Source of the DNA: Candidatus Latescibacterota bacterium
GTDB lineage: Bacteria > Latescibacterota > UBA2968 > UBA8231
NCBI GenBank assembly: GCA_965248265.1
Contig: CBDFJF010000001.1
Coordinates: 2,912,001-2,976,000 of the forward strand
DNA length: 64,000 nucleotides
Direction: 5' to 3'
Positions 1-64,000 of the stretch are shown piece after piece. The stretch's first letter is position 1. Every line of letters begins with the position of its first letter. Both the position numbers and the translations under genes were made by a program. Under the pieces are notes generated by a model, which worked only from the letters and a program-made list of their open reading frames with translations, made no database searches and was not told where the DNA came from.

Positions 1-116
1 TGGCCGTCAGGTAATCCCGCTGCTTTTCCCACCTGCGTAATTCCGTGTAGAATAGCATTGCGCTCGCGGCTGTCGGAAACTGCGGCTGTCGCACGCGCAC
101 ACATAGTCCCACTCAA

Positions 117-2120
117 CTACCGCTGCATAAACACGGTCACCCTGTTACCGGTGCCCCCGGCGATCAGGTCGATGATGAGCCAGACGCCGGTGCAGACAAT
201 CTGGCCCAGGATCAACCCCAGGAAGAACGGCCGCATGGCATTGTAGAGTTTGGCCCCGCCGTACTTGAGTACGATGGCCTTGATGAGGGAGCCAATGAAG
301 ATGCTGAACCATGCCAGGCTGCTGATGTTGCTGGCGCTCACGGCGAAGCCGAGTGGATGCAGCGGCCACCACAGAAAGTGATGGCGCAGCAGGATCAGCC
401 CTGCCATGAGGGCTCCGCCTATCGCCGTCCATAGTGCCCGCGGCCAGATGATGTCCGGCGTGGTCGAGAACGAAACCGGGTTGGCGATCTTGTAGCGGGC
501 GAACTCGAAGGTGCTTTTCGCAGTCCAGGTGAAGAGTGGGCGTTCGAGATTGACCCCTCCGTACTCGTACGCGGCCCAAATGAGGAACACCAGCGAACTC
601 ACCAGGCTGACGATGATGGCCAGCATGATGACCCAGAACAGGGGTCGCCGCAGTACGCCCACTCCCTGGGCCATTTTCATCGCATTGATGGCTGAGGCCA
701 TGAGCAGAACGCGGAGGTAACCCGCCCACGTGAAGCTCAGCGCAAGGCTGAACACACCCGCGTGAGTGACCGTCGATGTCCCGGCAAAGTTGACGATGAG
801 CGGTTGTGCCGGCATCGGCGGCATCATGAAACCCAGTCCGCCCTCGGCAACCAGACGAGCCATGAAGATGAAAATCGCGAAGGCCACCAGCAGGAAGGCG
901 ACGGTGATGGCCATGGGGAGACCCGACAGGTAGAGCCAAACGGTTGTATAGGCGCCGCACAGTACCAGGATCGCCACCGCTGCCCGGTAGGAGAGGACCT
1001 CCTCGGTGTCGTCCACTCCCTTACCCGTTACCACCTTGCGCCAGACCTCGCGCAGATGGCCGCGGGCCGTCCATACTCCGAAAAGGACGAGAACGAACAT
1101 GGCGCCCGTGGTCATGAAGGCGACCAGGAGGGTGCCCTCCATGTAGCGCTCGATATCACCCTGGAGCCGGTAACCCGTCATCATCTGCCAACCCATGAAA
1201 CACTTGGTCACCAGGTGGAAAAACCAGAAGCCAACGGCGACCTGTAAGCTGAGCAGATAGGCGAAGCCGATGACGGTGAAGCTGAGGTTGAACACCAACC
1301 CGGTAGTTTCGCGAAACAGCAGCGCCACCGAATAGAAGTTCGGTTCTGGTATGACCGGAAAGTACTGGTGCAGCCCTCGGGCGCTGAGCAGGATGAACGG
1401 CACCGCGAAGCCGGCCCACATCACCGGATTCTTCAGAAACGGACTTACCCGGTCGCGGAGCCCCCCGGTATCCGTCATTTCCATCGGCAGCTGTACCAGT
1501 GGAAAGGCCAGACGCTCGTGTTCCACCCATTGACGGCGCACCAGCACCATGGCCGCGATCATCATCAGGTAGATGGCGATAATGAAGCTGATCCAGATGG
1601 ATAGGGGTCCTATCCACGCACCCCAGGGCACGGACCCGCCCGCCGGCAGCCCCTCGTAGAAATCCTTGATGGCACGAGGGTCCTGTGGCACCATCCAGCT
1701 CTTGATGAGCGGATGCAGCACCTCGGCCCAGTTGTTCTCCGGCGTCGCGAAGTAGTAGACCCCCGGCAAGGTGCCGACGAACAGACCCGAGAACCCCCAC
1801 GTCGGAATCGTCGAGGCAATGATGAGCATGATGTAGATGACGACGAGCTCATCACGCGCAAACCCCGAGTCACGACGCACCAGCTTCATGCAAGGATTCA
1901 CCAGCGCCATGAGGACGAAGAGAATGCAGATGGCTCCCGCGGTGATGTAATCGGCAGACATGCTGCCTTTGCCCAGAACCACACGGGTGTATGTGAAACC
2001 GACACTGATGACGAGGGACAGCAAAACCCCGGCGACCACCGAGCGGATGGTGATACGCCCGAACAGGCCGGAGCCAGCGGCGCTTTCTGTCGTGTGAGAA
2101 ACTTCGGCAGGTGGATTCAA
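117..2120 (-). CDS. Large polytopic membrane protein (DUF6785/DUF6784-like putative transporter), paralogue 2
   Basis: Many hydrophobic segments; motifs RRQWVEHERLAFPLVQLP, ARLVAEGG, WWPLHPLGF, RPFFLGLILG. The TTG at 2120 just after the upstream stop is preferred over the ORF-track start at 2177. Confidence 0.75.
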   Translation of the reverse strand: MNPPAEVSHTTESAAGSGLFGRITIRSVVAGVLLSLVISVGFTYTRVVLGKGSMSADYITAGAICILFVLMALVNPCMKLVRRDSGFARDELVVIYIMLIIASTIPTWGFSGLFVGTLPGVYYFATPENNWAEVLHPLIKSWMVPQDPRAIKDFYEGLPAGGSVPWGAWIGPLSIWISFIIAIYLMMIAAMVLVRRQWVEHERLAFPLVQLPMEMTDTGGLRDRVSPFLKNPVMWAGFAVPFILLSARGLHQYFPVIPEPNFYSVALLFRETTGLVFNLSFTVIGFAYLLSLQVAVGFWFFHLVTKCFMGWQMMTGYRLQGDIERYMEGTLLVAFMTTGAMFVLVLFGVWTARGHLREVWRKVVTGKGVDDTEEVLSYRAAVAILVLCGAYTTVWLYLSGLPMAITVAFLLVAFAIFIFMARLVAEGGLGFMMPPMPAQPLIVNFAGTSTVTHAGVFSLALSFTWAGYLRVLLMASAINAMKMAQGVGVLRRPLFWVIMLAIIVSLVSSLVFLIWAAYEYGGVNLERPLFTWTAKSTFEFARYKIANPVSFSTTPDIIWPRALWTAIGGALMAGLILLRHHFLWWPLHPLGFAVSASNISSLAWFSIFIGSLIKAIVLKYGGAKLYNAMRPFFLGLILGQIVCTGVWLIIDLIAGGTGNRVTVFMQR

Positions 2121-2127
2121 GAGCGGC

Positions 2128-4152
2128 TCAGTAGCGATAATGGAACACGGGCACGCGGCTGCCGGTGCCACCGGCAAACAAATCCAGGATCATCCAGAAG
2201 CCGGCGCAGGTAATCTGCCCAAGAATCATGCCCAGGAAGAATGGCCGCAACGCCAGGTACAACCGAACCCCTCCGTACTTGAGCAGGGAGGCTTTGATCA
2301 TCGAGCCGAGAAAGATGCTGAACCAGGCTCTGGACGTCACGTTGCTCGCACTCACGGCGAAGCCGAGCGGATGCAGCGGCCACCATAAGAAGTGGTGACG
2401 CAGATAGATCAAAACGCCCATCACCATGCCGCCGATGCTCGTCCACAGCGCCCTCGGCCACATGATGTCGGGAGTACCCGAGAACGACAGGGGGTTCTCT
2501 ATCTTGTAGGCGGCGAAGTCGACGGTGTTGCGGGCGTTGTTGGTGAAGAACCAGGGCTCTAGATTGGCAGCTCCCTCCTGGTAACAGAGCCAGATGATGA
2601 TCCCCAGAGAGCTTACCAGGCTCACCAGCATGGCCACGATCATGACCCAGAACAGGGGCCGTTTCAGAATGCCGACTCCCTGAGCCATCTTCATCCCGTT
2701 GATGGCCGAGGCCATGAGCATGATCCGGACGCTGCCGGCCCAGCTGAAACTGAGAGCCATGCTAAAAATTCCAGCGTCAGTGACTGTAGTCGTTCCGGCG
2801 AAGTTCATGACAATCGTCTGAGCCGACATCTGCGGCTGCATGAAGCCGATCCCACCTTCGGCGACCAGGCGCGCCATGAAGATGAAAATGGCGAAGGCGA
2901 CGATGAAGAACAGGAGGGTGATGATGATGGGGACACCACTCATGTTCAGCCAGATCGTTACATAGATCCCGCAGACGACGAGAATGGCGGCCGCAGCACG
3001 GTAGGAGAGGATCTCCTCACTGTCGTCGACACCGGTCCCGGTAATGACCTTTCGCCAGATCGCTTTGAGGTGGCTGCGGCTGACCCAGGCCCCGAACGCC
3101 ACCAGCACCAGCATGGCCCCCATGCCCTGGTATGCCAGCATGAGGGTCCCTTCCATGAAGCGCTCGATCTCACCCTGGAGGCGGTAGCCGATCAGGTACT
3201 GCCAGCTCATCTGCGCCTTGGCCAGCAGGTGAAAGAACCAGAAGCTGGAGGCCACGTGCAGGCTGAGCAGGTAGGCCAGACCGATCACGGTGAAACTGAG
3301 ATTGATCTCGACGCTCGCCTGCTGGCGGAACAGCTTCGCTCTCGCGTAGAGCTCGGGGTCCGGTACAACAGGGAAGTACTGGTGCAAACCCTTCATGCTC
3401 AGCACGCAAAAAGCCAGCGCGAAGCCCGTCCACATCACCGGGTTTTTGAAGAACGGACCCAGGACCTGGTTGGCCCTGCCGGTCTCGGCCATTTCCAGGG
3501 GCAGCTGAACCAGGGGGAATGCCAGGCGCTCGTGCTCCACCCATTGGCGCCGGATCAGAACCATGCAGGCGATCATCATCAGGTAGATGGCGATGATGAA
3601 GGTACCCCAGGCCAGCATCGGTACCGCCCATGCTACCCACGGTACCGAGCCGCCCACCGGCAACCCCTCGAAGAAGCTCTTGATCGCCTCCTCGTCCTGC
3701 GGCACCATCCATGGCTTGATCAGAGGATAAAGGATGTCCACCCATCTGTTTTCCGGCGACGCGAAGTAATAGACGGCCGGCAGCATGGGGATCAGGTTGG
3801 CCGAGAACCCCCACGTCGGAATCGTCGAGGCGATGATGAGCATGATGTAGATGACGGCCAGCTCGGCGCGGTCGAAGGCCCAGCTCTGGCGGACCAGCCG
3901 CGTGCAGGGATTGAGCAGCACCGTGACGCCGAAGAACACGAATATGGCCCCGGCCGTGATGAAGTCGGAGTTCATGCCGGTCGTTAAGAAAACCACGCGG
4001 GTGTAGGTGAAACCGACGCTGACGATCAGACTCAGCAACGCGCCGGTGATCACCGAGCGGATGGTGATGTGACCGTGCTGAGTACCGGAGGAGCCTGGCG
4101 ATGGAGCAGGTGACGGTGTGGGTGTTGGTGAAGTTGGGGAAGGAGGAGGCAT
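2128..4152 (-). CDS. Large polytopic membrane protein (DUF6785/DUF6784-like putative transporter), paralogue 1
   Basis: 674 aa, collinear with 117-2120 and sharing the same motifs; Pro/Ser/Thr-rich N-terminal tail. Confidence 0.75.
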   Translation of the reverse strand: MPPPSPTSPTPTPSPAPSPGSSGTQHGHITIRSVITGALLSLIVSVGFTYTRVVFLTTGMNSDFITAGAIFVFFGVTVLLNPCTRLVRQSWAFDRAELAVIYIMLIIASTIPTWGFSANLIPMLPAVYYFASPENRWVDILYPLIKPWMVPQDEEAIKSFFEGLPVGGSVPWVAWAVPMLAWGTFIIAIYLMMIACMVLIRRQWVEHERLAFPLVQLPLEMAETGRANQVLGPFFKNPVMWTGFALAFCVLSMKGLHQYFPVVPDPELYARAKLFRQQASVEINLSFTVIGLAYLLSLHVASSFWFFHLLAKAQMSWQYLIGYRLQGEIERFMEGTLMLAYQGMGAMLVLVAFGAWVSRSHLKAIWRKVITGTGVDDSEEILSYRAAAAILVVCGIYVTIWLNMSGVPIIITLLFFIVAFAIFIFMARLVAEGGIGFMQPQMSAQTIVMNFAGTTTVTDAGIFSMALSFSWAGSVRIMLMASAINGMKMAQGVGILKRPLFWVMIVAMLVSLVSSLGIIIWLCYQEGAANLEPWFFTNNARNTVDFAAYKIENPLSFSGTPDIMWPRALWTSIGGMVMGVLIYLRHHFLWWPLHPLGFAVSASNVTSRAWFSIFLGSMIKASLLKYGGVRLYLALRPFFLGMILGQITCAGFWMILDLFAGGTGSRVPVFHYRY

Positions 4153-4300
4153 GATCCGGTTCGTTACCGTGTCAATTTGGTTGCTCGGGTTTGAACTGTT
4201 GCCTCGACTGTCCTTGCACTGTACGGTACCGCTTAGGCGCTAAGATGACGTAACCGAGAGAGCGCTACAAGCTGGTTTCTGGCTTCAGAGGGAGCTTGAC

Positions 4301-5134
4301 TTGAACCCGATCGACCTGCGTACCCGACTGCGTGATGGCGAACGCTTCCTCCTCGACGGCGGCGTCGGTTCCGAGCTGACACGTCTGGGCCTTGAGCACC
4401 GGCCCGGCGTCATTCACGGTCCGGAGGTGACCCGTAAGGTACATGAGAACTATCTGGGAGCCGGTGTTGATCTACTGACGACAGACACCTTCACCACCAA
4501 CCGCTACGTCCTGCGCCGGTTCGGCCACCCCGAAGAGCGCATGGCCGAGTTCACCCGCCAGGCGGTCGAGATCGCCCGTGAAGCGCGGGATCGAATCAAT
4601 CCGAAGGCGCTGATCGTCGGCAGTATGTCGGGTCCTGGATTCGAGAATATTGAACAGGAGTACGCCGATCAGGCCGAGGCGCTTGTTGCCGGCGGCGTCG
4701 ACATCCTGCAGCCGGAGTACACTTCTTTCATTAACTGCGCTCCGGCCGTGCGCGCTGCATCGCGGAGTGGCTTGCCTGTCTTTCTCGGCGTCCGGCATGT
4801 GACCGAGAAAGGCCTCTTGGACACCGGACACACCATCCAGGAAGTCATCGACTCCCTCGACGGCAACCTGCCCGATGCCATTCTGTTGATGTGCAGCCCA
4901 CCCGAGGCGATCTCAATATCTCTTCCGGTACTGCGACAAGCATTCGATGGCGCGATCGGAGGCTATGCCAACATCCTGCATCGGTGGGATGAACTCACGC
5001 CGGAGCGCTATGCCGAGTTCGGACGCGGATGGATCCGCGACCACGGCGCCCAGATCATGGGTGGGTGTTGCGGCACCCGGCCAGAGCACATCGCCGGCCT
5101 GCGCTCCGTGGTGAATGAGGCTATCCCCGAATGA
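4301..5134 (+). CDS. Homocysteine S-methyltransferase family protein
   Basis: LLDGGVGSEL start, VHENYLGAGVD, Zn ligands LMCS and GGCCGTRPEHI. Confidence 0.88.
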   Translation: MNPIDLRTRLRDGERFLLDGGVGSELTRLGLEHRPGVIHGPEVTRKVHENYLGAGVDLLTTDTFTTNRYVLRRFGHPEERMAEFTRQAVEIAREARDRINPKALIVGSMSGPGFENIEQEYADQAEALVAGGVDILQPEYTSFINCAPAVRAASRSGLPVFLGVRHVTEKGLLDTGHTIQEVIDSLDGNLPDAILLMCSPPEAISISLPVLRQAFDGAIGGYANILHRWDELTPERYAEFGRGWIRDHGAQIMGGCCGTRPEHIAGLRSVVNEAIPE

Positions 5135-5690
5135 AATCGGCGACGGCTTTTCCAAGAACAGCATAGCCTTCATCCGAGAAGTGGACCCCATCCTGGCTCA
5201 GGATCTTCTCGGGCCCCGCCTTCACGACGACGGCGTTGAGATCGTTGATCTCCAGCTCCAGTATCCGCGCCTGGTCGAGCAGGCCCTCGTTGTAGGTGTT
5301 CACATCGACGGCGAAGCGGCGGAAGTCTCCAAGTTCCTCGTGAATACGATTGTGCCACTCTTCGTCCAGCGGTGTCGTTGTCGCCCAGATCAACCGCGCA
5401 TTCGTATCTGTCCTGATGCGCTCCGTGATGGTGCGGATGTTGCGGTAGTAACCCTCGAGTGTGACCTGGTTCGCCGTCGAGCCAAAGGGTCGGCGCAGAT
5501 CATGGAGCCCGACGTTGATGTGGACGACATCCGGGGCGCGTTCGGTGACGCTGTCCAGGTACTCCAGCACCTTCTGGCTGGAGCCGCCGTTTTCGTCCGA
5601 CCCCCACACCTCGGCGAAACCGGTCAGCTCCGCCCGCACGTACTTCTGGTACCCCATGCGGATGGAGTCACCGATCAGGACGACATTCAT
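5121..5690 (-). CDS. SGNH/GDSL hydrolase
   Basis: LIGDSI block I, NVGLHD block III, DGVHF block V. Confidence 0.88.
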   Translation of the reverse strand: MNVVLIGDSIRMGYQKYVRAELTGFAEVWGSDENGGSSQKVLEYLDSVTERAPDVVHINVGLHDLRRPFGSTANQVTLEGYYRNIRTITERIRTDTNARLIWATTTPLDEEWHNRIHEELGDFRRFAVDVNTYNEGLLDQARILELEINDLNAVVVKAGPEKILSQDGVHFSDEGYAVLGKAVADFIRG

Positions 5691-5758
5691 GGTTCAATCT
5701 CCTGGCTTGGGATGCCTTCACAGCATCTCGTATCCGCTGCGAGGTGATGGGCATAGCC

Positions 5759-8071
5759 TCACTCTTCGCCGCTCTGTCCGCCGGCGAAGAAACTCGCTGC
5801 ATCCTGTGTAGTCCGAAACGCCTTCCGGAATGCCCGGGTTTCGTCCAGCAGGACGAGAAGCTTGTCGACGGCAGCGGACGCATCAACCACAGCACACCGC
5901 TCGAACAGGATCTCTCCAACCGCATCGCGCGTCGCCCGTACCCCCATCGCCGGCAGCACCTCCAACCCGGCGACCACCGTGCGCTCGCTGTGCGCCATGG
6001 CGCCGGCCAGTTTCTGCAGGGAGCTGCGACCTTGGTATTCAGCTAGCGTGTATTTCACCAGGCCACCCAACCGCTGCGTAAATGCCTCGTAAGAATCGAC
6101 GCCTTGATCCTTCGCGAACACGTAGATCTCTTCTGGCTTCACCCGCTCCAACACCATAGCGACCTCTCCCCGGCCCGGCGGGGCGCTCCAGACTACCAGT
6201 GTGCTACCTGTCGTCAACTCCGCTCGCGGCTTCGCCCTTTCGTGCTCAACTGCTTCACCCCAGATCTGCGGGTCTGCGGTTTCAGCAATAATCTCATCCA
6301 GCTTCTCGAGCGGGGCTGACTCCGCTCTGAAATCGTAGACAACGGCCTTTGTCCCCGCACTCTCCCCACCTTCCGCTCTTCCCGACCGCTCAAAGTCCTG
6401 CAAGGTGATCGACAGCGTCTGTTTCCCGCGGAAGAAACCGGGTCGCACGCGCACGACCATGTCCAAGCGTCCGTTTGGCAGGGCTTCATCGGCGCTGCTC
6501 CACCACAGGACCTCGCACTTGTGTCCGGCAAGGTCGCTGACGACCAGTTTTCGATGGGCCTTGTCCTTGCCGATCGGCCGGTCCTCTTCTACTTGCAGGC
6601 CAGGGCAGAGGATGTTGACGGGGGGATTCCCGGGGCCGAACGGCGCCAGCGCTTCCAACTGCAGGGCGGTGTCGAGGGTCAGCTCCTCCAGCGGCAGCTC
6701 GAGCTCGATGTCGACGGTCGGCTCCGGCGTTCGGCCCGTGCGCTGATCGATGAGGGCTTTTGACACACCGCGTCGGAACGCCTCGACGTTCCCCGCATCC
6801 AGCGATAACCCGGCTGCCATCGGATGGCCCCCGAAGCCCATCAGGATGTCGGATTGAGTCGCGATAGCTCGAGTGATGTGATAGCCCTCGACCGAGCGCG
6901 CCGATCCGCGTGCCGGTTTACCCTCCGGCGTCGTCAGCATGATCGTTGGTTTGCCGAACTCCTCCACCAGGCGACTGGCGACGATGCCGATGACACCCTC
7001 GTGCCACAGCGGATTGGCCAACACAAGAGCAGCGTACTGCCGCAGAGAAGGCTCCTGCTGCACCTGCGCCGCGGCCGAATCGTAGACGACGGAGGTCTCG
7101 AACTTGCGCTCTTCATTCAGACGCTCGAGCTGGTCGGCGATCTCCTTTGCCTGCGCTTCGTCCGTCGTCGTCAGCAGCGGTACCGAGACGTTGGCATCCG
7201 ACAACCGGCCGACCGCGTTGAGCCTCGGGCCAATCTGGAAACCGATGTCCTCGTCGTTGAGCAGATCCATTTTGACTCCGGCGTTGTCGGCCAGAGCCAG
7301 AAAACCGGGTCGCTCCGTCGAACGCAACACCTCCAGGCCGCGCTGCAGCAGGTAGCGGGTATCCCGTCGTTGGAGTGCCAGGTCTGCGACGATGCCGACC
7401 GCCACCAGGTCCAGGCAGCTCTCCAGCTCAACCGCGCGTCCGGCGCGCGTGAACAGCGCTTCGATGATCTTGTAAGCCACGCCTACGCCGGGAAGACCAC
7501 TCAATGGGTCATCTTCGGCATGGAACTTCGGATTGATCAGGGCGAAAGCCTTGGGCAACTCGTCAGGCAGGTCATGGTGGTCCGTTATTACGACATCGAT
7601 GCCGGCCTCGTGGGCAAAGGCGACGCTATCGACGGCGGCAATCCCGGTATCGCATGTGACCAGCAGGTCGAAACCCTTTTCGATGTAGCGCTGCAGGACC
7701 TGCGGCTGCACACCGTGCGACTCGTGCTGGCGGACCGGAATGTGGTAGGAAACATTACCCCCAATCCGCTCCAGCATGGAAACAAGCAATGACGTCGACG
7801 TCTGCCCGTCGACATCGAAATCACCCCAGACCAGAATGCGCTCGTTGTTGCGGATCGCCCGTTCGATCCGTTCGACACCGATCACCAGGTCGTGCAAGGT
7901 CTCTGGAGCGGCAGGGGTGTAGGCATCCGGATCCAGAAACGGCCGCACCTGTTCGGGGTCATCCATGCCGCGACCGGCCAGGACCTGCGCCACCAGTGGC
8001 CGGCCCGAAGTCGCATCGAGCAAAGACTGCGAGACCTCGGCGGCCCGGATGGGATTCCACTTGAGGTTCAT
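5759..8071 (-). CDS. recJ: ssDNA-specific exonuclease RecJ with long C-terminal extension
   Basis: GDFDVDG, TCDTG, ITDHH, GPRLNAVGRL, GSARS, GGHPMAAG, LAPFGPGNP. Confidence 0.95.
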   Translation of the reverse strand: MNLKWNPIRAAEVSQSLLDATSGRPLVAQVLAGRGMDDPEQVRPFLDPDAYTPAAPETLHDLVIGVERIERAIRNNERILVWGDFDVDGQTSTSLLVSMLERIGGNVSYHIPVRQHESHGVQPQVLQRYIEKGFDLLVTCDTGIAAVDSVAFAHEAGIDVVITDHHDLPDELPKAFALINPKFHAEDDPLSGLPGVGVAYKIIEALFTRAGRAVELESCLDLVAVGIVADLALQRRDTRYLLQRGLEVLRSTERPGFLALADNAGVKMDLLNDEDIGFQIGPRLNAVGRLSDANVSVPLLTTTDEAQAKEIADQLERLNEERKFETSVVYDSAAAQVQQEPSLRQYAALVLANPLWHEGVIGIVASRLVEEFGKPTIMLTTPEGKPARGSARSVEGYHITRAIATQSDILMGFGGHPMAAGLSLDAGNVEAFRRGVSKALIDQRTGRTPEPTVDIELELPLEELTLDTALQLEALAPFGPGNPPVNILCPGLQVEEDRPIGKDKAHRKLVVSDLAGHKCEVLWWSSADEALPNGRLDMVVRVRPGFFRGKQTLSITLQDFERSGRAEGGESAGTKAVVYDFRAESAPLEKLDEIIAETADPQIWGEAVEHERAKPRAELTTGSTLVVWSAPPGRGEVAMVLERVKPEEIYVFAKDQGVDSYEAFTQRLGGLVKYTLAEYQGRSSLQKLAGAMAHSERTVVAGLEVLPAMGVRATRDAVGEILFERCAVVDASAAVDKLLVLLDETRAFRKAFRTTQDAASFFAGGQSGEE

Positions 8072-8101
8072 GAGGGGTGGATGCGCTTCAGGTGAGGGTG
8101 C

Positions 8102-8944
8102 TCAAAACGCGATCGCTTCGTAGTCATCGAGATCCCCCAACTGCGAAGGCGCTTCCTCTTCGCTTTCGAGATCACCGTCGTCCAGGTACCCCGCCACACC
8201 CCCTCGGTCACAGAAGGAGCGGTACACGCAGAACATGCACTTCTTCTCATCCGTCGTGAGCCCGAACGAGCCCCGCTCGCGACTCAGGATCTCGTCGACC
8301 AGGCCACCCAGGTAGGCCTCGTCCTGGCCATACTGCTCCTCATTGTAGGCAAAGACCTCCGGATCATCCGGAAAATCCGAGTACCAGTAGACCATCTCGA
8401 TTTCGTCCGGCGTCAGCGGCTTGCCATCGGCGAGTGCTGCTCCCGCCTGAAGCAACAGGTAGGGATAGATCCGCGTCTGCAGTCGATCCGTCAGCCATTC
8501 TCTAGTGTGTCTGCGACGCCAGGTCTTCCAGTCAAAGATGCGGGCGCGGCGCATGTCTTCTGCATCACCATTGCCGATGACGATCAGATCACACGTCGCC
8601 ACTAGCGTGCTGACGCCGATGGTCCCAACCAGCGTCTTCTCGGCGAACCGCTCTCCATCGACATCAGCCGGCCGCTGCACCATATAACTGTTCCACCAGC
8701 GCGAGATATCGGCATCCTTGGCGGAATCAGGCACCGGCACCGAAATGCCCAACACGTCACGGTGAACCATTTCGTGGAAGCGGCGACCATCGACCATGTG
8801 GCGCTCGCTCTGCAGCAGCGGCTCGCTTTCCACCGCCGGCCACTTGAGCTCTTCGAGGTAGCTCAGTTCATAGCGGCGGGCGCAGTCGACGTAGGCCTGC
8901 AGGCTGTGGGCGCTGAAGGAGAGTTGTTTATCCGTCACTATCAC
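8102..8944 (-). CDS. Stand-alone PD-(D/E)XK (RecB/AddB-type) nuclease with Fe-S staple cysteines
   Basis: FSAHSLQAYVDC, CDLIV, IFDWKT, LQTRIY, CMFCVYRSFC; GTG start (8944 or 8938) overlaps the helicase stop. Confidence 0.85.
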   Translation of the reverse strand: MIVTDKQLSFSAHSLQAYVDCARRYELSYLEELKWPAVESEPLLQSERHMVDGRRFHEMVHRDVLGISVPVPDSAKDADISRWWNSYMVQRPADVDGERFAEKTLVGTIGVSTLVATCDLIVIGNGDAEDMRRARIFDWKTWRRRHTREWLTDRLQTRIYPYLLLQAGAALADGKPLTPDEIEMVYWYSDFPDDPEVFAYNEEQYGQDEAYLGGLVDEILSRERGSFGLTTDEKKCMFCVYRSFCDRGGVAGYLDDGDLESEEEAPSQLGDLDDYEAIAF

Positions 8945-11207
8945 GTGCCCCCCCCATCGAATCCCGCAGCGCCACAAAAGCGAGCGCCGGCTTGTTGCTC
9001 CCGCGGGGCCCGACATTGCTCGTCACCATCAGCTCCTTGCGCGCCCGCGTGATCCCTACGTAGAGCAACCGCAACCGCTCGCGTGCATAGTCATACCGCG
9101 CCTCCATTGTCGCCGAGCCCTCCAGGTACTCCGTACCATCTATGGCTGCATCGAGCTGGCCCAGGGTTTCGTCTGCCAGACTGAGATTATCCCTCACGAA
9201 CCAGCGCTCCGACCGGAAGCTGTCCGTCGGCTCGCCCGCGGGGAATTCATAGTCACTCACTGCCAGCAGGTAGACGCGGTCCCACTCCAGGCCCTTGGCC
9301 CCATGCATGGTCGCCACCACCACTTCGCCCTTGTGGGCCTCCGGCTCGAAGCCGGTCTTGTCGGTCTCGATCGAGCGCAGTTTGCGCTGGTCGCGGGCGA
9401 TGACGACGAGCTCGGCCTCCATCTCCGCCAGCGTCGTCGGCCGGCCTTCGACACCCAGGTTGTACTGCGAGCGCTCCTGCAGGATTTCCCCGAACAGCTG
9501 CGTCATCGCCAGCTTCTCCGGCTCGTCGAACAGATCCTGAGCGATCGCCGTGAGCAGCTCCCCGATCGGCAGCAGCACCAGGGCGTGCCAGCGCTGCAGC
9601 TGCTCGCGGAAGCGCTCGAAGTAGGACATCGTGCTCGCCGGAATCTCGCCCGTGCCCAGACCAGCACTCGATCCTTCTTCCCCTCCAGCCAGCGGCCAGA
9701 CGAACTCCTCGCTACGGACGCATCGCTGCAACAGCGTCAGATGTATTTCCAGCAGTTCCAGCCCCTCGTCCGATTCGGCTTCCTTCAACACCCGCGTGAA
9801 CCAGACCTTGTACACGGCGACCAGAGTCCGGTGGGCATCCGGATGCGCCAGGTGCTTGAGAATCAGGCTGAGAGCACCGGCCGCTTCCCGCGTCGACGTC
9901 GTCAGGCGCAACATCGCATCCGTACACGGCACCCGTGCCTTGCGCAGGATTTTGATCACTTCGGCCCCGCGCGCGTTCGTCGGCACCAGGATGGCGACGG
10001 TTGCGTCCCCATTGGCCGGCAGCCATTTCTTGATCGATTCCACGACCCGGACCAGCTCCGCCTCCGGTGATTCGTCGTTGAAATGGAAGGCCACTCTGCA
10101 GGCATCCTCCGGAGGATTGGGTTGCGGATCGCCCGGCGGCGTCGGTTCGATGTTGGGCAAGGAGAGCGCGCTGCGCATTGCTTCGACGGGGTGATCCTCA
10201 CTCGCCCAGCGGATCAGCTCGTTGGCCATGCCGATGATGGGCAACCCCGAGCGTCCTGAATTGGGTAGATCGTGCTTGGCGTCGGCTTCTTCCAGAAAGG
10301 CGCGCAGGTACTTCGGGTGCGCGGTGGTGAAGGTCTCGTAGATCGCCTGGTTGGGATCGCCAACGCGGACCCAGTTGCCGCCCTCGCCCACCAACCGGCG
10401 CAGAATCTGCTCCTGCAGGGCGCTGCTGTCCTGGGCTTCGTCTTCGAGAATGAAGGGCCAGCGCTGGCGCAGGTTCTCGACCAGGGTCTCATCAGCGTCG
10501 AGGGCGCGAATCGCCATCGTGATCAGGTCGTTGAAGTCGAGGGATGCCCGCGTTGCCAGACCGTGCTCGTAGCGCTCGTACACATCCACCGCCAGCTTGA
10601 TCAGCATGGAACTGTCATCCGTGAGCCGATCGCGTACGGCCTGCGGCGTCTGCTGGCGGCTCTTGAGGTGCGCGATGGCGTTGCCGACGACCTGTTGCAG
10701 CAGTGCGGGCAGATCGTCGGTGACAATCTTGCGCCGCCGGAAATCGTTCATGTCTTCAATCAGGTAGCGCGCCAGACCCTCTTTGTATCGCGGGTAGGAA
10801 GCGCGAAACGCCGTGCGCAGAATCGAGTCGGCGATACGCTCGTCGACGACGGAGAAGTTGGTCTCCAGTCCTACAATCGACGGCGACTGCGACACGATCT
10901 CGTGCGCCAGGCTGTGCAGGGTGCGCACCCGGTAACCCAGACCGGGGAGCAGACCCTGCTCGGAGAGAAACCCACCAATGCGCTGGCGGAAGTTGTCGAC
11001 GGCCGAATTGACCAGCGTCACGATCAGGACTTCCTGCCGGCCCTGCAGCGCCCCACTGGAGATCAGGGATACAGCGACCTGCGACAGGGTCCAGGTTTTA
11101 CCGCTGCCCGGCACCGCGGCGATGCCCATGGTGCCGCCGGCGTAGCCGAGGATGGCTTGCTGGGCGGGGCGCAGCTGGGTTGGGGAATGAGGCGAGGGTG
11201 ATGTCAC
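8928..11207 (-). CDS. UvrD/PcrA-like SF1A ATP-dependent DNA helicase
   Basis: AVPGSGKT, TLHSLA, EDEAQD, VGDPNQAIY, TMHGAKGLEWD, ERLRLLYVGITRAR. Confidence 0.93.
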   Translation of the reverse strand: MTSPSPHSPTQLRPAQQAILGYAGGTMGIAAVPGSGKTWTLSQVAVSLISSGALQGRQEVLIVTLVNSAVDNFRQRIGGFLSEQGLLPGLGYRVRTLHSLAHEIVSQSPSIVGLETNFSVVDERIADSILRTAFRASYPRYKEGLARYLIEDMNDFRRRKIVTDDLPALLQQVVGNAIAHLKSRQQTPQAVRDRLTDDSSMLIKLAVDVYERYEHGLATRASLDFNDLITMAIRALDADETLVENLRQRWPFILEDEAQDSSALQEQILRRLVGEGGNWVRVGDPNQAIYETFTTAHPKYLRAFLEEADAKHDLPNSGRSGLPIIGMANELIRWASEDHPVEAMRSALSLPNIEPTPPGDPQPNPPEDACRVAFHFNDESPEAELVRVVESIKKWLPANGDATVAILVPTNARGAEVIKILRKARVPCTDAMLRLTTSTREAAGALSLILKHLAHPDAHRTLVAVYKVWFTRVLKEAESDEGLELLEIHLTLLQRCVRSEEFVWPLAGGEEGSSAGLGTGEIPASTMSYFERFREQLQRWHALVLLPIGELLTAIAQDLFDEPEKLAMTQLFGEILQERSQYNLGVEGRPTTLAEMEAELVVIARDQRKLRSIETDKTGFEPEAHKGEVVVATMHGAKGLEWDRVYLLAVSDYEFPAGEPTDSFRSERWFVRDNLSLADETLGQLDAAIDGTEYLEGSATMEARYDYARERLRLLYVGITRARKELMVTSNVGPRGSNKPALAFVALRDSMGGARDSDG

Positions 11208-11278
11208 AGAGCCAGTTGCTTCCTGATCAACTGACAGAGGCTATCCTTGATCTCGTTGTGCCTTGGAACCGAGGCACG
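11204..11278 (-). pseudogene. HicA toxin C-terminal remnant
   Basis: Reads RASVPRHNEIKDSLCQLIRKQLAL*, matching the HicA VPRHxEI...KQL C-terminus; no start or N-terminal half; directly downstream of hicB. Confidence 0.75.
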
Positions 11279-11282
11279 GCGA

Positions 11283-11492
11283 TTACAGTTCCAGAGACAC
11301 CGATTTTGTGCTGACCGAGACGATGTCAGGTGGTGTATCTTCATCGGCCAACACGAGCCGGTAGGAATTCTGGATGTTCTGTTCGAGCTCATCCAGCGTC
11401 TCTCCCTGGCTGAAAACACCCGGCACTTCCTTCAACCGCCCGATGTACCAATCATCCTCAATCCAGTACTCAAGCGTAAACTGCCGTGACAT
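11283..11492 (-). CDS. HicB-family antitoxin
   Basis: FTLEYW...YIGRLKEVPGVFSQGETLDELEQNI. Confidence 0.9.
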   Translation of the reverse strand: MSRQFTLEYWIEDDWYIGRLKEVPGVFSQGETLDELEQNIQNSYRLVLADEDTPPDIVSVSTKSVSLEL

Positions 11493-11497
11493 GAGAC

Positions 11498-11770
11498 TCA
11501 GCTTAGTCGCTCGTTGGCTGCGGTGGACGCAGCGACAGTCGGCCGGCTTTCCAGGTAAAGTGTGTCATAGCTCAAATCAACTCCGCTTGGCCATTCCACT
11601 GAACCGGCCACGACCCTTGCCGCCTGGAAGCTCGCCTCGTTCTGCAGACGGACGAAGACTCCTCGGTTGAGATAAGGCGTCAAGTCGAATATCCGTTGTT
11701 CGCCGTTTTCGAAGACTAGCTCCAGCTGGTAATCGTTCAGCGGGTGTACGAGTCTCACGTGTGGATTCAC
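11498..11770 (-). CDS. DUF2442 protein (putative antitoxin)
   Basis: YQLELVFENGEQRIFDLTPYL...VEWPSGVDLSYDTLY. Confidence 0.85.
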   Translation of the reverse strand: MNPHVRLVHPLNDYQLELVFENGEQRIFDLTPYLNRGVFVRLQNEASFQAARVVAGSVEWPSGVDLSYDTLYLESRPTVAASTAANERLS

Positions 11771-11838
11771 AGGTGCTGCCTGTCATCAAAAAAATACATC
11801 CTGATCACAATACCATAAAACGTCGACAGAATCGGCAT
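11767..11838 (-). pseudogene. DUF4160 (putative toxin) N-terminal stub
   Basis: MPILSTFYGIVIRMYFFDDRQHL* (23 aa), a typical DUF4160 N-terminus that stops before the PHxH motif; stop overlaps the DUF2442 start. Confidence 0.8.
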
Positions 11839-11851
11839 TGGTACTTGCCAC

Positions 11852-11929
11852 TCAATGTACGGCTGTGAATGGGCAGATGCTAAGCGGTCTCACCCCGGCA
11901 CCCGGACAAAAATCAACGAGTGTGTTCAT
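11852..11929 (-). pseudogene. Possible VapC/PIN toxin stub
   Basis: ATG overlapping the RHH antitoxin 3' end reads MNTLVD (like the PIN beta-1 start), then unrelated sequence and a stop after 25 aa. Confidence 0.4.
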
Positions 11930-12176
11930 CCGACAGCGCCTCGCCCAAGTGCCAGTCATGTTCGACAGCGCCAGAGGTGTCCAGACTCTCACCGAGGCCG
12001 ACGATGGACATGAAGACGTCCCTGGTGAATTGCTGCTGCTCGGTGTCACCAGCCAGATAGTCGGCGACAAGCCCGCGCACCAACTCAGCCATCGAGACAT
12101 TCTTCCTGCCTGCCGCGAGTTTGAGCCTGCGATGGTCGGCGGGATCGAGATAGATCTGCAGTCGCACATAGCCCAT
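11913..12176 (-). CDS. Ribbon-helix-helix (CopG/VapB-like) antitoxin
   Basis: RLQIYLD...VSMAELVRGLV RHH domain; C-terminal SIVGLG...EHD as in VapB-type antitoxins. Confidence 0.8.
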   Translation of the reverse strand: MGYVRLQIYLDPADHRRLKLAAGRKNVSMAELVRGLVADYLAGDTEQQQFTRDVFMSIVGLGESLDTSGAVEHDWHLGEALSDEHTR

Positions 12177-12186
12177 GGCGCATCTC

Positions 12187-12462
12187 CTACCCGTACCGCT
12201 CCACGTACAGATCCAGCACACGCCGCACCATCTGCTGATAGGGCATCCCGTGCTTTGATGAGTTGCGCTTGAAGAACTCGACGCTTCGCTGGCTCAGATT
12301 GAGCGTCACCTTCACGGTTTCTTCCTTCAAGAAGAGTTGCTCCGGCGGCGGGAGGAAATCCTCAACAGTTTCCGCTTCGTCGATTGCTCTGGCGATTTCG
12401 AGGGGAGCTGCTACGTATTTCGCTCGCGCCTCACGTACTCGAGTCGTCTTTTTGGCCATCAT
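12187..12462 (-). CDS. BrnA/CopG-family antitoxin
   Basis: DFLPPPEQL, VKVTLNLS...VEFFK, PYQQMVRRVLDLY; overlaps brnT. Confidence 0.85.
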   Translation of the reverse strand: MMAKKTTRVREARAKYVAAPLEIARAIDEAETVEDFLPPPEQLFLKEETVKVTLNLSQRSVEFFKRNSSKHGMPYQQMVRRVLDLYVERYG

Positions 12463-12718
12463 ACCTTCTCCTTCCTTCGCGCCAGTACCCGGCCCCGAAA
12501 ATCCTGATCCGATTTGCCCGCATCGTGAAACGGACCGTCAGCACCCTTTCATCCACCAGACCGAAACAGAAGTACCGAGACTCCTTTGCAGTCGAGTGCT
12601 TGCGATCTCTGGCAATTACCCGGGCGGGATCTAGAAATGCTCGTTGTGCCTCTGCGAAGGACACACCATGCTTGCGCACGTTTTCCGCATCCTTCTGGTC
12701 GTCCCATTCGAAGTCCAT
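12431..12718 (-). CDS. BrnT-family ribonuclease toxin
   Basis: FEWDDQKDAENVRKHGVSFAEA...LTVRFT...IRIFGAGYWR. Confidence 0.9.
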   Translation of the reverse strand: MDFEWDDQKDAENVRKHGVSFAEAQRAFLDPARVIARDRKHSTAKESRYFCFGLVDERVLTVRFTMRANRIRIFGAGYWREGRRRYDGQKDDSST

Positions 12719-12721
12719 GCC

Positions 12722-12749
12722 GTATGTATATGTGGATGTCTATACATAC
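12722..12749. promoter_or_regulatory. Inverted repeat, probable brnTA operator
   Basis: GTATGTATA-N10-TATACATAC perfect 9-bp inverted repeat immediately upstream of the brnT ATG. Confidence 0.6.
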
Positions 12750-12802
12750 AAATATACAGAGACGAGTAGGGACGGCAAGCCCGCCGCGCGTCATCCCCAC
12801 GG

Positions 12803-14923
12803 TCACACTTCATACACCCCCTCAGCCTCCGGCACCACCCCCAACCCCCGCAACGCATGCCCAAGCGCCACCAGCAGATCCCCCGTCTGCTCCTGCCCAT
12901 GCGCGCTGAGTTCGCTATTAAACAGGTACACCGAGTCCGTGCAGCGCCTCACCAACCCCGAAACCATGCACGTAAGCCTCTCCGTCTCGAACTTCGCCTC
13001 CCAGGCCGATGACCATTCCTCCTCCTGGGTGTTCCAGTCACGGCTGAGCACGTAGGGGTTGGTCAGGGGTTGATGGATGCGCCGGTGCCAGGCCGGCGAT
13101 CCCACATCCAGCCACAGCTGATGGGCGTAGGTGCGATTGCGCAGCAGGAAGGTGTGCGCCGGCGCGATCAGGACTGAAGTCGATGGATCCGCCCAGTTCA
13201 TCGAGTAGAACGCGGAGACGACGCCCTCCTGCACCATCTCGACGTAGGCTTTGCCGACGGCTTCACCCTCGTCCCCCGAGGCCTCGGCCACGGCGCGCCG
13301 GAATTTCTGCGCCGATTCGACCAGACTGGCCACCTGCATGCCGGCCGGCACGTCCTTGTGGAACCCGAAGCCGGGCTGGCTCAGCACCTCGCCGAACAAG
13401 CGGCTGAAGAACAGGTCGACGGGCAGATCCTCCTCGCTCTGATATTCCTCCAGCCAGGATCGCAGGACCTCGTAGCTCTCTCCCACGCGATAGGTGATTC
13501 GGTCGCGCGCTTGTGACGCTATTTCTTCGAATGACTTCAAACCGACTGCTTCATGCACTCCCTCGTACGCGACGGAGGCCAGCAGCGCCGCGCGCACCAG
13601 GTCCGCCGCACCAAGGAGCCGGTCGAACATGTGGGTGACCGCCTCCGGCGACGGCCGTTCCAGCCGCCATGACGGGTGCGCGAGCGCGGCCAGGGTCAGC
13701 AGCACCTTGGTGACCGGCTCGTCCCGCAGGGTCCGCGAGGGACGATGCACGTAATGGCTGATCTGCGCCGTGTCGAGACGCGTCGACAGGCCATAGTAGA
13801 GACTGTCGTTGAGGAACGGAGAGATGATGGCGATCTGAGCCGGCTCAATGCCGTTCTCGATCAGCTGCTCGACCTGACCCGTGACCCGCTGCACCATCTG
13901 GTGATGCAGCCGGTCGGAGAACACCTGCACGCGCCGCTTGTCGTCATTGTCAACATCACTGACTGCCCCGGCATCCGGTCGATCGCCAATCGCATCGCAC
14001 AACCTGCGCCCGAATACCTGCAGCGACTCCGGTACCGTTGCTGTCGATTCGATCAACTGACTGGCCGCGCACTCCTGCTTCAGCGTGTAGGCACTCAATG
14101 GATTGGCCGCGAGGAATTTTCGGAAGCCGGCATCACAGTCGTAGAGGATGAGGACGGATTCCAGTCGAGAATCGTCGTGGTTCATCCACAGGCGCACGAT
14201 GTCATGCGCCAGCGGAATGTCCTCCTCGCAATTGTCGTAGACGAGATGACGGTGCTGTCCGAACAGGTAATCGCGCAACGGCTGCGAGTGCCGGACCAGA
14301 TCCCAGAACAGGGTCAAATACAGCGAGAAGTCGAGCAGGTTGCCCTGCGCGCACAGTTGCCGGTAGGCCGCCACGGTGTTCGAGATCTCCTCGACGTGAC
14401 CGTCCGAAAGCTCGGTGCCGATCCTTGCTGAGCGCAGATAATCGCTCAACGCATCCAGGGGGATATAGTTGACGGCCGCCTTGTTGAGATTGTCCAGCAG
14501 CTGCGAGTAGAGCCGGTGCCGCGTCAGCTTCAGGTCGGCGAAGTACCCCTGTTCTATTAGAGGGGACACCAGCCGCGCCATGAAGTACTGGGCCACTTCG
14601 TAGGTCAGGAAGGTCGGCTCCTGTCCCTGCACGAAAGGATACTTCGACTGCGCCAGCACCTCCGGCCAGAACAGGGAGACATAGCGACGTGCCAGGCCTC
14701 CGATCGTCGCTTTGCCGAGGCCGTACCACGAGCGCTGATCGAAGGCTTCTTCGTAGGCGAGGGTGTAGCTGCGGTGGGGGGTGAGGAGGAGGATCCGGTC
14801 GGGCGCGACGCCATCGTCGATGAGGGAGCGGATGCGCTCGATGGCCTGCGTGGTTTTGCCGGCGCCGGCGGGGCCTTCGAGGAAGAGGGTCGGTTGGGTA
14901 TCGGGAGTCACCGCGGCCCACAT
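12803..14923 (-). CDS. SF1 helicase-like protein with degenerate Walker B (AdnA/AddB-like partner subunit)
   Basis: Walker A EGPAGAGKT and GVAPDRILLLT present; motif II reads VYDNCEED; later motifs eroded; no nuclease domain. Confidence 0.75.
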   Translation of the reverse strand: MWAAVTPDTQPTLFLEGPAGAGKTTQAIERIRSLIDDGVAPDRILLLTPHRSYTLAYEEAFDQRSWYGLGKATIGGLARRYVSLFWPEVLAQSKYPFVQGQEPTFLTYEVAQYFMARLVSPLIEQGYFADLKLTRHRLYSQLLDNLNKAAVNYIPLDALSDYLRSARIGTELSDGHVEEISNTVAAYRQLCAQGNLLDFSLYLTLFWDLVRHSQPLRDYLFGQHRHLVYDNCEEDIPLAHDIVRLWMNHDDSRLESVLILYDCDAGFRKFLAANPLSAYTLKQECAASQLIESTATVPESLQVFGRRLCDAIGDRPDAGAVSDVDNDDKRRVQVFSDRLHHQMVQRVTGQVEQLIENGIEPAQIAIISPFLNDSLYYGLSTRLDTAQISHYVHRPSRTLRDEPVTKVLLTLAALAHPSWRLERPSPEAVTHMFDRLLGAADLVRAALLASVAYEGVHEAVGLKSFEEIASQARDRITYRVGESYEVLRSWLEEYQSEEDLPVDLFFSRLFGEVLSQPGFGFHKDVPAGMQVASLVESAQKFRRAVAEASGDEGEAVGKAYVEMVQEGVVSAFYSMNWADPSTSVLIAPAHTFLLRNRTYAHQLWLDVGSPAWHRRIHQPLTNPYVLSRDWNTQEEEWSSAWEAKFETERLTCMVSGLVRRCTDSVYLFNSELSAHGQEQTGDLLVALGHALRGLGVVPEAEGVYEV

Positions 14924-15300
14924 CAGGCAGCGCCATCCCTCTCGTCCAGCACCGCTTCCAGCATGACGAGGGCATCCCAGGCGGCGGGAAAACCGGCGTA
15001 GGCGGCAACCTGGAACAGGGCTTCGAAGATCTCCGGCAGCGAGGCGCCGTTGTTGAGGGCCATTTCGAGATTGAGCTTCAGGGCGTTGTCACGACCGAGG
15101 GCAGCCAGGACACAGATGCTGCAGAGCGAGCGTGTTTTCAGATCGATGCCGGGCCGGGTCCAGATGCGACCGCCGACGACGGTGACGACTTCGGTCTCGA
15201 AATCGGGACAGACGGACTTGAAGCGTTGGAGCAGAGCGTCGATGCGGTCGTCGCCGACCATCTTTCGGAATTGGGCTAGTCCGCGGTCGTAGTCGGTCAT
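14923..15300 (-). CDS. Carboxymuconolactone decarboxylase/AhpD family protein
   Basis: GRIWTRPGIDLKTRSL, ALNNGAS, AAYAGFPAA; stop overlaps the next ATG. Confidence 0.88.
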   Translation of the reverse strand: MTDYDRGLAQFRKMVGDDRIDALLQRFKSVCPDFETEVVTVVGGRIWTRPGIDLKTRSLCSICVLAALGRDNALKLNLEMALNNGASLPEIFEALFQVAAYAGFPAAWDALVMLEAVLDERDGAA

Positions 15301-15436
15301 GGCGCCGATGATATGGGTGATCATCAACCATATCAAGCGTATCGGTAAACGTCGGGCCTGTTACCACCTCAAGTCAACGGACAGCTTACCTCAAGTGTGG
15401 AGATCAAATCACATCGACCAGTGAAGTGAGACCTGT

Positions 15437-15560
15437 AGAGTACGCAGCGATGAGCGGCTGGCGCTGACCCGTCCACCAGACTGCGTGGGACAGTGAAGGT
15501 GCGTTGGTGTCCCCAGATGGCCACGATCCCCTGCCCAGTCCGCTCCATGGCATGTTATGC
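15437..15560 (-). mobile_element. Integron attC site with degenerate R'
   Basis: Minus strand: R'' GCATAAC, 5 nt, L'' ATGGAGCGGACTGG ... CCAGCCGCTCAT L', 6 nt, GTACTCT; arms pair with extrahelical G and A. Confidence 0.7.
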
Positions 15561-15661
15561 CTTCCCTGATTGTCAGTCAGCAACTCGTGTCGTAGTCGCA
15601 CGAGGCTGATCTATGGGGATGCCCGGCGAAATGTAGCTGGCATAACACAGGGACGGTCCAT

Positions 15662-16741
15662 TCACGCCGGCCAATTTGCTCGGGTGGCCTTCTTAATCTC
15701 GTCTGATAGGTCGAGGTGATCATCGCTGAGAATGATATACTGGTGCTCAGCCAAGCGTCTCAGGAGGTCCGTGAGGTCCTCTTCCGGATTGAGGACCCCG
15801 TTGTCTTGCATCCACTTGAGATGCCGGACGATCGATGGTCGCGACGCGTCACCTTGCCCCTTCTTCACATGGATGGTGCCGATCACAGAGATGGCGGACG
15901 GATCGTCCCTAAGCTTCTCGATGAACTGAGCGCGCATACGGATCTGATCTGATATACGTACCCGGTCATCAGCCAATCGACACAGCTCATCGAGACTCTG
16001 GAGTACAACACTCACGGAGCTACGCCCGAACGCAGCGGCCACCCCAGCGGAGTATGAGGCCATTTGTGGATCAGCCGATGCGTCGCTCTCCACCGCACGG
16101 TCTTGATACACAACGATGCGATCGAAGGCATTGTATACGCGCGTCAGACAGACCAGCGCTTTCTCATCTTTCATCGAGGCAGCTAGCTGCCCCATGAGAT
16201 GTCTACGCCCTGCCTGCGAGATACTCGCCTTACTTCTGCTGCCAATCGCGTGGAGTTCGGTGATGTAGCATAGTCGATCGAGATCGTCAATGGCCTCACC
16301 GACCAGAGTATCTAGTATTGCCTTGCTGGCCTTCTTGCGAGATCTCTCGTTGAGTGCGTTTGCGAGAGCAACCGCACCCAATGCGCCGACAAGTCCAGCA
16401 ATGGTTCCCAGGATGGCCAATATGCCAGAGTGTTCCTCCCACCAACTCTTCTCTAAGGCGGCTTCTATTCCCCGCAGGCGAGCTTCGATACGGTCGACTG
16501 ACGATCCTGAGCCTTCTGCATCTCTGGACATGCTGTCTGTAGCTGTCTCGCGCGCTGATCCCTGAACCACAGTAGCGGGTGGGACGCTCGCGCTGGACGC
16601 ATTGGCGTGACCTGCCTGCAACATGAGTGAGAGCAGAGCCAGGATTGTCAGCCAGCATACCTGAGAGTGCAGGCAGTTGAACCGGGCTTCTACTGCCACT
16701 GGACACGCTCCCCCAATGATCTCATTTCTCCCCTCGCACAA
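15662..16741 (-). CDS. Hypothetical membrane-anchored protein (gene cassette); true start uncertain
   Basis: Long ORF with signal-like and transmembrane segments, starting at an attC R'; the ORF-track start lies inside the attC. Confidence 0.55.
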   Translation of the reverse strand: MCEGRNEIIGGACPVAVEARFNCLHSQVCWLTILALLSLMLQAGHANASSASVPPATVVQGSARETATDSMSRDAEGSGSSVDRIEARLRGIEAALEKSWWEEHSGILAILGTIAGLVGALGAVALANALNERSRKKASKAILDTLVGEAIDDLDRLCYITELHAIGSRSKASISQAGRRHLMGQLAASMKDEKALVCLTRVYNAFDRIVVYQDRAVESDASADPQMASYSAGVAAAFGRSSVSVVLQSLDELCRLADDRVRISDQIRMRAQFIEKLRDDPSAISVIGTIHVKKGQGDASRPSIVRHLKWMQDNGVLNPEEDLTDLLRRLAEHQYIILSDDHLDLSDEIKKATRANWPA

Positions 16742-16858
16742 CGCACGGTTCAGCAGTGTGCGGAACCACCGCTCGACACCTGATTCCCAGTTCGCTCAGC
16801 TGACATCCCGCCCGCTTACGATTCACTATCAGTCCGCCTGCTGCAACCCCTGTTATGC
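16736..16858 (-). mobile_element. Integron attC site
   Basis: Minus strand: R'' GCATAAC, 5 nt, L'' TTGCAGCAG ... CTGCTGAA L', 6 nt, R' GTTGTGC; 123 bp, 20 bp after the TIR stop. Confidence 0.8.
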
Positions 16859-16878
16859 CTCTCAAACAAGCATGTGGT

Positions 16879-17205
16879 TCACTGTCGTCGGCCCAGCCAT
16901 CGTATCTGCTGCTTCACTCTGGTGCAGGGGGCACCCAAGCTTGACTCAAGGTTGCCCGATGTGTGCGGCTGGTATGTGGCCATTGTCACTCCCGCAAGGT
17001 CGGACGGTAGGCGAATCGCAGACGTTCTGTCGAACACCGCGAAGGTCCGTTCTCTTCCGAGCGATCCCATGAACAGGCCAAGCTCAAACAACACATTGTC
17101 CCTTGCGGCGTGCCCCAATTCGCCACGACTCTCGAGCAGGTCATCAGGCGTCAGCACGAGCACTGCGAAGTCATACGCCCCCAAGCTCTGAACAAGGGAC
17201 TCCAG
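16879..17205 (-). pseudogene. TIR-like nucleotide-binding domain protein (Cap12/Pycsar-effector type), 5' truncated by IS3
   Basis: LESLVQSL..YDFAVLVLTPDD...ARDNVLFELGLFMGSLGRERTF...LPSDLAGVT; frame runs directly into the IS end at 17206. Confidence 0.85.
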
Positions 17206-17235
17206 TGAATCGCCCCGGGTTTTTCGGAGACTCGG

Positions 17236-18467
<1,232 letters not shown>

Positions 18468-18591
18468 GACTCCAATCCTCTCAAGAAATGGAGCCTCCGG
18501 CACAACGTATATACGTTTTCCCCTCCGAATCATGACTCAGATCAAAAAAGAATCTATGATCCCCGCATGCCTCCGAAACTCCTCGATCTCC

Positions 18592-18744
18592 GTGAATGAA
18601 GTCGATCTTGCCGACCAGTTGTGGGGCAGTCTCGAGCCGCTCAACGATCCAGCTCTGTTCGCTCAGGCAGACGTCAACGGCGAATCCGGACTCATCGAGT
18701 GGCCCAATGGCCTGGATCTGCCCCTTGACATGGTGCTTCTGTGA
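18592..18744 (+). pseudogene. DUF2442 C-terminal remnant
   Basis: EVDLADQLWGSLEPLNDPALFAQ...IEWPNGLDL; N-terminus missing. Confidence 0.65.
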
Positions 18745-18814
18745 ATAGTCAGATAAACGGGCGTAATTATCGTTATATTGACACGAACAACAGCATAAAA
18801 GCTAAACTTTTACG

Positions 18815-20491
18815 TCACGCGCTTCCCAACAAGCTTGGTGCGGGCGCCGGTTCGATGACGACATCGATGGCGGACGGCAATCCGGACGTCATTGCGCGCT
18901 CGATAGCCGGGGTCAGTTGGCCGGGGTCCTCGACGCGTTCGCCGTGGGCTCCCAGGGCTGTGGCTACCTGGTCGTAGCGGGTGGGCAATAACTCGCATGC
19001 GACGGTGCGATCGGCGCCGTAGGTATTCGTCTGCAACTGAACCTCTGCGTTCCACCGTGCGTCGTTGCCGATGATGACACTGATCGGCAGCCCGTAACGG
19101 ACAGCGGTGTCGAGTTCGAGTGCCCCGAAACCGAAGGTGCCGTCTCCGACGAAGACGAACACGTGACGATCCGGGTACATCGCCTTGGCTCCAAGGGCCA
19201 GTGGCAGGGCGCTGCCGATCGATCCCGATGGTCCATTGATGATCCGGGTTTCAGCGTCGCATCCCGCCTGCGCCCATTGACCGAACTCCCCGCCGTCGCT
19301 GACAAAGATGGCACCCTTGTCCAGAAACGGCTGTACGGCCTCACATATCCGCAGGGGGTGGATCGGGCGGGCACTGGAGGTCCGCAACTGTTGCCAATCA
19401 TGCGGAGTTGCGCACCGGGCGGTTTCCACCGTGGCTGCCCAATCTCCGGCGGATCGATCGGCGCCTGCGCCGGATCCGGCTTGCGCGTCACCATCTCGTG
19501 GTCCGGTGGCGAAGTTGGCCGCCTCAGTCAGTATCTGCTCTGGGTCACCATGAATGAATGACAGTATATTGTCATTCATGCTGCGCGCCTTCTCGTCGGC
19601 GTCGATCTGTATGAACTTGCAGCTGTGCGCGAAGGGTGCCTTGCCGAATTTGAGCGAGAAGTCCAGTTTCTTGCCGGCCAGAATTACCAGATCGGCTTCG
19701 GCAAGCTTGTTGACGGCAAGATGCAGGTGTGGATCGTTGACCCCGCGTGGACTCGCCATGGGCAGGACGGCAGTTGTCGTGCCCGCGGCGAAATCCAATA
19801 CCGTTTGCCAACTCCTTCCCCGCGCCATGGCCGGACCGGCCAGAATTAGCGGGCGCTCGGCGTCACGAATCCGGCCCAGCAGTTCATCCACGTCGGATTT
19901 CGCGTCAGCTATCTCCATTACGGATCCTGCACTGCCGCTCGAATCGGAGTTATCCACACCGCCTTCCACAGCCTCCTTCAGCACGTCGTCGGGAAGGCTG
20001 AGATGAACCGGCCCGGGACGCCCTTCGGCGGCCATACCCATGGCACGTTTGAGATCACTACCCAGACTCGAAGCCTCCCGAACCATCCAGGCCGCCTTGG
20101 TCACCGGTTGGGCCCCGGCTACCTGGTCCACCTCCTGGAAAGCACCCATCCCCAGCTGCGAAATCGGGGCGTGGCCGCTCAGCAACACCAGGGGGGACTC
20201 GGCCATCAATGCCATGTAAAGGGCAGAAAGGGCATTGAAGTGACCGGGACCGGCAGTGACCGCGGCAACGCCGGGTTTATCCGTCAACCGGCCCCAGGCA
20301 TCGGCCATGTGCACGGCCGTGGCCTCATGACGGGTGTGGATAATTTCGATGTCGCGCCCGATGGTGGCGTCGTAGATCGGCAGAATCTGGTTGCCGGAGA
20401 GCGAGAACAGGTACTTCACGCCGCGCTCAACCAGGGTCTCGACCAGTAGATCGGCCCCGGTCAGCCGCTCGCCCCCCCTCTTCACAACCAT
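18815..20491 (-). CDS. Thiamine-pyrophosphate-dependent enzyme (acetolactate synthase-like family)
   Basis: TRHEATAVHMADAWGR, TAGPG, GRPGPVHL, GDGTFG...GND TPP motif. Confidence 0.9.
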   Translation of the reverse strand: MVVKRGGERLTGADLLVETLVERGVKYLFSLSGNQILPIYDATIGRDIEIIHTRHEATAVHMADAWGRLTDKPGVAAVTAGPGHFNALSALYMALMAESPLVLLSGHAPISQLGMGAFQEVDQVAGAQPVTKAAWMVREASSLGSDLKRAMGMAAEGRPGPVHLSLPDDVLKEAVEGGVDNSDSSGSAGSVMEIADAKSDVDELLGRIRDAERPLILAGPAMARGRSWQTVLDFAAGTTTAVLPMASPRGVNDPHLHLAVNKLAEADLVILAGKKLDFSLKFGKAPFAHSCKFIQIDADEKARSMNDNILSFIHGDPEQILTEAANFATGPRDGDAQAGSGAGADRSAGDWAATVETARCATPHDWQQLRTSSARPIHPLRICEAVQPFLDKGAIFVSDGGEFGQWAQAGCDAETRIINGPSGSIGSALPLALGAKAMYPDRHVFVFVGDGTFGFGALELDTAVRYGLPISVIIGNDARWNAEVQLQTNTYGADRTVACELLPTRYDQVATALGAHGERVEDPGQLTPAIERAMTSGLPSAIDVVIEPAPAPSLLGSA

Positions 20492-20572
20492 GCGAACACC
20501 TCCTCGTCGTCACTCGAGCAACCCATTGATGCAGTGATGTGGGTATTTCGACAGCACGTTGTCTATATCCGG

Positions 20573-21525
20573 TCAGAACCCTCGTTTGGGATCAGCCACG
20601 TGCAGAGGGGTTTCGCCGGTCAGATAGCGTTCGAGGTTCATGCAGAAGAACTCGAACATCTTCTGCGGCCGGCTCGCTGCCCAACCGGCGACGTGCGGCG
20701 TCAGGATAAAATTGGGCGCGTCCCACAGAGGACCGGAAGCGGTTCGGTTTCACATACGTCTAGGCCGGCGCCAGCCAGCTGGCCCTCTTTCAAGGCCACG
20801 GCCAGAGCGTCCTCGTCGATGATGCCGCCCCGGGCAACGTTGATGAGGTAGGCCGTCGACTTCATCTGCGCGATCTGCTCGACGCCGACCATGCGGTAGG
20901 TCTCCGGTGTAATCGGCGTCGCCAGCATCACCACGTCACTGCGCTGCAACAGGGAGTGCAGGTTTTCCTTCGTCGCCGGCTTGAGCTCGGACACGCACTC
21001 CGGCTTGTCCGTGCGCACGGAATCGATGGCGAGGACCCTCATGTCGTAGCCCAGCGACCGCTTTGCCATCTCGACGCCGAAGCCACCACAGCCGATTACT
21101 CCCAGCGTGCCCCCCGCCACGTCGCCCTGATCGTGTTCGACCGTCCACTCCTTGCGCCATTGCTGCGGCAGATCGCGATGCAGCTTGCGCACCAGGGCCA
21201 GGTACAGCGCCCAGGCGTGATCGGCCGCCGCCGCCGCGTACTCACCCGCCATGTTGGAGATGACGACGCCCTCTCTGTCAGCCAGACCCTCGTATAGAAT
21301 CTTATCCAGACCGGCCGAGAACGTCTGCATCCATTTGAGATCGGGAGCCGCCTCGCACACCGCTTTCTTAAAATGGCCGAGAATGACCTCGACCCCTGCT
21401 GCAGCCGCGACCCCCTCTTCCTCACTTTGAATTTGGACCAGTTCGTGGCCCCCGTTGCCAGCCGCCACGGCATGCATCTGCTCGATCTGCTCGTCACTGA
21501 AAGGAAAATCTACCAGGATCTTCAT
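20573..21525 (-). pseudogene. D-2-hydroxyacid dehydrogenase, frameshifted near 20732
   Basis: GCGGFG, INVARG, GAGLDVCETEPLP; then PLWDAPNFILTPHVAG...DPKRGF* continues in another frame to the stop at 20573. Confidence 0.85.
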
Positions 21526-21622
21526 TTTACTTCGGCAACTCCTTGGTTAGGTCCGGTCCTGGTCTCAGCCGCCATGTGTTCCCGGCGCCGGGTGATCGAC
21601 CTGGTGTCCGGCGGCAGCGAAA

Positions 21623-22135
21623 TCAGCCGGTTTGATCGCGTTTTGCGATCGGCGCGAAACGAGCTCCCGAAAGCTCGATCAAATCGGCCGCCGCCAGCTC
21701 CAGACCGGCAACGGGATCACCGCTGCTGATGTTGTAGCGCGGGCAGGGCTTCAGGGCTTCGTCGAAGAGGACCGGCACCTCCGGAGGCAAACCGATCGGT
21801 GCCACCGCACCCATGACGCAGCCTCCGGTTACCTGCTCGATCTCGTCGGCTGAGGCGAACTGCAGCCGCAGGAAGCGCTCGTCACCGACATGCTCGCGCA
21901 CGGCCTTGGGATCAACCCGTTCATCTCCCCGCACGCAGGCCATCACGAACTGCCGCTTCTTGTCGCGCAGCAGAATCGACTTGACCATCTCTTCGATGAG
22001 GACGTCCCGTTGCCGAACCGCCTCTTCCACGGTGAATACGGGGGATTGGTGCGGCAGCAGCTTGTAGGGGATTCCACGGGCTTCGAGTGTTTCGATCACC
22101 CGCGTACGCGGGGTCGCTGCCTCTACTGCAGCCAA
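21623..22135 (-). CDS. YbaK/EbsC aminoacyl-tRNA deacylase family protein
   Basis: [28 protein letters not shown]. Confidence 0.85.
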
Positions 22136-23178
22136 GACAGGTCGAACAACGCCAGGGTGATGCGCTCGTAGGGACCACCGTCACCGCCCTCGTAGAGACA
22201 GGCGATGCGCCCGTCCGGAAGTGTGGCCAGATCGCTGTAGGCGCTGGGACCCGGATCGAGCACACCACTCAAGGGCCAGCTCTGGCCTTCATCGAAGCTG
22301 CCCCGCACGGTCATGTTCTCGCGCGCCGTTTCGCTGGCCGGATTCGAAAACAGGACCACGCCGGGCCCGTCCGGGCCGGGCCATGAGTGGCGCCGGATGC
22401 TGGCCTGGCAGATCGACTCGATCAGGGTGCGGTCGAAACGCTGTTCGCGCCAGGTAACCCCACCGTCATCGCTGAGAGCGACCTGGCGGTTGTGCTTGCT
22501 GCGGTCGTAGTTGCGCATGTTGAGCATGAGCCGGTCGCCGGTCAGCTCGACGACCTCGCATTCGTTGGTTTGATGTTCAGGCGAAGAACCTCCCAGTTCC
22601 CAACTCTCGCCACCGTTATCACTATAGATGACGTGAGCGTAGTAGCGCTCAGGGCCGGATTCAATGTGGTCACAGGCCACCACCAGACGACCGGCATGGT
22701 GCCCGTGTTCGATCTGGATTCCGGCACCCGGGCCCGTTGCGTACCAGGTCCAGTCCGGCTTTTTGGTGTCATCGGTGATCTCAACAGGGTCGGACCAACT
22801 CAGCCCGTCATCGTCGGAGCGCGAGATGAAGACGCGGCGCGTATCCTTGCTGGTCTGCGCGATGATCTTGCTCTGTTCGTCTTCGCCGTGATTCCAGGTC
22901 AATAACAACGAGATGACCCCTGACTCCTCATCGACGACAGGAGCGGGATTGCCGCAGGTATTGACCCCGTCATTCCAGATCGCCTGCTGGTCGCTCCACG
23001 TCGCCCCGTCATCGGTCGAACGCTTCACCAGTATGTCGATGTCACCGGTATCGGAGAAGCTGTCGACGCGGCCCTCGCAGAAGGCCAACAGCGTCCCCTC
23101 GGCCGTCACCGCCATCGCCGGAATGCGATAGGTGTCATACCCGTTCGTGCCGCTGACCCACAGATCTTGTTGTTCCAT
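22123..23178 (-). CDS. Sialidase (GH33)
   Basis: YRIP motif and five Asp-boxes ([40 protein letters not shown]). Confidence 0.92.
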
Positions 23179-23196
23179 GTTGCCCTCGTACTGTCC

Positions 23197-25554
23197 CTAT
23201 CCTACGGTGCCGACGATGACATCCTTGCGCCGCTCTTCCGGCGTCACCTGCAGCTGCTCAACCTTGTCACCGCGCACGCGTCCCTCGACAGTGGTCTTGT
23301 ACGGGGCGTGCAGCTTGAAGTCGACGTCCCAGGAAGCCGGCCAGGCCGGCAACAGCCGAATGACCGCGCCATCGGTCTGCATCAGCATTTCCTGCAGTCC
23401 GATCATACCGGAGCCGCCCCAGTTGTGGTCGGGGACCCAGTCGTGACCCGGACCCCAAAACGTCGGGAATCGGCGTTCGGAATCCCCCAGCTTCTTCACC
23501 GTCAACTTTGCCGCTTCGTCGGTCAGTCCCAGACGGGCGCAGAAAATGGCGTCCTGGTGCCAACTGATGTGATTGCGCTGGCTGGGGCGATCGACGCCGT
23601 AGCGCCAGGTATCGACGGCCGCCTGCAGATCCGGTTTGCCCAACCCGAACTGACCCCACGGAAACACTGGATAAAGCTGCGGCAACTCGACGTTGTTGAT
23701 GCGCTCCCAGTCCGCGGCTGGCGAGATTGTCCGCCGGCCCTCGCGCTCGCGATAGTTTACCGGTGGGATCCGGCCCAGCATGGTCTGCCAGCGCTGCCGC
23801 TGCTCGGCCGACAGGTACTGCGACGGTAATTCCAACAGCCGTCTCAGAACGGTTTTCAACCCGACCACGACATTGGTCGGATTGGTGGCTGACTTGTAGG
23901 TCTCACACGCCGTGCTCGGAAACAGCACCAGGTTGCCGCTGTCGTTGAACGGCTCCTCGGTGCGGCGACGATGGCGCAATTGATAGTGCTCATCGAAGAA
24001 CGTCAGGCAGCTCTCGATCAAGGGTATATAACCGGCGACGTCTTCCCCGGTGAAACGCTCGACATCCAGCATCATGAGACAGAATTCCAGCACCGTGTCG
24101 TACTGGTACTCGACATACATGTTGTCCTGCACACCCTTTTCGGCGCCCCCGCGCGGCCCCAGCTTGCCGTCCTGCCAGCCGTAGGCATGGCCCATGGGCA
24201 GGCCGTAGTTGCTGATCTGTTCGGTGAAGCAGGAGCCGGCGTGACCCCAATAAACCTGCGAGCGCAGTTCGGCATTGCCCAGCGCCATCAGGTAGAAATC
24301 GAATTGCGGCGTCATCATGTCGAAGTCGCCGCTCTTCAACATCGGCCAGTAAACGAGGCGCTGATTCTGTGCGGTGAAGACGCCCCCACCCCATTGACGA
24401 AAGTCCGGCGTCGCCGCGTCGTAGGTGTGCTTGTCGTCGTCAAGCTCGATCAGAACGGGATCGTAGGTAAAAAGCGAGCCATTAAACTTAGTAGGCGCCT
24501 CACTGTAAGCATTGCACCCCAGGCAGTAACGGAACAACTGATAGTTGCGCCCGACCTGCCAGGCCTCGTCGGCGGCATCGGCGCGCTCGCCATTGATGGC
24601 AATGCGGCTGCGTTGCCAGAACTGCTGCCACCACACGTCCGTGTCCTCGCGGGCATCGTCGCGGGTCAGCTCTTCACCGGACAGTTCTTCCAATTCCTCC
24701 CGCCACTCCGACTCATCCGCCGCCTGGGCCGTGTGCAGGAAGATGTCGACGTGGTGGTCCGTCGACGGGGCGCTGCTGCGCAGGGAAAAACCGGTGTAAT
24801 CGGTCGACAGGTAGCGGCCCGATGTGGTGCCGGCCTGCTCCAATCCGGGACCGGTCATAACCCCGCCGAAGGTCAAATCCTCCAGCGGATTCCACATCTT
24901 GTCCGCGACCACGTCGAGGTGCTGTTGCGTTACTTCCTTGTCGAATACCAGATCGGAATTGTCGTTGCGGTGAAACCATAGGACGCGATCAGAGATGTGC
25001 TCTATATGATCTGCCCGGGTCAACAGGGGGATATTATCCGGCTCAGTATCCAGAAAACCGGTGCAGGCCATGCGCTCGTCCTTGGGCAACGGGCGATCCT
25101 GCGTGCGCCATGACTCGTAGGTTGCCGTGAAGGAAACCGGGGCCGCTCCTGCACGTACATCTATATGAATGACCGGCCTGTCGACTTCACACCACAGCTG
25201 CAGGATCGCCGACGTCGAGGGTGAGCGCCCTTCGATCTCCACCCGCCCTTTGCGCAGCACCAGCTCCTGCCGGAAGGAGAGTGCCCCAGCGCCGAACGGA
25301 TTCGGATCCAGCGTCATCCGGACCCGCCCTAACTTCAGCATCTGGTTGTTTTCATCAAATGTCCCACTGCGGGAGAGGTAGAGGAGGATGTCACCCCCTT
25401 CGACCCAGACGTTGCAGCCGATATCCCCTCCGCCCATCGGCATTGATGCTGATACGTCCTTGCTCTGTGTGTCCCAGACAACATTGTACCGATCCAACCA
25501 ATCCAGGTCGTGTTCTGCGGGCATATGCTCTTTCTGCGATCCTACGGTTGCCAC
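23197..25554 (-). CDS. DUF5703/GH95-like glycoside hydrolase
   Basis: SMPMGGGDIGCNVWVE, KFNGSLFT, FTAQNQRLVYWP, PQLYPVFPW, LQEMLMQ...LLPAWP. Confidence 0.75.
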   Translation of the reverse strand: MATVGSQKEHMPAEHDLDWLDRYNVVWDTQSKDVSASMPMGGGDIGCNVWVEGGDILLYLSRSGTFDENNQMLKLGRVRMTLDPNPFGAGALSFRQELVLRKGRVEIEGRSPSTSAILQLWCEVDRPVIHIDVRAGAAPVSFTATYESWRTQDRPLPKDERMACTGFLDTEPDNIPLLTRADHIEHISDRVLWFHRNDNSDLVFDKEVTQQHLDVVADKMWNPLEDLTFGGVMTGPGLEQAGTTSGRYLSTDYTGFSLRSSAPSTDHHVDIFLHTAQAADESEWREELEELSGEELTRDDAREDTDVWWQQFWQRSRIAINGERADAADEAWQVGRNYQLFRYCLGCNAYSEAPTKFNGSLFTYDPVLIELDDDKHTYDAATPDFRQWGGGVFTAQNQRLVYWPMLKSGDFDMMTPQFDFYLMALGNAELRSQVYWGHAGSCFTEQISNYGLPMGHAYGWQDGKLGPRGGAEKGVQDNMYVEYQYDTVLEFCLMMLDVERFTGEDVAGYIPLIESCLTFFDEHYQLRHRRRTEEPFNDSGNLVLFPSTACETYKSATNPTNVVVGLKTVLRRLLELPSQYLSAEQRQRWQTMLGRIPPVNYREREGRRTISPAADWERINNVELPQLYPVFPWGQFGLGKPDLQAAVDTWRYGVDRPSQRNHISWHQDAIFCARLGLTDEAAKLTVKKLGDSERRFPTFWGPGHDWVPDHNWGGSGMIGLQEMLMQTDGAVIRLLPAWPASWDVDFKLHAPYKTTVEGRVRGDKVEQLQVTPEERRKDVIVGTVG

Positions 25555-25646
25555 GCGGGAAGTGCGGCGACATCTTCACCGGCTATCCGCGCAAGCGGTA
25601 CAACATAAGCCACCTGCCGAAAAGGGGTAAACGGAGAAGTAATTAT

Positions 25647-27404
25647 ATGGGGTTACTGGACTGGAGTATCGTCGTCATCTTGAACGGAGGGACCATCCTC
25701 TACGGCCTCTATTTGAGTCGGGGAGTGCGTTCGAGCGCCGACTGGTTTCTGGCCGGCAGACGGCTGCCCTGGTGGCTTGTGGGTCTGTCCATGTACGCGA
25801 CCGCCATCGACTCCAGCGACCTGGTCGCCGACTCGGGCGGCGTCTATACCATGGGCCTGAGCGTCATGACCGCCAACTGGGTCGGCGTCATTGGCGGGTG
25901 GGTGCTGGCCGGCTTCTTCGTCTTCCTGCCGATGTACCGCATCGGCGTCTATACCAACGCGGAGTACCTCGAGGCCCGTTTCGGCGCCACCGTCCGGGTA
26001 TTGTGCGCCTTTGTCCAGGTACAGTACCGGACCCTGGTACTGGCCATCATCGGTACCTCGGTGTTTTTGACGCTGTTCGTCGTCTGTGGTTGGGACACCT
26101 TCACTTCCTGGTCCGTCGTCGTCGGCATCGCCATCCTGGCCACGATTTATACCGCCTTCGGCGGATTGCGCTCCGTTGCCGTCACCGACGCGCTGCAGTT
26201 CGGCATCATGAGTGCTGCCGGTCTCATCATCTGGTTCTCGGTATGGGGCACCGTCGACGGTTGGGAGGGCACGCGGCAGCGACTGGAGGCCGTGGATCCC
26301 AAGCTGACCGAGCTCCTCCACATCGGGGCCGATCAGGTTGAGTTCGAGGATGTCAGTGCCATCGACCAGACTCAAATCGAGCGCAAGTTACTGCTGGGCG
26401 GTACTTACGATCAAGCCCGCAACGCCATCGTCCGCGTCACTCCCGGGTGGCTTGTGGCGCTGGCCTTCGTCATCATCGGCATTGCCTATTCGGTCGTCAA
26501 TCACACCCAGGCCATGCGCATGTTCGCCTCACGCAACGAATGGCATCTGAAGATGGCCATCTTCGCCGCATCCGTGCCGTTGCTGGCGATGACGTTCTTC
26601 AACCTTTCCATCGGCGTCATGGGCCGCGCCCTCATGCCCGAGCAGGCCGAGTTGCCCTTCGGCCGCCAGGACTCGATCTATCCACTGCTGGCCAGTCACG
26701 TCACCGCTGCCGGGCTCAAGGGCATCGTCGTGGCAGGTATGCTCGCCGCCGCCCTGTCGACCTACGATTCGATCGGGTCATCTCTGTCAGCATTGATGAC
26801 CCGCGATGTTTATGCCCGGCTGCTGGTGCGCGATCGCGACGACCATCACTACCTGCGCGTCGGCCAGTGGCTGACCCCCGTCATCATCATGGGCTCGTTC
26901 GCCTACGTCCCGTTCATGGACGGGGGCATGCTCAAATTCTACATCGACATCACCAGCACCTTCGTGATCCCGCTGCTGACCCTCTTCCTGATGGGGGTGC
27001 TGACTCGGGTCCATCCCCGCAGCGGACTGATCGGCCTCTTGGCTGGTGTCCTTTATGGAATCATCCGGATGCTGTCACCGATGATCGCCGACAGTTACGG
27101 CGTCGCCGTGCTGCCATCCATTCTGGCCAATTCCTGGGCCGCCTACCCCTTCAGCATGATCGTCAGCGCCGCTACCATGGTCATCGTCTCGCTGTTCACG
27201 AGATTTACCAGCCGTGCCACTCAGCTGGGCGAAGCCCACAAGGAGGACAGCCCCTGGTTGCGCGAAAGTCTGGAGACGGTGCAGGATCTCGACCATGTCC
27301 ACGAAAGCGAGGAGGATCACGGCTTGCCCATGAATCTGCCGATCGTACTGGCCGCCATCTCCATCATCGCCGGCTGTGTTTTTACTTTTGTCGTGCTCTG
27401 GTGA
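25647..27404 (+). CDS. Sodium:solute symporter
   Basis: FLAGRRLPWW, EYLEARFG, YTAFGGLRSVAVTDALQ, GLKGIVVAGMLAA. Confidence 0.92.
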   Translation: MGLLDWSIVVILNGGTILYGLYLSRGVRSSADWFLAGRRLPWWLVGLSMYATAIDSSDLVADSGGVYTMGLSVMTANWVGVIGGWVLAGFFVFLPMYRIGVYTNAEYLEARFGATVRVLCAFVQVQYRTLVLAIIGTSVFLTLFVVCGWDTFTSWSVVVGIAILATIYTAFGGLRSVAVTDALQFGIMSAAGLIIWFSVWGTVDGWEGTRQRLEAVDPKLTELLHIGADQVEFEDVSAIDQTQIERKLLLGGTYDQARNAIVRVTPGWLVALAFVIIGIAYSVVNHTQAMRMFASRNEWHLKMAIFAASVPLLAMTFFNLSIGVMGRALMPEQAELPFGRQDSIYPLLASHVTAAGLKGIVVAGMLAAALSTYDSIGSSLSALMTRDVYARLLVRDRDDHHYLRVGQWLTPVIIMGSFAYVPFMDGGMLKFYIDITSTFVIPLLTLFLMGVLTRVHPRSGLIGLLAGVLYGIIRMLSPMIADSYGVAVLPSILANSWAAYPFSMIVSAATMVIVSLFTRFTSRATQLGEAHKEDSPWLRESLETVQDLDHVHESEEDHGLPMNLPIVLAAISIIAGCVFTFVVLW

Positions 27405-27407
27405 GAG

Positions 27408-27785
27408 TCATTGACTGCGTACGACGGCTACGGCAAGTAAGACCCACGCTGCAACGAAGGCAGTCCCGCCAAGCGGCGTGATGGCGCCCAGCCAACGTTG
27501 TCCGGTCAGGCTCATCACGTAGAGGCTGCCCGAGAACAGGACCGTGCCGGCAATCATGGCCAGCCCGGCCCATTTCACGGGGCCGGAGGCACCGCATGGC
27601 AGATGAGCCGCGGCCAAGGCCACGGCGAAAAGGCCGAGGGCGTGATAGTAGTGGTACTGCACCGCCGTCTGGTAGACATCCAGCATGGCGGGTTCCACAC
27701 GCGCTTTGAGGGCGTGTGCCCCGAAAGCGCCGAAAGTTACCGCTAGAGCCGCGCTGATGCTGCCTGCCAGCATGAACATTTTCAT
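27408..27785 (-). CDS. DUF423 (YgdD/TMEM256) membrane protein
   Basis: GAFGAHAL, TAVQYH, LFSGSLY, GAITPLGG. Confidence 0.92.
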   Translation of the reverse strand: MKMFMLAGSISAALAVTFGAFGAHALKARVEPAMLDVYQTAVQYHYYHALGLFAVALAAAHLPCGASGPVKWAGLAMIAGTVLFSGSLYVMSLTGQRWLGAITPLGGTAFVAAWVLLAVAVVRSQ

Positions 27786-27831
27786 TCTCTACTCCTTGAA
27801 ACCCGGGAACTCCGGATGTAGGTTGACCCGT

Positions 27832-28914
27832 ATGGATAAAACATATCGCGTTGCCATCATCGGTCTCGGTCGCATGGGTTCGACCATCGACGACGAGCGC
27901 CATTCCGACCTCCCCTACTCGATCGCTGCCTCCACACTGGCCTGTGACCGCCTGGAACTGGTTGCCGGCTGCGACATTGATCAGGCCAAACGTGAAGCCT
28001 TCAGCGAGCGTTGGAAGGTTCAACCCGTGTACGAAGACTTCCGTGCCATGATCGAAAAAGAACAGCCGGATCTGGTGGCTGTGTGCACGGCGGCCTGTGC
28101 ACCCAAGCCGGCTGGCAAAGCACCGGACAGCAGTTTCCGGGGTGACTCTCACGCCGAGTTGGGGGTGGCGCTGGCCGAACTCAACGTGCCGATGGTGTAC
28201 ATGGAAAAGGCGATGGCCAGCTCCATGGCGGCTGCCGATGCAGTCAAAGCCGCGGTTGAACGCAGCGGCACCGTGTTCAACACGGGTGTGCTGCGCCGCT
28301 TCGATTGTCGCTACGAGCCGCTACGCGAGGCCGTGCTGGATGGGCGCATTGGCACGCCGAGGGCTGCCGTTGTCTATGCCTCTACCAACCTCCTGCACGG
28401 CCATATCCATTCCATCGACACCCTCTCGTGGCTGCTGGGTGATCCGGCCATCACCGCCGTGCGGGGTGAGTTGTTGCCGCGGAGCCTAGAAATAATAGAC
28501 GGCTTCCTGCCGGCTGATCCCCAAGCTATCTACCAGCTGCAGTTCGCCAATGGGGTTGAGGCGTCATCGGTACCGGGTGGGGAATGGGAGTTTGAGGTGA
28601 TCGGCGAGGACGGCGCCTTGCGCAACTTCAACAATGGTGCCTACAACAACCTGCGCCTGCGCCGGGCGGGTGCTGCCCGCAGGGATGCCTGGGACGAATC
28701 CCGTCTTCCGGCGCTGCCACCGAAGAGCACGGCAGTGAGTTGCCTCGAGGATCTGATAGCGGCCTACGAGTCTGGCCAACCCACGCGGGGTCACGTCGGA
28801 GTCACCCACCATGTTACGGAAGCGTGCTTCGCTGTTGCCGAGAGTCACCGGCGCGGTGGCACCTGGGTCGATTTGCCGCTGCAGGATCGCGACACATACA
28901 TATTTCACGTCTAG
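27832..28914 (+). CDS. Gfo/Idh/MocA family oxidoreductase
   Basis: IIGLGRMG, EKAMA, HGHIHSID. Confidence 0.88.
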   Translation: MDKTYRVAIIGLGRMGSTIDDERHSDLPYSIAASTLACDRLELVAGCDIDQAKREAFSERWKVQPVYEDFRAMIEKEQPDLVAVCTAACAPKPAGKAPDSSFRGDSHAELGVALAELNVPMVYMEKAMASSMAAADAVKAAVERSGTVFNTGVLRRFDCRYEPLREAVLDGRIGTPRAAVVYASTNLLHGHIHSIDTLSWLLGDPAITAVRGELLPRSLEIIDGFLPADPQAIYQLQFANGVEASSVPGGEWEFEVIGEDGALRNFNNGAYNNLRLRRAGAARRDAWDESRLPALPPKSTAVSCLEDLIAAYESGQPTRGHVGVTHHVTEACFAVAESHRRGGTWVDLPLQDRDTYIFHV

Positions 28915-28983
28915 CGGATCCTGCCCTGGCTGTGCGCCGGCACCAGCGGTTCCACCGGCGACCACCTGGGTAGGCGCCGTCAC

Positions 28984-30159
28984 TTATGAGCTGACCGGCG
29001 CCAGCAATTCCACCAGCGGCGCGTAGCAATAGCGTCGGTTTCTCTTTCTTCCGGTGATCTCGCGCAGGATGCCCAGTCCCTCGAGCTTGCCCACAAGCTG
29101 ATTCGCATTCGCGAAGGTTCTCCCCGTGGTAGCTGCAACCGTGCTGACCGACTGCAGCGGTCGCACTGCCATGGTCTCGACGAGCTTTAGTGCCAGGCGT
29201 GTGCTGGCACCCTTCAGGCTTTCTCCTATCAAATTCCGGTCTTTTGCTATCTGTTTCTCAATATTTTCGATAATAATCAGGTTATCCGTCGCTGCCTCGG
29301 TAGCTGCCTGCAGAAAGTAGGCGAACCAACTCCTCCACTCACCCTGTTCGCGGACCTGCTGCAGCTGCCGGAAGTGTTCGGCCCGATCGCGGTTGAAAAA
29401 CGCCGACAGACTCAACATACTGGCGCGCACACCCGGCTGCCGACTGAACAACAGCGGGATCAGCATTCTTGCCACCCGGCCGTTGCCATCGACGAATGGA
29501 TAAATGGTTTCGAGCTGATAGTAGGCGATGGCGACCTTCAGGCACGGCGCTATGGCGGTGTCGCTGGCGGTCAGGAACCGCTGCAGCGCCGCCATCGCAT
29601 CTCCAACCAGGCCAGGTGCCGGAGGAACGAACCAGGCGGTCTCGAAGGTGCTGCCGGCGGGGCCGATCCAGATTTCCGAGTCTCTGAGCTGACCGGGAAG
29701 GCTGTCACGGCCGCGCACCCGTCGAAACAGTTGCGCATGAAGGGCACGAACCAGCCTCGTCGAATAGCCCTGCTCCGCCATTACCCGCGCACCTAGGTCC
29801 CAGGCCTCGAGATAGTTGGCAGCCAGCCGGAGTTCCCCACGGAGGTCGGCGTCCGCTTCCTCCAGCCTTTGGTCCGCCCGCCACCACAGCAGCTGCGCCA
29901 GCGTAACCTGTCCGCCTTCCATGCGGTTGGAGAGCACGGACTCCCGCAACAGCATCAACTCGGCGAGGAACGCTCCCCCGTCCGCAAGTGCTCTCACGTA
30001 CCCACTCAGATTTCCCAGTGCTCTATCGGCGACTGATACAGCTTCCCAGAGTGCAGAATCCAGTTGCAGCTGCTCGTTTCGAGCCAGCGAAGGTGGCAGC
30101 AGCACGATCCCCGGGCGTTGACGGCGCTGAGTTGGACGAGTTTCCCCGGGCGAATTCAC
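28984..30159 (-). CDS. Fic family protein (Fic_N + Fic + C-terminal HTH) with non-canonical motif
   Basis: RESVLSNRMEG, PGQLR, ETIYPFVDGNGRVAR, GILREITGRKRNR. Confidence 0.9.
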   Translation of the reverse strand: MNSPGETRPTQRRQRPGIVLLPPSLARNEQLQLDSALWEAVSVADRALGNLSGYVRALADGGAFLAELMLLRESVLSNRMEGGQVTLAQLLWWRADQRLEEADADLRGELRLAANYLEAWDLGARVMAEQGYSTRLVRALHAQLFRRVRGRDSLPGQLRDSEIWIGPAGSTFETAWFVPPAPGLVGDAMAALQRFLTASDTAIAPCLKVAIAYYQLETIYPFVDGNGRVARMLIPLLFSRQPGVRASMLSLSAFFNRDRAEHFRQLQQVREQGEWRSWFAYFLQAATEAATDNLIIIENIEKQIAKDRNLIGESLKGASTRLALKLVETMAVRPLQSVSTVAATTGRTFANANQLVGKLEGLGILREITGRKRNRRYCYAPLVELLAPVSS

Positions 30160-30204
30160 AAGAGAAACTCAGGCGATCAAATTTTTGTTCATGATTATGT
30201 CCAT

Positions 30205-31041
30205 TTATCGATAATATCGGCGCAAACGTGCCCATTCGTCCAGAAAAGCCTGCAGGTGGTCTCGGCCCGGCTTCTCCAGCTCCCTTTGCAGCAGCTGCTG
30301 TACCATTTCCTGCTCCTGGCTGTACTCTTCAGACGTGAAAAATCCGGCGAAGTGCGCTACCCGGAGCCACAGGAGATAGGTTGTGAGGGCGTCAAGCTCG
30401 TTGTAGGCGACGATACGGCCGATCTCGCCAGCCATCCACAGATCAACCACATCAGCCCCGGATTCTGAGAACTTGCCGGGTATGCCGCAGACCGTGGCCA
30501 TCTCGTGCAGAGAGGGTCGGCCGCGACCGCGCCCTCCCAGAATGTCGAAGAGGTCGACGTGCCAATCGTTGCCTCCGAAGTAGTCGACTCCCTCCCAGGG
30601 CTTGTCCGGCCGTTGGGCAAAGCCTGGCACCGATACCCCCGCACCCACACCCCGCTGCACCAGGATGCGCAGATCCGCTGCCCCTGAATTGAAGCCGACC
30701 AGCTGTGGTTGGTTCTTGCCGACTCCCTCGAGAAAGCGGAATACCAGGTCGGCTTCGTTGATTTCACCTTCGTCGTGCGAAGGCAGCGAGTTCAGCTGCA
30801 GGCGCACCTCGCCGTCCTCCAACCTGCGACCGACCATGGCAATTGAGACAATGCGACACAACACCGTCTTCAGGTACGGACGTGGATCTTCCTCCGTCGC
30901 CCCACCGCGGCGCCACATTTCCTCCGTGACCTGTGCCGGCTCCATGCTTTCTGGCAGGTCATATACCATCCGTCCAGAGTGCGGATCGGGCACCCACTCG
31001 GCATCGAACGCCCAGACCCTCTCGTGTACTCGCTTGAACAT
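30205..31041 (-). CDS. Stand-alone 3'-5' exonuclease (PolB exonuclease-like)
   Basis: AFDAEW (ExoI), VGFNS..AD (ExoII), YNELD (ExoIII). Confidence 0.85.
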   Translation of the reverse strand: MFKRVHERVWAFDAEWVPDPHSGRMVYDLPESMEPAQVTEEMWRRGGATEEDPRPYLKTVLCRIVSIAMVGRRLEDGEVRLQLNSLPSHDEGEINEADLVFRFLEGVGKNQPQLVGFNSGAADLRILVQRGVGAGVSVPGFAQRPDKPWEGVDYFGGNDWHVDLFDILGGRGRGRPSLHEMATVCGIPGKFSESGADVVDLWMAGEIGRIVAYNELDALTTYLLWLRVAHFAGFFTSEEYSQEQEMVQQLLQRELEKPGRDHLQAFLDEWARLRRYYR

Positions 31042-31173
31042 TAACTTTATTTACCCATCAGAGGCATAATTCACTAAATTATCCATCCGGAATTCTGGCG
31101 AGTCGATTGAGTCACCACCCGGGCAGGCGCATTTCCCATTCCCAGCAAGCGCGGCCCAGAAGGAGAGTCTCCC

Positions 31174-31698
31174 ATGTCGTGGGTAACCTACGGCCTTTGT
31201 GCGGTCGTCGTACTTCTGATAATCCTGGTCATTTATCAGTACCTGATTCAGCGCGCCGCGTTGCGCATCGGTGAGATTCTCTACGTCATGGCCGGCAACG
31301 TCCGCGCCAAGGCAACGGAAGTCCGCCGGGACGGCAAGGACGTCGAGATCATCGAGGCTCACCTCTTCGATATCGCCACGTCGGCCCGCAGCATCCTGAG
31401 AGCTCTGGGACGCAGCGAAGAGTCTCTGGGGCCGGACCCATCCCTTACCGTTTCGACCAATGGCAGCAGCCGCATGTCGGCGGACAGCCTGCTGCGCCTG
31501 GCTGACAACATCTTCTTCTCCGTCTCCGAAGAGCAACCCGACGCCGCTTTCGAGGATGTCCAGAACGCGGCCCTTGAACGGTTTCTTAAGAAAGTGCCGA
31601 ACATGGATGCGGAAGCGGCGCGCAAGATCGTCAACGTTGTCGCCCATCAATCCCGCAAGGACAGCAAGCAGCCTTCCTTCGCCCAGGCACGCGCCTGA
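31174..31698 (+). CDS. Hypothetical protein with N-terminal transmembrane helix
   Basis: AAGGAG RBS before ATG; hydrophobic N-terminus. Confidence 0.6.
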   Translation: MSWVTYGLCAVVVLLIILVIYQYLIQRAALRIGEILYVMAGNVRAKATEVRRDGKDVEIIEAHLFDIATSARSILRALGRSEESLGPDPSLTVSTNGSSRMSADSLLRLADNIFFSVSEEQPDAAFEDVQNAALERFLKKVPNMDAEAARKIVNVVAHQSRKDSKQPSFAQARA

Positions 31699-31709
31699 AC
31701 CTCCAACAA

Positions 31710-32083
31710 TTATATCGAGACGTATCCCTGCCGCGTTGACCACAGCCCCTTAGCGGCCACCCGGTCTCCGCTTATTCTTTCCCAGTAGCGTGCGTACGAT
31801 TCCACCTGCACGCCGTGGCGCGACGTGTCTACTGCCTCCGTTTTGTAGTCGACGATCTTCCAGCCTCCGTCTGCCACCCGGAAGACGAGGTCGATGACTG
31901 CTCTTCCGCGTGATTCGACGGGGTGACGGCACGCAGATTCGCCCAGTCACAACCGGCCAGGGCGAGCGCCGTCGTCATGTTGTACCCGGCTTGTATGCTG
32001 GGCACGAACAGGATCTTGGGAGCTATCGGGTGGGACCTGCAGAGCGAGCGGAGTTGGGCAAGGTGGTGAGGTAGGGGGGCCAT
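31710..32083 (-). pseudogene. Deletion scar: AddB-like N-terminus joined to AddA/RecB nuclease C-terminus
   Basis: MAPLPHHLAQLRSLCRSHPIAPKILFVPS...WANLRAVTP; then in another frame AVIDLVFRVADGGWKIVDYKT...QVESYARYWERISG...GLW...* ending at 31710. Confidence 0.75.
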
Positions 32084-32085
32084 CC

Positions 32086-33435
32086 TCAGGTAAAGAACTC
32101 GGCGTACAGGGAGCGCACGGCAGCGGGCACATCCACTTCCTTGACCCCGAACATCATGCTGACTTCGCTGGATCCCTGGTTGATCATCTCGAGGTTGATG
32201 TTGGCCTTCGCCAGCGCACCTGTGGCGCGGGCACAGAGTCCGATCGTGTGCTGCATACCTTCGCCGACGACCATGACCAGCGCCAGGCTGCGTTCCACCG
32301 TCACTTCGTCAGCTTCCAGCTCCGTGCGAATACGGCGCAGGACTCGCTCCTCGACCGCGTGGGGGAAAAACTCCTCGCGCGCGATCACGGAAATGTTGTC
32401 GATCCCCGACGGAGTATGCTCGAAGGGAATTGCTTCATCTTCGTAGATCTGCAGCAGGCGCCGGCCAAAACCAACCTCCCGGTTCATCAGGTAGCGGCTG
32501 ACGTAGACGCTGCAGAACCCGCCCGTGGCAGCAATCCCTACGACTGGCTGGTCTCCGACCTCGCGCTCGCGGACGATGCGGGTGCCGGGGCCTTGCGGAT
32601 TGTTCGTGTTCTTTACTTCCACCGCTATACCTGCATGAAAGACCGGTTCCAGCGCCTCATCGTGGAGCACGGAGAAGCCAGCATAAGACAGCTCGCGCAT
32701 TTCCCGGTAGGTGATCTCCGCAACTGGTTTCGGATCATCGACGACACCGGGGTTGGCGGCGAACACGGAATCCACGTCGGTGAAGTTTTCGTACAGGTCC
32801 GCATCGACGGCAGCGGCCAGGATGGCGCCGGTGATATCGGAGCCGCCGCGCGGAAAGGTGACCAGTTTTCCCGCTTCCGAATAGCCGAAGAAACCGGGAA
32901 ACACGCTGATACCGGTGCGCTCGCGCAACTGTCGCAGCTTGCCGTAGGACTGGCGCAAGACTCGTGCGTTGCCGGGTTCATCCGACAGAATCATGCCGGC
33001 TTCACGCGGGTCGATGTAGTGGGCTTCGTGACCGCACTGACGCAGGTGCTCGGCCACCAGGCGAGCGCAGTTGGCCTCTCCCGCCGCTTTCATCCTGTCC
33101 GTGAACGAGGACTCGTCAGCCGGATCCTGTGACAGGCGGCCGTCGAGGTCTTCGACGACAGCCTGTATCGACTCCGGAGGCAGACTCAATCCAGAGGCGA
33201 TTTCGGCGAAGCGTTCCTTGACGCGGTCGAGCTCCGGTTCGCCGGAGTGATTGGTCAGGCGTGCATCCGCAGCCTCGATCAGCAGATCGGTCACCTTGGT
33301 GTCCGTCGCCGATCTCTTTCCCGGGGCCGATACCACGACCAGCCGGCGCTCTGGCTCGCTGGTGATGATGTCACACACCGACCTGATCAAGCCGGCGGTG
33401 GCCAGGGAGCTACCGCCGAATTTCGCCGTTTTCAT
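32086..33435 (-). CDS. lysC: Aspartate kinase
   Basis: KFGGSS, VVVSAPGK, RGGSDITG, TDVD, ELSYAG, ACT domains; ATG overlaps the upstream stop. Confidence 0.93.
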   Translation of the reverse strand: MKTAKFGGSSLATAGLIRSVCDIITSEPERRLVVVSAPGKRSATDTKVTDLLIEAADARLTNHSGEPELDRVKERFAEIASGLSLPPESIQAVVEDLDGRLSQDPADESSFTDRMKAAGEANCARLVAEHLRQCGHEAHYIDPREAGMILSDEPGNARVLRQSYGKLRQLRERTGISVFPGFFGYSEAGKLVTFPRGGSDITGAILAAAVDADLYENFTDVDSVFAANPGVVDDPKPVAEITYREMRELSYAGFSVLHDEALEPVFHAGIAVEVKNTNNPQGPGTRIVREREVGDQPVVGIAATGGFCSVYVSRYLMNREVGFGRRLLQIYEDEAIPFEHTPSGIDNISVIAREEFFPHAVEERVLRRIRTELEADEVTVERSLALVMVVGEGMQHTIGLCARATGALAKANINLEMINQGSSEVSMMFGVKEVDVPAAVRSLYAEFFT

Positions 33436-34361
33436 TCCCCAATCAACTCCGGAAAATACTCCGTGCACCAATTCTGTAACTGCTCCACATCGTCCATGCT
33501 GGCTGGCGGGTAGGGACCGCGATTGCGCAAACCCGCTCGCAAAAAGCTGGTCAGACGTCCGCCGATGCGGGCGAATGCCGTCTCCGTCAATCCCTTCACA
33601 ACCAGGGCGGCCGCCATAAATTCGCGCAAGGCCCGCAACTTGGTGCAAGTCCCCTCCACCCGGTCCCACTCGCCTTCGTGCAGATCCTGCCATAGCCGCA
33701 AAAACAGAGGTGGGTTCCAGTAGACGAGTTCGGAGCAGCTGCCGCGGACGCCACTGCGACCCAGATGGGCCCACTCCTGCTCATTGGCGAACACGGTCAC
33801 GAAGTCAGAAAGTGCCTGGCATCCCTCGGGAGAGTGGCCCAGCGTTCCCTCATCGACGGCCACCATCTCGTAGTTGGGCACGGCCTCCTTGATCGCCTGG
33901 TGCTGCGCCAGGGTCAGGGCCTTGCGATGACGCTTGGTCTCGAAGATCGACAACGTAATGTGGCCGCAGGCCCGTGACACGTCGCGAAAAAACCCGACAA
34001 CCTGCTCCTCTCCCACCTCCATCCAGAAAGGCAACCCCACCTGAATGGCGTTGGCCCCCGAGTCGGCTGCCCACTCGGCCCGCAGCATGGCACCCTCAGT
34101 GTAGGTGGCCGTACATCCAACCATGGTCGGAATGCCGCGATTGCGACACTCTTCGATCATGGCCTGATTGAGCAGCTTGAACTCTTCCAGCTCCATGGCG
34201 TAGAACTCACCCCCTGGCATCCCGCTACAGATACCGGGGATTCCCGCCTCACAGCAGGAAACCACGTCGGCGCGGTATGTGGCCTCGTCGAACTGATCCT
34301 CGTCCGTCCACGGAACCGGGAGGGCGGCCCATGGGCCGCTGAATTTGCTCTGTTCGGCCAT
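33432..34361 (-). CDS. DapA/DHDPS-family protein, catalytic residues apparently missing
   Basis: ALPVPW, GEFYA, MVGCT, GANAIQVGLPFW TIM-barrel pattern. Confidence 0.8.
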   Translation of the reverse strand: MAEQSKFSGPWAALPVPWTDEDQFDEATYRADVVSCCEAGIPGICSGMPGGEFYAMELEEFKLLNQAMIEECRNRGIPTMVGCTATYTEGAMLRAEWAADSGANAIQVGLPFWMEVGEEQVVGFFRDVSRACGHITLSIFETKRHRKALTLAQHQAIKEAVPNYEMVAVDEGTLGHSPEGCQALSDFVTVFANEQEWAHLGRSGVRGSCSELVYWNPPLFLRLWQDLHEGEWDRVEGTCTKLRALREFMAAALVVKGLTETAFARIGGRLTSFLRAGLRNRGPYPPASMDDVEQLQNWCTEYFPELIGE

Positions 34362-34537
34362 CAGCTGCTTCGAATGGAAGGCACTGTAGAGACTGCACTT
34401 ACCTTTTCCAAGATAAGAAAATGAAAAAACCACGGGTAACAGACGCAACTGAATCCCGTTTTGGCTGCTCTGCGATGTGACGTTGGTCCATCGCAAGACT
34501 CGGCGGTCAGGTGAATGAAGGGGACTCACAGCTGATT

Positions 34538-34700
34538 TGTGGAAAGATCATTCAACACAGGTGTGGAAGATGTGGATAAACAGGACCCAGATGGGTATTC
34601 GAGACCAGAAAAATGAGGCCTTACCGTCTGTCTATAAAAGAGTTATCTTCATTTCTCAGGTTGTCCACAAAACCGTCTGTCTTATCCACATTTATCCACA
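34538..34700. promoter_or_regulatory. DnaA-box cluster distal to oriC
   Basis: TGTGGATAA 34571; TTATCCACA 34682 and 34692; near matches at 34538, 34562, 34661. Confidence 0.75.
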
Positions 34701-34736
34701 CCCACCGCCGGCTATCTGACTAAAACGAAATCTCTC

Positions 34737-36533
34737 ATGCGCAAATTGAGCGACCGGTTGATCTGGCTGGAAGACACCTGCAGCATCTATGCCATCCTCG
34801 GCGATGACGCGACGACATTGATCGACTGCGGCACCCATATGTCGCCTGGTTCCCAATCGGCGCGAACCTTGCCACAGGTCGAGCAGGTTTTGCTCACTCA
34901 CTTCCACCGCGACCAATGCTCATCGGCTCATACCTGGGAGCGTCAGGGGGCCCAGATTATCGCACCGTTTGTCGAGCGCCGCCTTGTTGAGGAAGCTGAC
35001 TTGCTGCGGGCCGGCTATGACCTCTTCGACAACTACACTTCCTACTATCCCTGCTTCAGCCCGCTGGCGGACCTCGAGAAAAGCCGGTTTGCCTTCGATT
35101 ACAACACCATCAACTGGCAGGATCTTTCCTTCGAGGTCGTCCCCTTGCCCGGTCACACCGTCGGCGGAAGCGGTTATCTGTTCGAGATTGACGGCCGCAG
35201 AGTGCTCGCCTGTGGCGATCTCTTGTATGCACCAGGTAAGATGCGCGATTACTACTGGTGTCAGTGGAAGTACATGGACTTTCAGGGCCACGTGAACCTG
35301 ATCGAAAGCCTCGATACAGTCGCCGCCCTCCATGTAGACCTGATCTTGCCGGGGCATGGCGAACCCTTCGAGTCGGGTCCACAGGCCATCGATGGGTTGC
35401 GGGCCGATCTGGCCGAGATCTGGGAAATGTTCAATGGAACCCCCTACCAGCGATTCCAGCCGCAGTTTCGCGAGCTCAGCCCTCATGTGTTCGAGGTAAC
35501 CAACTCGTCGGCCAACAGCTACATCGTCCGCGACGATGAAGGCCATGGCCTGTTCATCGACTGTGGTTACACCTCCAACGCCCCGATAGGCGCTAACCCA
35601 CACCGCTTCATCGATCACATAACGCCACATCTGGAATCCGAGCTGGGAATCCGCACGGTCGAGTTTTTTCTGCCCACGCACTACCATGACGACCACCTGG
35701 CCGGGTACCCGGCGCTGCGGGCTCGCTATGACACCCAGGTGGTATCGTCGATGGCCTGCCGCGATCTGTTGCAGAATCCAGAGCGTTATGACATGCCCTG
35801 TCTGGTACCGCAGGGCCTGACCGTGACACGAGCGGTGATGCCGGCGGAGCCCTTCGATTGGCGCGGCCTCCATTTCTTCATCGAGCCTCATCCCGGCCAG
35901 ACGGTCTACGACCAGCACATCCGCTTCAACGTCGATGGCCGGACCTACGTGGCGATGGGTGATGCGATTTCCGGGAAATCCTTCAGGGAGATTGGACGGG
36001 AATACATTCACTCCTTCATTCCCAAGAACAGGACGCCGTTGTCAACCTACGCCAGCATTCCTCAACGGATTCTCGCACATCGGCCGGACGTGTTGTTGAC
36101 CGGCCATGGTGGCGCCGTCGATTGTGATGCGGAAAAAATGGAAGAGTGGAATAGTTGGATGCAGCGCTGGCAAGCGCTGTTCACGAAGGTCGTGGGGAGG
36201 GAGCATGCCGATGCGGGCATGGACCCGCGTTGGATCGAGTTTTATCCCTACAAAACACGTGTCCACCCCGGAGAGAAGCGTGACTTCCATGTGTGGATGA
36301 AGAACCACGAGCCGCAGCCCAGCTCATGCATGCTGCGCTTTCGCTCCGTTGAGGGAGTCGAAATCGATCCCGTCCAGATCGAGTTACAGCTCGAGGCCGG
36401 GGAAAAGACCGTGCGCGAGATCCACGTCCACTTTCCGCAGTCCTTTCAGACCCATTCCCTTACCATTCTGGCCGACGTCACCTGGAACGGCAACGCGCTC
36501 GGAGAGATCGCCGAAGCCATCGCCTACTGGTAA
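34737..36533 (+). CDS. Tandem metallo-beta-lactamase-fold hydrolase
   Basis: THFHRDQ/PGHT/PGHG in domain 1; THYHDDH/TGHG in domain 2. Confidence 0.85.
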   Translation: MRKLSDRLIWLEDTCSIYAILGDDATTLIDCGTHMSPGSQSARTLPQVEQVLLTHFHRDQCSSAHTWERQGAQIIAPFVERRLVEEADLLRAGYDLFDNYTSYYPCFSPLADLEKSRFAFDYNTINWQDLSFEVVPLPGHTVGGSGYLFEIDGRRVLACGDLLYAPGKMRDYYWCQWKYMDFQGHVNLIESLDTVAALHVDLILPGHGEPFESGPQAIDGLRADLAEIWEMFNGTPYQRFQPQFRELSPHVFEVTNSSANSYIVRDDEGHGLFIDCGYTSNAPIGANPHRFIDHITPHLESELGIRTVEFFLPTHYHDDHLAGYPALRARYDTQVVSSMACRDLLQNPERYDMPCLVPQGLTVTRAVMPAEPFDWRGLHFFIEPHPGQTVYDQHIRFNVDGRTYVAMGDAISGKSFREIGREYIHSFIPKNRTPLSTYASIPQRILAHRPDVLLTGHGGAVDCDAEKMEEWNSWMQRWQALFTKVVGREHADAGMDPRWIEFYPYKTRVHPGEKRDFHVWMKNHEPQPSSCMLRFRSVEGVEIDPVQIELQLEAGEKTVREIHVHFPQSFQTHSLTILADVTWNGNALGEIAEAIAYW

Positions 36534-36553
36534 AGGGAGGACCCTCCGGGTCC

Positions 36554-37972
36554 TCAGGACCATTTGGCGGTCCCGGGACCCTCCAGCCGATTCAGCCCGT
36601 TTAAAGCCGCGATTCTGTAGCCTTCAGCGAAGGTTGGATAGTTGAAGATCGTGTCGACGAAGTAGTCGGCCTTGACTCGCAGGTTGATCGCCATCTGCCC
36701 GATCGGAATGAGCTCCGTCGCCATGGTACCGATGATGTGGACGGCCAGCATTTCAAGCGTCTGAGCGTGGAAGATGAGCTTGATCATCCCCTGGGTGTCG
36801 CCGGCTATCGGTCCGCGCGCCATTTCGGAATAGAGCGCCCGACCGACCTCGTAATGCACTCCGATATCCTTCAGTTCTTCTTCCGTCGGCCCCACGCTGG
36901 AGATTTCTGGAATAGTGTAGATCCCGTAGGGAAAGAATTCGGGGAAGTGATGACTTTTGATCATCAGGGCGTTGCGGATCGCCAGACGACCCTGCTCCAC
37001 GGATGTGGATGCCAGCGCCGGCGGCCCGATGACATCCCCTGCGCCATAAATGTGCGGTTGAGTGGTCTGAAACAGCGCGTTCACGGGAATGTATCCCAGC
37101 TTGTCCAGCTCGATTCCCGCCTTGTCCAATCCGAGCCCATCGACGTTGGCGATACGGCCCATGGAATAGAACAGGCGGTCCGCCACCAGACTGCCCCCCT
37201 CCTTGAGCACGACCTCCGCTCTGCCATCGGCGCTCTTGCGCAACGCATCGATGCCCTCGCCCAGTCTCACGGACAATCCCGACATCTGGTGTATGTAGTC
37301 GGCGAATGCTTGGGATATTTCCAGGTCCAGCATCCGCAGCAGGTCGTCGCGCCGGTCCATGAGAATGACCTCGATGCCCAGGGCCGCGAACATGGTGGCG
37401 TACTCACAGCCGATGATCCCACCGCCCAATATGATCAGTGACTTGGGCAGGCTGTTCATGCGGAAGATCTCATCGGAATCCAGGAACAGGTCGGGCTCTT
37501 CTGGCAGGTCGATGGGGTGGCGCGGTCTGGACCCAGTGGAGATGAGGACCTTGTCGGCCTCGAAGCGGGCGCTCACCTGGCCGGCCTCATTCATGACTTC
37601 AACAATGTGCTCGTCCGTGAAGTGTGCCGTTCCGAAGGCGGTGCCAATATCGTTTGCCTCGCATTGCTCGCTCAGAACCCGATTCTCATCCTCGATCACC
37701 TTGTTTACGCGTGACCTGAGTTCATCGAAGGATATCTCGTGCTGAGGTCCCTCGCCTCCGTGGTACCCCGAGTGAATGAAACCGGTCATATCCAGAATGG
37801 CCTGACGCAGAGCCTTCGACGGTACGGTGCCATGGTTGAGGCAGGCACCACCAAGCAACCCGAGGCGATCGGCGACGACGACCTTGAGACCCCCCTTGGC
37901 TCCCTGGATGGCTCCCTTCTGCCCGGCGGGTCCTGCCCCGATCACGAGTAGATCCACTTGCTCCGTCTTCAT
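36554..37972 (-). CDS. sthA: Soluble pyridine nucleotide transhydrogenase
   Basis: GAGPAGQKGA, GGACLNHGTVPSKALR (single Cys), GIYTIPEIS, FNYPTFAEGY. Confidence 0.9.
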   Translation of the reverse strand: MKTEQVDLLVIGAGPAGQKGAIQGAKGGLKVVVADRLGLLGGACLNHGTVPSKALRQAILDMTGFIHSGYHGGEGPQHEISFDELRSRVNKVIEDENRVLSEQCEANDIGTAFGTAHFTDEHIVEVMNEAGQVSARFEADKVLISTGSRPRHPIDLPEEPDLFLDSDEIFRMNSLPKSLIILGGGIIGCEYATMFAALGIEVILMDRRDDLLRMLDLEISQAFADYIHQMSGLSVRLGEGIDALRKSADGRAEVVLKEGGSLVADRLFYSMGRIANVDGLGLDKAGIELDKLGYIPVNALFQTTQPHIYGAGDVIGPPALASTSVEQGRLAIRNALMIKSHHFPEFFPYGIYTIPEISSVGPTEEELKDIGVHYEVGRALYSEMARGPIAGDTQGMIKLIFHAQTLEMLAVHIIGTMATELIPIGQMAINLRVKADYFVDTIFNYPTFAEGYRIAALNGLNRLEGPGTAKWS

Positions 37973-39330
37973 CTACCTGCTCCTGTGTATGATTCTATCA
38001 CGGGCTGGTCCTCTCCCGTCTCCACCATGCGCCGCTGCAGCCGTACCCGTAAATCTTCCTTCACCTGCCCCAAACTCTCCTTGCCCACCAGGTTCTCGAG
38101 TTCATACGGATCAGACTGCAGATCGTACAGAAACTGCTCAACGTAGCGCGGCGACGCCATCTCCCACCGCCCATCCACTCCGGGCGCGTCAACGCCGTAC
38201 TTCCATCGACGCGTGCGCACTGCCCGACCGGTTTGTGATTCACTGACCTGAACCAACACCTCTTCAGGCCACCCATCTCGATCTCCCCTTAACAACGGCA
38301 ATATGGAGCGCCCGGCCATCTGCTCCGGCACCTGTAGACCGGCCGCGTCCAATAGGGTCGGAGGCAGGTCGATGAGGCTGATCAGCTCATGCACCATGCC
38401 GCCGCTGCGAAAGCCGTGTCCAGCCAGCATGGTGGGCACACGTATGGAGCTTTCGTGACATGAACGCTTGTACTCACTGTTACGTGTGCGGAAGTGACAG
38501 CCGTGATCGGAGGTCTGCAGCAACACCGTATCCTCTTCAAGACCGAGACTGACCAACGCATCCCACACCCGACCCAGGGCTTCGTCAAGGCGTTTGACCT
38601 GACCGTAGTAACCGCCCAGGTGACGGTGCGCTGAGCCTCCAAGGGCTGCCAGATCCGGCGGCATCCAACCACCGGTGAAACGCTCACGGTAGCCCTCGGG
38701 AGGGGGATAGTCATCTACATCGTTTTGATGATGAGGCTCGATGAATGAGAGAAACAGGAAGAAGGGATCCTCTTTCTTGGCATCGATATAGCGTATGGCG
38801 GCATCGGCCAACGCATCGACCCGGTAGCCGGGCAGCTTCACTTCGTTGCCCTGGCTATCATACAGGACGGTGTCGTACTCGTGTGAAGTAAACTCCAGGA
38901 CGTTCGACGCCAGCCAATAGTCGTACCCAAAGCGACGATCCGCCGGCACTGGGCCGTGAACGCTTGAATCATGCAAATGCCATTTGCCGATGTACCCGGT
39001 CTGATATCCCGCCTCGGCAAAATAGTGTGCCAGCGTGCGGCTATGCGCCGGCAAGGGGATGCCGTTTCGGTAGCATCCTGTCGATGTCGCGTACTGGCCG
39101 GTCTGCATGCAGGAGCGGGCAGGGCCGCAAACGGGCTGGCATGTGAAGGAGTGCGCGACATGCGTATGTGCGTGGGCGAGTCGGTCGAAATTCGGCGTTA
39201 ACCCCATCGGGTTGCCGTGCAGCCCGGTCGTGTCCCAGCGCTGCTGATCGGTGAGGAAGAGGACGACGTTCGGCCGCTGGCCCTGTCGGCCGTGCTCAGT
39301 ACCCGCCGAGAGTGGCATTCGCGTCTTCAT
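37969..39330 (-). CDS. Sulfatase (formylglycine-dependent); start uncertain
   Basis: PNVVLFLTDQQR, CGPARS (CxPxR), GKWHL, TSDHG. Confidence 0.92.
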   Translation of the reverse strand: MKTRMPLSAGTEHGRQGQRPNVVLFLTDQQRWDTTGLHGNPMGLTPNFDRLAHAHTHVAHSFTCQPVCGPARSCMQTGQYATSTGCYRNGIPLPAHSRTLAHYFAEAGYQTGYIGKWHLHDSSVHGPVPADRRFGYDYWLASNVLEFTSHEYDTVLYDSQGNEVKLPGYRVDALADAAIRYIDAKKEDPFFLFLSFIEPHHQNDVDDYPPPEGYRERFTGGWMPPDLAALGGSAHRHLGGYYGQVKRLDEALGRVWDALVSLGLEEDTVLLQTSDHGCHFRTRNSEYKRSCHESSIRVPTMLAGHGFRSGGMVHELISLIDLPPTLLDAAGLQVPEQMAGRSILPLLRGDRDGWPEEVLVQVSESQTGRAVRTRRWKYGVDAPGVDGRWEMASPRYVEQFLYDLQSDPYELENLVGKESLGQVKEDLRVRLQRRMVETGEDQPVIESYTGAGR

Positions 39331-40633
39331 CCAGCTTCTTGAGCGCCTGGTCGATGTCAGCGCCCTGGGCTACTGCCACCACGACCTGCTCGACGTTGCG
39401 GCGAACTACCTGGTACCCGGCCATGTTGGGCTCGGACTTGCCGAAGGGCAGCAGCTCAAAGACCGTCCGGTACCTCGGGTACTCCTCGAAGTAGGCGTTG
39501 AGTTCCTCCACCATGCTGTGTCGCACCGGGAAGTAATTGCTGGCCCGTGCCCAACGCGCCTGCTGCGCCGGAGCCGTGAACCACTTCAGGAACAGCCATG
39601 ATGCCAACTCCTCATGCGGGGTGGCGCGGCAAACGGACAAGCTGGCGCCGTACACGTTCATGACAGGTTGATCACCGACGTACGGCGGCGGTGCGACCTG
39701 CCAGTCGAAGGACAACCCCCCCTCCTCGATGGCGCTGCGCACGAACGGAAGTCCAGAGGAGGACCGGATCATGAACAGACTCGTCCCCACGACGAATTCC
39801 TCCTGGTCGCCGTAGGGACCGCTCATCAGTTCGGCTGCATCCTCCCCGATCAATGTCTGCATCAACTCCAGGGCTTGCCGGGCTTGAGGCGAGTCGAACT
39901 GGTAGCGGCCGTCGTTCACCAGTTCACCGCCGCGGCTGTACACCATCGTCGCCAGCCTGCTCGCGTCCCAATCGTAGATGAACCCCAGGCTCCGCTCCTT
40001 GTGCTCGGATCGGCTGAACGGCCGGTCACGGGCAAGACTGCACAGACGCGCGAACTTCGGCCACGTCCGCGGCGGTTCGCGCTCACCCAACTCGGCCAGC
40101 CAATCGGCGTTGTAGTACATGATTTCGAGCGATCTATTGGGCGGAAAACCGATTTGCGCCCCGTCTCCGGCTCGGTCCTGATCCATGAAGCTGGCGATGT
40201 AATCGGCTCGTTGCTCTGCCGTCAACCCCCAGCGTGACGAACCGATATAGCGATTCAAGTCGACGAGCCCGTCGGCTTCGTGGTACAGCAACGCTTGATT
40301 CTGGTAGGCGACGAGCAGATTCGGCAGCGCCCCTCCCTGTAACCCCGTCATCATCTTGTTGTAGATATCGCCGTAGTTACCCGAATACTCCCCCTGAACC
40401 GTGATGCCGAGTCCGTTCGATTCGTTGAACTCAGCGATCATCTTCTGCAGCTCTTCCTCACGTTCACGCGAGTGCTGGTACCAGAAAACCACCTTGACTG
40501 GTTGATCAGCACTCAACTCGATGGCGTCTGGATCGACCATGACGTCGCTTTTCCCACGGCCACCGCCTCCGCAAGCCAGTAGAAGGCATTGGGCAAGCAT
40601 GAAACCCGTCCTCACGAGAACCCGCATCGTCAC
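39296..40633 (-). CDS. Carbohydrate ABC transporter substrate-binding lipoprotein
   Basis: Lipobox LLAC, PPRTW, ASWLFLKW, SNYFPVR. Confidence 0.88.
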   Translation of the reverse strand: MTMRVLVRTGFMLAQCLLLACGGGGRGKSDVMVDPDAIELSADQPVKVVFWYQHSREREEELQKMIAEFNESNGLGITVQGEYSGNYGDIYNKMMTGLQGGALPNLLVAYQNQALLYHEADGLVDLNRYIGSSRWGLTAEQRADYIASFMDQDRAGDGAQIGFPPNRSLEIMYYNADWLAELGEREPPRTWPKFARLCSLARDRPFSRSEHKERSLGFIYDWDASRLATMVYSRGGELVNDGRYQFDSPQARQALELMQTLIGEDAAELMSGPYGDQEEFVVGTSLFMIRSSSGLPFVRSAIEEGGLSFDWQVAPPPYVGDQPVMNVYGASLSVCRATPHEELASWLFLKWFTAPAQQARWARASNYFPVRHSMVEELNAYFEEYPRYRTVFELLPFGKSEPNMAGYQVVRRNVEQVVVAVAQGADIDQALKKLDEDANATLGGY

Positions 40634-41469
40634 CCCTTCGTTCCTGACATCGATATGCCCTCAGTAAACTCCTTCTGGATCAATGCGTACAACAGCAGCA
40701 CTGGAATCGTAGCGATCACAGCGCCGGCCATTTGCAGATGCACCTCGGCGCCTGCCTCACTGACGAACTTCAGCAGCGCCACGGAGATCGGCCTCCACTC
40801 CGGGGTGTTTGTCACCAGCAGAGGCCATCCCAGCGCGTTCCAGGAACCGATGAAGGTCAACATACCCACCGTCAGCAACGGCGCGCGACACAAGGGTAAT
40901 ACTATCTGGAAGAGAAATCGCAGGTGTCCTGCCCCGTCGATGCGGGCCGCCTCCCACAACTCGGTAGGGATACCACGCATGAATTGCCGCAACAGGAAGA
41001 TGGTGAAGGCGCTGGCCATGAACGGAATGGTCAGGGCGGGCCAGTTGTTGATCCAGCCGATAGGAGTATGCTGATGCAGCCAGGTCACAGTGAGGAAGTT
41101 GGGCACCATCGTCACCGTCTCCGGGACCATGAGCGTGGCGAGAATGATGATGAAGACGGCTTCTCGGCCGCGAAAGGTCATTCTCGCCAACGGGTAGGCG
41201 GCCATCAGCGAAAACAGCAGCGTGCCGCCGACCTGGAGCGCCGCGATGATGAGAGAATTCTCGAAGTACGAGCCGAAGTCTTCCTCACTCCAGGCCTTAA
41301 CGTAGTTATCCCATTGAATGTGCTCGGGCAAGAACACTCGCCTGAGCGTCTCGCTCCTCGTCATCATGGACGCCAACAGCATCCAGACGAAAGGAAGTGC
41401 GGCGATGAGTCCACCACCCACCAACCCGACCGTGAGCACGATCTTCTTCTTGTTGCGGCCGGTGTCCAT
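40630..41469 (-). CDS. Carbohydrate ABC transporter permease
   Basis: EAARIDGA EAA loop. Confidence 0.93.
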   Translation of the reverse strand: MDTGRNKKKIVLTVGLVGGGLIAALPFVWMLLASMMTRSETLRRVFLPEHIQWDNYVKAWSEEDFGSYFENSLIIAALQVGGTLLFSLMAAYPLARMTFRGREAVFIIILATLMVPETVTMVPNFLTVTWLHQHTPIGWINNWPALTIPFMASAFTIFLLRQFMRGIPTELWEAARIDGAGHLRFLFQIVLPLCRAPLLTVGMLTFIGSWNALGWPLLVTNTPEWRPISVALLKFVSEAGAEVHLQMAGAVIATIPVLLLYALIQKEFTEGISMSGTKG

Positions 41470-42615
41470 TCAGTCTCCGTAAAAGACCCGCTGCCCCAGC
41501 AGCCGGTTTTGCAGCACCGTTAGCAACAGAATGGCACCGAACAGGATCAGGGCCAACGCCGACGCATAGCCGGCATCATGGAACTGGTAGATCTGGTCGA
41601 AGATGACGACGGGAAGCACATCGACGGAGTCCTGCGCTCCGGCCGAGCGCATGATGTAGATATGGTTGAAGGCCTTGAAGGTGCCGATGACGCCGACCAG
41701 AGTTAGGAAGAACAGGGTGGGCGACAACAACGGCAGCGTCACGTGGGTAAAGCTGCGTATGGCCGAGGCCCCGTCGATGGCGGCCGCTTCGTAGAAGTGT
41801 CGTGGGATGGCGCTGAGACCCGCCAGCATGATCACGGTGTTATATCCCACGTAAACCCAGATGTTGTAGAGGATGATGGAGACGAGGGCCAGACTGGGAA
41901 ACAGATCATTCACCCACTCGGGCGCTCCCACGCCGAACCCCTCCAGCAGCAGCGCCACCACCGAACGCCCCTCGAACAGCCAGCGTTGATTGTCCAGGCC
42001 GAACCAACCCCAGAACCTGTTCGCTATCGATGACGGATGCGGGCTGAAAATCGTCCGGAACACTACAGCCGTAGCGATCATCGGCGTGACATAGGGCAGA
42101 AAAAAGAGCATTCGGAAAACGCCCTTTCCCCTCTGTGCTCTGAACAATAGATACGCAAGAACCATCGAAATGCTGATTTCGGCCGGGATCGTGCCCAACA
42201 CGTAAAACAGGGTAATCTTGAAGCCGTTGTAGAGCCTCAGATCGCCGCTGTCGGCAAGACCCGCCAAGGCGATGGCCAGGGCGACAACCGCTGCGGTCAT
42301 GAGCACGATACTCGCCACAACCCATGCTCTGGATGGGTCCGTCCGTCCTTCTTCCTCTCCAGTTGTCGAACTGCGTCGTCCACAACGCCAGGCCAGCCAG
42401 ATGAGTGCGGCGGCCAAGACGGCGAGTCCCAGGTGAGCCGGATCTCCCAGCGCCCTCAGATAGTGGCCCAGGCCCACCACCTCTCCCTGGCGGATGCGCC
42501 AGGCGTGAAGGCTGACGTAAAACGCGTAGAAGATCGGGAAGATGCCGAAGACTGCCAGCACCAGCAGAGCAGGCGCCATCAGTAACCAGGCAGTTGCGTT
42601 CTCTCTCGTCTTCAT
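41470..42615 (-). CDS. Carbohydrate ABC transporter permease
   Basis: YEAAAIDGA, TLPLLSPT, GYASALA. Confidence 0.92.
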   Translation of the reverse strand: MKTRENATAWLLMAPALLVLAVFGIFPIFYAFYVSLHAWRIRQGEVVGLGHYLRALGDPAHLGLAVLAAALIWLAWRCGRRSSTTGEEEGRTDPSRAWVVASIVLMTAAVVALAIALAGLADSGDLRLYNGFKITLFYVLGTIPAEISISMVLAYLLFRAQRGKGVFRMLFFLPYVTPMIATAVVFRTIFSPHPSSIANRFWGWFGLDNQRWLFEGRSVVALLLEGFGVGAPEWVNDLFPSLALVSIILYNIWVYVGYNTVIMLAGLSAIPRHFYEAAAIDGASAIRSFTHVTLPLLSPTLFFLTLVGVIGTFKAFNHIYIMRSAGAQDSVDVLPVVIFDQIYQFHDAGYASALALILFGAILLLTVLQNRLLGQRVFYGD

Positions 42616-42701
42616 CACGCCTAGTTGTCAGGTGTCTTTCGCGGTATGCAATAAGAAAGCCCCTGAAGCAATCATTCGCGCGCTTCAAGGGCTTTATTCA
42701 A

Positions 42702-42775
42702 TGGCTGCCCCCCAGGGATTCGAACCCCGATAACATGATCCAGAGTCATGTGTCCTACCATTGGACGAGAGGGCA
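42702..42775 (-). tRNA. tRNA-Gln(CTG)
   Basis: Cloverleaf; anticodon arm CATGA-CTCTGGA-TCATG; GTTCGAATC; CCA end. Confidence 0.95.
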
Positions 42776-42781
42776 GTAAAG

Positions 42782-42874
<93 letters not shown>

Positions 42875-42896
42875 CATAAGACAGCTCCTTCACATT

Positions 42897-42984
42897 TGGC
42901 GGAGGGCGAGGGACTCGAACCCTCAAGGGTGATTAACCCGGCGGTTTTCAAGACCGCTGCCTTACCAATTAGGACTAGCCCTCC
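42897..42984 (-). tRNA. tRNA-Ser(TGA)
   Basis: GCGGT-CTTGAAA-ACCGC anticodon arm, variable arm, GCCA end. Confidence 0.93.
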
Positions 42985-43067
42985 CTGTGCCAGATCGCGG
43001 CAAACCCGTCGCGGACGCGACAAACTGTGCCGCGTAGGCAAAATATAGCCTTCAGTTTTTCACAGCG

Positions 43068-45626
43068 TCAATTTTCCTGGCCGCCGTCCTCCACATCACT
43101 ATCGGCAGCCGCCTGACCATTGCCTGAATCCGCGTCTCCGCGATCCGCGTCACCGCGATCCGCATCATCGCGATCCGCGTCATCGTCGGCTCCCACGTCG
43201 CTGCTTTGTGCCACTCGGGTCATATCGATGACGTGGTCCCCCTCGTCCAGGTTGATGCAACGGACACCCTGGGTATTGCGGCTGATGCGTGAAATGCCCT
43301 CCACCGGAATCCGGATCATGATGCCGTTTCCGGTCACCACCATCACTTCGTCGTCATCGGTGACCTGCTTGCAGGCGACGACCCGTCCGTTGCGCTCGGT
43401 GGTCTTGATGTCGATGACCCCCTTGCCGCCGCGATGGATTCGAGGGTACTCGGTCAGATCGGTGCGTTTGCCGAAACCGTTTTCGCTCAGCGTCAGCATC
43501 GATCCTTCCTCATTGAGGACGACCATGTCCACGACTTCGTCGTCGCCGCGCAACGCAATTCCTTTGACGCCGGTAGACACCCGTCCGGTCGGCCGCACAT
43601 CACTCTCGTGAAAACGCACGGTCATGCCGTTGCGAGTCACCAGGGCAATATCCTGCTCACCGTCGGTGATGGCGGCGTCGATCAGATCGTCGTCATCCTG
43701 AATTTTCAGCGCGATAATGCCGTCGCGGCGCACGTTGCCGTAAGCCGACAGCACGGTCTTCTTGACGATCCCCTGACGCGTTGCCGTGAACAGGTAGCGA
43801 TCTCGCGTGAATTCGTCGACGGTGACGATCGCTGAGATCACATCCTCCGTGCTCATGTCGAGCAGGTTGACCACGGGACGACCGCGGGCGGTGCGTTCCC
43901 CTTCGGGAATCCGATACACCTTGAGCCACCGGCACTGTCCCTTTGAGGTCAGAAAAAGGATATAGGCATGGGTGGAGGCAATGAAGAGATGCTCGACATA
44001 ATCCTCTTCTTTGGTCGCCATGCCCCGAACTCCGCGTCCACCTCGATTCTGCACCCGATAAGCGTTGGGCGACATGCGCTTGACGTAGCCGGATTTCGAG
44101 ATCGTCACCACCATATCCTCTTTAGTGATCAGATCCTCAATCACGAACTCTTCGGCCGCGTAGACGATCTCGGTCCGCCGTTCGTCGCCGAACTTCTCTT
44201 TGATCTCGCCGAGCTCTTCCTTGAGAATCCGCATCTGCTCGTCACGATTCTCCAGGATATGCTTGAGTCGCGCGATCGTTTCCATCAGCTCCTTGTACTC
44301 TTCCTCGATCTTGTCGCGCTCGAGTCCGGTAAGCCGCTGTAACGCCATGACCAAAATAGCCTGCGCCTGGATCTCGCTGAGCTGGAACTCCCCCATCAGG
44401 GCTGTGCGGGCTACTTCGGGATTGGCGGATGCCCGGATCGTCGCGATCACGGCGTCGATGTTGTCCAACGCTATGCGCAACCCCTCCAACACGTGAGCTC
44501 TGGCCTCGGCCTTGTTGAGGTCGAAGCGGGTTCGGCGCAAGACCACATCATGCCGGTGCTCTATGTAGTGCTCGAGCATCTGCTTGAGGTTGAGCGTCTC
44601 TGGCCGGCCTTTGACGACGGCCAGCATCATGACGCCGAAGGTCGTCTGCAGCATGCTATGGGCATAGAGTCGGTTGAGAACCACTTCCGAGTGGGCGTCG
44701 CGCTTGAGTTCGATGACGATCCGCAATCCGTCGCGTCCTGACTCATCACGGATGTTGGAGATATCTTCGATCGTTTTACCACGTACCAGATCGGCGATCT
44801 TTTCGAGCAGTCCCGATTTGTCCACGAGGTAGGGAATCTCCGTGATGACGATATCCTCGCGGTTGTCCCGGCGCGTCTCCACGTGGCTGCGAGCTCGCAG
44901 CTGGATCATGCCGCGGCCGGTCCGATACGCCTGGTGCACGCCCTGCATGCCGTGGATGACACCGCCGGTGGGAAAATCCGGCGCCTTTACGTGCGCCATC
45001 AAGTCGGCCACCTCGGCCTGGGGGTTATCGATGAGCAACTCAAGCGCGTCGGTGATCTCACTGATGTTATGCGGCGGAATCTTGGTGGCCATGCCCACGG
45101 CAATGCCGACGGAGCCGTTGCACAGCAGATTCGGAAACTTGGCCGGCAGAACCTCTGGCTCCTGCCGCGTCTCGTCGTAGTTCTCGATGTAGTCGACGGT
45201 GTCCCGATCGAGATCGGCCAGCATCTCGACCGCGGCATGACTCATGCGCGCCTCGGTGTATCGCATCGCCGCCGGCGGGTAGCCGTCGATCGAGCCGAAA
45301 TTCCCCTGGCCATCGATCAGGGGATAGCGCAGGCGGAAGTCCTGGGCCATATGAACGAGCGTCGGATAGACGATGGCCTCGCCATGTGGGTGATAGTTAC
45401 CGGAGGTGTCACCAGCGATCTTGGCGCACTTTCGATACCCTCGCCCGGGTTGCAGATTCAGATCGTTCATCGCCACCAGAATGCGACGCTGTGACGGCTT
45501 GAGGCCGTCGCGCACATCCGGCAGGGCACGCGCCAGGATGAACGACATGGAGTACGAGATGAAGGAGGTCTTGAGCTCTTCTTCGATTCTTATTGGAAGG
45601 GTCTTCGATTCCCGTTCTTCAGGCAT
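43068..45626 (-). CDS. gyrA: DNA gyrase subunit A
   Basis: RALPDVRDGLKP, AAMRYTE, GyrA-box QNRGGRG, pinwheel repeats. Confidence 0.98.
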   Translation of the reverse strand: MPEERESKTLPIRIEEELKTSFISYSMSFILARALPDVRDGLKPSQRRILVAMNDLNLQPGRGYRKCAKIAGDTSGNYHPHGEAIVYPTLVHMAQDFRLRYPLIDGQGNFGSIDGYPPAAMRYTEARMSHAAVEMLADLDRDTVDYIENYDETRQEPEVLPAKFPNLLCNGSVGIAVGMATKIPPHNISEITDALELLIDNPQAEVADLMAHVKAPDFPTGGVIHGMQGVHQAYRTGRGMIQLRARSHVETRRDNREDIVITEIPYLVDKSGLLEKIADLVRGKTIEDISNIRDESGRDGLRIVIELKRDAHSEVVLNRLYAHSMLQTTFGVMMLAVVKGRPETLNLKQMLEHYIEHRHDVVLRRTRFDLNKAEARAHVLEGLRIALDNIDAVIATIRASANPEVARTALMGEFQLSEIQAQAILVMALQRLTGLERDKIEEEYKELMETIARLKHILENRDEQMRILKEELGEIKEKFGDERRTEIVYAAEEFVIEDLITKEDMVVTISKSGYVKRMSPNAYRVQNRGGRGVRGMATKEEDYVEHLFIASTHAYILFLTSKGQCRWLKVYRIPEGERTARGRPVVNLLDMSTEDVISAIVTVDEFTRDRYLFTATRQGIVKKTVLSAYGNVRRDGIIALKIQDDDDLIDAAITDGEQDIALVTRNGMTVRFHESDVRPTGRVSTGVKGIALRGDDEVVDMVVLNEEGSMLTLSENGFGKRTDLTEYPRIHRGGKGVIDIKTTERNGRVVACKQVTDDDEVMVVTGNGIMIRIPVEGISRISRNTQGVRCINLDEGDHVIDMTRVAQSSDVGADDDADRDDADRGDADRGDADSGNGQAAADSDVEDGGQEN
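43128..43185. repeat. About 4 copies of a 15-bp tandem repeat in the gyrA acidic tail
   Basis: ATCCGCGTC(A/T)(C/T)CGCG units encoding DADRD/DADRG. Confidence 0.85.
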
Positions 45627-45641
45627 GGCTTTCGCGTCGTC

Positions 45642-47690
<2,049 letters not shown>

Positions 47691-48044
47691 CTATTGTGTC
47701 CGGCCGGTTCCCCGGGGAAAGGGATCCTCAGTGGCCGGTTTGCTCACCAACCGAATGTCCTTGATGGTGGGTGAGCCGATGCGCTCGTTTATGCGCCTGA
47801 CCAGATCAGCCTTGACAAAGCTCAATTGCGTGCGCCATACCGCCGAGGGTACTGCGACCTCGAGACGGGCGTGGTGCACCCGCAGCGCCCTCGATCGCGA
47901 GGCCAGCTCCGGGCCGGCTACCTCGGGCCAGGTGAGTACGGCCTGCGCCTGCGCCATCTTCTCCTCCATGCCCAGGTCGCCGATTACGGCCTTTAGCAGG
48001 CTGCCGATGCCCTCCGCCTCGGAAGGCTCTCTGGTTTCGTCCAT
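47691..48044 (-). CDS. DUF721/DciA family protein
   Basis: WPEVAG...LEVAVPSAVWRTQL...IKDIRL; located between recF and gyrB. Confidence 0.85.
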   Translation of the reverse strand: MDETREPSEAEGIGSLLKAVIGDLGMEEKMAQAQAVLTWPEVAGPELASRSRALRVHHARLEVAVPSAVWRTQLSFVKADLVRRINERIGSPTIKDIRLVSKPATEDPFPRGTGRTQ

Positions 48045-48046
48045 CC

Positions 48047-49144
48047 TCAATTGGCCAGGCTGATCTGTTTGAAGCCTGATGGCAGTGTTCCGCTCGGATC
48101 CTTTGGAGCGGTGAAAACGACTTGATCCAGCTGGTCGACACTCTGCAACACGGCATCCGTGCGCCGACTGTCGAGCTCCGAAAAAACATCGTCCAGCAGC
48201 AATACCGGAAGCTGCCCACTGCGGGCCTCGAGAAACCGCAGTTCCGCCATCTTCCATGCCAGTAGCAGGCTCTTGAGTTGTCCCTGCGAGCCGAATGAAT
48301 CGGCAGCGACCTCGTCGAGTTGAAATCCGAACAAATCCCTGTGTGGCCCCTTGCACGTGTAGCCGACCCTGACTTCCTGGTGGCGCGCCTCCAACAACTC
48401 ACCGCGCAACTCGTCGGCGGATTCCTCATCGGATGGCACGTCCGTGCCGGCGTCGATCGGTGTTCCCCTGTAGACGATCCCGGCCTGCTCCGCGTCATCG
48501 GAGAAAATTCGGTAGTAGTCCTCTACGTGGGTGGCAAGTTCGGTCAGCGCCTGAAGGCGGGCCCGACGAATCATTCCACCGCTTCGAGCCAGTTGGCCAT
48601 CCCACACGTCGATTTCATCCGCGACCGGCCCTCGCCCCCTGCATCCGCGCAAATAGTGATTGCGTTGAGTCAGAACACGCTGGAATCGCTGCAACCCCTG
48701 CAGGTAATTGACATCTGATTGCGACACCAGGATGTCGAGCAGACGTCTGCGTTGCGGCCCGAAGCGCAGCACCAGCGCGACGTCCTCCGGGGCGAAATGC
48801 ACTGATTGAAACTGACTCACAACCTCGGACACACGTTCCAGTGCCACGCCGTCTACGAACCCCCGTTTACCGTCCGTTGTCCCGTAGAAAACTCTCAGCT
48901 CACGATCTCGATCGCCATCCCGCCAATGGGCCTTGATGTCGAAAAAGTCGCCGCCGTGCGGAACGATCTCCTGGTCCCGAGATCCGCGAATCGACTTGCC
49001 TATCGACAGGTACGAGATCGCCTCCAGAATATTGCTCTTGCCCTGACCGTTGTCGGCGACGATGAGGATGGCGCTCCCATCCAGGCAGAGCTCAATTTCC
49101 TTTAGGTTTCTGTAGGGTTTTAGCGTCAGCCGGTGGAGTCGCAC
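48047..49144 (-). CDS. recF: DNA replication/repair protein RecF
   Basis: NGQGKSNILEAI, GPHRD, SQGQ, LLLDDVFSELD. Confidence 0.96.
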   Translation of the reverse strand: MRLHRLTLKPYRNLKEIELCLDGSAILIVADNGQGKSNILEAISYLSIGKSIRGSRDQEIVPHGGDFFDIKAHWRDGDRDRELRVFYGTTDGKRGFVDGVALERVSEVVSQFQSVHFAPEDVALVLRFGPQRRRLLDILVSQSDVNYLQGLQRFQRVLTQRNHYLRGCRGRGPVADEIDVWDGQLARSGGMIRRARLQALTELATHVEDYYRIFSDDAEQAGIVYRGTPIDAGTDVPSDEESADELRGELLEARHQEVRVGYTCKGPHRDLFGFQLDEVAADSFGSQGQLKSLLLAWKMAELRFLEARSGQLPVLLLDDVFSELDSRRTDAVLQSVDQLDQVVFTAPKDPSGTLPSGFKQISLAN

Positions 49145-49156
49145 GCGGATGCATCA

Positions 49157-50320
49157 TCAGCTGCTTGGACGCATCGGCATCAGCAAGTAGTACGACTCTT
49201 CTCCCTCGGCCTGCACACTGGGGCGCACGATGGCCGCTGTTACGGAGTCGCGCAGATCGAAGACGACATTGCCCGCTCCCATCTTCCGCAGGATTTCTAT
49301 CAGGTATTGCGCGTTGTAGGCCAGCTCCAGCGCTTCCCCCGCGTACTGCCCCGGTATTTGCTCCCGGGCTTCTCCGCCAATCTCCTGACTGGACGCGTTC
49401 AGCTCCACGGCGTCGTCGCTGAGGGCCATCCGTACCTGGTGCGTGTACGAGCTTGAGAGAATGGACACTCTCCTTACTGCTGGAAGCATCTCATCCACCG
49501 GGACGGTCAGACTCTTGTCATTCTCCCGCGGTACGACTTGCTCGTAGTCGACGTAGGGTCCTTCGATCAAGCGAGACAGTAGCCGGGTTTCACCGAGCTC
49601 GAACAGAACCTGACTGGATCCGACCGTAACTTTTTTCAATTCCGGAGAGCCCTCCAGCAATTTGCTGATCTGCGCGCAAACCTGTGGAGGAAGTATTACT
49701 TCGGTCCCCTCACCCAGCCCATCGATCCCAGATCCATTCCACTGCTGCTTGAATTCAGCCAATCGGCTGCCATCGGTGGCGACCATCGCCATGTGCTCGG
49801 CCTCAAGGCGCCACAACACCCCGTTGAGGACCGGCCTGGTTTCGTCTCGAGAAACGGCGAAACTCGTCTTGTCGATCATGGACCTGAGCAATTGACCATC
49901 AGAAATCCCGACTTCCTCGAAATCGACTGTCACGCCATCGATCGAGTCTGGCATTTCTGGAAACTCTTCGGGGGGTGCGGTTGCCAGACTGTAGCGTCCC
50001 TCACCTTTGTCCTGACCGAGTGAGCCGCTGACAACGAACCGTCCGTCCTCCACAGATACGTTCAGGACGCTCTCAGGCCATTCTCGCGCGATTTCAGCCA
50101 ATGTCCTGGCCGGAACAGCCACTCGCCCCGGTTGATCAACCTGAGCACTAATCCTCGTCGACATGGACAAATCTAGATCAGTCGCACCTAGCGTTACTCC
50201 GCCTTCACCAGCATCCAGTAGAAGGTTGGAGAGTACCGGCTGAGCTGGCTTGGACGGCACTGCGTCCAGGACAGTGCTGATGCCCTTCCACAACTCACTT
50301 CGATCTACAGACAATTTCAT
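49157..50320 (-). CDS. dnaN: DNA polymerase III beta clamp
   Basis: ATDLD, TRPVLNG, VATDGSRL, LLMPMR. Confidence 0.97.
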   Translation of the reverse strand: MKLSVDRSELWKGISTVLDAVPSKPAQPVLSNLLLDAGEGGVTLGATDLDLSMSTRISAQVDQPGRVAVPARTLAEIAREWPESVLNVSVEDGRFVVSGSLGQDKGEGRYSLATAPPEEFPEMPDSIDGVTVDFEEVGISDGQLLRSMIDKTSFAVSRDETRPVLNGVLWRLEAEHMAMVATDGSRLAEFKQQWNGSGIDGLGEGTEVILPPQVCAQISKLLEGSPELKKVTVGSSQVLFELGETRLLSRLIEGPYVDYEQVVPRENDKSLTVPVDEMLPAVRRVSILSSSYTHQVRMALSDDAVELNASSQEIGGEAREQIPGQYAGEALELAYNAQYLIEILRKMGAGNVVFDLRDSVTAAIVRPSVQAEGEESYYLLMPMRPSS

Positions 50321-50967
50321 GGGTATTCATCCCGAAAATCCGACGTATGTTAATCAATATAATATAGATGTACGTCCGTTTGTTGTCAATTTGGGCGGCC
50401 GTGTCCTTCCAGTTTCGTGTAGTGTCATAACATATTGTAAATATATGAATTTAAAGAAACACCTTCTAAATGATGATGAACAAGAGGTTGTCCCTGGATT
50501 CGTTTGTTTCCACAGGTTGACTGCGGAGGTTCTTTATCCACAATCCATTGTTCTAGAATTATCTATCTGTTCTTGGTTTTGTACGTACTCGTTCTAGTCG
50601 GTCTTGTTGATATGTTGAGAATTCTTGTCCGCAACCGGAGTATAGTTTTTAAGTTATTGTTTTATATATAATTAAACTACGATAACAGAATCACACATGG
50701 AATCACAGAGTGTTGATAACCGGGCGTGTGGCACTAGGTTCAGGCCACTTTCGAACACGATTCCGGGCGTGAGGGGTTATCCACACTTATATCCACACCA
50801 TCCAAGCTCCCGTTGACATGCACAATCGAGAAAAATGTGGATAAGTTTATTCTGATACGAAATCCGCTAATCGAAAGACGTTTGTGGGCATGGGAGCATA
50901 CCCCTGGAGGTGATTGAGTAGTAGAGGCGGTTTCCGCAGACGGATGACGGGCACCGCCTGCGGGTAG
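50321..50967. other. Replication origin oriC
   Basis: dnaA-dnaN intergenic; perfect DnaA boxes at 50534, 50777, 50836 plus near matches; AT-rich tracts about 50345-50470 and 50640-50680. Confidence 0.88.
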
Positions 50968-52473
50968 CTACTGCTGCGGGGTTTGCTGAAGAAGCTCCGA
51001 CAAGCTGTCGACGACGCGCGCGAATTCGGTATCTTCGTCGCACTTCTTTTCGACTGTCTGCACGGCATGGATGACGGTGCTGTGGTCGCGGTTACCGAAA
51101 TGTAATCCGATAACCTTCAAGGGGCTCTTCGTCAATCGCTTGGCCAGAAACATGGCGATCTGCCTTGGAGTGGCCACTTCCTGCTTGCGGGTTTTGCCTA
51201 TCAACAGCTCCAGGGTCAGGTTGAAATGTTCAGCCACTACTCTTTGTATGCCCTCGATGCTGAGGTGGGCTGACTCCGGCGGAACTCTTTCCTGCACGAT
51301 TTTGCGCGCCGCGTCGACGTTGAGTTCGACCTGGTTAACGGCGCAATACGCCATGATATGGTTTAGGGTGCCTTCGAGTTCGCGGATGTTGGAGCTGATA
51401 TAGTTGCCGAGAAAATTGGCGACTTCCTCGGTCAGATGAATCCCGTTGATCTCCGCCTTTTGGTGCAAGATGGCGATACGGGTCTCAAGATCCGGTGGTT
51501 CGATGCTGGTCACCAACCCCCACTGAAAGCGGGATATGAGCCGCTCTTCCAGTCCCTCCAATTCGCCGGGTGGACTGTCGCAGGTCATGGCGATCTGTTT
51601 GCCGTTCTGGTGCAGCGCATTGAAGGTGTGAAAGAACTCGTTCTGCGTATGCTCGCCTTTGAGCAGGAATTGGATGTCGTCGACGAGCAGGAGATCCGCG
51701 CTGCGGTAGAGTCGCTGAAACTCAGCCGTGTTGCGGGTCTTCAGCGATTCGATGAAATCGCTCATGAACTTCTCGGACGGTACGTAGGCCACAGTCAGTC
51801 CGCTCTGCTGGGATAGAGCATAATGGCCGATCGCCTGCAGCAGGTGGGTCTTACCCAGGCCCACGCCTCCGTAAATAACCAGGGGATTGAACTGGGTGCG
51901 GCCGGGAGACTTGGCCGCCGCAGAGGCGGCGGCATGGGCGAAACGATTACCCTCACCGACCACAAACGAGTCGAAGGTATAGCGGACATTGAGTGGTGTG
52001 AAAGGCAACCGGCTGGACCAGGTCTCTGCATCGGATGCCGGTGGCGTCGAGGTCGGCACCGACCTGACTGGAGCTGGATCTGGTTCCGGTCTTGCAGCCG
52101 ACTCACGCTCGGCAACTTGTGTTGCCACTCGCGTGTCGGCGGCGATTGTGATCGGTACCTGGCTAACGGCCAGAGTTCCCGCTCTGGCAGCGGGGGCGGC
52201 TACCGCCGGTTGTGCGGGACCGTCATCCGCTACCGCGAAGGTGATTCGGGGGGTGAGGCTGGTTTCCTGATCGACAGCGCGTTGTATGAGGTCTATGTAG
52301 GTGCTTTCGACCCAGTCTGCAAAGTAGGAGCTCGAGACTTCGATTTCCAGAATGTCCGCGTCGAAGCGGAGCGCCTTGGTGGGACGAAACCAGGTGTTGA
52401 AGCTTTGGGGGCGCATCTGACGCTCGATGTTCAGCAGACATCTGGCCCATAGTTCCTGGGAGTCATGGGGCAT
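50968..52473 (-). CDS. dnaA: Chromosomal replication initiator DnaA
   Basis: GGVGLGKTHL, LLVDDIQF, RLISRF, RDHSTVIHA. Confidence 0.98.
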   Translation of the reverse strand: MPHDSQELWARCLLNIERQMRPQSFNTWFRPTKALRFDADILEIEVSSSYFADWVESTYIDLIQRAVDQETSLTPRITFAVADDGPAQPAVAAPAARAGTLAVSQVPITIAADTRVATQVAERESAARPEPDPAPVRSVPTSTPPASDAETWSSRLPFTPLNVRYTFDSFVVGEGNRFAHAAASAAAKSPGRTQFNPLVIYGGVGLGKTHLLQAIGHYALSQQSGLTVAYVPSEKFMSDFIESLKTRNTAEFQRLYRSADLLLVDDIQFLLKGEHTQNEFFHTFNALHQNGKQIAMTCDSPPGELEGLEERLISRFQWGLVTSIEPPDLETRIAILHQKAEINGIHLTEEVANFLGNYISSNIRELEGTLNHIMAYCAVNQVELNVDAARKIVQERVPPESAHLSIEGIQRVVAEHFNLTLELLIGKTRKQEVATPRQIAMFLAKRLTKSPLKVIGLHFGNRDHSTVIHAVQTVEKKCDEDTEFARVVDSLSELLQQTPQQ

Positions 52474-52514
52474 TGTGAATTCGACGTAGGTGTAATGAGG
52501 GGAGAGGGGGCTGG

Positions 52515-52543
52515 ATGTTAGCGAACACGAGTGCTTCCGTCAA
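52515..52543 (-). promoter_or_regulatory. Putative sigma70 promoter for dnaA
   Basis: TTGACG-N17-TAACAT on the minus strand. Confidence 0.6.
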
Positions 52544-52623
52544 GACTTCACCTGAGGAAATTTTGAGTTTATGGTATGGACCCGCACAACTGGAGAAACC
52601 AACCCGCGCACCGGACCGATTGA

Positions 52624-52652
52624 TTGACAGGTTTCTCGACAACCGTTAAATT
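52624..52652 (+). promoter_or_regulatory. Putative sigma70 promoter for the rpmH operon
   Basis: TTGACA-N17-TAAATT. Confidence 0.7.
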
Positions 52653-52695
52653 GGTTGGCTCGAGAATCTTACCGAATCGATGAAAGACAACAGCG

Positions 52696-52830
52696 TTGAA
52701 ACGGACCTTTCAACCCAGTAATCGCAAACGCCGGAACAAACACGGGTTTCGCAAACGCATGCGCACACCGGCCGGTCGAGCGATTATCGCACGCCGCCGC
52801 CGCAAGGGCCGCAAACGCCTGGCTGTGTGA
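52696..52830 (+). CDS. rpmH: 50S ribosomal protein L34 (not in ORF track)
   Basis: TTG start; [44 protein letters not shown]. Confidence 0.97.
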
Positions 52831-52850
52831 GCGCGCGCGCTGATACGTGA

Positions 52851-53132
52851 GTGAACGGGAAACGCAGGGGCTGGGTCAAGGGATCGAACCTTTGGATCCG
52901 TCCGGGGGGCGACCCTCCCGGCCTGGTCATGGCCGTCAGGAGGTCCCTCGGCAAAGCCGTGCTGCGCAACCGCCTCAAACGACGTTTGCGAGTTGCCTAC
53001 CGCCACTGCTGCCCTGACCCAACTGACATAGTCATATTTCCTCAGCCCGGAGCCGTCCTGGCTGCGTTTTCGCAGCTGGAGCTCGAATTCAGAGGGCTTG
53101 TGCGCAGACTGTCCGAGAGTGGAGATACATGA
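52851..53132 (+). CDS. rnpA: RNase P protein component (short)
   Basis: GKAVLRNRLKRRLR motif; synteny with rpmH and yidD. Confidence 0.85.
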   Translation: MNGKRRGWVKGSNLWIRPGGDPPGLVMAVRRSLGKAVLRNRLKRRLRVAYRHCCPDPTDIVIFPQPGAVLAAFSQLELEFRGLVRRLSESGDT

Positions 53133-53338
53133 GGCACGTACTTATTTGGCTCGTGCGCGTGTACCGGGCTTGTCTGTCGCCCTACTTGCCTCCAGCCTGT
53201 CGGTTTCATCCCACCTGTTCCGAATACGCCATCAGGTCCCTTGAAGCGCACGGAGCGCTCACAGGATCGGCCAGAGCGGTGCGGCGCCTGTTGCGCTGTC
53301 ATCCCTTTGGCGGACACGGCTACGACCCGGTCGACTGA
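53129..53338 (+). CDS. yidD: Membrane protein insertion efficiency factor
   Basis: CRFHPTCSEY, RCHPF...GYDPV. Confidence 0.95.
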   Translation: MRHVLIWLVRVYRACLSPYLPPACRFHPTCSEYAIRSLEAHGALTGSARAVRRLLRCHPFGGHGYDPVD

Positions 53339-53343
53339 ATCAC

Positions 53344-55101
53344 ATGGAAGAAAAGAGAACCATAATAGCATTCGTCTTGATCGGGCTCATTTTGCTGCTC
53401 ATGCCCTATTACTACGAGTTGACGGGGGTTGCACCGACGGCTCCCCCGATCTCCGAAGAGGCTGAGCAATCAACTCAGAAGGAGCGCGAAAGGGAACCCG
53501 TACCCAGAGAGCCCCAGGCCGAAGGACTACTGCCGTCACGGAGTGAAGAGCCGACCGGAGGGGTTCTGGCGCAGCAAGAGGAAACAGCACCATCGTCGGC
53601 TTCTGACGAGGCGGTGTTCGTTCCCAGAAAAGTCAACGTCACGACCCCGCTCCAGGAGTTGGTGTTTTCCTCCTCCGGGGGCAGTCTGGTGTCGGCACGA
53701 CTCCTCAATTTTGACCGCGAGGCGGGCGAGCCGGTCGAGCTGGTACCGTTTGGAACCAGCCAACTGACCACAAGAGTTCGCTCTGAGACATCCGACCGAG
53801 AACTCGACCTGAGTCAAGTCGAATTCGCCGCGGATACTGAGACCATCCGACTGCAGTCTGGTCAAACCGGACAACTGCGCATGGTGGCCGACCTGGGTGG
53901 AGGAAGGAAGCTGGAAAAAACCTTTCGTTTCGACGCCGACCAACACGCTTTTGACCTGACCATCACCTGTAGTGGCTGCACCGACCAGGAATTGCTGTTC
54001 ATCAATTGGCAGCAAGGGATCAATCGCGCCGAGAAGAACCATGGCGTCGACCTGGCCGGCGCCCGCGTCATGGCCTATGTGAATGAGAGCAAGGAGGAGC
54101 TTTTCGGCGAGGACGAGCTGCAGGAGTTCGAGACCAGGGGCAACCTCAAGTGGGCAGCAGTACGCAACAAGTATTTTCTGTGTGCAGTGGTGCCCAGAAA
54201 TGACGAGCGACACTGGGTGGAGCTCAGCTCAAAAGCCGGGTACGTCGACACCTATGGCAACAGCGCGGATCGCTCGCGTGGATATGACTGGCCGGAGTTG
54301 AACTTCAGCGTCGGCGGCAGAGGTCGTTCACTGGCAACCATCGTTTACCTGGGTCCTCTTGATCTCGAGCAACTCGAAGGGTTTGGTCTAGAGCTCGAAA
54401 TGTCTATGGATCTCGGCTTCCCAGTGGTAAGAGATATAGCGCGCGTGTTGTTGCTGGTCTTCGTCGCCGCGCATGAGTACGTGCCGAACTACGGCATGCT
54501 CATCGTCCTCTTCGCCCTCGTGGTCAAGATTCTCGTCTATCCCTTGACGCACAAGTCGTATGAGTCAGCCTCCAAGATGCAGGCGATTCAACCCAAGGTC
54601 ACGGCCCTGCGGGAGAAATTCAAGAACGACAGCCAACGATTGAGCAAGGAGACGATGGCCCTCTACAAGGAGGAGGGAGTCAATCCCATAGGAGGCTGCC
54701 TGCCCCTGCTTTTGCAGATGCCGATATTCATTGCGCTCTATCAGGTCTTCAGCAACACGATCGAGCTCAGGCACGCCCCATTTGTCGGGTGGATCGACGA
54801 CCTATCGGTCCCCGATGAGTTGATGGTGATGGGGTTTGCTCTTCACGTGCTGCCGCTGCTGATGTCGGCCGCCATGTTCTTCCAATCGAAGATGACGATG
54901 AAGGACCCCAAGCAGGCCATGCTCGTGTACATGATGCCGGCGGTCATGATCTTCATCATGTGGGACTTTTCATCTGGTCTGGTTCTTTACTGGACCGTGT
55001 TCAATGTACTGACCATCGGACAGCAGTACCTGACGAATCACCTGCGCAATACACCCCAACCGGTGAGCGTTCAGCCTCCTCCCAAGAAACGCTCCAAATA
55101 G
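53344..55101 (+). CDS. yidC: Membrane protein insertase YidC
   Basis: NPIGGCLPLLLQMPIFIALY, GLVLYW. Confidence 0.96.
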   Translation: MEEKRTIIAFVLIGLILLLMPYYYELTGVAPTAPPISEEAEQSTQKEREREPVPREPQAEGLLPSRSEEPTGGVLAQQEETAPSSASDEAVFVPRKVNVTTPLQELVFSSSGGSLVSARLLNFDREAGEPVELVPFGTSQLTTRVRSETSDRELDLSQVEFAADTETIRLQSGQTGQLRMVADLGGGRKLEKTFRFDADQHAFDLTITCSGCTDQELLFINWQQGINRAEKNHGVDLAGARVMAYVNESKEELFGEDELQEFETRGNLKWAAVRNKYFLCAVVPRNDERHWVELSSKAGYVDTYGNSADRSRGYDWPELNFSVGGRGRSLATIVYLGPLDLEQLEGFGLELEMSMDLGFPVVRDIARVLLLVFVAAHEYVPNYGMLIVLFALVVKILVYPLTHKSYESASKMQAIQPKVTALREKFKNDSQRLSKETMALYKEEGVNPIGGCLPLLLQMPIFIALYQVFSNTIELRHAPFVGWIDDLSVPDELMVMGFALHVLPLLMSAAMFFQSKMTMKDPKQAMLVYMMPAVMIFIMWDFSSGLVLYWTVFNVLTIGQQYLTNHLRNTPQPVSVQPPPKKRSK

Positions 55102-55104
55102 AGC

Positions 55105-56469
55105 TTGCCCCCCAACACCACAATCGTCGCGATCACCACGCCCTCAGGCAGTGGCGGAGTCGGCATGATCAGATTGAGTGGCCCCGACGCAGTGGCCATA
55201 GGCCGACTGATCTTCCGTAGCGACAGCCCGTTGGGTGATCGCATTAGACATGTAGAGTTCGGCCGCGCCCTCAACTCCAAGCAAGAGGACATCGACGGCG
55301 GCCTTGCCTGGGTCCTCAAGGGTCCCAAGTCCTACACGGGTGAGGACACTGTGGAGATTAGCACGCACGGTAGCGCTGTCGTTCTCGAAAGTCTGGTGGA
55401 TGCCGCCATCGCCGCGGGGGCAACGATGGCCCAACCGGGTGAGTTTACCCGCCGTGCGTTCGTGAATGGCAATATCGACCTGATGCAAGCCGAAGCCGTC
55501 GTCGATTTGATACAGTCCGAAAGTCGGGGAAGCATGTCAGCGGCCTACTCCGCATCCAGCGGACGCCTTTCAAAGCAAATCCATCAGATCAAGGAAATGG
55601 TTGTGCAGGCGCTTTCCTGGATCGAGGTCGGTCTCGATTTCGTTGATGAAGACATCGAGCCAATCCAGCAGCGCAGAACCATGAATCTGCTGGCAGACGC
55701 ACAAGCACTAATAGACACGCTGGTAGCAACATTCGAGGGCACCAGACGAAGATTGGAAGGGAACGCACTCGTCTTGCTCGGGAAGCCAAATGCAGGCAAA
55801 TCAACCCTGTTGAACGCCCTGGTTGGCGAAGATCGGGCGATTGTAGCCAGTGCGCCCGGCACGACCCGGGACACGGTGGAGGCTCGTGCAATCTGGGGCG
55901 GCGAAACCGTACGTCTCATTGACACCGCGGGTATTCGAGCCGACGAAAAGGACCCCGTGGAGCAGGAAGGGATAGATCGCACGTGGCAAGCTGCTGGCGA
56001 TGCGGATTGCGTTCTCGTAGTCCTGGATTGCACCAGACCCTGGGATAAAACAGATTCAGAGATGATCTCCCGCCTGAACGGAACGCCGGTCATCCTTGTC
56101 ATCAACAAGTGCGATCTACAAAACGAGATGGCAGTGCCGTCCCAAGAATCAAAAGGGTACAAGGTGTTTGAGGTTTCTGCGCAGCAAGGAATCGGCCTGG
56201 AACAACTAAGCGAAGCCACGGCACAACAGCTGTCTGAGACACGGAATCACCAAAGCATTGGCCTGACGCGACAACGACACCACGACCTGCTGACTCGCGC
56301 CGGAAGCAGCGTAAGCGAGGCGATAAAGTTGATGGAACAGCACGGCCTGCCGGAGTGTTCGAGCGCGGCGCTCAGGGAGGGCCTACAGGCGCTCGGCGAG
56401 ATGCTTGGGGAGAACGCGGACGAGGCGATTCTGGACCAGATATTCTCGGAATTCTGCATTGGCAAGTGA
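55105..56469 (+). CDS. mnmE: tRNA modification GTPase MnmE
   Basis: PGEFTRRAF, GKPNAGKS, GTTRD, DTAG, NKCD, FCIGK. Confidence 0.97.
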   Translation: MPPNTTIVAITTPSGSGGVGMIRLSGPDAVAIGRLIFRSDSPLGDRIRHVEFGRALNSKQEDIDGGLAWVLKGPKSYTGEDTVEISTHGSAVVLESLVDAAIAAGATMAQPGEFTRRAFVNGNIDLMQAEAVVDLIQSESRGSMSAAYSASSGRLSKQIHQIKEMVVQALSWIEVGLDFVDEDIEPIQQRRTMNLLADAQALIDTLVATFEGTRRRLEGNALVLLGKPNAGKSTLLNALVGEDRAIVASAPGTTRDTVEARAIWGGETVRLIDTAGIRADEKDPVEQEGIDRTWQAAGDADCVLVVLDCTRPWDKTDSEMISRLNGTPVILVINKCDLQNEMAVPSQESKGYKVFEVSAQQGIGLEQLSEATAQQLSETRNHQSIGLTRQRHHDLLTRAGSSVSEAIKLMEQHGLPECSSAALREGLQALGEMLGENADEAILDQIFSEFCIGK

Positions 56470-56486
56470 GTTTTGAACAAGCAAGG

Positions 56487-56502
56487 TGTTCCACGTGGAA
56501 CA
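56487..56502. promoter_or_regulatory. parS site
   Basis: Perfect palindrome TGTTCCACGTGGAACA. Confidence 0.92.
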
Positions 56503-56538
56503 GGCCTGATGGGGCTCAGCCAGATCGTCTCCCAGCAA

Positions 56539-56554
56539 TGTTCCACGTGGAACA
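56539..56554. promoter_or_regulatory. parS site
   Basis: Perfect palindrome TGTTCCACGTGGAACA. Confidence 0.92.
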
Positions 56555-56596
56555 TATCATCGTATAACCGCTTTTCCACCTTGCTCCGGCCGTGTC

Positions 56597-57277
56597 GTGA
56601 CTGAAGATCCGATTCCTGAAGGATTGCAGCGTGACACATCCATTTTTTTGGAGCGCCTTCCCGGGCTGTGTCCGGAGGCGACGCCAACCCAGCTGACAGA
56701 GTGGGGCCAGCAGCTGTCTCACTACGTCTCATTGCTGTATGTCTGGTCGGGCCGCACCAACCTGGTGTCAGCACGCGATCGTCTGAGTCTTGCCTCTCGC
56801 CACCTGCTCCCATCGCTGGCCATGCGAAAGGTCATACTTGGGATTCCACACCAGATCGTCGCCGACTTGGGTTCGGGCTCTGGTCTTCCGGGCGTACCGC
56901 TGAAAATCAGTCTGCCGGGCACGGCATTTCAACTGATTGAAGCGAGGCGACGTCGGGCGAATTTCCTCCGGGAGGTAACCCGAAAGCTGGACCTCAATCC
57001 GGTCGAGGTAGTCAACAGTCGAGTGGAAGATTGGGCGTGCCCGGAAGCCGCACGTCCGGACGTAATAGTGTCGAGGGCGACCATGGCCCAGGATCAATTG
57101 GTGCGTTGCTGTGCTGGGTTCCTGCGCCCAGGTGGCAGTGTGTTGTTCACCTTGCCCACTGACGCCACGTCGAATGCGCATGACCCGGGCTCGTCTCGGA
57201 TCGTTGACACTGGAGTGTTGGATTCGGAAGGACGAAGCATCCGCATCGGTGTGTTGAGGCCGCGCGCGCGCGCTTGA
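56597..57277 (+). CDS. rsmG: 16S rRNA m7G527 methyltransferase
   Basis: TNLVS, DLGSGSGLPGVPL, IEARRRRANFL, VSRA. Confidence 0.92.
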   Translation: MTEDPIPEGLQRDTSIFLERLPGLCPEATPTQLTEWGQQLSHYVSLLYVWSGRTNLVSARDRLSLASRHLLPSLAMRKVILGIPHQIVADLGSGSGLPGVPLKISLPGTAFQLIEARRRRANFLREVTRKLDLNPVEVVNSRVEDWACPEAARPDVIVSRATMAQDQLVRCCAGFLRPGGSVLFTLPTDATSNAHDPGSSRIVDTGVLDSEGRSIRIGVLRPRARA

Positions 57278-57303
57278 TTCTCCGGTGCCAGCAGGCGTTT
57301 GGA

Positions 57304-57452
57304 TTATCCACAACTTTCCACGCGGCAAATGTGGAAAGCTTTAGGCGCATGTGTTTTCAGGGCAAACCTGTTATTTAACAATAAGTTACGCCGTAAAATG
57401 TGTGACTGGATCAGTCTTTCGCCAGAGCAATCGATTCAGCATTTGTGGAAAA
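57304..57452. promoter_or_regulatory. Small DnaA-box cluster
   Basis: TTATCCACA 57304; TGTGGAAAG 57330; TGTGGAAAA 57444; AT-rich core. Confidence 0.55.
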
Positions 57453-57561
57453 CCTGCTTCGGAGTTACTGGACCCCTTGCCGAGCCAACTAAAAGGCCCA
57501 TATATTCTACTGGCCTGGTTGGGGTTGCAGGCGGTCACTCCATTAGAAGTGTAGGCTCTGG

Positions 57562-58161
57562 ATGATTGGAAATCATCTGAAATCATCGGTGAATCTGGTG
57601 CTGCGGCCTTTGGCGCGGGCATTCATACGAATCGGATTCCGTCCTGACTGGCTCACACTCATAGGGCTGCTGTTGAGCATCGTGGCAACCGCCGCCTTCG
57701 CCACGGGCTATTTGCGTTGGGGGGCTGCAATCATGTTGCTGGGAGGCGTGTGCGACACCCTGGACGGACAGGTTGCCAGAGAGGGTCGATCGGAGACCAA
57801 ATTCGGAGCTCTGCTGGACTCAACCACTGACAGGTATTCGGAGATTTTTCTGTACTTCGGAATAGGTGCTTATCTGGTTCGTCAGGGAGAGTGGTTGGCA
57901 AGCGGGGTCTTGTTTTTCGCATTGGCGGGGTCACTGATGGTCAGTTATGTCCGCGCTCGCGCAGAGGGCTTGGGCGAAGACTGTCGTGTCGGTTTCATGC
58001 AACGCCCCGAGCGGATAGTAGCGCTCGCCCTTGGTGCGCTCTATGGCCATGAAGGGCTCATATTCATTCTTGTCATTCTCGCCGTAACCACGAATTTCAC
58101 GGTCATAGAACGACTCGCTCACATCCGCAACAAACTGAAATCCAGTTCCGCTTCGGCCTGA
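57562..58161 (+). CDS. CDP-alcohol phosphatidyltransferase
   Basis: DTLDGQVAR...FGALLDSTTDR signature; SYVRARAEGLG. Confidence 0.92.
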   Translation: MIGNHLKSSVNLVLRPLARAFIRIGFRPDWLTLIGLLLSIVATAAFATGYLRWGAAIMLLGGVCDTLDGQVAREGRSETKFGALLDSTTDRYSEIFLYFGIGAYLVRQGEWLASGVLFFALAGSLMVSYVRARAEGLGEDCRVGFMQRPERIVALALGALYGHEGLIFILVILAVTTNFTVIERLAHIRNKLKSSSASA

Positions 58162-58256
58162 ATCCGCATCGCTTTTAACCCGCTTAAAAGATACTCCAAC
58201 ATGTCGACGCCTGCGTCCGGGCTTTTCAGATATGCCGTTACTACCGGTGGTTGATA

Positions 58257-58901
58257 ATGCATCGTGCACTGTTCATTGTTTTTGAAGGCATCGACGGAGC
58301 AGGAACCACAACACAGAGTGAGTTGCTTGTTACCTTGATACAGGATATGGGGTTTGAAGTCGTTCACACGCGAGAACCCGGAGGTACTCCACTTGGTGAA
58401 CGCATTCGCGAGGTTCTCTTGGATCCGACCGCTAATGGTCTCGACGGCATGGCCGAGTTGATGCTATGTGTTGCCAGTCGTCGTCACCATGTGAGAACCC
58501 ATATTGTACCGTCGTTGAAGGCTGATAAGCCCGTAATATGCGCCCGATATACGGCGTCATCCGTAGCCTACCAGGGACATGGACGAGGGGTCGATCTGGA
58601 CACTGTAAGGCAGCTCAATGCAATGGCGACGGAGAAATGCCATCCGGATTTGACCATTTTCATCAATCTGCCGTTGGCGGAAGCCAATAAGCGGGTGCAA
58701 GAGCGGCCGATAAACGCCGATAGGCTGGATTCAGAGCCCGATGACTTCAAACGCCGGGTCGTGGATGGCTACCGTTTAGTGGCTGTGCAGGAACCAGAAA
58801 GCTCATTCGTCGTCGATGGGACAGACCCACCAGGGGTCATACACGAAAAGGTGCGAGCAGAGTTAGTCAGTAGGTGGCCAACATTTCCATTCCGAGCATA
58901 A
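58257..58901 (+). CDS. tmk: Thymidylate kinase
   Basis: FEGIDGAGTTTQ, TREPGG, SSVAYQG, PDLTI; P-loop Lys replaced by Thr and DRY replaced by ARY. Confidence 0.88.
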   Translation: MHRALFIVFEGIDGAGTTTQSELLVTLIQDMGFEVVHTREPGGTPLGERIREVLLDPTANGLDGMAELMLCVASRRHHVRTHIVPSLKADKPVICARYTASSVAYQGHGRGVDLDTVRQLNAMATEKCHPDLTIFINLPLAEANKRVQERPINADRLDSEPDDFKRRVVDGYRLVAVQEPESSFVVDGTDPPGVIHEKVRAELVSRWPTFPFRA

Positions 58902-58940
58902 ATCAGAAACAACACTGAGATGGTCCAGGGACGTTCGAAC

Positions 58941-60818
58941 ATGAAAGTAGAATCGTACTATCGACGTATTCGCCTTGAATTGCCGTTGGCGCTCTTGATG
59001 GTGCTGGCCGTACAACCTGTTGCTGCGGGTACGATCGATCCATATGAGGAATTGAACAACAGTTGGGATCGTTTCGGATCGGTGTACGAAAGAGTGGTCG
59101 AGCACTACTATTCCGATATCGATCACAAGGCTGTCATGGAGGCGGCAATCGAGGGCTTGTTGCGAAAGCTGGATGCCTACACTCAGTACTTTGATGAAGA
59201 AGGTTTGCGTCAACTTCGTCAGGACACGACCGGTAAGTTCGCCGGTCTGGGCATTACTGTAGGTATCAAGGATCAGTATCCAGTAGTCATCGCTCCCATC
59301 GAAGGCACGCCCGCTTCCAGAGCCGGCATGGAGCCAGGGGATCTCATTACTGCCGTCGATGGCCTCGAAACCTTCGGCATGTCGCTGGAGGAGGTCGTCA
59401 GCACCTTGAGGGGCGATCCAGGTAGCGAGGTGCGCCTGACCCTTAACCGGCGCGGTGAGCCGGCAAACTGGGACGTTGATGTCGTCCGCGAGATCATCAA
59501 GATCAAGAGTGTCGCCGTAGCCGATATGATCGCACCAGGCGTGGGCTACATCAGTCTGAAGCAGACGCGCTTCTCTGAAGACACAGCCCACGAGGTGGAG
59601 GCATCCTTGGAGAGGCTCGCACAGCAAGGCCTCGAATCCCTGGTGCTGGATTTACGTGGGAACCCCGGTGGGCTGCTTGCCCAGGCTACCCAGGTGGCTG
59701 ATCTCTTTTTACCCAAGAGCGATCCGATCGTCACCATACGGGAGCGCCGCGGTCGACAATCGGAAACCAAGCTTTCCCAACGGGACCCCGCCGTTGATAT
59801 CCCACTGGTCGTCCTCATAGATGGCGGCAGCGCCAGCGCGGCTGAGATCGTTGCCGGCGCCATCCAGGACAACGACAGGGGGCTCGTGCTCGGGACACCC
59901 TCTTTTGGTAAAGGTTCGGTGCAGACGATCTTCGACCTGGGTGATGCGGAGCGCGGCGCCCTCAAACTCACCACAGCTCTCTATTACACGCCGAGCGGCA
60001 GAAACATTCACAAGGAGTTGGTGGCGTCGCCGTCGGTCCTCTATGAAGTCGTGCCATTGGCAGGTGTGGAGTTGCCGGCGGGTTTGTTGTTGGCCTCCAT
60101 CCTCGGTGCCAGGGATGCCGGCCATGCCGTATCCGAGCTGGCGGCCAGATTCGAGTTGGAACCGGCAGTCGCCGAGCAGATTCTACAGGTTCCGTTGGGA
60201 ATGCTCGTAGGCCACGATCCAGACCCGTCAGAGTCTGGGTCCGGTGAGTCGATTGAGTCCTTCAGGACGCGCAATGGTCGGCGGGTTTTCGGCAATGGTG
60301 GTATAACCCCGGATGTTACGGTGGAGTCGGAGAAAATGCCCTACCCAATCCAGAGCCTGCATCGGAAGCGGGCTTTCTTCGATTTCGTGGTGGAGTATGT
60401 TGGCGATGACAGTCTGAGTTCTGAATCTTCAGAGCCATTCATCGACGACCGCATGCTCTCCGCTTTTGACGCGTTTTTGGTCCGCATCGAGCCGGCATCA
60501 AGCCCCGGAACCATTCCTGAGCTGAGCGCTCTTCGCGACCTCAAGGCAGTCAAGGGCTGGGGTCCTGAGGTCACCACCTTGATCGACAGCTTGGAGCGGG
60601 TAATCGCGTCACAGGCTACTCAATCAAAAAAGAGTGATGATCTCGAGAAGTTCATACGAAGGGGACTGCGCAAGGAACTCGCCCTGCGGCTAAACGGCAA
60701 ACGCGCGAGTTTGCTCATCGGACTGGAATCCGATGTTCAGATCCGGGAAGCAATGGATCTGGTAAGCGATCGAGACCGTTATACATCTCTGCTGAAAACC
60801 GTTGACGTTGCTCGATGA
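58941..60818 (+). CDS. Carboxy-terminal processing protease (S41A) with PDZ domain
   Basis: GLGI PDZ, LDLRGNPGG, SASAAEI, FGKGSVQ, YYTPSGR, GITPD. Confidence 0.93.
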   Translation: MKVESYYRRIRLELPLALLMVLAVQPVAAGTIDPYEELNNSWDRFGSVYERVVEHYYSDIDHKAVMEAAIEGLLRKLDAYTQYFDEEGLRQLRQDTTGKFAGLGITVGIKDQYPVVIAPIEGTPASRAGMEPGDLITAVDGLETFGMSLEEVVSTLRGDPGSEVRLTLNRRGEPANWDVDVVREIIKIKSVAVADMIAPGVGYISLKQTRFSEDTAHEVEASLERLAQQGLESLVLDLRGNPGGLLAQATQVADLFLPKSDPIVTIRERRGRQSETKLSQRDPAVDIPLVVLIDGGSASAAEIVAGAIQDNDRGLVLGTPSFGKGSVQTIFDLGDAERGALKLTTALYYTPSGRNIHKELVASPSVLYEVVPLAGVELPAGLLLASILGARDAGHAVSELAARFELEPAVAEQILQVPLGMLVGHDPDPSESGSGESIESFRTRNGRRVFGNGGITPDVTVESEKMPYPIQSLHRKRAFFDFVVEYVGDDSLSSESSEPFIDDRMLSAFDAFLVRIEPASSPGTIPELSALRDLKAVKGWGPEVTTLIDSLERVIASQATQSKKSDDLEKFIRRGLRKELALRLNGKRASLLIGLESDVQIREAMDLVSDRDRYTSLLKTVDVAR

Positions 60819-61278
60819 CGCCGGTCTGCATATCATAGGGGTAGTATCTGGATTCAAACATTATATCACATTCTTATTATCACAATAGTTTAGGAGAGAT
60901 TCTACCGGGGACTGGGTCCCTGGGAGAGAAGAGACTCACAACAACACGTAGTTGACCGTCTGCCGTTCACGCAGAAGCGCACACAGCGTCGAAGTGATCC
61001 CGGTGTTCATGAAAAGTGGCGTTGGTTTCGACGCCTGGATAGGGAAACGATTCGAGCAGCACATCCACGAGCATGCATGTGAGTGCCCATCGTCGACGAG
61101 TAAGAGGGAAGTATTCGTTGACGGCACTCGCTGATGTGGATCGGTACCACCGGCGCTAGCTGAGACCGCATTCGCAGGCCAGCACTCTCTCTCCCAACAA
61201 ATCCGCATATCCTCTGGCACACACCCCTTCACAGCGCGGTCCGTGCCCCCGGAATGAATCTCCAGATGAGGGATTACC

Positions 61279-62808
61279 ATGGAAACGGAGATTCTAATTA
61301 ATCGCGCGATTCACGAGTCGCGTATAGCCATAGTCGAGAACGGACATCTCGCTGAAATTTGGGTGGAACGTCCGGACTCGGAACGCATAGTCGGCGACGT
61401 CTACAAGGGTACGGTCAGCGCCGTCCTGCCCAGTCTTCAAGCCGCTTTCATTGAAATCGGCCTGGAACGCACAGCCTTTCTGCAGGTCAGAGACATGGTC
61501 GAGGCAGACAGAAGCGATATCGAGGATGGGGGGTCGTCGCGCAACGGCGGCAGGCGCTCGCGCAATTTACCGCCGATACAGAATCTGCTCACGAAGGGAC
61601 AAACCCTGCTGGTACAGATCGCCAAAGAGCCCATCGGCACCAAGGGTGCCCGCGTCACGACGCAGTTGTCATTGGCCGGGCGCTTCGTCGTGCTGATGCG
61701 ATCGGGAGACTGGGTCGGCGTGTCACGAAAGATCACAAGCTGGAACGAACGCCGTCGTCTGCGTGACCTCGTGCGCTCATTGCGGCCAGCAAAGTCATCC
61801 GTCATCGTCCGCACCGAGGGACGCGACATGTCGGACAAGGACTGCAAGCGGGATCTCAAGCAGCTGGTGAAATCGTATGACCGATTGGAGCGGCGCAGCA
61901 AGAAAGCCGATGCACCGGCACTCGTGCACAAAGAAATGGGTATGACATCGAGTGTCATTCGCGATCTGTTCACGGAAAACGTCAGTCGTGTCGTCGTCGA
62001 CTCAAAGGAGTTGTACGCGGACATCGTCGATTATCTCAAAGGCGTGTCCCCTGCGCTGACAAAACGAGTCGAATTGTTTCGCGAGAAGAAACCGATTTTT
62101 GACGCATTTGGTGTCGAGCGGGAGCTGGAAAAGGCCAATGACCGTGAGGTCTGGATGCGCCGCGGGGGAGCGATCGTCATCGATCACGCCGAAGCCGGCA
62201 CCTTCATCGACGTAAACTCAGCGCGCTCAGTCGGTTCGAGAGATCAAGAAGAGAGCAACCTGCGCACTAACCTGGAGGCCGCCAGGGAGATCGCACGCCA
62301 ACTGCGTCTGCGAGACATAGGCGGGATCATCGTCATCGATTTCATCGACATGTACGACGACCGCAACCGCAAAAAAGTGGTCGAGGAACTGATCGATGAA
62401 ACCAAGAGAGATCGGGCCAAGGTTTCCATCAGCCCGCAGATCAGCGAATTCGGGTTGGTCGAGATGACCCGCCAGCGCGTGCGTCCCAACCTTCTGCACA
62501 CGCACTCCGATCCATGCCCGACCTGTGCAGGCTCAGGCAGAGTCATGGGCGCCGATACAACGATGACGAAGATCGAACGATGGTTGATGCGATCACGAGC
62601 CTCCAACGGAGACAGGCGCTACACCCTGAGGGTGCATCCGGACGTGGCCGCCTACATCTCTGAGGACAAGGATTCGCGCCTCAAATCAATTCGCCGGGCG
62701 ACCAAAGCTCGGTTGGATGTAGAAGAGGACGGCTCACTGTCTCCCCAGGATTTCCGCTTTATTTCGCGCAAACGCCGACTCGACGTTACCGCCGAATTTA
62801 GGGCTTAG
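61279..62808 (+). CDS. Ribonuclease E/G family (RNase G-length)
   Basis: GDVYKG S1 domain, KEPIGTKG, IDVNS, GGIIVIDFIDM, CPTCAGSG. Confidence 0.95.
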   Translation: METEILINRAIHESRIAIVENGHLAEIWVERPDSERIVGDVYKGTVSAVLPSLQAAFIEIGLERTAFLQVRDMVEADRSDIEDGGSSRNGGRRSRNLPPIQNLLTKGQTLLVQIAKEPIGTKGARVTTQLSLAGRFVVLMRSGDWVGVSRKITSWNERRRLRDLVRSLRPAKSSVIVRTEGRDMSDKDCKRDLKQLVKSYDRLERRSKKADAPALVHKEMGMTSSVIRDLFTENVSRVVVDSKELYADIVDYLKGVSPALTKRVELFREKKPIFDAFGVERELEKANDREVWMRRGGAIVIDHAEAGTFIDVNSARSVGSRDQEESNLRTNLEAAREIARQLRLRDIGGIIVIDFIDMYDDRNRKKVVEELIDETKRDRAKVSISPQISEFGLVEMTRQRVRPNLLHTHSDPCPTCAGSGRVMGADTTMTKIERWLMRSRASNGDRRYTLRVHPDVAAYISEDKDSRLKSIRRATKARLDVEEDGSLSPQDFRFISRKRRLDVTAEFRA

Positions 62809-62837
62809 ATAAGGGAGCTTCCTGCGGAAGCTCATCG

Positions 62838-62866
62838 TTGACAGATTCGGCGTCCCGGCGTAAACT
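62838..62866 (+). promoter_or_regulatory. Putative sigma70 promoter for rplU-rpmA
   Basis: TTGACA-N17-TAAACT. Confidence 0.75.
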
Positions 62867-62931
62867 TTATAGTTCTCGTCCGCAATCTTATTTGCCATAA
62901 TCTTATTTGGCACATTGGTAAGGTGGGTTAC

Positions 62932-63249
62932 ATGTTCGCTGTCGTCGAAATCGCCGGAAAACAGCTTCGCGTCGACAAAGGAGCCATGGTCAAGGTGCCG
63001 CTCCTGGATGCCGAAGAAGGCAGCAAACACAGCTTCGGTGATGTCTTGCTGGTCTCGGCGGATGGCAACACCCAGGTTGGCCAGCCTCACGTTGATGGGG
63101 CGTCAGTCGAGGCCACCGTGCTCGGGCATGGCAAGGACAAGAAGGTGGTCGTCTTCAAGATGAAACGGCGCAAGAATTATCGTCGCCGCAACGGTCACCG
63201 CCAACAGTTCACCGAACTCCAGATCGACGACATCGCAGTTTCCAGCTAG
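62932..63249 (+). CDS. rplU: 50S ribosomal protein L21
   Basis: [25 protein letters not shown]. Confidence 0.97.
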
Positions 63250-63260
63250 GGGAATTCGAG

Positions 63261-63518
63261 ATGGCCCACAAAAAAGGTGTCGGTAGTTCCCGAAACGGGC
63301 GCGACAGCAACGCACAGCGGCTGGGCGTGAAGCGTTTTGGTGGAGAAAAGGTCAGTGCGGGCACCATTCTCGTACGACAGCGCGGCACCCGCATTCATCC
63401 GGGAATTAACGTTGGTAAAGGTGGCGATGACACCCTGTTTGCCACGGCGGATGGCGAGGTTCGTTACGAGCGGGCGGGACGTAATCGCAAGCGCGTAACC
63501 ATCGTCGCCGCTGACTGA
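63261..63518 (+). CDS. rpmA: 50S ribosomal protein L27
   Basis: [16 protein letters not shown]. Confidence 0.98.
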
Positions 63519-63576
63519 TCGCATTCGGAGTTATCTGAAAAACCACCACCCGTCCAAGGGCGGGTGATACAGATCG

Positions 63577-63612
63577 ACCGGTTGGAAGCCAACGCGCCAA
63601 CCGGTTTTTTTT
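63577..63612 (+). terminator. Rho-independent terminator after rpmA
   Basis: ACCGGTTGG/CCAACCGGT stem followed by a T-run. Confidence 0.75.
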
Positions 63613-63783
63613 GTTCTCCCGACGGCCCCAACAGCCCATCGCTTGTTTCGCAAGCCACTGACTGCTTGGCAGGCCATCGCCTGCCTGGTTGGCCATTGAC
63701 TGTGAGCAAGGCCATTCCTATTATGGCTGCTCTTTGGCAGCATCTGAAGCGACGAACAACTCGGGAACTGATTCCAAGCGACA

Positions 63784-64000
63784 ATGAACATACCCTCCCA
63801 TGATGTGCTCATCGTCGGCGGTGGTGGAGCCGGCCTGCGGGCAGCCGTCGCTGCTGCTGAGACGGATTCGAGTCTCGATGTGGGCGTGCTTTCCAAGGTG
63901 TACCCGATGCGTAGCCACACGGTTTCAGCTGAAGGTGGCCTGGCTGCGGTCATGCGGGATGACGACAACTTCGATTCGCATGCCTTCGACACGATCAAGG
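63784..64000 (+). CDS. Succinate dehydrogenase/fumarate reductase flavoprotein, partial (runs off window)
   Basis: [21 protein letters not shown]...[16 protein letters not shown] (FAD-binding His motif). Confidence 0.92.

Follow-up and report, generated by a model that had tools for sequence, protein, structure and literature searches.

Do four genes in a Candidatus Latescibacterota genome encode a DNA end-resection machine whose motors and nuclease are separate proteins? The original prediction described, within the 64,000-nucleotide stretch of DNA analysed here (the window), four co-directional genes that would form a split AddAB/AdnAB-like system with no nuclease on either motor. All four are present on the minus strand, in the positions predicted for them; genes 1 and 2 proved not to be neighbours, as five small genes intervene. 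Long open reading frames with family matches, together with a gene order that is kept in dozens of other species, place the locus far beyond chance. The gene set is probably a taken-apart cousin of AddAB/AdnAB, widely conserved and unstudied, that chews back broken DNA ends.

Gene 1 (12803..14923, minus strand) encodes a 706-amino-acid protein that we class as a degenerate SF1A (UvrD-like) helicase on the basis of PF00580, an AF2 model, Foldseek and hhalign. The match to PF00580 (UvrD-helicase N-terminal) is weak (27 bits), and the protein has no NCBIfam match and no nuclease domain. The predicted Walker A motif and DNCEED sequence can both be read in the translation: Walker A (GPAGAGKTT) is retained and the Walker B region reads YDNCEEDIP, so that the Mg-binding Asp is kept and the catalytic Glu is replaced by Asn; motif III is degenerate. 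In a profile alignment D230-N231 lies opposite the D-E of the gene 2 DEAQD motif, with N231 opposite the Glu, and hhalign relates gene 1 to the gene 2 family (93.8%, E = 1.8e-7). Over 60 family sequences mean column identity is 50%, with dozens of invariant residues that include K23, E233, E234 and D235; D230 and N231 are at least 90% conserved. The family is large: clustered at 50% identity, it has 620 members with E at or below 1e-30. Of the top 150 clusters, 149 are no longer than 774 amino acids, which indicates that these relatives are unfused to a nuclease.

The AF2 model of the gene 1 protein (pLDDT 89.5) has the full four-domain SF1A (UvrD-like) fold. By E-value the best Foldseek match is UvrD rather than AddB (3e-21; TMq ~0.55–0.58, rmsd ~12 for UvrD), and the top query TM-scores and lowest rmsd are given by AdnB (9np6_B, TMq 0.68) and AddB (3u4q_B, TMq 0.64, rmsd 7.4). 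When the gene 1 profile was searched against the PDB, UvrD and PcrA alone were matched (E ~2e-5), and AddB, AdnA and RecC never were. The available text of PMC3321194 describes AddB in the same state, with Walker A and the Asp kept and the catalytic residue gone. We propose that the gene 1 protein is a scaffold subunit like AddB, AdnA or RecC.

Gene 2 (8928..11207, minus strand) encodes a UvrD-type SF1A helicase of 759 amino acids (PF00580, 147 bits; UvrD_C, 66.6 bits) that also lacks a nuclease domain. Its helicase motifs are intact, and Walker A, DEAQD, GDPNQAIY and VGITRA are visible in the translation, in agreement with the original description. The best NCBIfam matches, pcrA, rep and recB, are all far under their equivalog cut-offs (106 bits on the recB model versus a cut-off of 696), and the best PDB sequence matches are UvrD1, Rep and PcrA, with AddA at E = 6e-7 and RecB at E = 4e-6. 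By sequence, membership of either helicase-like protein in AddA, AddB or RecB was rejected, as the addA, addB and recB models were not reached. We propose that the gene 2 protein is a 3′–5′ motor subunit, and infer that it acts in a complex with the others. That the models scoring highest on it are those of PcrA, Rep and UvrD also fits a reading that we regard as unlikely, in which there is no stable machine and each of the co-located repair genes works on its own. Resection of ends or gaps would then fall to a UvrD paralogue with RecJ, much as RecQ and RecJ work in the RecF pathway, end trimming to the Cas4-type nuclease by itself, and gene 1 would encode a regulator or be a duplicate in decay. 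The strong conservation of gene 1 described above argues against decay.

Gene 3 (8102..8944, minus strand) encodes a stand-alone Cas4-family PD-(D/E)XK nuclease of 280 amino acids (PDDEXK_1, 69.7 bits) with a four-Cys (Fe–S) staple. The free nuclease, its C...CxxCxxxxxC pattern and its overlap with gene 2 were correctly predicted. The full open reading frame (8102–9016, 304 amino acids) is open up to an ATG at 9016; homologues and a GTG at 8944 make the latter the likely start, giving the 280-residue protein and a 17-nucleotide overlap with gene 2. Counting residues from this GTG, C21, C236, C239, C245, D119, W139, K140, Q156 and Y160 are invariant among 35 homologues, all of which thus have one N-terminal Cys and the CxxCxxxxxC motif; D138, at least 90% conserved, is the one position of the catalytic motif that is not invariant. 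An acidic C-terminal tail that ends in an aromatic residue is also conserved (DLDDYEAIAF here; consensus DFEQIAEIEF). The best PDB profile match of gene 3 is ACE1 (9iac_A, E = 6e-4).

The five small co-directional genes between genes 1 and 2 (11283..12718, minus strand) lie outside the proposed machine and form a 1.6-kb toxin–antitoxin-type island that had been overlooked. They comprise a BrnT toxin (12431–12718; Pfam BrnT_toxin, 80.9 bits), a DUF2442 gene (11498–11770; Pfam, 50.7 bits) and three genes under the curated Pfam cut-offs: BrnA/CopG-like (12187–12462), RHH (11913–12221) and HicB/UPF0150-like (11283–11492). Rfam has no match within 11000–13000. The closest relative, L002, lacks the island and has genes 1 and 2 only 6 nucleotides apart, which indicates a local insertion. 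Unrelated genes also separate genes 1 and 2 in 18 related loci that have both on one strand, so tight co-translation is not required; the tolerance of such genes is a point in favour of separate action.

To place the locus among its relatives we used 587 matched genome stretches, 547 of which encode a relative of gene 1. Synteny was examined in the top 80, of which 51 extend 8 kb or more downstream. The predicted co-conservation of the gene set is seen: downstream of the gene 1 relative there is a helicase at 50 of these 51 loci, a nuclease at 40 and recJ at 33. These counts are lower bounds, and in L002, for example, gene 3 sits just beyond the end of the stretch covered. All four genes occur in order at 40 loci, where the gaps between them have medians of 59.5, 48 and 96 nucleotides. 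Some genomes have gene 3 or recJ far from the gene 1–gene 2 pair, as would be expected of separately acting proteins. Genes 1 and 2, however, are joined as a single chain in 14 proteins of 1274–1361 amino acids, in which the first 620–650 residues match the gene 1 profile and the remainder the gene 2 profile; in all six fusions checked the gene 2-like half is intact (Walker A and EDEAQDSS). These fusions, and the near-constant position of gene 2 after gene 1, count against independent action.

Gene 4 (5759..8071, minus strand) is a long-form recJ of 770 amino acids that begins, as claimed, 30 nucleotides past the nuclease stop, and it matches TIGR00644 above the cut-off (494.8 versus 396.9 bits). 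This 5′–3′ single-stranded DNA exonuclease has DHH, DHHA1 and OB domains and a C-terminal region of ~200 amino acids; its AF2 model (pLDDT 91.2) best matches Staphylococcus aureus RecJ in Foldseek (8y30_A, E = 3.8e-54, TMq 0.67 over 780 columns). Module-linked RecJs are 763–807 amino acids long (34 aligned). The home genome has a second, short recJ on contig 2 that is 36% identical to gene 4. Most Anaerolineae, like the home genome, co-encode a long RecJ with the module. In five relatives that carry the module the sole RecJ is short and unlinked, and 18 of the 51 loci have no recJ in the stretch covered, so the idea of RecJ as a constant fourth component does not hold: it is a facultative part of the module, absent in some clades.

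Does the free nuclease bind the degenerate helicase? When the proteins of genes 1 and 3 were modelled together, ipSAE was 0.80, 0.81 and 0.81, versus 0.00 for the best of three controls; among 80 solved complexes 58 attain the mark used for this score, as do 2 among 110 mismatched pairs. At least 65% of contacts are common to the runs, and the partner has a pLDDT of 79 or more. The gene 1 protein is therefore predicted to bind the free gene 3 nuclease, which also speaks against separately acting genes. Helicase-like and nuclease parts occupy one chain in AddB and AdnA, and the result may be explained by the model's memory of these proteins or by likeness to solved AddAB/AdnAB. The predicted interface is no more conserved than the rest of either protein (0.52 versus 0.50 for gene 1; 0.33 versus 0.43 for gene 3), and this lack of enrichment is what separate action would lead one to expect.

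Ordered co-conservation, the 14 fusions, the predicted gene 1–gene 3 binding and the absence of a fused enzyme from the home genome (see below) support the core of the original prediction, which stood up to all the computational tests applied, and we consider it fairly likely that genes 1–3 encode one helicase–nuclease that works like AddAB/AdnAB in three chains. The gene 2 protein would be the sole ATP-hydrolysing motor, moving 3′–5′ on the 3′ strand of the broken duplex. The gene 1 protein would trail as a scaffold that binds ATP without hydrolysis, in the role of AddB, AdnA or RecC, and gene 3 would provide, in trans, the Fe–S nuclease that in AddB and AdnA is fused at the C terminus. In those enzymes the nuclease domain is positioned at the fork, where it cleaves the displaced 5′ strand. 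We infer the strand polarity, cutting of the 5′ strand alone and the part of RecJ: no subunit carries a second, 3′-strand nuclease, so that a long 3′ single-stranded tail, formed independently of Chi, is the expected product, and the co-encoded long RecJ would processively degrade the 5′ strand or fragments of it.

What else might resect ends in this genome? The complete list of its PF00580 genes is UvrD, gene 2, HelIV-like, RecD2-like, Upf1-like and gene 1, and PDDEXK_1 is matched only by gene 3 and by a gene for a DinG-like protein; by these lists no RecB, AddA or Adn-type fused helicase–nuclease was found, and there was no addB_Gpos match. The expected anti-correlation with addAB was not seen, because at least 23 of 38 same-phylum genomes with the module also have strong PDDEXK_1 matches in frames of at least 880 amino acids; one such large-frame pair, when checked, was AddB-like plus AddA-like. 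The coexistence of AddAB-like genes in many genomes indicates that the module is not simply an AddAB replacement, and suggests a non-overlapping job. The complex might then act on a substrate other than the two-ended break (reversed or stalled forks, gaps or cross-link intermediates), its dead subunit reading DNA structure and not a Chi-like sequence. UvrD-clade helicases do act at forks and gaps. We nonetheless hold this to be very unlikely: the sequences indicate no fork-specific domains, and the home genome and three of five Anaerolineae examined have no other candidate end-resection helicase–nuclease.

It is also improbable, in our view, that the main task of the module is to restrict or degrade DNA entering the cell, linear or plasmid, as a housekeeping ‘exonuclease V-like’ barrier, with chromosome repair a lesser role and degradation perhaps feeding guides to Argonaute. 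This proposal overlaps with end resection, as RecBCD does both. In Synechococcus elongatus, natural transformation and the transfer or maintenance of plasmids increased on loss of any one of a Cas4-like nuclease, a UvrD paralogue, the RecJ paralogue recJcy or a PD-(D/E)XK protein, according to the available text of PMC10653904, and RecBCD and AddAB are described in part of PMC12094033 as mostly absent from cyanobacteria. A 734-amino-acid cyanobacterial atlas cluster resembles gene 1 (score 0.99, 224 of 256 features common), a similarity that serves as no more than a lead. Among solved structures the gene 3 protein is closest to ACE1, an Argonaute-associated nuclease, and a toxin–antitoxin island lies within the operon here. 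The module, however, lies ~36 kb from dnaA and keeps its order across several phyla, unlike a defence island, and PADLOC gives a generic UvrD (GajB-type) on genes 1 and 2 and nothing on gene 3 or recJ.

Our literature search found no paper on the module, and the preferred reading, a three-chain end-resection enzyme, is best set beside systems with similar parts. An unfused UvrD plus Cas4-like operon of Clostridiales has a suggested repair role (Hudaiberdiev et al. 2017, PMC5704561), with no mention in the available portion of that article of a degenerate second helicase or RecJ. The S. elongatus set (cas4, uvrD, recJcy and Synpcc7942_0992) has the same kinds of parts and a common phenotype; the accessible text of PMC10653904 describes no complex or dead helicase, and the likeness is one of part types. 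AddAB (Bacillus subtilis type; PDB 3U44, 3U4Q, 4CEJ) likewise pairs an active UvrD-like motor with a degenerate UvrD-like subunit whose gene comes first, which retains Walker A and the Mg-binding Asp without the catalytic residues, and to which the Fe–S PD-(D/E)XK nuclease is linked (in the module, by predicted binding). Unlike AddAB, the module has a motor without any nuclease, a separate Fe–S nuclease encoded after the motor gene and an often co-encoded RecJ, and Chi is not obviously needed. In mycobacterial AdnAB (PDB 6PPJ, 6PPR, 9NP6), which also has a motor-like subunit and a lead motor, the former uses its Fe–S nuclease to cleave the 5′ strand at the fork (PMC13000450, available text). 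Nucleases are fused to both Adn subunits, with AdnB also cutting the 3′ strand, whereas the module has a single, unfused nuclease and sequence similarity at the UvrD superfamily level only. RecBCD resembles the module in having one nuclease per machine and a dead helicase-like subunit, RecC, that guides strands; it differs in tethering the nuclease to the motor, in having a RecD-type second motor (a RecD2-like gene lies elsewhere in the present genome) and in sequence membership. The proposed role of RecJ also fits the picture of E. coli recD mutants, in which the RecBC helicase spares the 3′ strand and RecJ follows it to remove the 5′ strand. By sequence, membership of the AddA or AddB families is not supported; a module that would work like AddAB/AdnAB is.

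Recombinational repair of breaks in bacteria is initiated by machines of three known architectures, RecBCD, AddAB and AdnAB, and to our knowledge there are whole bacterial lineages that lack all three. In the Latescibacterota genome studied here, a module is formed by gene 1, encoding a degenerate UvrD-like SF1A protein of 706 aa (12803-14923), gene 2, encoding a UvrD-type helicase of 759 aa (8928-11207), and gene 3, encoding a free Fe–S nuclease of the PD-(D/E)XK type (PDDEXK_1; open reading frame 8102-9016), followed by recJ (770 aa; 5759-8071). With moderate confidence, we favour the reading that the products make up one AddAB-like helicase–nuclease for DNA ends.

The original prediction described four co-directional genes. 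All four do lie on the minus strand, but genes 1 and 2 are separated by 1.6 kb that holds five small genes. The motifs that it assigned to the module proteins proved right, as did the tight spacing downstream: homologues and the sequence itself indicate that gene 3 starts at the GTG at 8944, so that its protein has 280 aa and the gene overlaps the last 17 nt of gene 2, and recJ begins 30 nt past the gene 3 stop. The island inserted between genes 1 and 2 (11283-12718, minus) consists of co-directional toxin–antitoxin-type genes for BrnT, BrnA/CopG-like, RHH, DUF2442 and HicB/UPF0150-like proteins, and is missing from the closest related locus, L002. Within it, 22 codons at about 11770-11835 resemble the start of DUF4160 and are presumably a remnant. 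An Rfam scan of the gap between genes 1 and 2 gave no match, and a promoter and terminator scan of 5000-16000 returned counts near the shuffled expectation. On the other side of gene 1, a carboxymuconolactone-decarboxylase-family gene (14923-15336, minus) ends on the first base of gene 1; because of this 1-nt overlap, translation of gene 1 in the home genome may be coupled to that of an unrelated gene upstream.

Elsewhere in the window, the origin neighbourhood (45642-56469) carries gyrB (45642-47627), a recF-like gene (48047-49144), dnaN (49157-50320) and dnaA (50968-52473), all on the minus strand, with yidC and mnmE on the plus strand beyond dnaA. The GC skew changes sign and GC content drops to 0.52 at about 50-52 kb, and about 36 kb separate the module from dnaA. 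In an IS3-family element (17151-18533), an ALIL frameshift pseudoknot (18073-18189; 101 bits) sits between two ORFs, a small one (18150-18533) and one for an rve integrase (17236-18150). At 117-4152 (minus), two paralogues of about 680 aa lie in tandem, both with DUF6785 and DUF6784, and a cluster of three tRNAs occupies 42705-42984 (minus).

The gene 1 protein has a weak Pfam match to the UvrD-helicase N-terminal family (27 bits) and 0 family matches in NCBIfam. Across an alignment of 60 relatives, in which mean column identity is 50%, K23, E233, E234 and D235 never vary, and conservation of D230 and N231 reaches 90% or more, a pattern that, as judged from the alignment, shows strong constraint on the protein. 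Homology between the families of genes 1 and 2 is shown by profile–profile comparison (93.8%, E 1.8e-7), which aligns GPAGAGKTT of gene 1 with the Walker A motif of gene 2, sets D230-N231 opposite the D-E of DEAQD and shows a degenerate motif III in gene 1. Because Walker A and the aspartate are kept, the catalytic glutamate is replaced by asparagine and motif III is degenerate, the protein should bind nucleotide and Mg without hydrolysis. AddB has been described in a similar bind-but-not-hydrolyse state (PMC3321194).

The confident AlphaFold model of the gene 1 protein (pLDDT 89.5, pTM 0.87) has a complete four-domain SF1A fold. In Foldseek searches, the lowest E-value belongs to UvrD (3e-21), which superposes with a TM-score of 0.55-0.58 and an rmsd of about 12 Å, and the top query TM-scores and rmsd values belong to AdnB (0.68; 8.3 Å) and AddB (0.64; 7.4 Å). 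Among PDB sequences, the gene 1 profile reaches UvrD and PcrA only (E about 2e-5). At 50% identity, the family forms 620 clusters that reach E 1e-30 or better, and 149 of its best 150 representatives are no longer than 774 aa; among ten lower-ranked representatives, those with a name are from Chloroflexota. In one family protein of 1419 aa, P0246, the last 390 residues match the gene 1 profile in its C-terminal half (E 1e-135), and the first 1000 give no Pfam match; another kind of fusion, or a join made in assembly, may account for it.

The gene 2 protein matches UvrD-helicase and UvrD_C strongly in Pfam and contains helicase domains only. Its 63 homologues, selected at 90% coverage or more and 700-830 aa, are also helicase-sized. 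Its bit scores lie far under the cut-off of every NCBIfam helicase equivalog (pcrA, 125 against 911; rep, 122 against 951; uvrD, 96 against 1144; addA_Gpos, 64.6 against 707.65; recB model, 106 against 696), which would place it outside the UvrD, PcrA and Rep equivalogs.

Gene 3 matches PF12705 (PDDEXK_1) at 69.7 bits (cut-off 22) and receives no family placement in NCBIfam. The D...(D/E)xK...QxxxY core, one N-terminal cysteine and three C-terminal cysteines are invariant in 35 of 35 homologues, except for D138 (at least 90%), and on profile and motifs we assign the protein to the Cas4 family/PDDEXK_1. Its nearest solved relative is ACE1, an Argonaute-associated nuclease of the Cas4 family (E 6e-4); the nuclease region of AdnB is also matched, not significantly. 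The 35 homologues keep an acidic tail with a hydrophobic-aromatic end (consensus DFEQIAEIEF), and residues 267-270, directly before this tail, contact the gene 1 protein in the predicted complex of the two. RecJ of D. radiodurans binds the C terminus of SSB (PMC4846377). The idea that the gene 3 tail mimics that of SSB for the C-terminal region of RecJ was set aside. A similar tail is kept on the gene 3 protein of G091, one of five relatives with a short RecJ only.

The recJ product carries DHH, DHHA1 and RecJ_OB domains (Pfam), scores 494.8 bits on TIGR00644 (equivalog cut-off 396.9) and has the DHH residues that are invariant in the aligned RecJs, so far as sequence goes a bacterial RecJ. 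The aligned module-linked RecJs are all long forms (763-807 aa). Because the model (pLDDT 91.2) aligns over its full length with S. aureus RecJ (E 3.8e-54), the C-terminal region is of the known long-RecJ type and not a new domain; the fold also matches D. radiodurans RecJ. A protein atlas that lists look-alikes by shared features links this region to ssDNA-exonuc_C, and PF10141 has no match in the home genome at E up to 1. A second, short recJ is located elsewhere in the genome. RecJ, proposed as the fourth component, is not a constant one: five module-bearing relatives from three genera carry only a short, unlinked RecJ. RecJ is facultative in the module.

The module is common. In a collection with one genome per species, relatives of gene 1 are encoded in 547 of 587 matched genome stretches, of which we kept the best 80 of 547 loci, mostly from Anaerolineae, with some from Latescibacterota, Gemmatimonadota and Rhodothermales. 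Gene order is conserved in other genomes, as the original prediction had anticipated: among the loci whose sequence continues for 8 kb or more past gene 1 (51 loci), 50 have gene 2 next, 40 have gene 3 and 33 have recJ. Forty loci hold the full set of four genes in identical order (median gaps of 59.5, 48 and 96 nt). These counts are lower bounds, because gene 3 of L002 sits just past the examined DNA. Unrelated co-directional genes occur at the gene 1–gene 2 junction in other related loci (L032, L077, L021, L024, L081, L035, L037, L079 and L070), among them genes for an M14 carboxypeptidase (3 loci), the chloramphenicol acetyltransferase family (2 loci), a flavin oxidoreductase, DUF7309/DUF6930 and an MFS–spermidine-synthase fusion. 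Insertions seem to be tolerated at this junction, or even attracted to it.

A rival reading that we considered is that the genes are neighbours whose products act separately. A single-protein search with gene 1 returned no longer fused relatives, and an alignment-based search returned 14 fused proteins of 1274-1361 aa. In these proteins, the full gene 1 profile aligns to the N-terminal 620-650 residues and the gene 2 profile to the rest, in the gene order of the module; Walker A and EDEAQDSS are intact in the second half of all six that were checked, and none of the 14 contains the nuclease. This fusion is the best evidence that both helicase-like proteins work as one body. An apparent gene 2–gene 3 fusion (open frames of 1097-1099 aa in one genus) was rejected: the two genes lie in different frames, and the long open frames arose from reading stop to stop in high-GC DNA.

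Structure prediction supports binding between the gene 1 and gene 3 proteins. Their predicted complex (986 residues) scores 0.80, 0.81 and 0.81, compared with 0.00 for the best of three controls. Of 80 solved complexes, 58 attain that mark, as do 2 of 110 mismatched pairs. The runs have 65% or more of their contacts in common, and partner pLDDT is at least 79. This high score may stem from likeness to AddB and AdnA, because both parts are one chain there. Conservation at the predicted interface is no higher than elsewhere in the two proteins.

UvrD-family genes in the home genome (GCA_965248265.1, 92% complete) comprise gene 1, gene 2, a canonical UvrD/PcrA gene that lies apart from the module, on contig 2, and genes for helicase-IV-like, RecD2-like and Upf1-like proteins. 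PDDEXK_1 is found in gene 3 and in a DinG-like protein, plus one sub-threshold frame. The DinG-like protein (803 aa; C1:3099326-3101737, on contig 1 outside the window) has an N-terminal PDDEXK_1-like segment, and the remainder, judged by eye from the translation, looked like a DinG/Rad3-type helicase. The other frame (78 aa; window about 31713-31904, C1:2943713-2943904, minus) matches weakly, at 19.4 bits and under the cut-off, and may be a nuclease remnant. No fused helicase–nuclease, RecB-like ones included, was found in the home genome, where addB_Gpos also has no match; from its gene content, the module is the sole candidate helicase–nuclease there.

The anti-correlation with AddAB that had been expected does not extend beyond the home genome. 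Gene 1 is present in 38 of 121 sampled genomes of the phylum, and at least 23 of these 38, among the matches listed, additionally carry a frame of at least 880 aa that matches PDDEXK_1 strongly (E 1.4e-32 or better), lengths that may be inflated in high-GC DNA; in the genome G109, one such large-frame pair was confirmed as AddB-like plus AddA-like. The addB_Gpos model, at E 1e-10 or better, matches 9 of the 38 genomes with gene 1 and 38 of the 83 without it; this difference is no more than a weak trend, and one between relatives. Five module-bearing Anaerolineae were compared: large PDDEXK_1 frames occur in two of them, and no fused PDDEXK_1 helicase–nuclease frame was found in the other three.

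In AdnAB, the Fe–S nuclease of the motor-like subunit cuts the displaced 5′ strand at the Y-junction, and cutting of the 3′ strand falls to the nuclease that the lead motor itself carries (PMC13000450); AddAB divides the labour as AdnAB does (PMC3321194). Because the sole nuclease of the module is of the Fe–S type and predicted to be bound to the dead subunit, and the motor is without a nuclease, the simplest reading has four steps. The gene 2 protein would pull the 3′ strand; the 5′ strand would be channelled and cut by the gene 1 and gene 3 proteins; the 3′ strand would survive; and RecJ, where present, would take away the 5′ strand processively. We are less confident of the polarity, the 5′-only cutting, the absence of Chi control and a physical RecJ link than of the AddAB-like helicase–nuclease itself. 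A complex directed at forks or gaps was also considered.

Alternatively, the module could act mainly against foreign DNA. In a screen in S. elongatus, loss of cas4, uvrD, recJcy and a PD-(D/E)XK gene led to more plasmid uptake and transformation (PMC10653904), and the protein atlas lists a cyanobacterial look-alike of the gene 1 protein, which we regard as a lead. PADLOC gave no specific defence-system match for the module, returning generic UvrD-type hits (GajB, RTasHel) for genes 1 and 2 and none for gene 3 or recJ.

We propose, only tentatively, that the module represents a fourth bacterial design for break resection beside RecBCD, AddAB and AdnAB: an enzyme of three chains, or of two where gene 1 is fused to gene 2, whose one Fe–S nuclease acts in trans. 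It would be 5′-strand-only and Chi-free, and a co-encoded RecJ would take over the 5′ strand. End processing in Anaerolineae and in some lineages of Latescibacterota and Gemmatimonadota would then depend mainly on this enzyme, which might also lie behind the cyanobacterial cas4/uvrD/recJcy plasmid-restriction phenotype. Were this so, a machine with a 5′-strand nuclease alone would make recombinogenic 3′ tails without a Chi-type switch, RecJ would have a natural example of being wired into a helicase–nuclease machine, and phyla without RecBCD or AddAB would have a candidate source of DNA ends and Argonaute guides.

A literature search of article texts found no description of the module. Nearest to it are operons of unfused UvrD plus Cas4-like genes in Clostridiales, in a report whose available portion mentions neither a dead helicase nor RecJ (PMC5704561). 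As originally proposed, neither helicase-like protein carries a fused nuclease (gene 2, 759 aa with helicase domains only; gene 1, 706 aa) and one nuclease is free. Like AddAB, the module has adjacent active and degenerate SF1A UvrD-like subunits, in genes 2 and 1, as Pfam, motifs, fold and the order in 50 of 51 loci indicate. Whereas the AddA motor has a C-terminal RecB-type nuclease, gene 2 has none, and whereas the degenerate AddB has a fused C-terminal Fe–S nuclease, that of gene 1 is a separate gene whose product is predicted to bind it; the curated addA and addB models are not reached by the module proteins. AdnAB has a motor or motor-like domain and a fused nuclease on both subunits, with the Fe–S cluster in the AdnA nuclease (PMC13000450), whereas here neither gene 1 nor gene 2 has a fused nuclease and the four cysteines are on the single free nuclease only. 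In RecBCD, the nuclease is tethered to RecB, RecC ends in a dead, nuclease-like domain and RecD is an SF1B motor; in contrast, the module has no SF1B gene and the genome no RecB-like fused gene. Because the defining fused nucleases are absent and the sequence models are not reached, the module belongs to none of the three families, and its likeness to AddAB, AdnAB and RecBCD is one of design.

Follow-up and report, generated by a model that had tools for sequence, protein, structure and literature searches.

The likely remnant of an addB-addA operon directly downstream of lysC in a Latescibacterota genome

Directly after the aspartate kinase gene lysC of a Candidatus Latescibacterota bacterium there are about 370 bases (31710-32083, minus strand) in which two short open stretches follow one another in different frames. 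Are these small genes, an error of assembly, or what is left of something larger? The window analysed here is a 64,000-nucleotide stretch of contig CBDFJF010000001.1 (GCA_965248265.1), from an assembly of 7.32 Mb in two contigs with an estimated completeness of 92%. An earlier, sequence-only reading of the window had proposed that an addB-addA operon collapsed at this point, that the native resection enzyme was thereby lost, and that the module at 5759-14923 could be its non-orthologous replacement. The stretch, hereafter the scar, is very probably the non-functional remnant of an addB-addA operon that lay after lysC and was reduced by a single deletion of about 6.2 kb. The features of the locus are as follows.

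32086-33435, minus strand: lysC, aspartate kinase, intact (NCBIfam NF006540, 595 bits against a cut-off of 434; Pfam AA_kinase and ACT)
31901-32083, minus strand: addB remnant, the first 61 codons with native start context, aligning with residues 1-61 of AddB-like proteins
31898-31901, minus strand: deletion junction, with addB-derived sequence to 31901, addA-derived sequence from 31898 and two bases between (31900-31899)
31710-31898, minus strand: addA remnant, the last 62 codons with the native stop, aligned with four AddA-like C-termini (last ~65 residues)
31829-32083, minus strand: chimeric 84-codon frame, the product of the deletion, with 61 codons of AddB, then 23 out of frame before a stop
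31174-31698, plus strand: convergent 174-codon gene with a hydrophobic N-terminus, bounding the scar downstream

The likely start of lysC is MKTAKFGG, residue 114 of the listed open reading frame, and its stop (32088-32086) is followed two bases further on by an ATG (32083-32081). This ATG opens 84 codons (frame A, 31829-32083) containing KILFVPS...WANLRAVTPS, as the sequence-only reading had recognised, and the first 61 of these codons align with the N-termini of AddB-like proteins. The closest readable relative, the metagenome contig L043, is 81% identical to the addB remnant over 58 residues, and the region around the ATG is identical in the two. One base out of register, frame B runs through ..AVIDLVFRVADGGWKIVDYKT..QVESYARYWE.. 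and ends with a stop (31710-31712). It retains the nuclease motifs IDLV and DYK together with Q..Y, and its alignment with AddA-like C-termini runs from the IDLV motif through the native stop, so that the RecB/AddA nuclease C-terminus with its own stop seen in the sequence-only reading is indeed there. Frame A alone matched zero families in a Pfam search, and frame B matched Pfam PDDEXK_1 with E=4.9e-4 and 20.6 bits, slightly short of the 22-bit cut-off; the match covers positions 125-182 of the 247 in the profile. In protein searches of 40 related genomes, 20 gave matches to the N-terminal piece at E<=0.01 (best E=4.7e-16) and 23 to the C-terminal piece (best E=8.2e-15), so that both halves match AddB- and AddA-like proteins and, by sequence comparison, do so far above chance. 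An AddB profile matched the scar with E=3.3e-31, and tblastn with three AddB and three AddA proteins of relatives placed the scar at AddB residues 1-60/71 and AddA residues ~1005/1012-1076. A promoter and terminator scan of 31000-32300 found nothing at the scar.

The point at which one gene gives way to the other can be located closely. By protein alignment the addB part ends after residue 61 (..HAEE), and the nucleotide alignment with L043 holds as far as 31901, with noise past that point. A switch of frame near 31905 had been proposed; the switch is real and its position is 31898-31901.

In relatives, the two pieces are the outer ends of two full-length genes. The N- and C-terminal matches lie on one contig and strand in 13 genomes, 6.1-6.5 kb apart (compared with 0.37 kb in the window), with the N-terminal piece at the start of an open reading frame of ~1000-1100 residues and the C-terminal piece at the end of one of ~1070-1190 residues. 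Together with the contigs that bridge the junction (see below), this spacing agrees with the proposal that several kilobases were lost between the beginning of addB and the end of addA. Open reading frame maps of the genomes G017, G027 and G024 and of L043 show that addB and addA are adjacent and co-oriented. The two matches are on separate contigs in G038, G020 and G019. The addB-start and addA-end matches of G032 and G025 (family f2) are millions of bases apart on the same chromosome, as against the usual ~6 kb, and in both the operon seems to have been split.

The pair found in relatives is of AddAB type by architecture and fold, and belongs to a distant subfamily. The AddA-like open reading frames of G017, G027 and G024 combine a UvrD helicase (PF00580, E=2e-48 to 7e-52) with a PD-(D/E)XK nuclease (PF12705) near the C-terminus, and in NCBIfam they match addA_Gpos and addA_alphas best (E=1e-63 to 4e-74). 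The AddB-like open reading frames have a C-terminal PD-(D/E)XK domain (PF12705, E=3e-31 to 7e-42) and also match addB models. One cysteine lies in an LETLAxCP region before the nuclease core and a Cx2Cx5C group follows the core near the C-terminus; in 15 sequences C745, C1009 and C1018 are invariant and C1012 is nearly so. This is the pattern of the iron-staple nuclease of AddB (PMC3321194, in excerpt), and the AddB-like proteins are predicted to bind metal through it. A structure model of the L043 AddB-like protein (pLDDT 75.1, from a 15-sequence alignment) gave AddB chains at Foldseek ranks 1 to 5 (3u4q_B, 4cei_B, 4ceh_B, 3u44_B and 4cej_B; E=1.2e-24 to 9e-23 over ~1100 columns, TM 0.41-0.44), with AdnA and RecC next. 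The equivalog cut-offs of NCBIfam were not reached, with 223-250 bits for addA_Gpos (cut-off 707.65; the cut-offs of the addA models range from 707 to 861 bits) and 35-84 bits for addB_Gpos (cut-off 903.7). Scores below all of the addA and addB cut-offs indicate a distant AddAB subfamily. Compared with AddAB of Bacillus subtilis (PDB 3U4Q; PMC3321194, in excerpt), the intact pair of the relatives shares gene order and domain plan: AddA consists of an SF1A motor and a RecB-family nuclease, and AddB of a helicase-like N-terminal part and a four-cysteine nuclease. It differs from the B. subtilis enzyme in that the relatives' sequences are far from the curated families and in that the genome studied here (G000) retains 61 and 62 codons, and the enzyme is not made.

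The position of the intact pair in relatives matches the position of the scar. In G017, a member of the same family, a single contig carries a sulfatase gene, lysC, addB, addA, purM, a gene for a PolB-exo2-like exonuclease and a Fic gene. The window has lysC, the scar, the convergent 174-codon gene, and then the same exonuclease and Fic genes. L043 has an MBL-fold gene, a DHDPS-like gene, lysC, addB and, at the end of the contig, the start of addA; its identities to the window are 89% for lysC, 85% for the DHDPS-like gene and 76% for the MBL-fold gene, and its addB is intact (1102 residues) with a start five bases after lysC. In L044, whose lysC is 75% identical, addB likewise follows lysC. 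There are thus three relatives with lysC directly upstream of addB, the arrangement that the sequence-only reading had suggested looking for in close relatives: G017 has both genes intact, L043 an intact addB and the start of addA, and L044 addB. Across 80 metagenome loci with a lysC relative, the lysC-addB linkage occurs in only two, and it is missing in G015, G011 and G001, where lysC is followed by purM, the 174-codon gene and an unrelated gene, respectively. The deletion in G000 is separate from the removal of the operon from the lysC locus of G015 and G011, since closer relatives of G000 keep the operon. The 174-codon gene belongs to no family in Pfam, NCBIfam or PADLOC; G011 has a homologue at the same place with 76% identity.

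Could the operon be intact in the organism and ~6 kb have been collapsed by the assembler? The assembly has two contigs and comes from a sample that also holds related organisms, with contigs of runs X1 and X5 that are 84-85% identical to the window, and the junction was checked by contigs rather than raw reads. X1 to X4 are four runs of one sample, probably the source sample of the assembly, and each contains the complete stretch. Separately built contigs from two of these runs cross the junction. Record 1 of X1 spans 30000-32389 with 0 differences and a depth of 14.4 at the junction, equal to that of the flanks, and record 7 of X3 spans 30000-32767 with 0 differences and a depth of 5.7, again equal to that of the flanks. 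As a check made on contigs, this is independent of the assembler, not of the data, and is compatible with a minor intact allele. A search for repeats in 31500-32300 gave only short ones, no more than chance would produce, and none able to cause an assembly collapse, and AddB or AddA sequence was found nowhere else in the assembly. Taken with this evidence, a collapsed assembly is a very improbable source of the scar. The same search returned an 11-base inverted repeat flanking the junction (31875-31885 / 31902-31912), one of six such pairs, which we took to be a chance occurrence.

A deletion in the organism may be dated by contigs of X5, a run labelled as another organism. These contigs are ~94% identical to the window. 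Record 16 follows the window from 32389 to 31901 (30 differences in 489), after which come 3326 bases that are unlike the window, and record 15 begins with 2870 bases unlike the window and then matches from 31898 down to 31335 (34 differences in 564); it covers the 174-codon gene and extends into the addA side. The two run-on stretches total 6196 bases, compared with 6182 expected from the G017 operon minus the 372 retained bases. From these lengths and from L043, the ~94%-identical relative appears to have retained the operon in full. As its contigs part from the window at exactly 31901 and 31898, the deletion postdates the split from this relative if the X5 operon is intact, and on the same condition both remnants would still be open and undecayed because the deletion is young.

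The open frames have also to be weighed as genes in their own right, either as functional small genes or as a mini-protein joined by frameshifting and kept by selection. Neither frame has an internal stop, the native start context after lysC has been kept (identical to that of L043), and the nuclease piece retains the IDLV, DYK and Q..Y motifs. That piece nevertheless covers only profile positions 125-182 of 247, lacking the first catalytic motif and the whole helicase, and the only plausible start lies in another frame. The short form occurs in none of the searched relatives, which have full-length genes, decayed copies or nothing, and open frames would be expected anyway if the deletion is young. 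We consider selection for the two pieces scarcely credible, and no function is expected of the chimeric 84-codon frame. The scar is instead a pseudogene remnant of an ordinary kind that is unusually clean and seems to be young, and in annotation 31710-32083 should be marked as such and not as two small open reading frames.

The sequence of events was very probably as follows. An ancestor carried an addB-addA operon directly after lysC, encoding an AddAB-type helicase-nuclease that resects double-strand breaks. One deletion of ~6.2 kb then fused the first 61 codons of addB, with a one-base shift of frame, to the final 62 of addA, leaving coding capacity for only an 84-residue chimeric peptide and placing the nuclease fragment outside any translated frame. 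The deletion itself is evident at the locus, and its recency would follow from the ~94%-identical relative that apparently has the full operon. An illegitimate or end-joining type of event involving little or no microhomology seems the probable mechanism; an end-joining origin is possible, Ku being present in the genome.

The loss of the native enzyme, as proposed from the sequence alone, is consistent with a search of the whole assembly, which found no intact AddAB or RecC elsewhere. In tblastn searches the three AddB proteins of relatives matched the scar only and the three AddA proteins matched the scar and weak UvrD paralogues. The AddB profile at E<=1e-10 had the scar as its sole match, the addB_Gpos model had zero matches, addA_alphas matched only UvrD-type helicases, and RecC (PF04257) had none at E<=0.01 with a positive Escherichia coli control. 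What was found of addB and addA in the assembly is AddB residues 1-61 and the last 62 residues of AddA, with no full-length translatable copy of either gene. The other UvrD-family matches in G000 are open reading frames without a RecB-type nuclease, and read as putative PcrA/UvrD-like, helicase IV-like, RecD2-like and Upf1-like proteins. RecQ, RecO and RecR are present above their cut-offs, and RecJ and Ku are present. With no other AddAB or RecBCD in the assembly, end resection must fall to other enzymes. Candidates would be the gene set at 5759-14923, RecQ/UvrD with RecJ and RecOR, or both, and Ku-dependent end joining would be a further route. Elsewhere on the same contig, an 803-residue open reading frame (G000:C1:3099329-3101737, minus strand) has an N-terminal PD-(D/E)XK match of 29 bits followed by a helicase body that reads like a DinG/XPD-type helicase.

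AddAB is clearly patchy within the family. Among 24 same-family genomes searched with the AddB profile, close AddB proteins, full or truncated by contig ends, were found in eight, and nine had no match at E<=1e-10. Two genomes have AddB copies broken by stop codons (G012:C41 and G023:C99), and G023 has an intact addB too, on another contig. The addB and addA matches at these two loci (G012:C41:32481-37583 and G023:C99:11866-15717) contain several stop codons and shortened open reading frames and look like further decaying copies in one genus, in fragmented assemblies where sequencing errors are possible. In five genomes, open reading frames of 1057-1140 residues match the profile over its C-terminal part only (E=1e-18 to 7e-35; G002:C1:3758045-3759529, G018:C1:2974163-2975137, G013:C203, G010:C1:1286413-1287225 and G012:C65), and the family may thus have another AddB-like type that is more distant. 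G003 and G004 have only short partial matches to the C-terminal region (E=3e-12 and 8e-18) in small open frames. AddB is found in all 12 genomes of family f2 and in none of the three of family f3. The scar fits this picture of AddAB decay and patchy presence across the family.

The module that had been suggested as a replacement for AddAB consists of four genes on the minus strand.

12803-14923, minus strand: 706-residue protein with a UvrD/AddB-like helicase fold and without a nuclease domain (weak Pfam UvrD-helicase match, E=4.5e-6)
8928-11207, minus strand: UvrD-type SF1A helicase, 759 codons as listed (Pfam UvrD-helicase, E=1.1e-42; UvrD_C, E=3.5e-18)
8102-9016, minus strand: stand-alone 304-residue PD-(D/E)XK nuclease with the cysteine pattern Cys...Cx2Cx5C (Pfam PDDEXK_1, E=4.7e-19, full profile length)
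5759-8071, minus strand: recJ (NCBIfam TIGR00644, 494.8 bits against a cut-off of 396.9)

A motor helicase, a RecB-family nuclease and a helicase-like partner are thus encoded together (8102-14923), and from its sequences and a structure model the module does look like an AddAB/RecBC-like helicase-nuclease. The helicase is below every NCBIfam equivalog cut-off. The model of the 706-residue protein (pLDDT 84.6) gave Foldseek matches to UvrD (E=1e-20), AddB (3u4q_B, E=2.4e-18, TMq 0.60), AdnB (9np6_B, TMq 0.65) and RecB chains. The Walker A motif of the 706-residue protein is preserved in the window and in near relatives, and is degenerate in distant orthologues. Sequence searches of the PDB with this protein, the 304-residue nuclease and the AddB-like protein of G017 returned only pentatricopeptide low-complexity matches. 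In comparison with AdnAB and RecBCD (PDB 9NP6, 6PPR and 1W36), the modelled 706-residue protein is predicted to share the folds of AdnB, AddB and RecB, and the module resembles RecBC in having one clear motor, one nuclease and a helicase-like partner. Unlike AdnAB and RecBCD, it has a partner devoid of any nuclease or nuclease-like domain and keeps its nuclease, which has an AddB/Cas4-like cysteine pattern, as a protein of its own (304 residues); a RecC or RecD-type arrangement was not found. The nuclease match of G017 falls within an open frame of 1097 residues, probably a predicted fusion to the helicase. Look-alikes of the 706-residue protein in a protein atlas are unnamed clusters of ~700-residue UvrD-domain proteins, and serve as leads only. 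We also considered a defence-system reading of the module and rejected it; PADLOC gave only generic UvrD/GajB-type matches for the helicase and none for the nuclease or recJ.

Was the module acquired as a non-orthologous replacement, its acquisition allowing the loss of addBA? Its content would suit such a role (a UvrD-type motor, a PD-(D/E)XK nuclease, an AddB-like helicase-fold partner and recJ), other AddAB or RecBCD enzymes were not found in the assembly, and the two systems are roughly complementary by family, with AddB in 12/12 genomes of f2 and 0/3 of f3 and the 706-residue gene in 0/12 of f2 and 2/3 of f3. Within the family, however, the 706-residue gene is found in 18 of 24 genomes. 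The module occurs in seven of the eight genomes with an intact close AddB (G001, G005, G014, G017, G019, G023 and G024, not G020) and in only six of the nine without an AddB-like match. Its identity to relatives (77/67/67/64%) tracks that of lysC (78/72/~75% in G015, G001 and G011), as expected under vertical descent, and the order 706-residue gene, UvrD-like gene, nuclease gene and recJ is kept in all four close relatives examined (G015, G001, G011 and G016). This distribution, identity and gene order indicate that the module predates the loss of addBA. Being ancestral in the family and coexisting with intact AddB, it was not brought in to replace AddAB, and the earlier suggestion of an acquired substitute is improbable.

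The module may rather be a pre-existing parallel system that possibly made AddAB dispensable. That the four-gene set, with its stand-alone nuclease of iron-staple type, is an undescribed, AddAB-analogous end-resection machine that makes canonical AddAB dispensable in this bacterial family is a tentative idea, which we hold to be possible rather than likely. If true, it would explain why AddAB was deleted here, why G015 and G011 have no such operon at lysC, and why it appears broken by stop codons in G012 and G023. This conserved, unnamed helicase, nuclease and RecJ gene set, a candidate alternative resection machine, is the most interesting lead to come from the locus.

The bacterium usually cited as a precedent for this situation is Deinococcus radiodurans, which has no RecBC and depends on RecFOR together with RecJ and UvrD. 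Like D. radiodurans, the genome studied here is without AddAB or RecBCD and has RecJ, UvrD-type helicases, RecO and RecR. It differs from D. radiodurans and its RecFOR/RecJ/UvrD route (PMC2806897, in excerpt) in that recJ is linked to genes for a dedicated helicase, a nuclease and an AddB-like partner, a set whose activities are predicted. More widely, 88% of bacterial genomes encode RecBCD, AddAB or AdnAB, and AddAB pseudogenes occur in some Staphylococcus, Burkholderia and Bordetella (PMC6452273, in excerpt), so that a dead AddAB is a known kind of thing. As in those cases, a free-living bacterium has lost its main break-processing enzyme and the broken gene is still visible. The scar differs from them in being one clean ~6.2-kb deletion with both ends preserved, as opposed to scattered point mutations, and in that a ~94%-identical relative seems to keep the operon. 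The result is a natural AddAB knock-out that is dated and delimited to within four bases, with an apparently AddAB-positive relative ~6% diverged, and it offers a ready comparison of what a large-genome, free-living bacterium loses without AddAB.

Several smaller features of the window and its relatives were also recorded. Small genes of toxin-antitoxin type lie between the 706-residue gene and the module helicase gene (11498-12718, minus strand):

12431-12718, minus strand: BrnT
12187-12462, minus strand: BrnA/CopG-like antitoxin
11913-12221, minus strand: ribbon-helix-helix open reading frame
11498-11770, minus strand: DUF2442

The corresponding space in G001, G011 and G016 is too small for such genes. 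In G015, the closest genome by module identity (G015:C1:2285006-2298113), ~8 kb separate the module helicase and nuclease genes, which suggests an insertion between them. At the scar locus there is no purM (31041-31174 in the window), although G017 and G011 have one between this locus and the exonuclease gene. The sole purM of G000 above the cut-off is on the other contig (C2:883584-884567) and is ~30% identical to the syntenic purM of G017. Besides the addB-addA deletion, the locus has undergone a further, separate loss or displacement, that of purM. Within 28984-31041 (minus strand) the Fic gene (PADLOC SoFic, E=3.7e-78) adjoins the gene for the PolB-exo2-like 3'-5' exonuclease (PF10108, E=3.5e-53), and this pair is kept together in G017 and G011.
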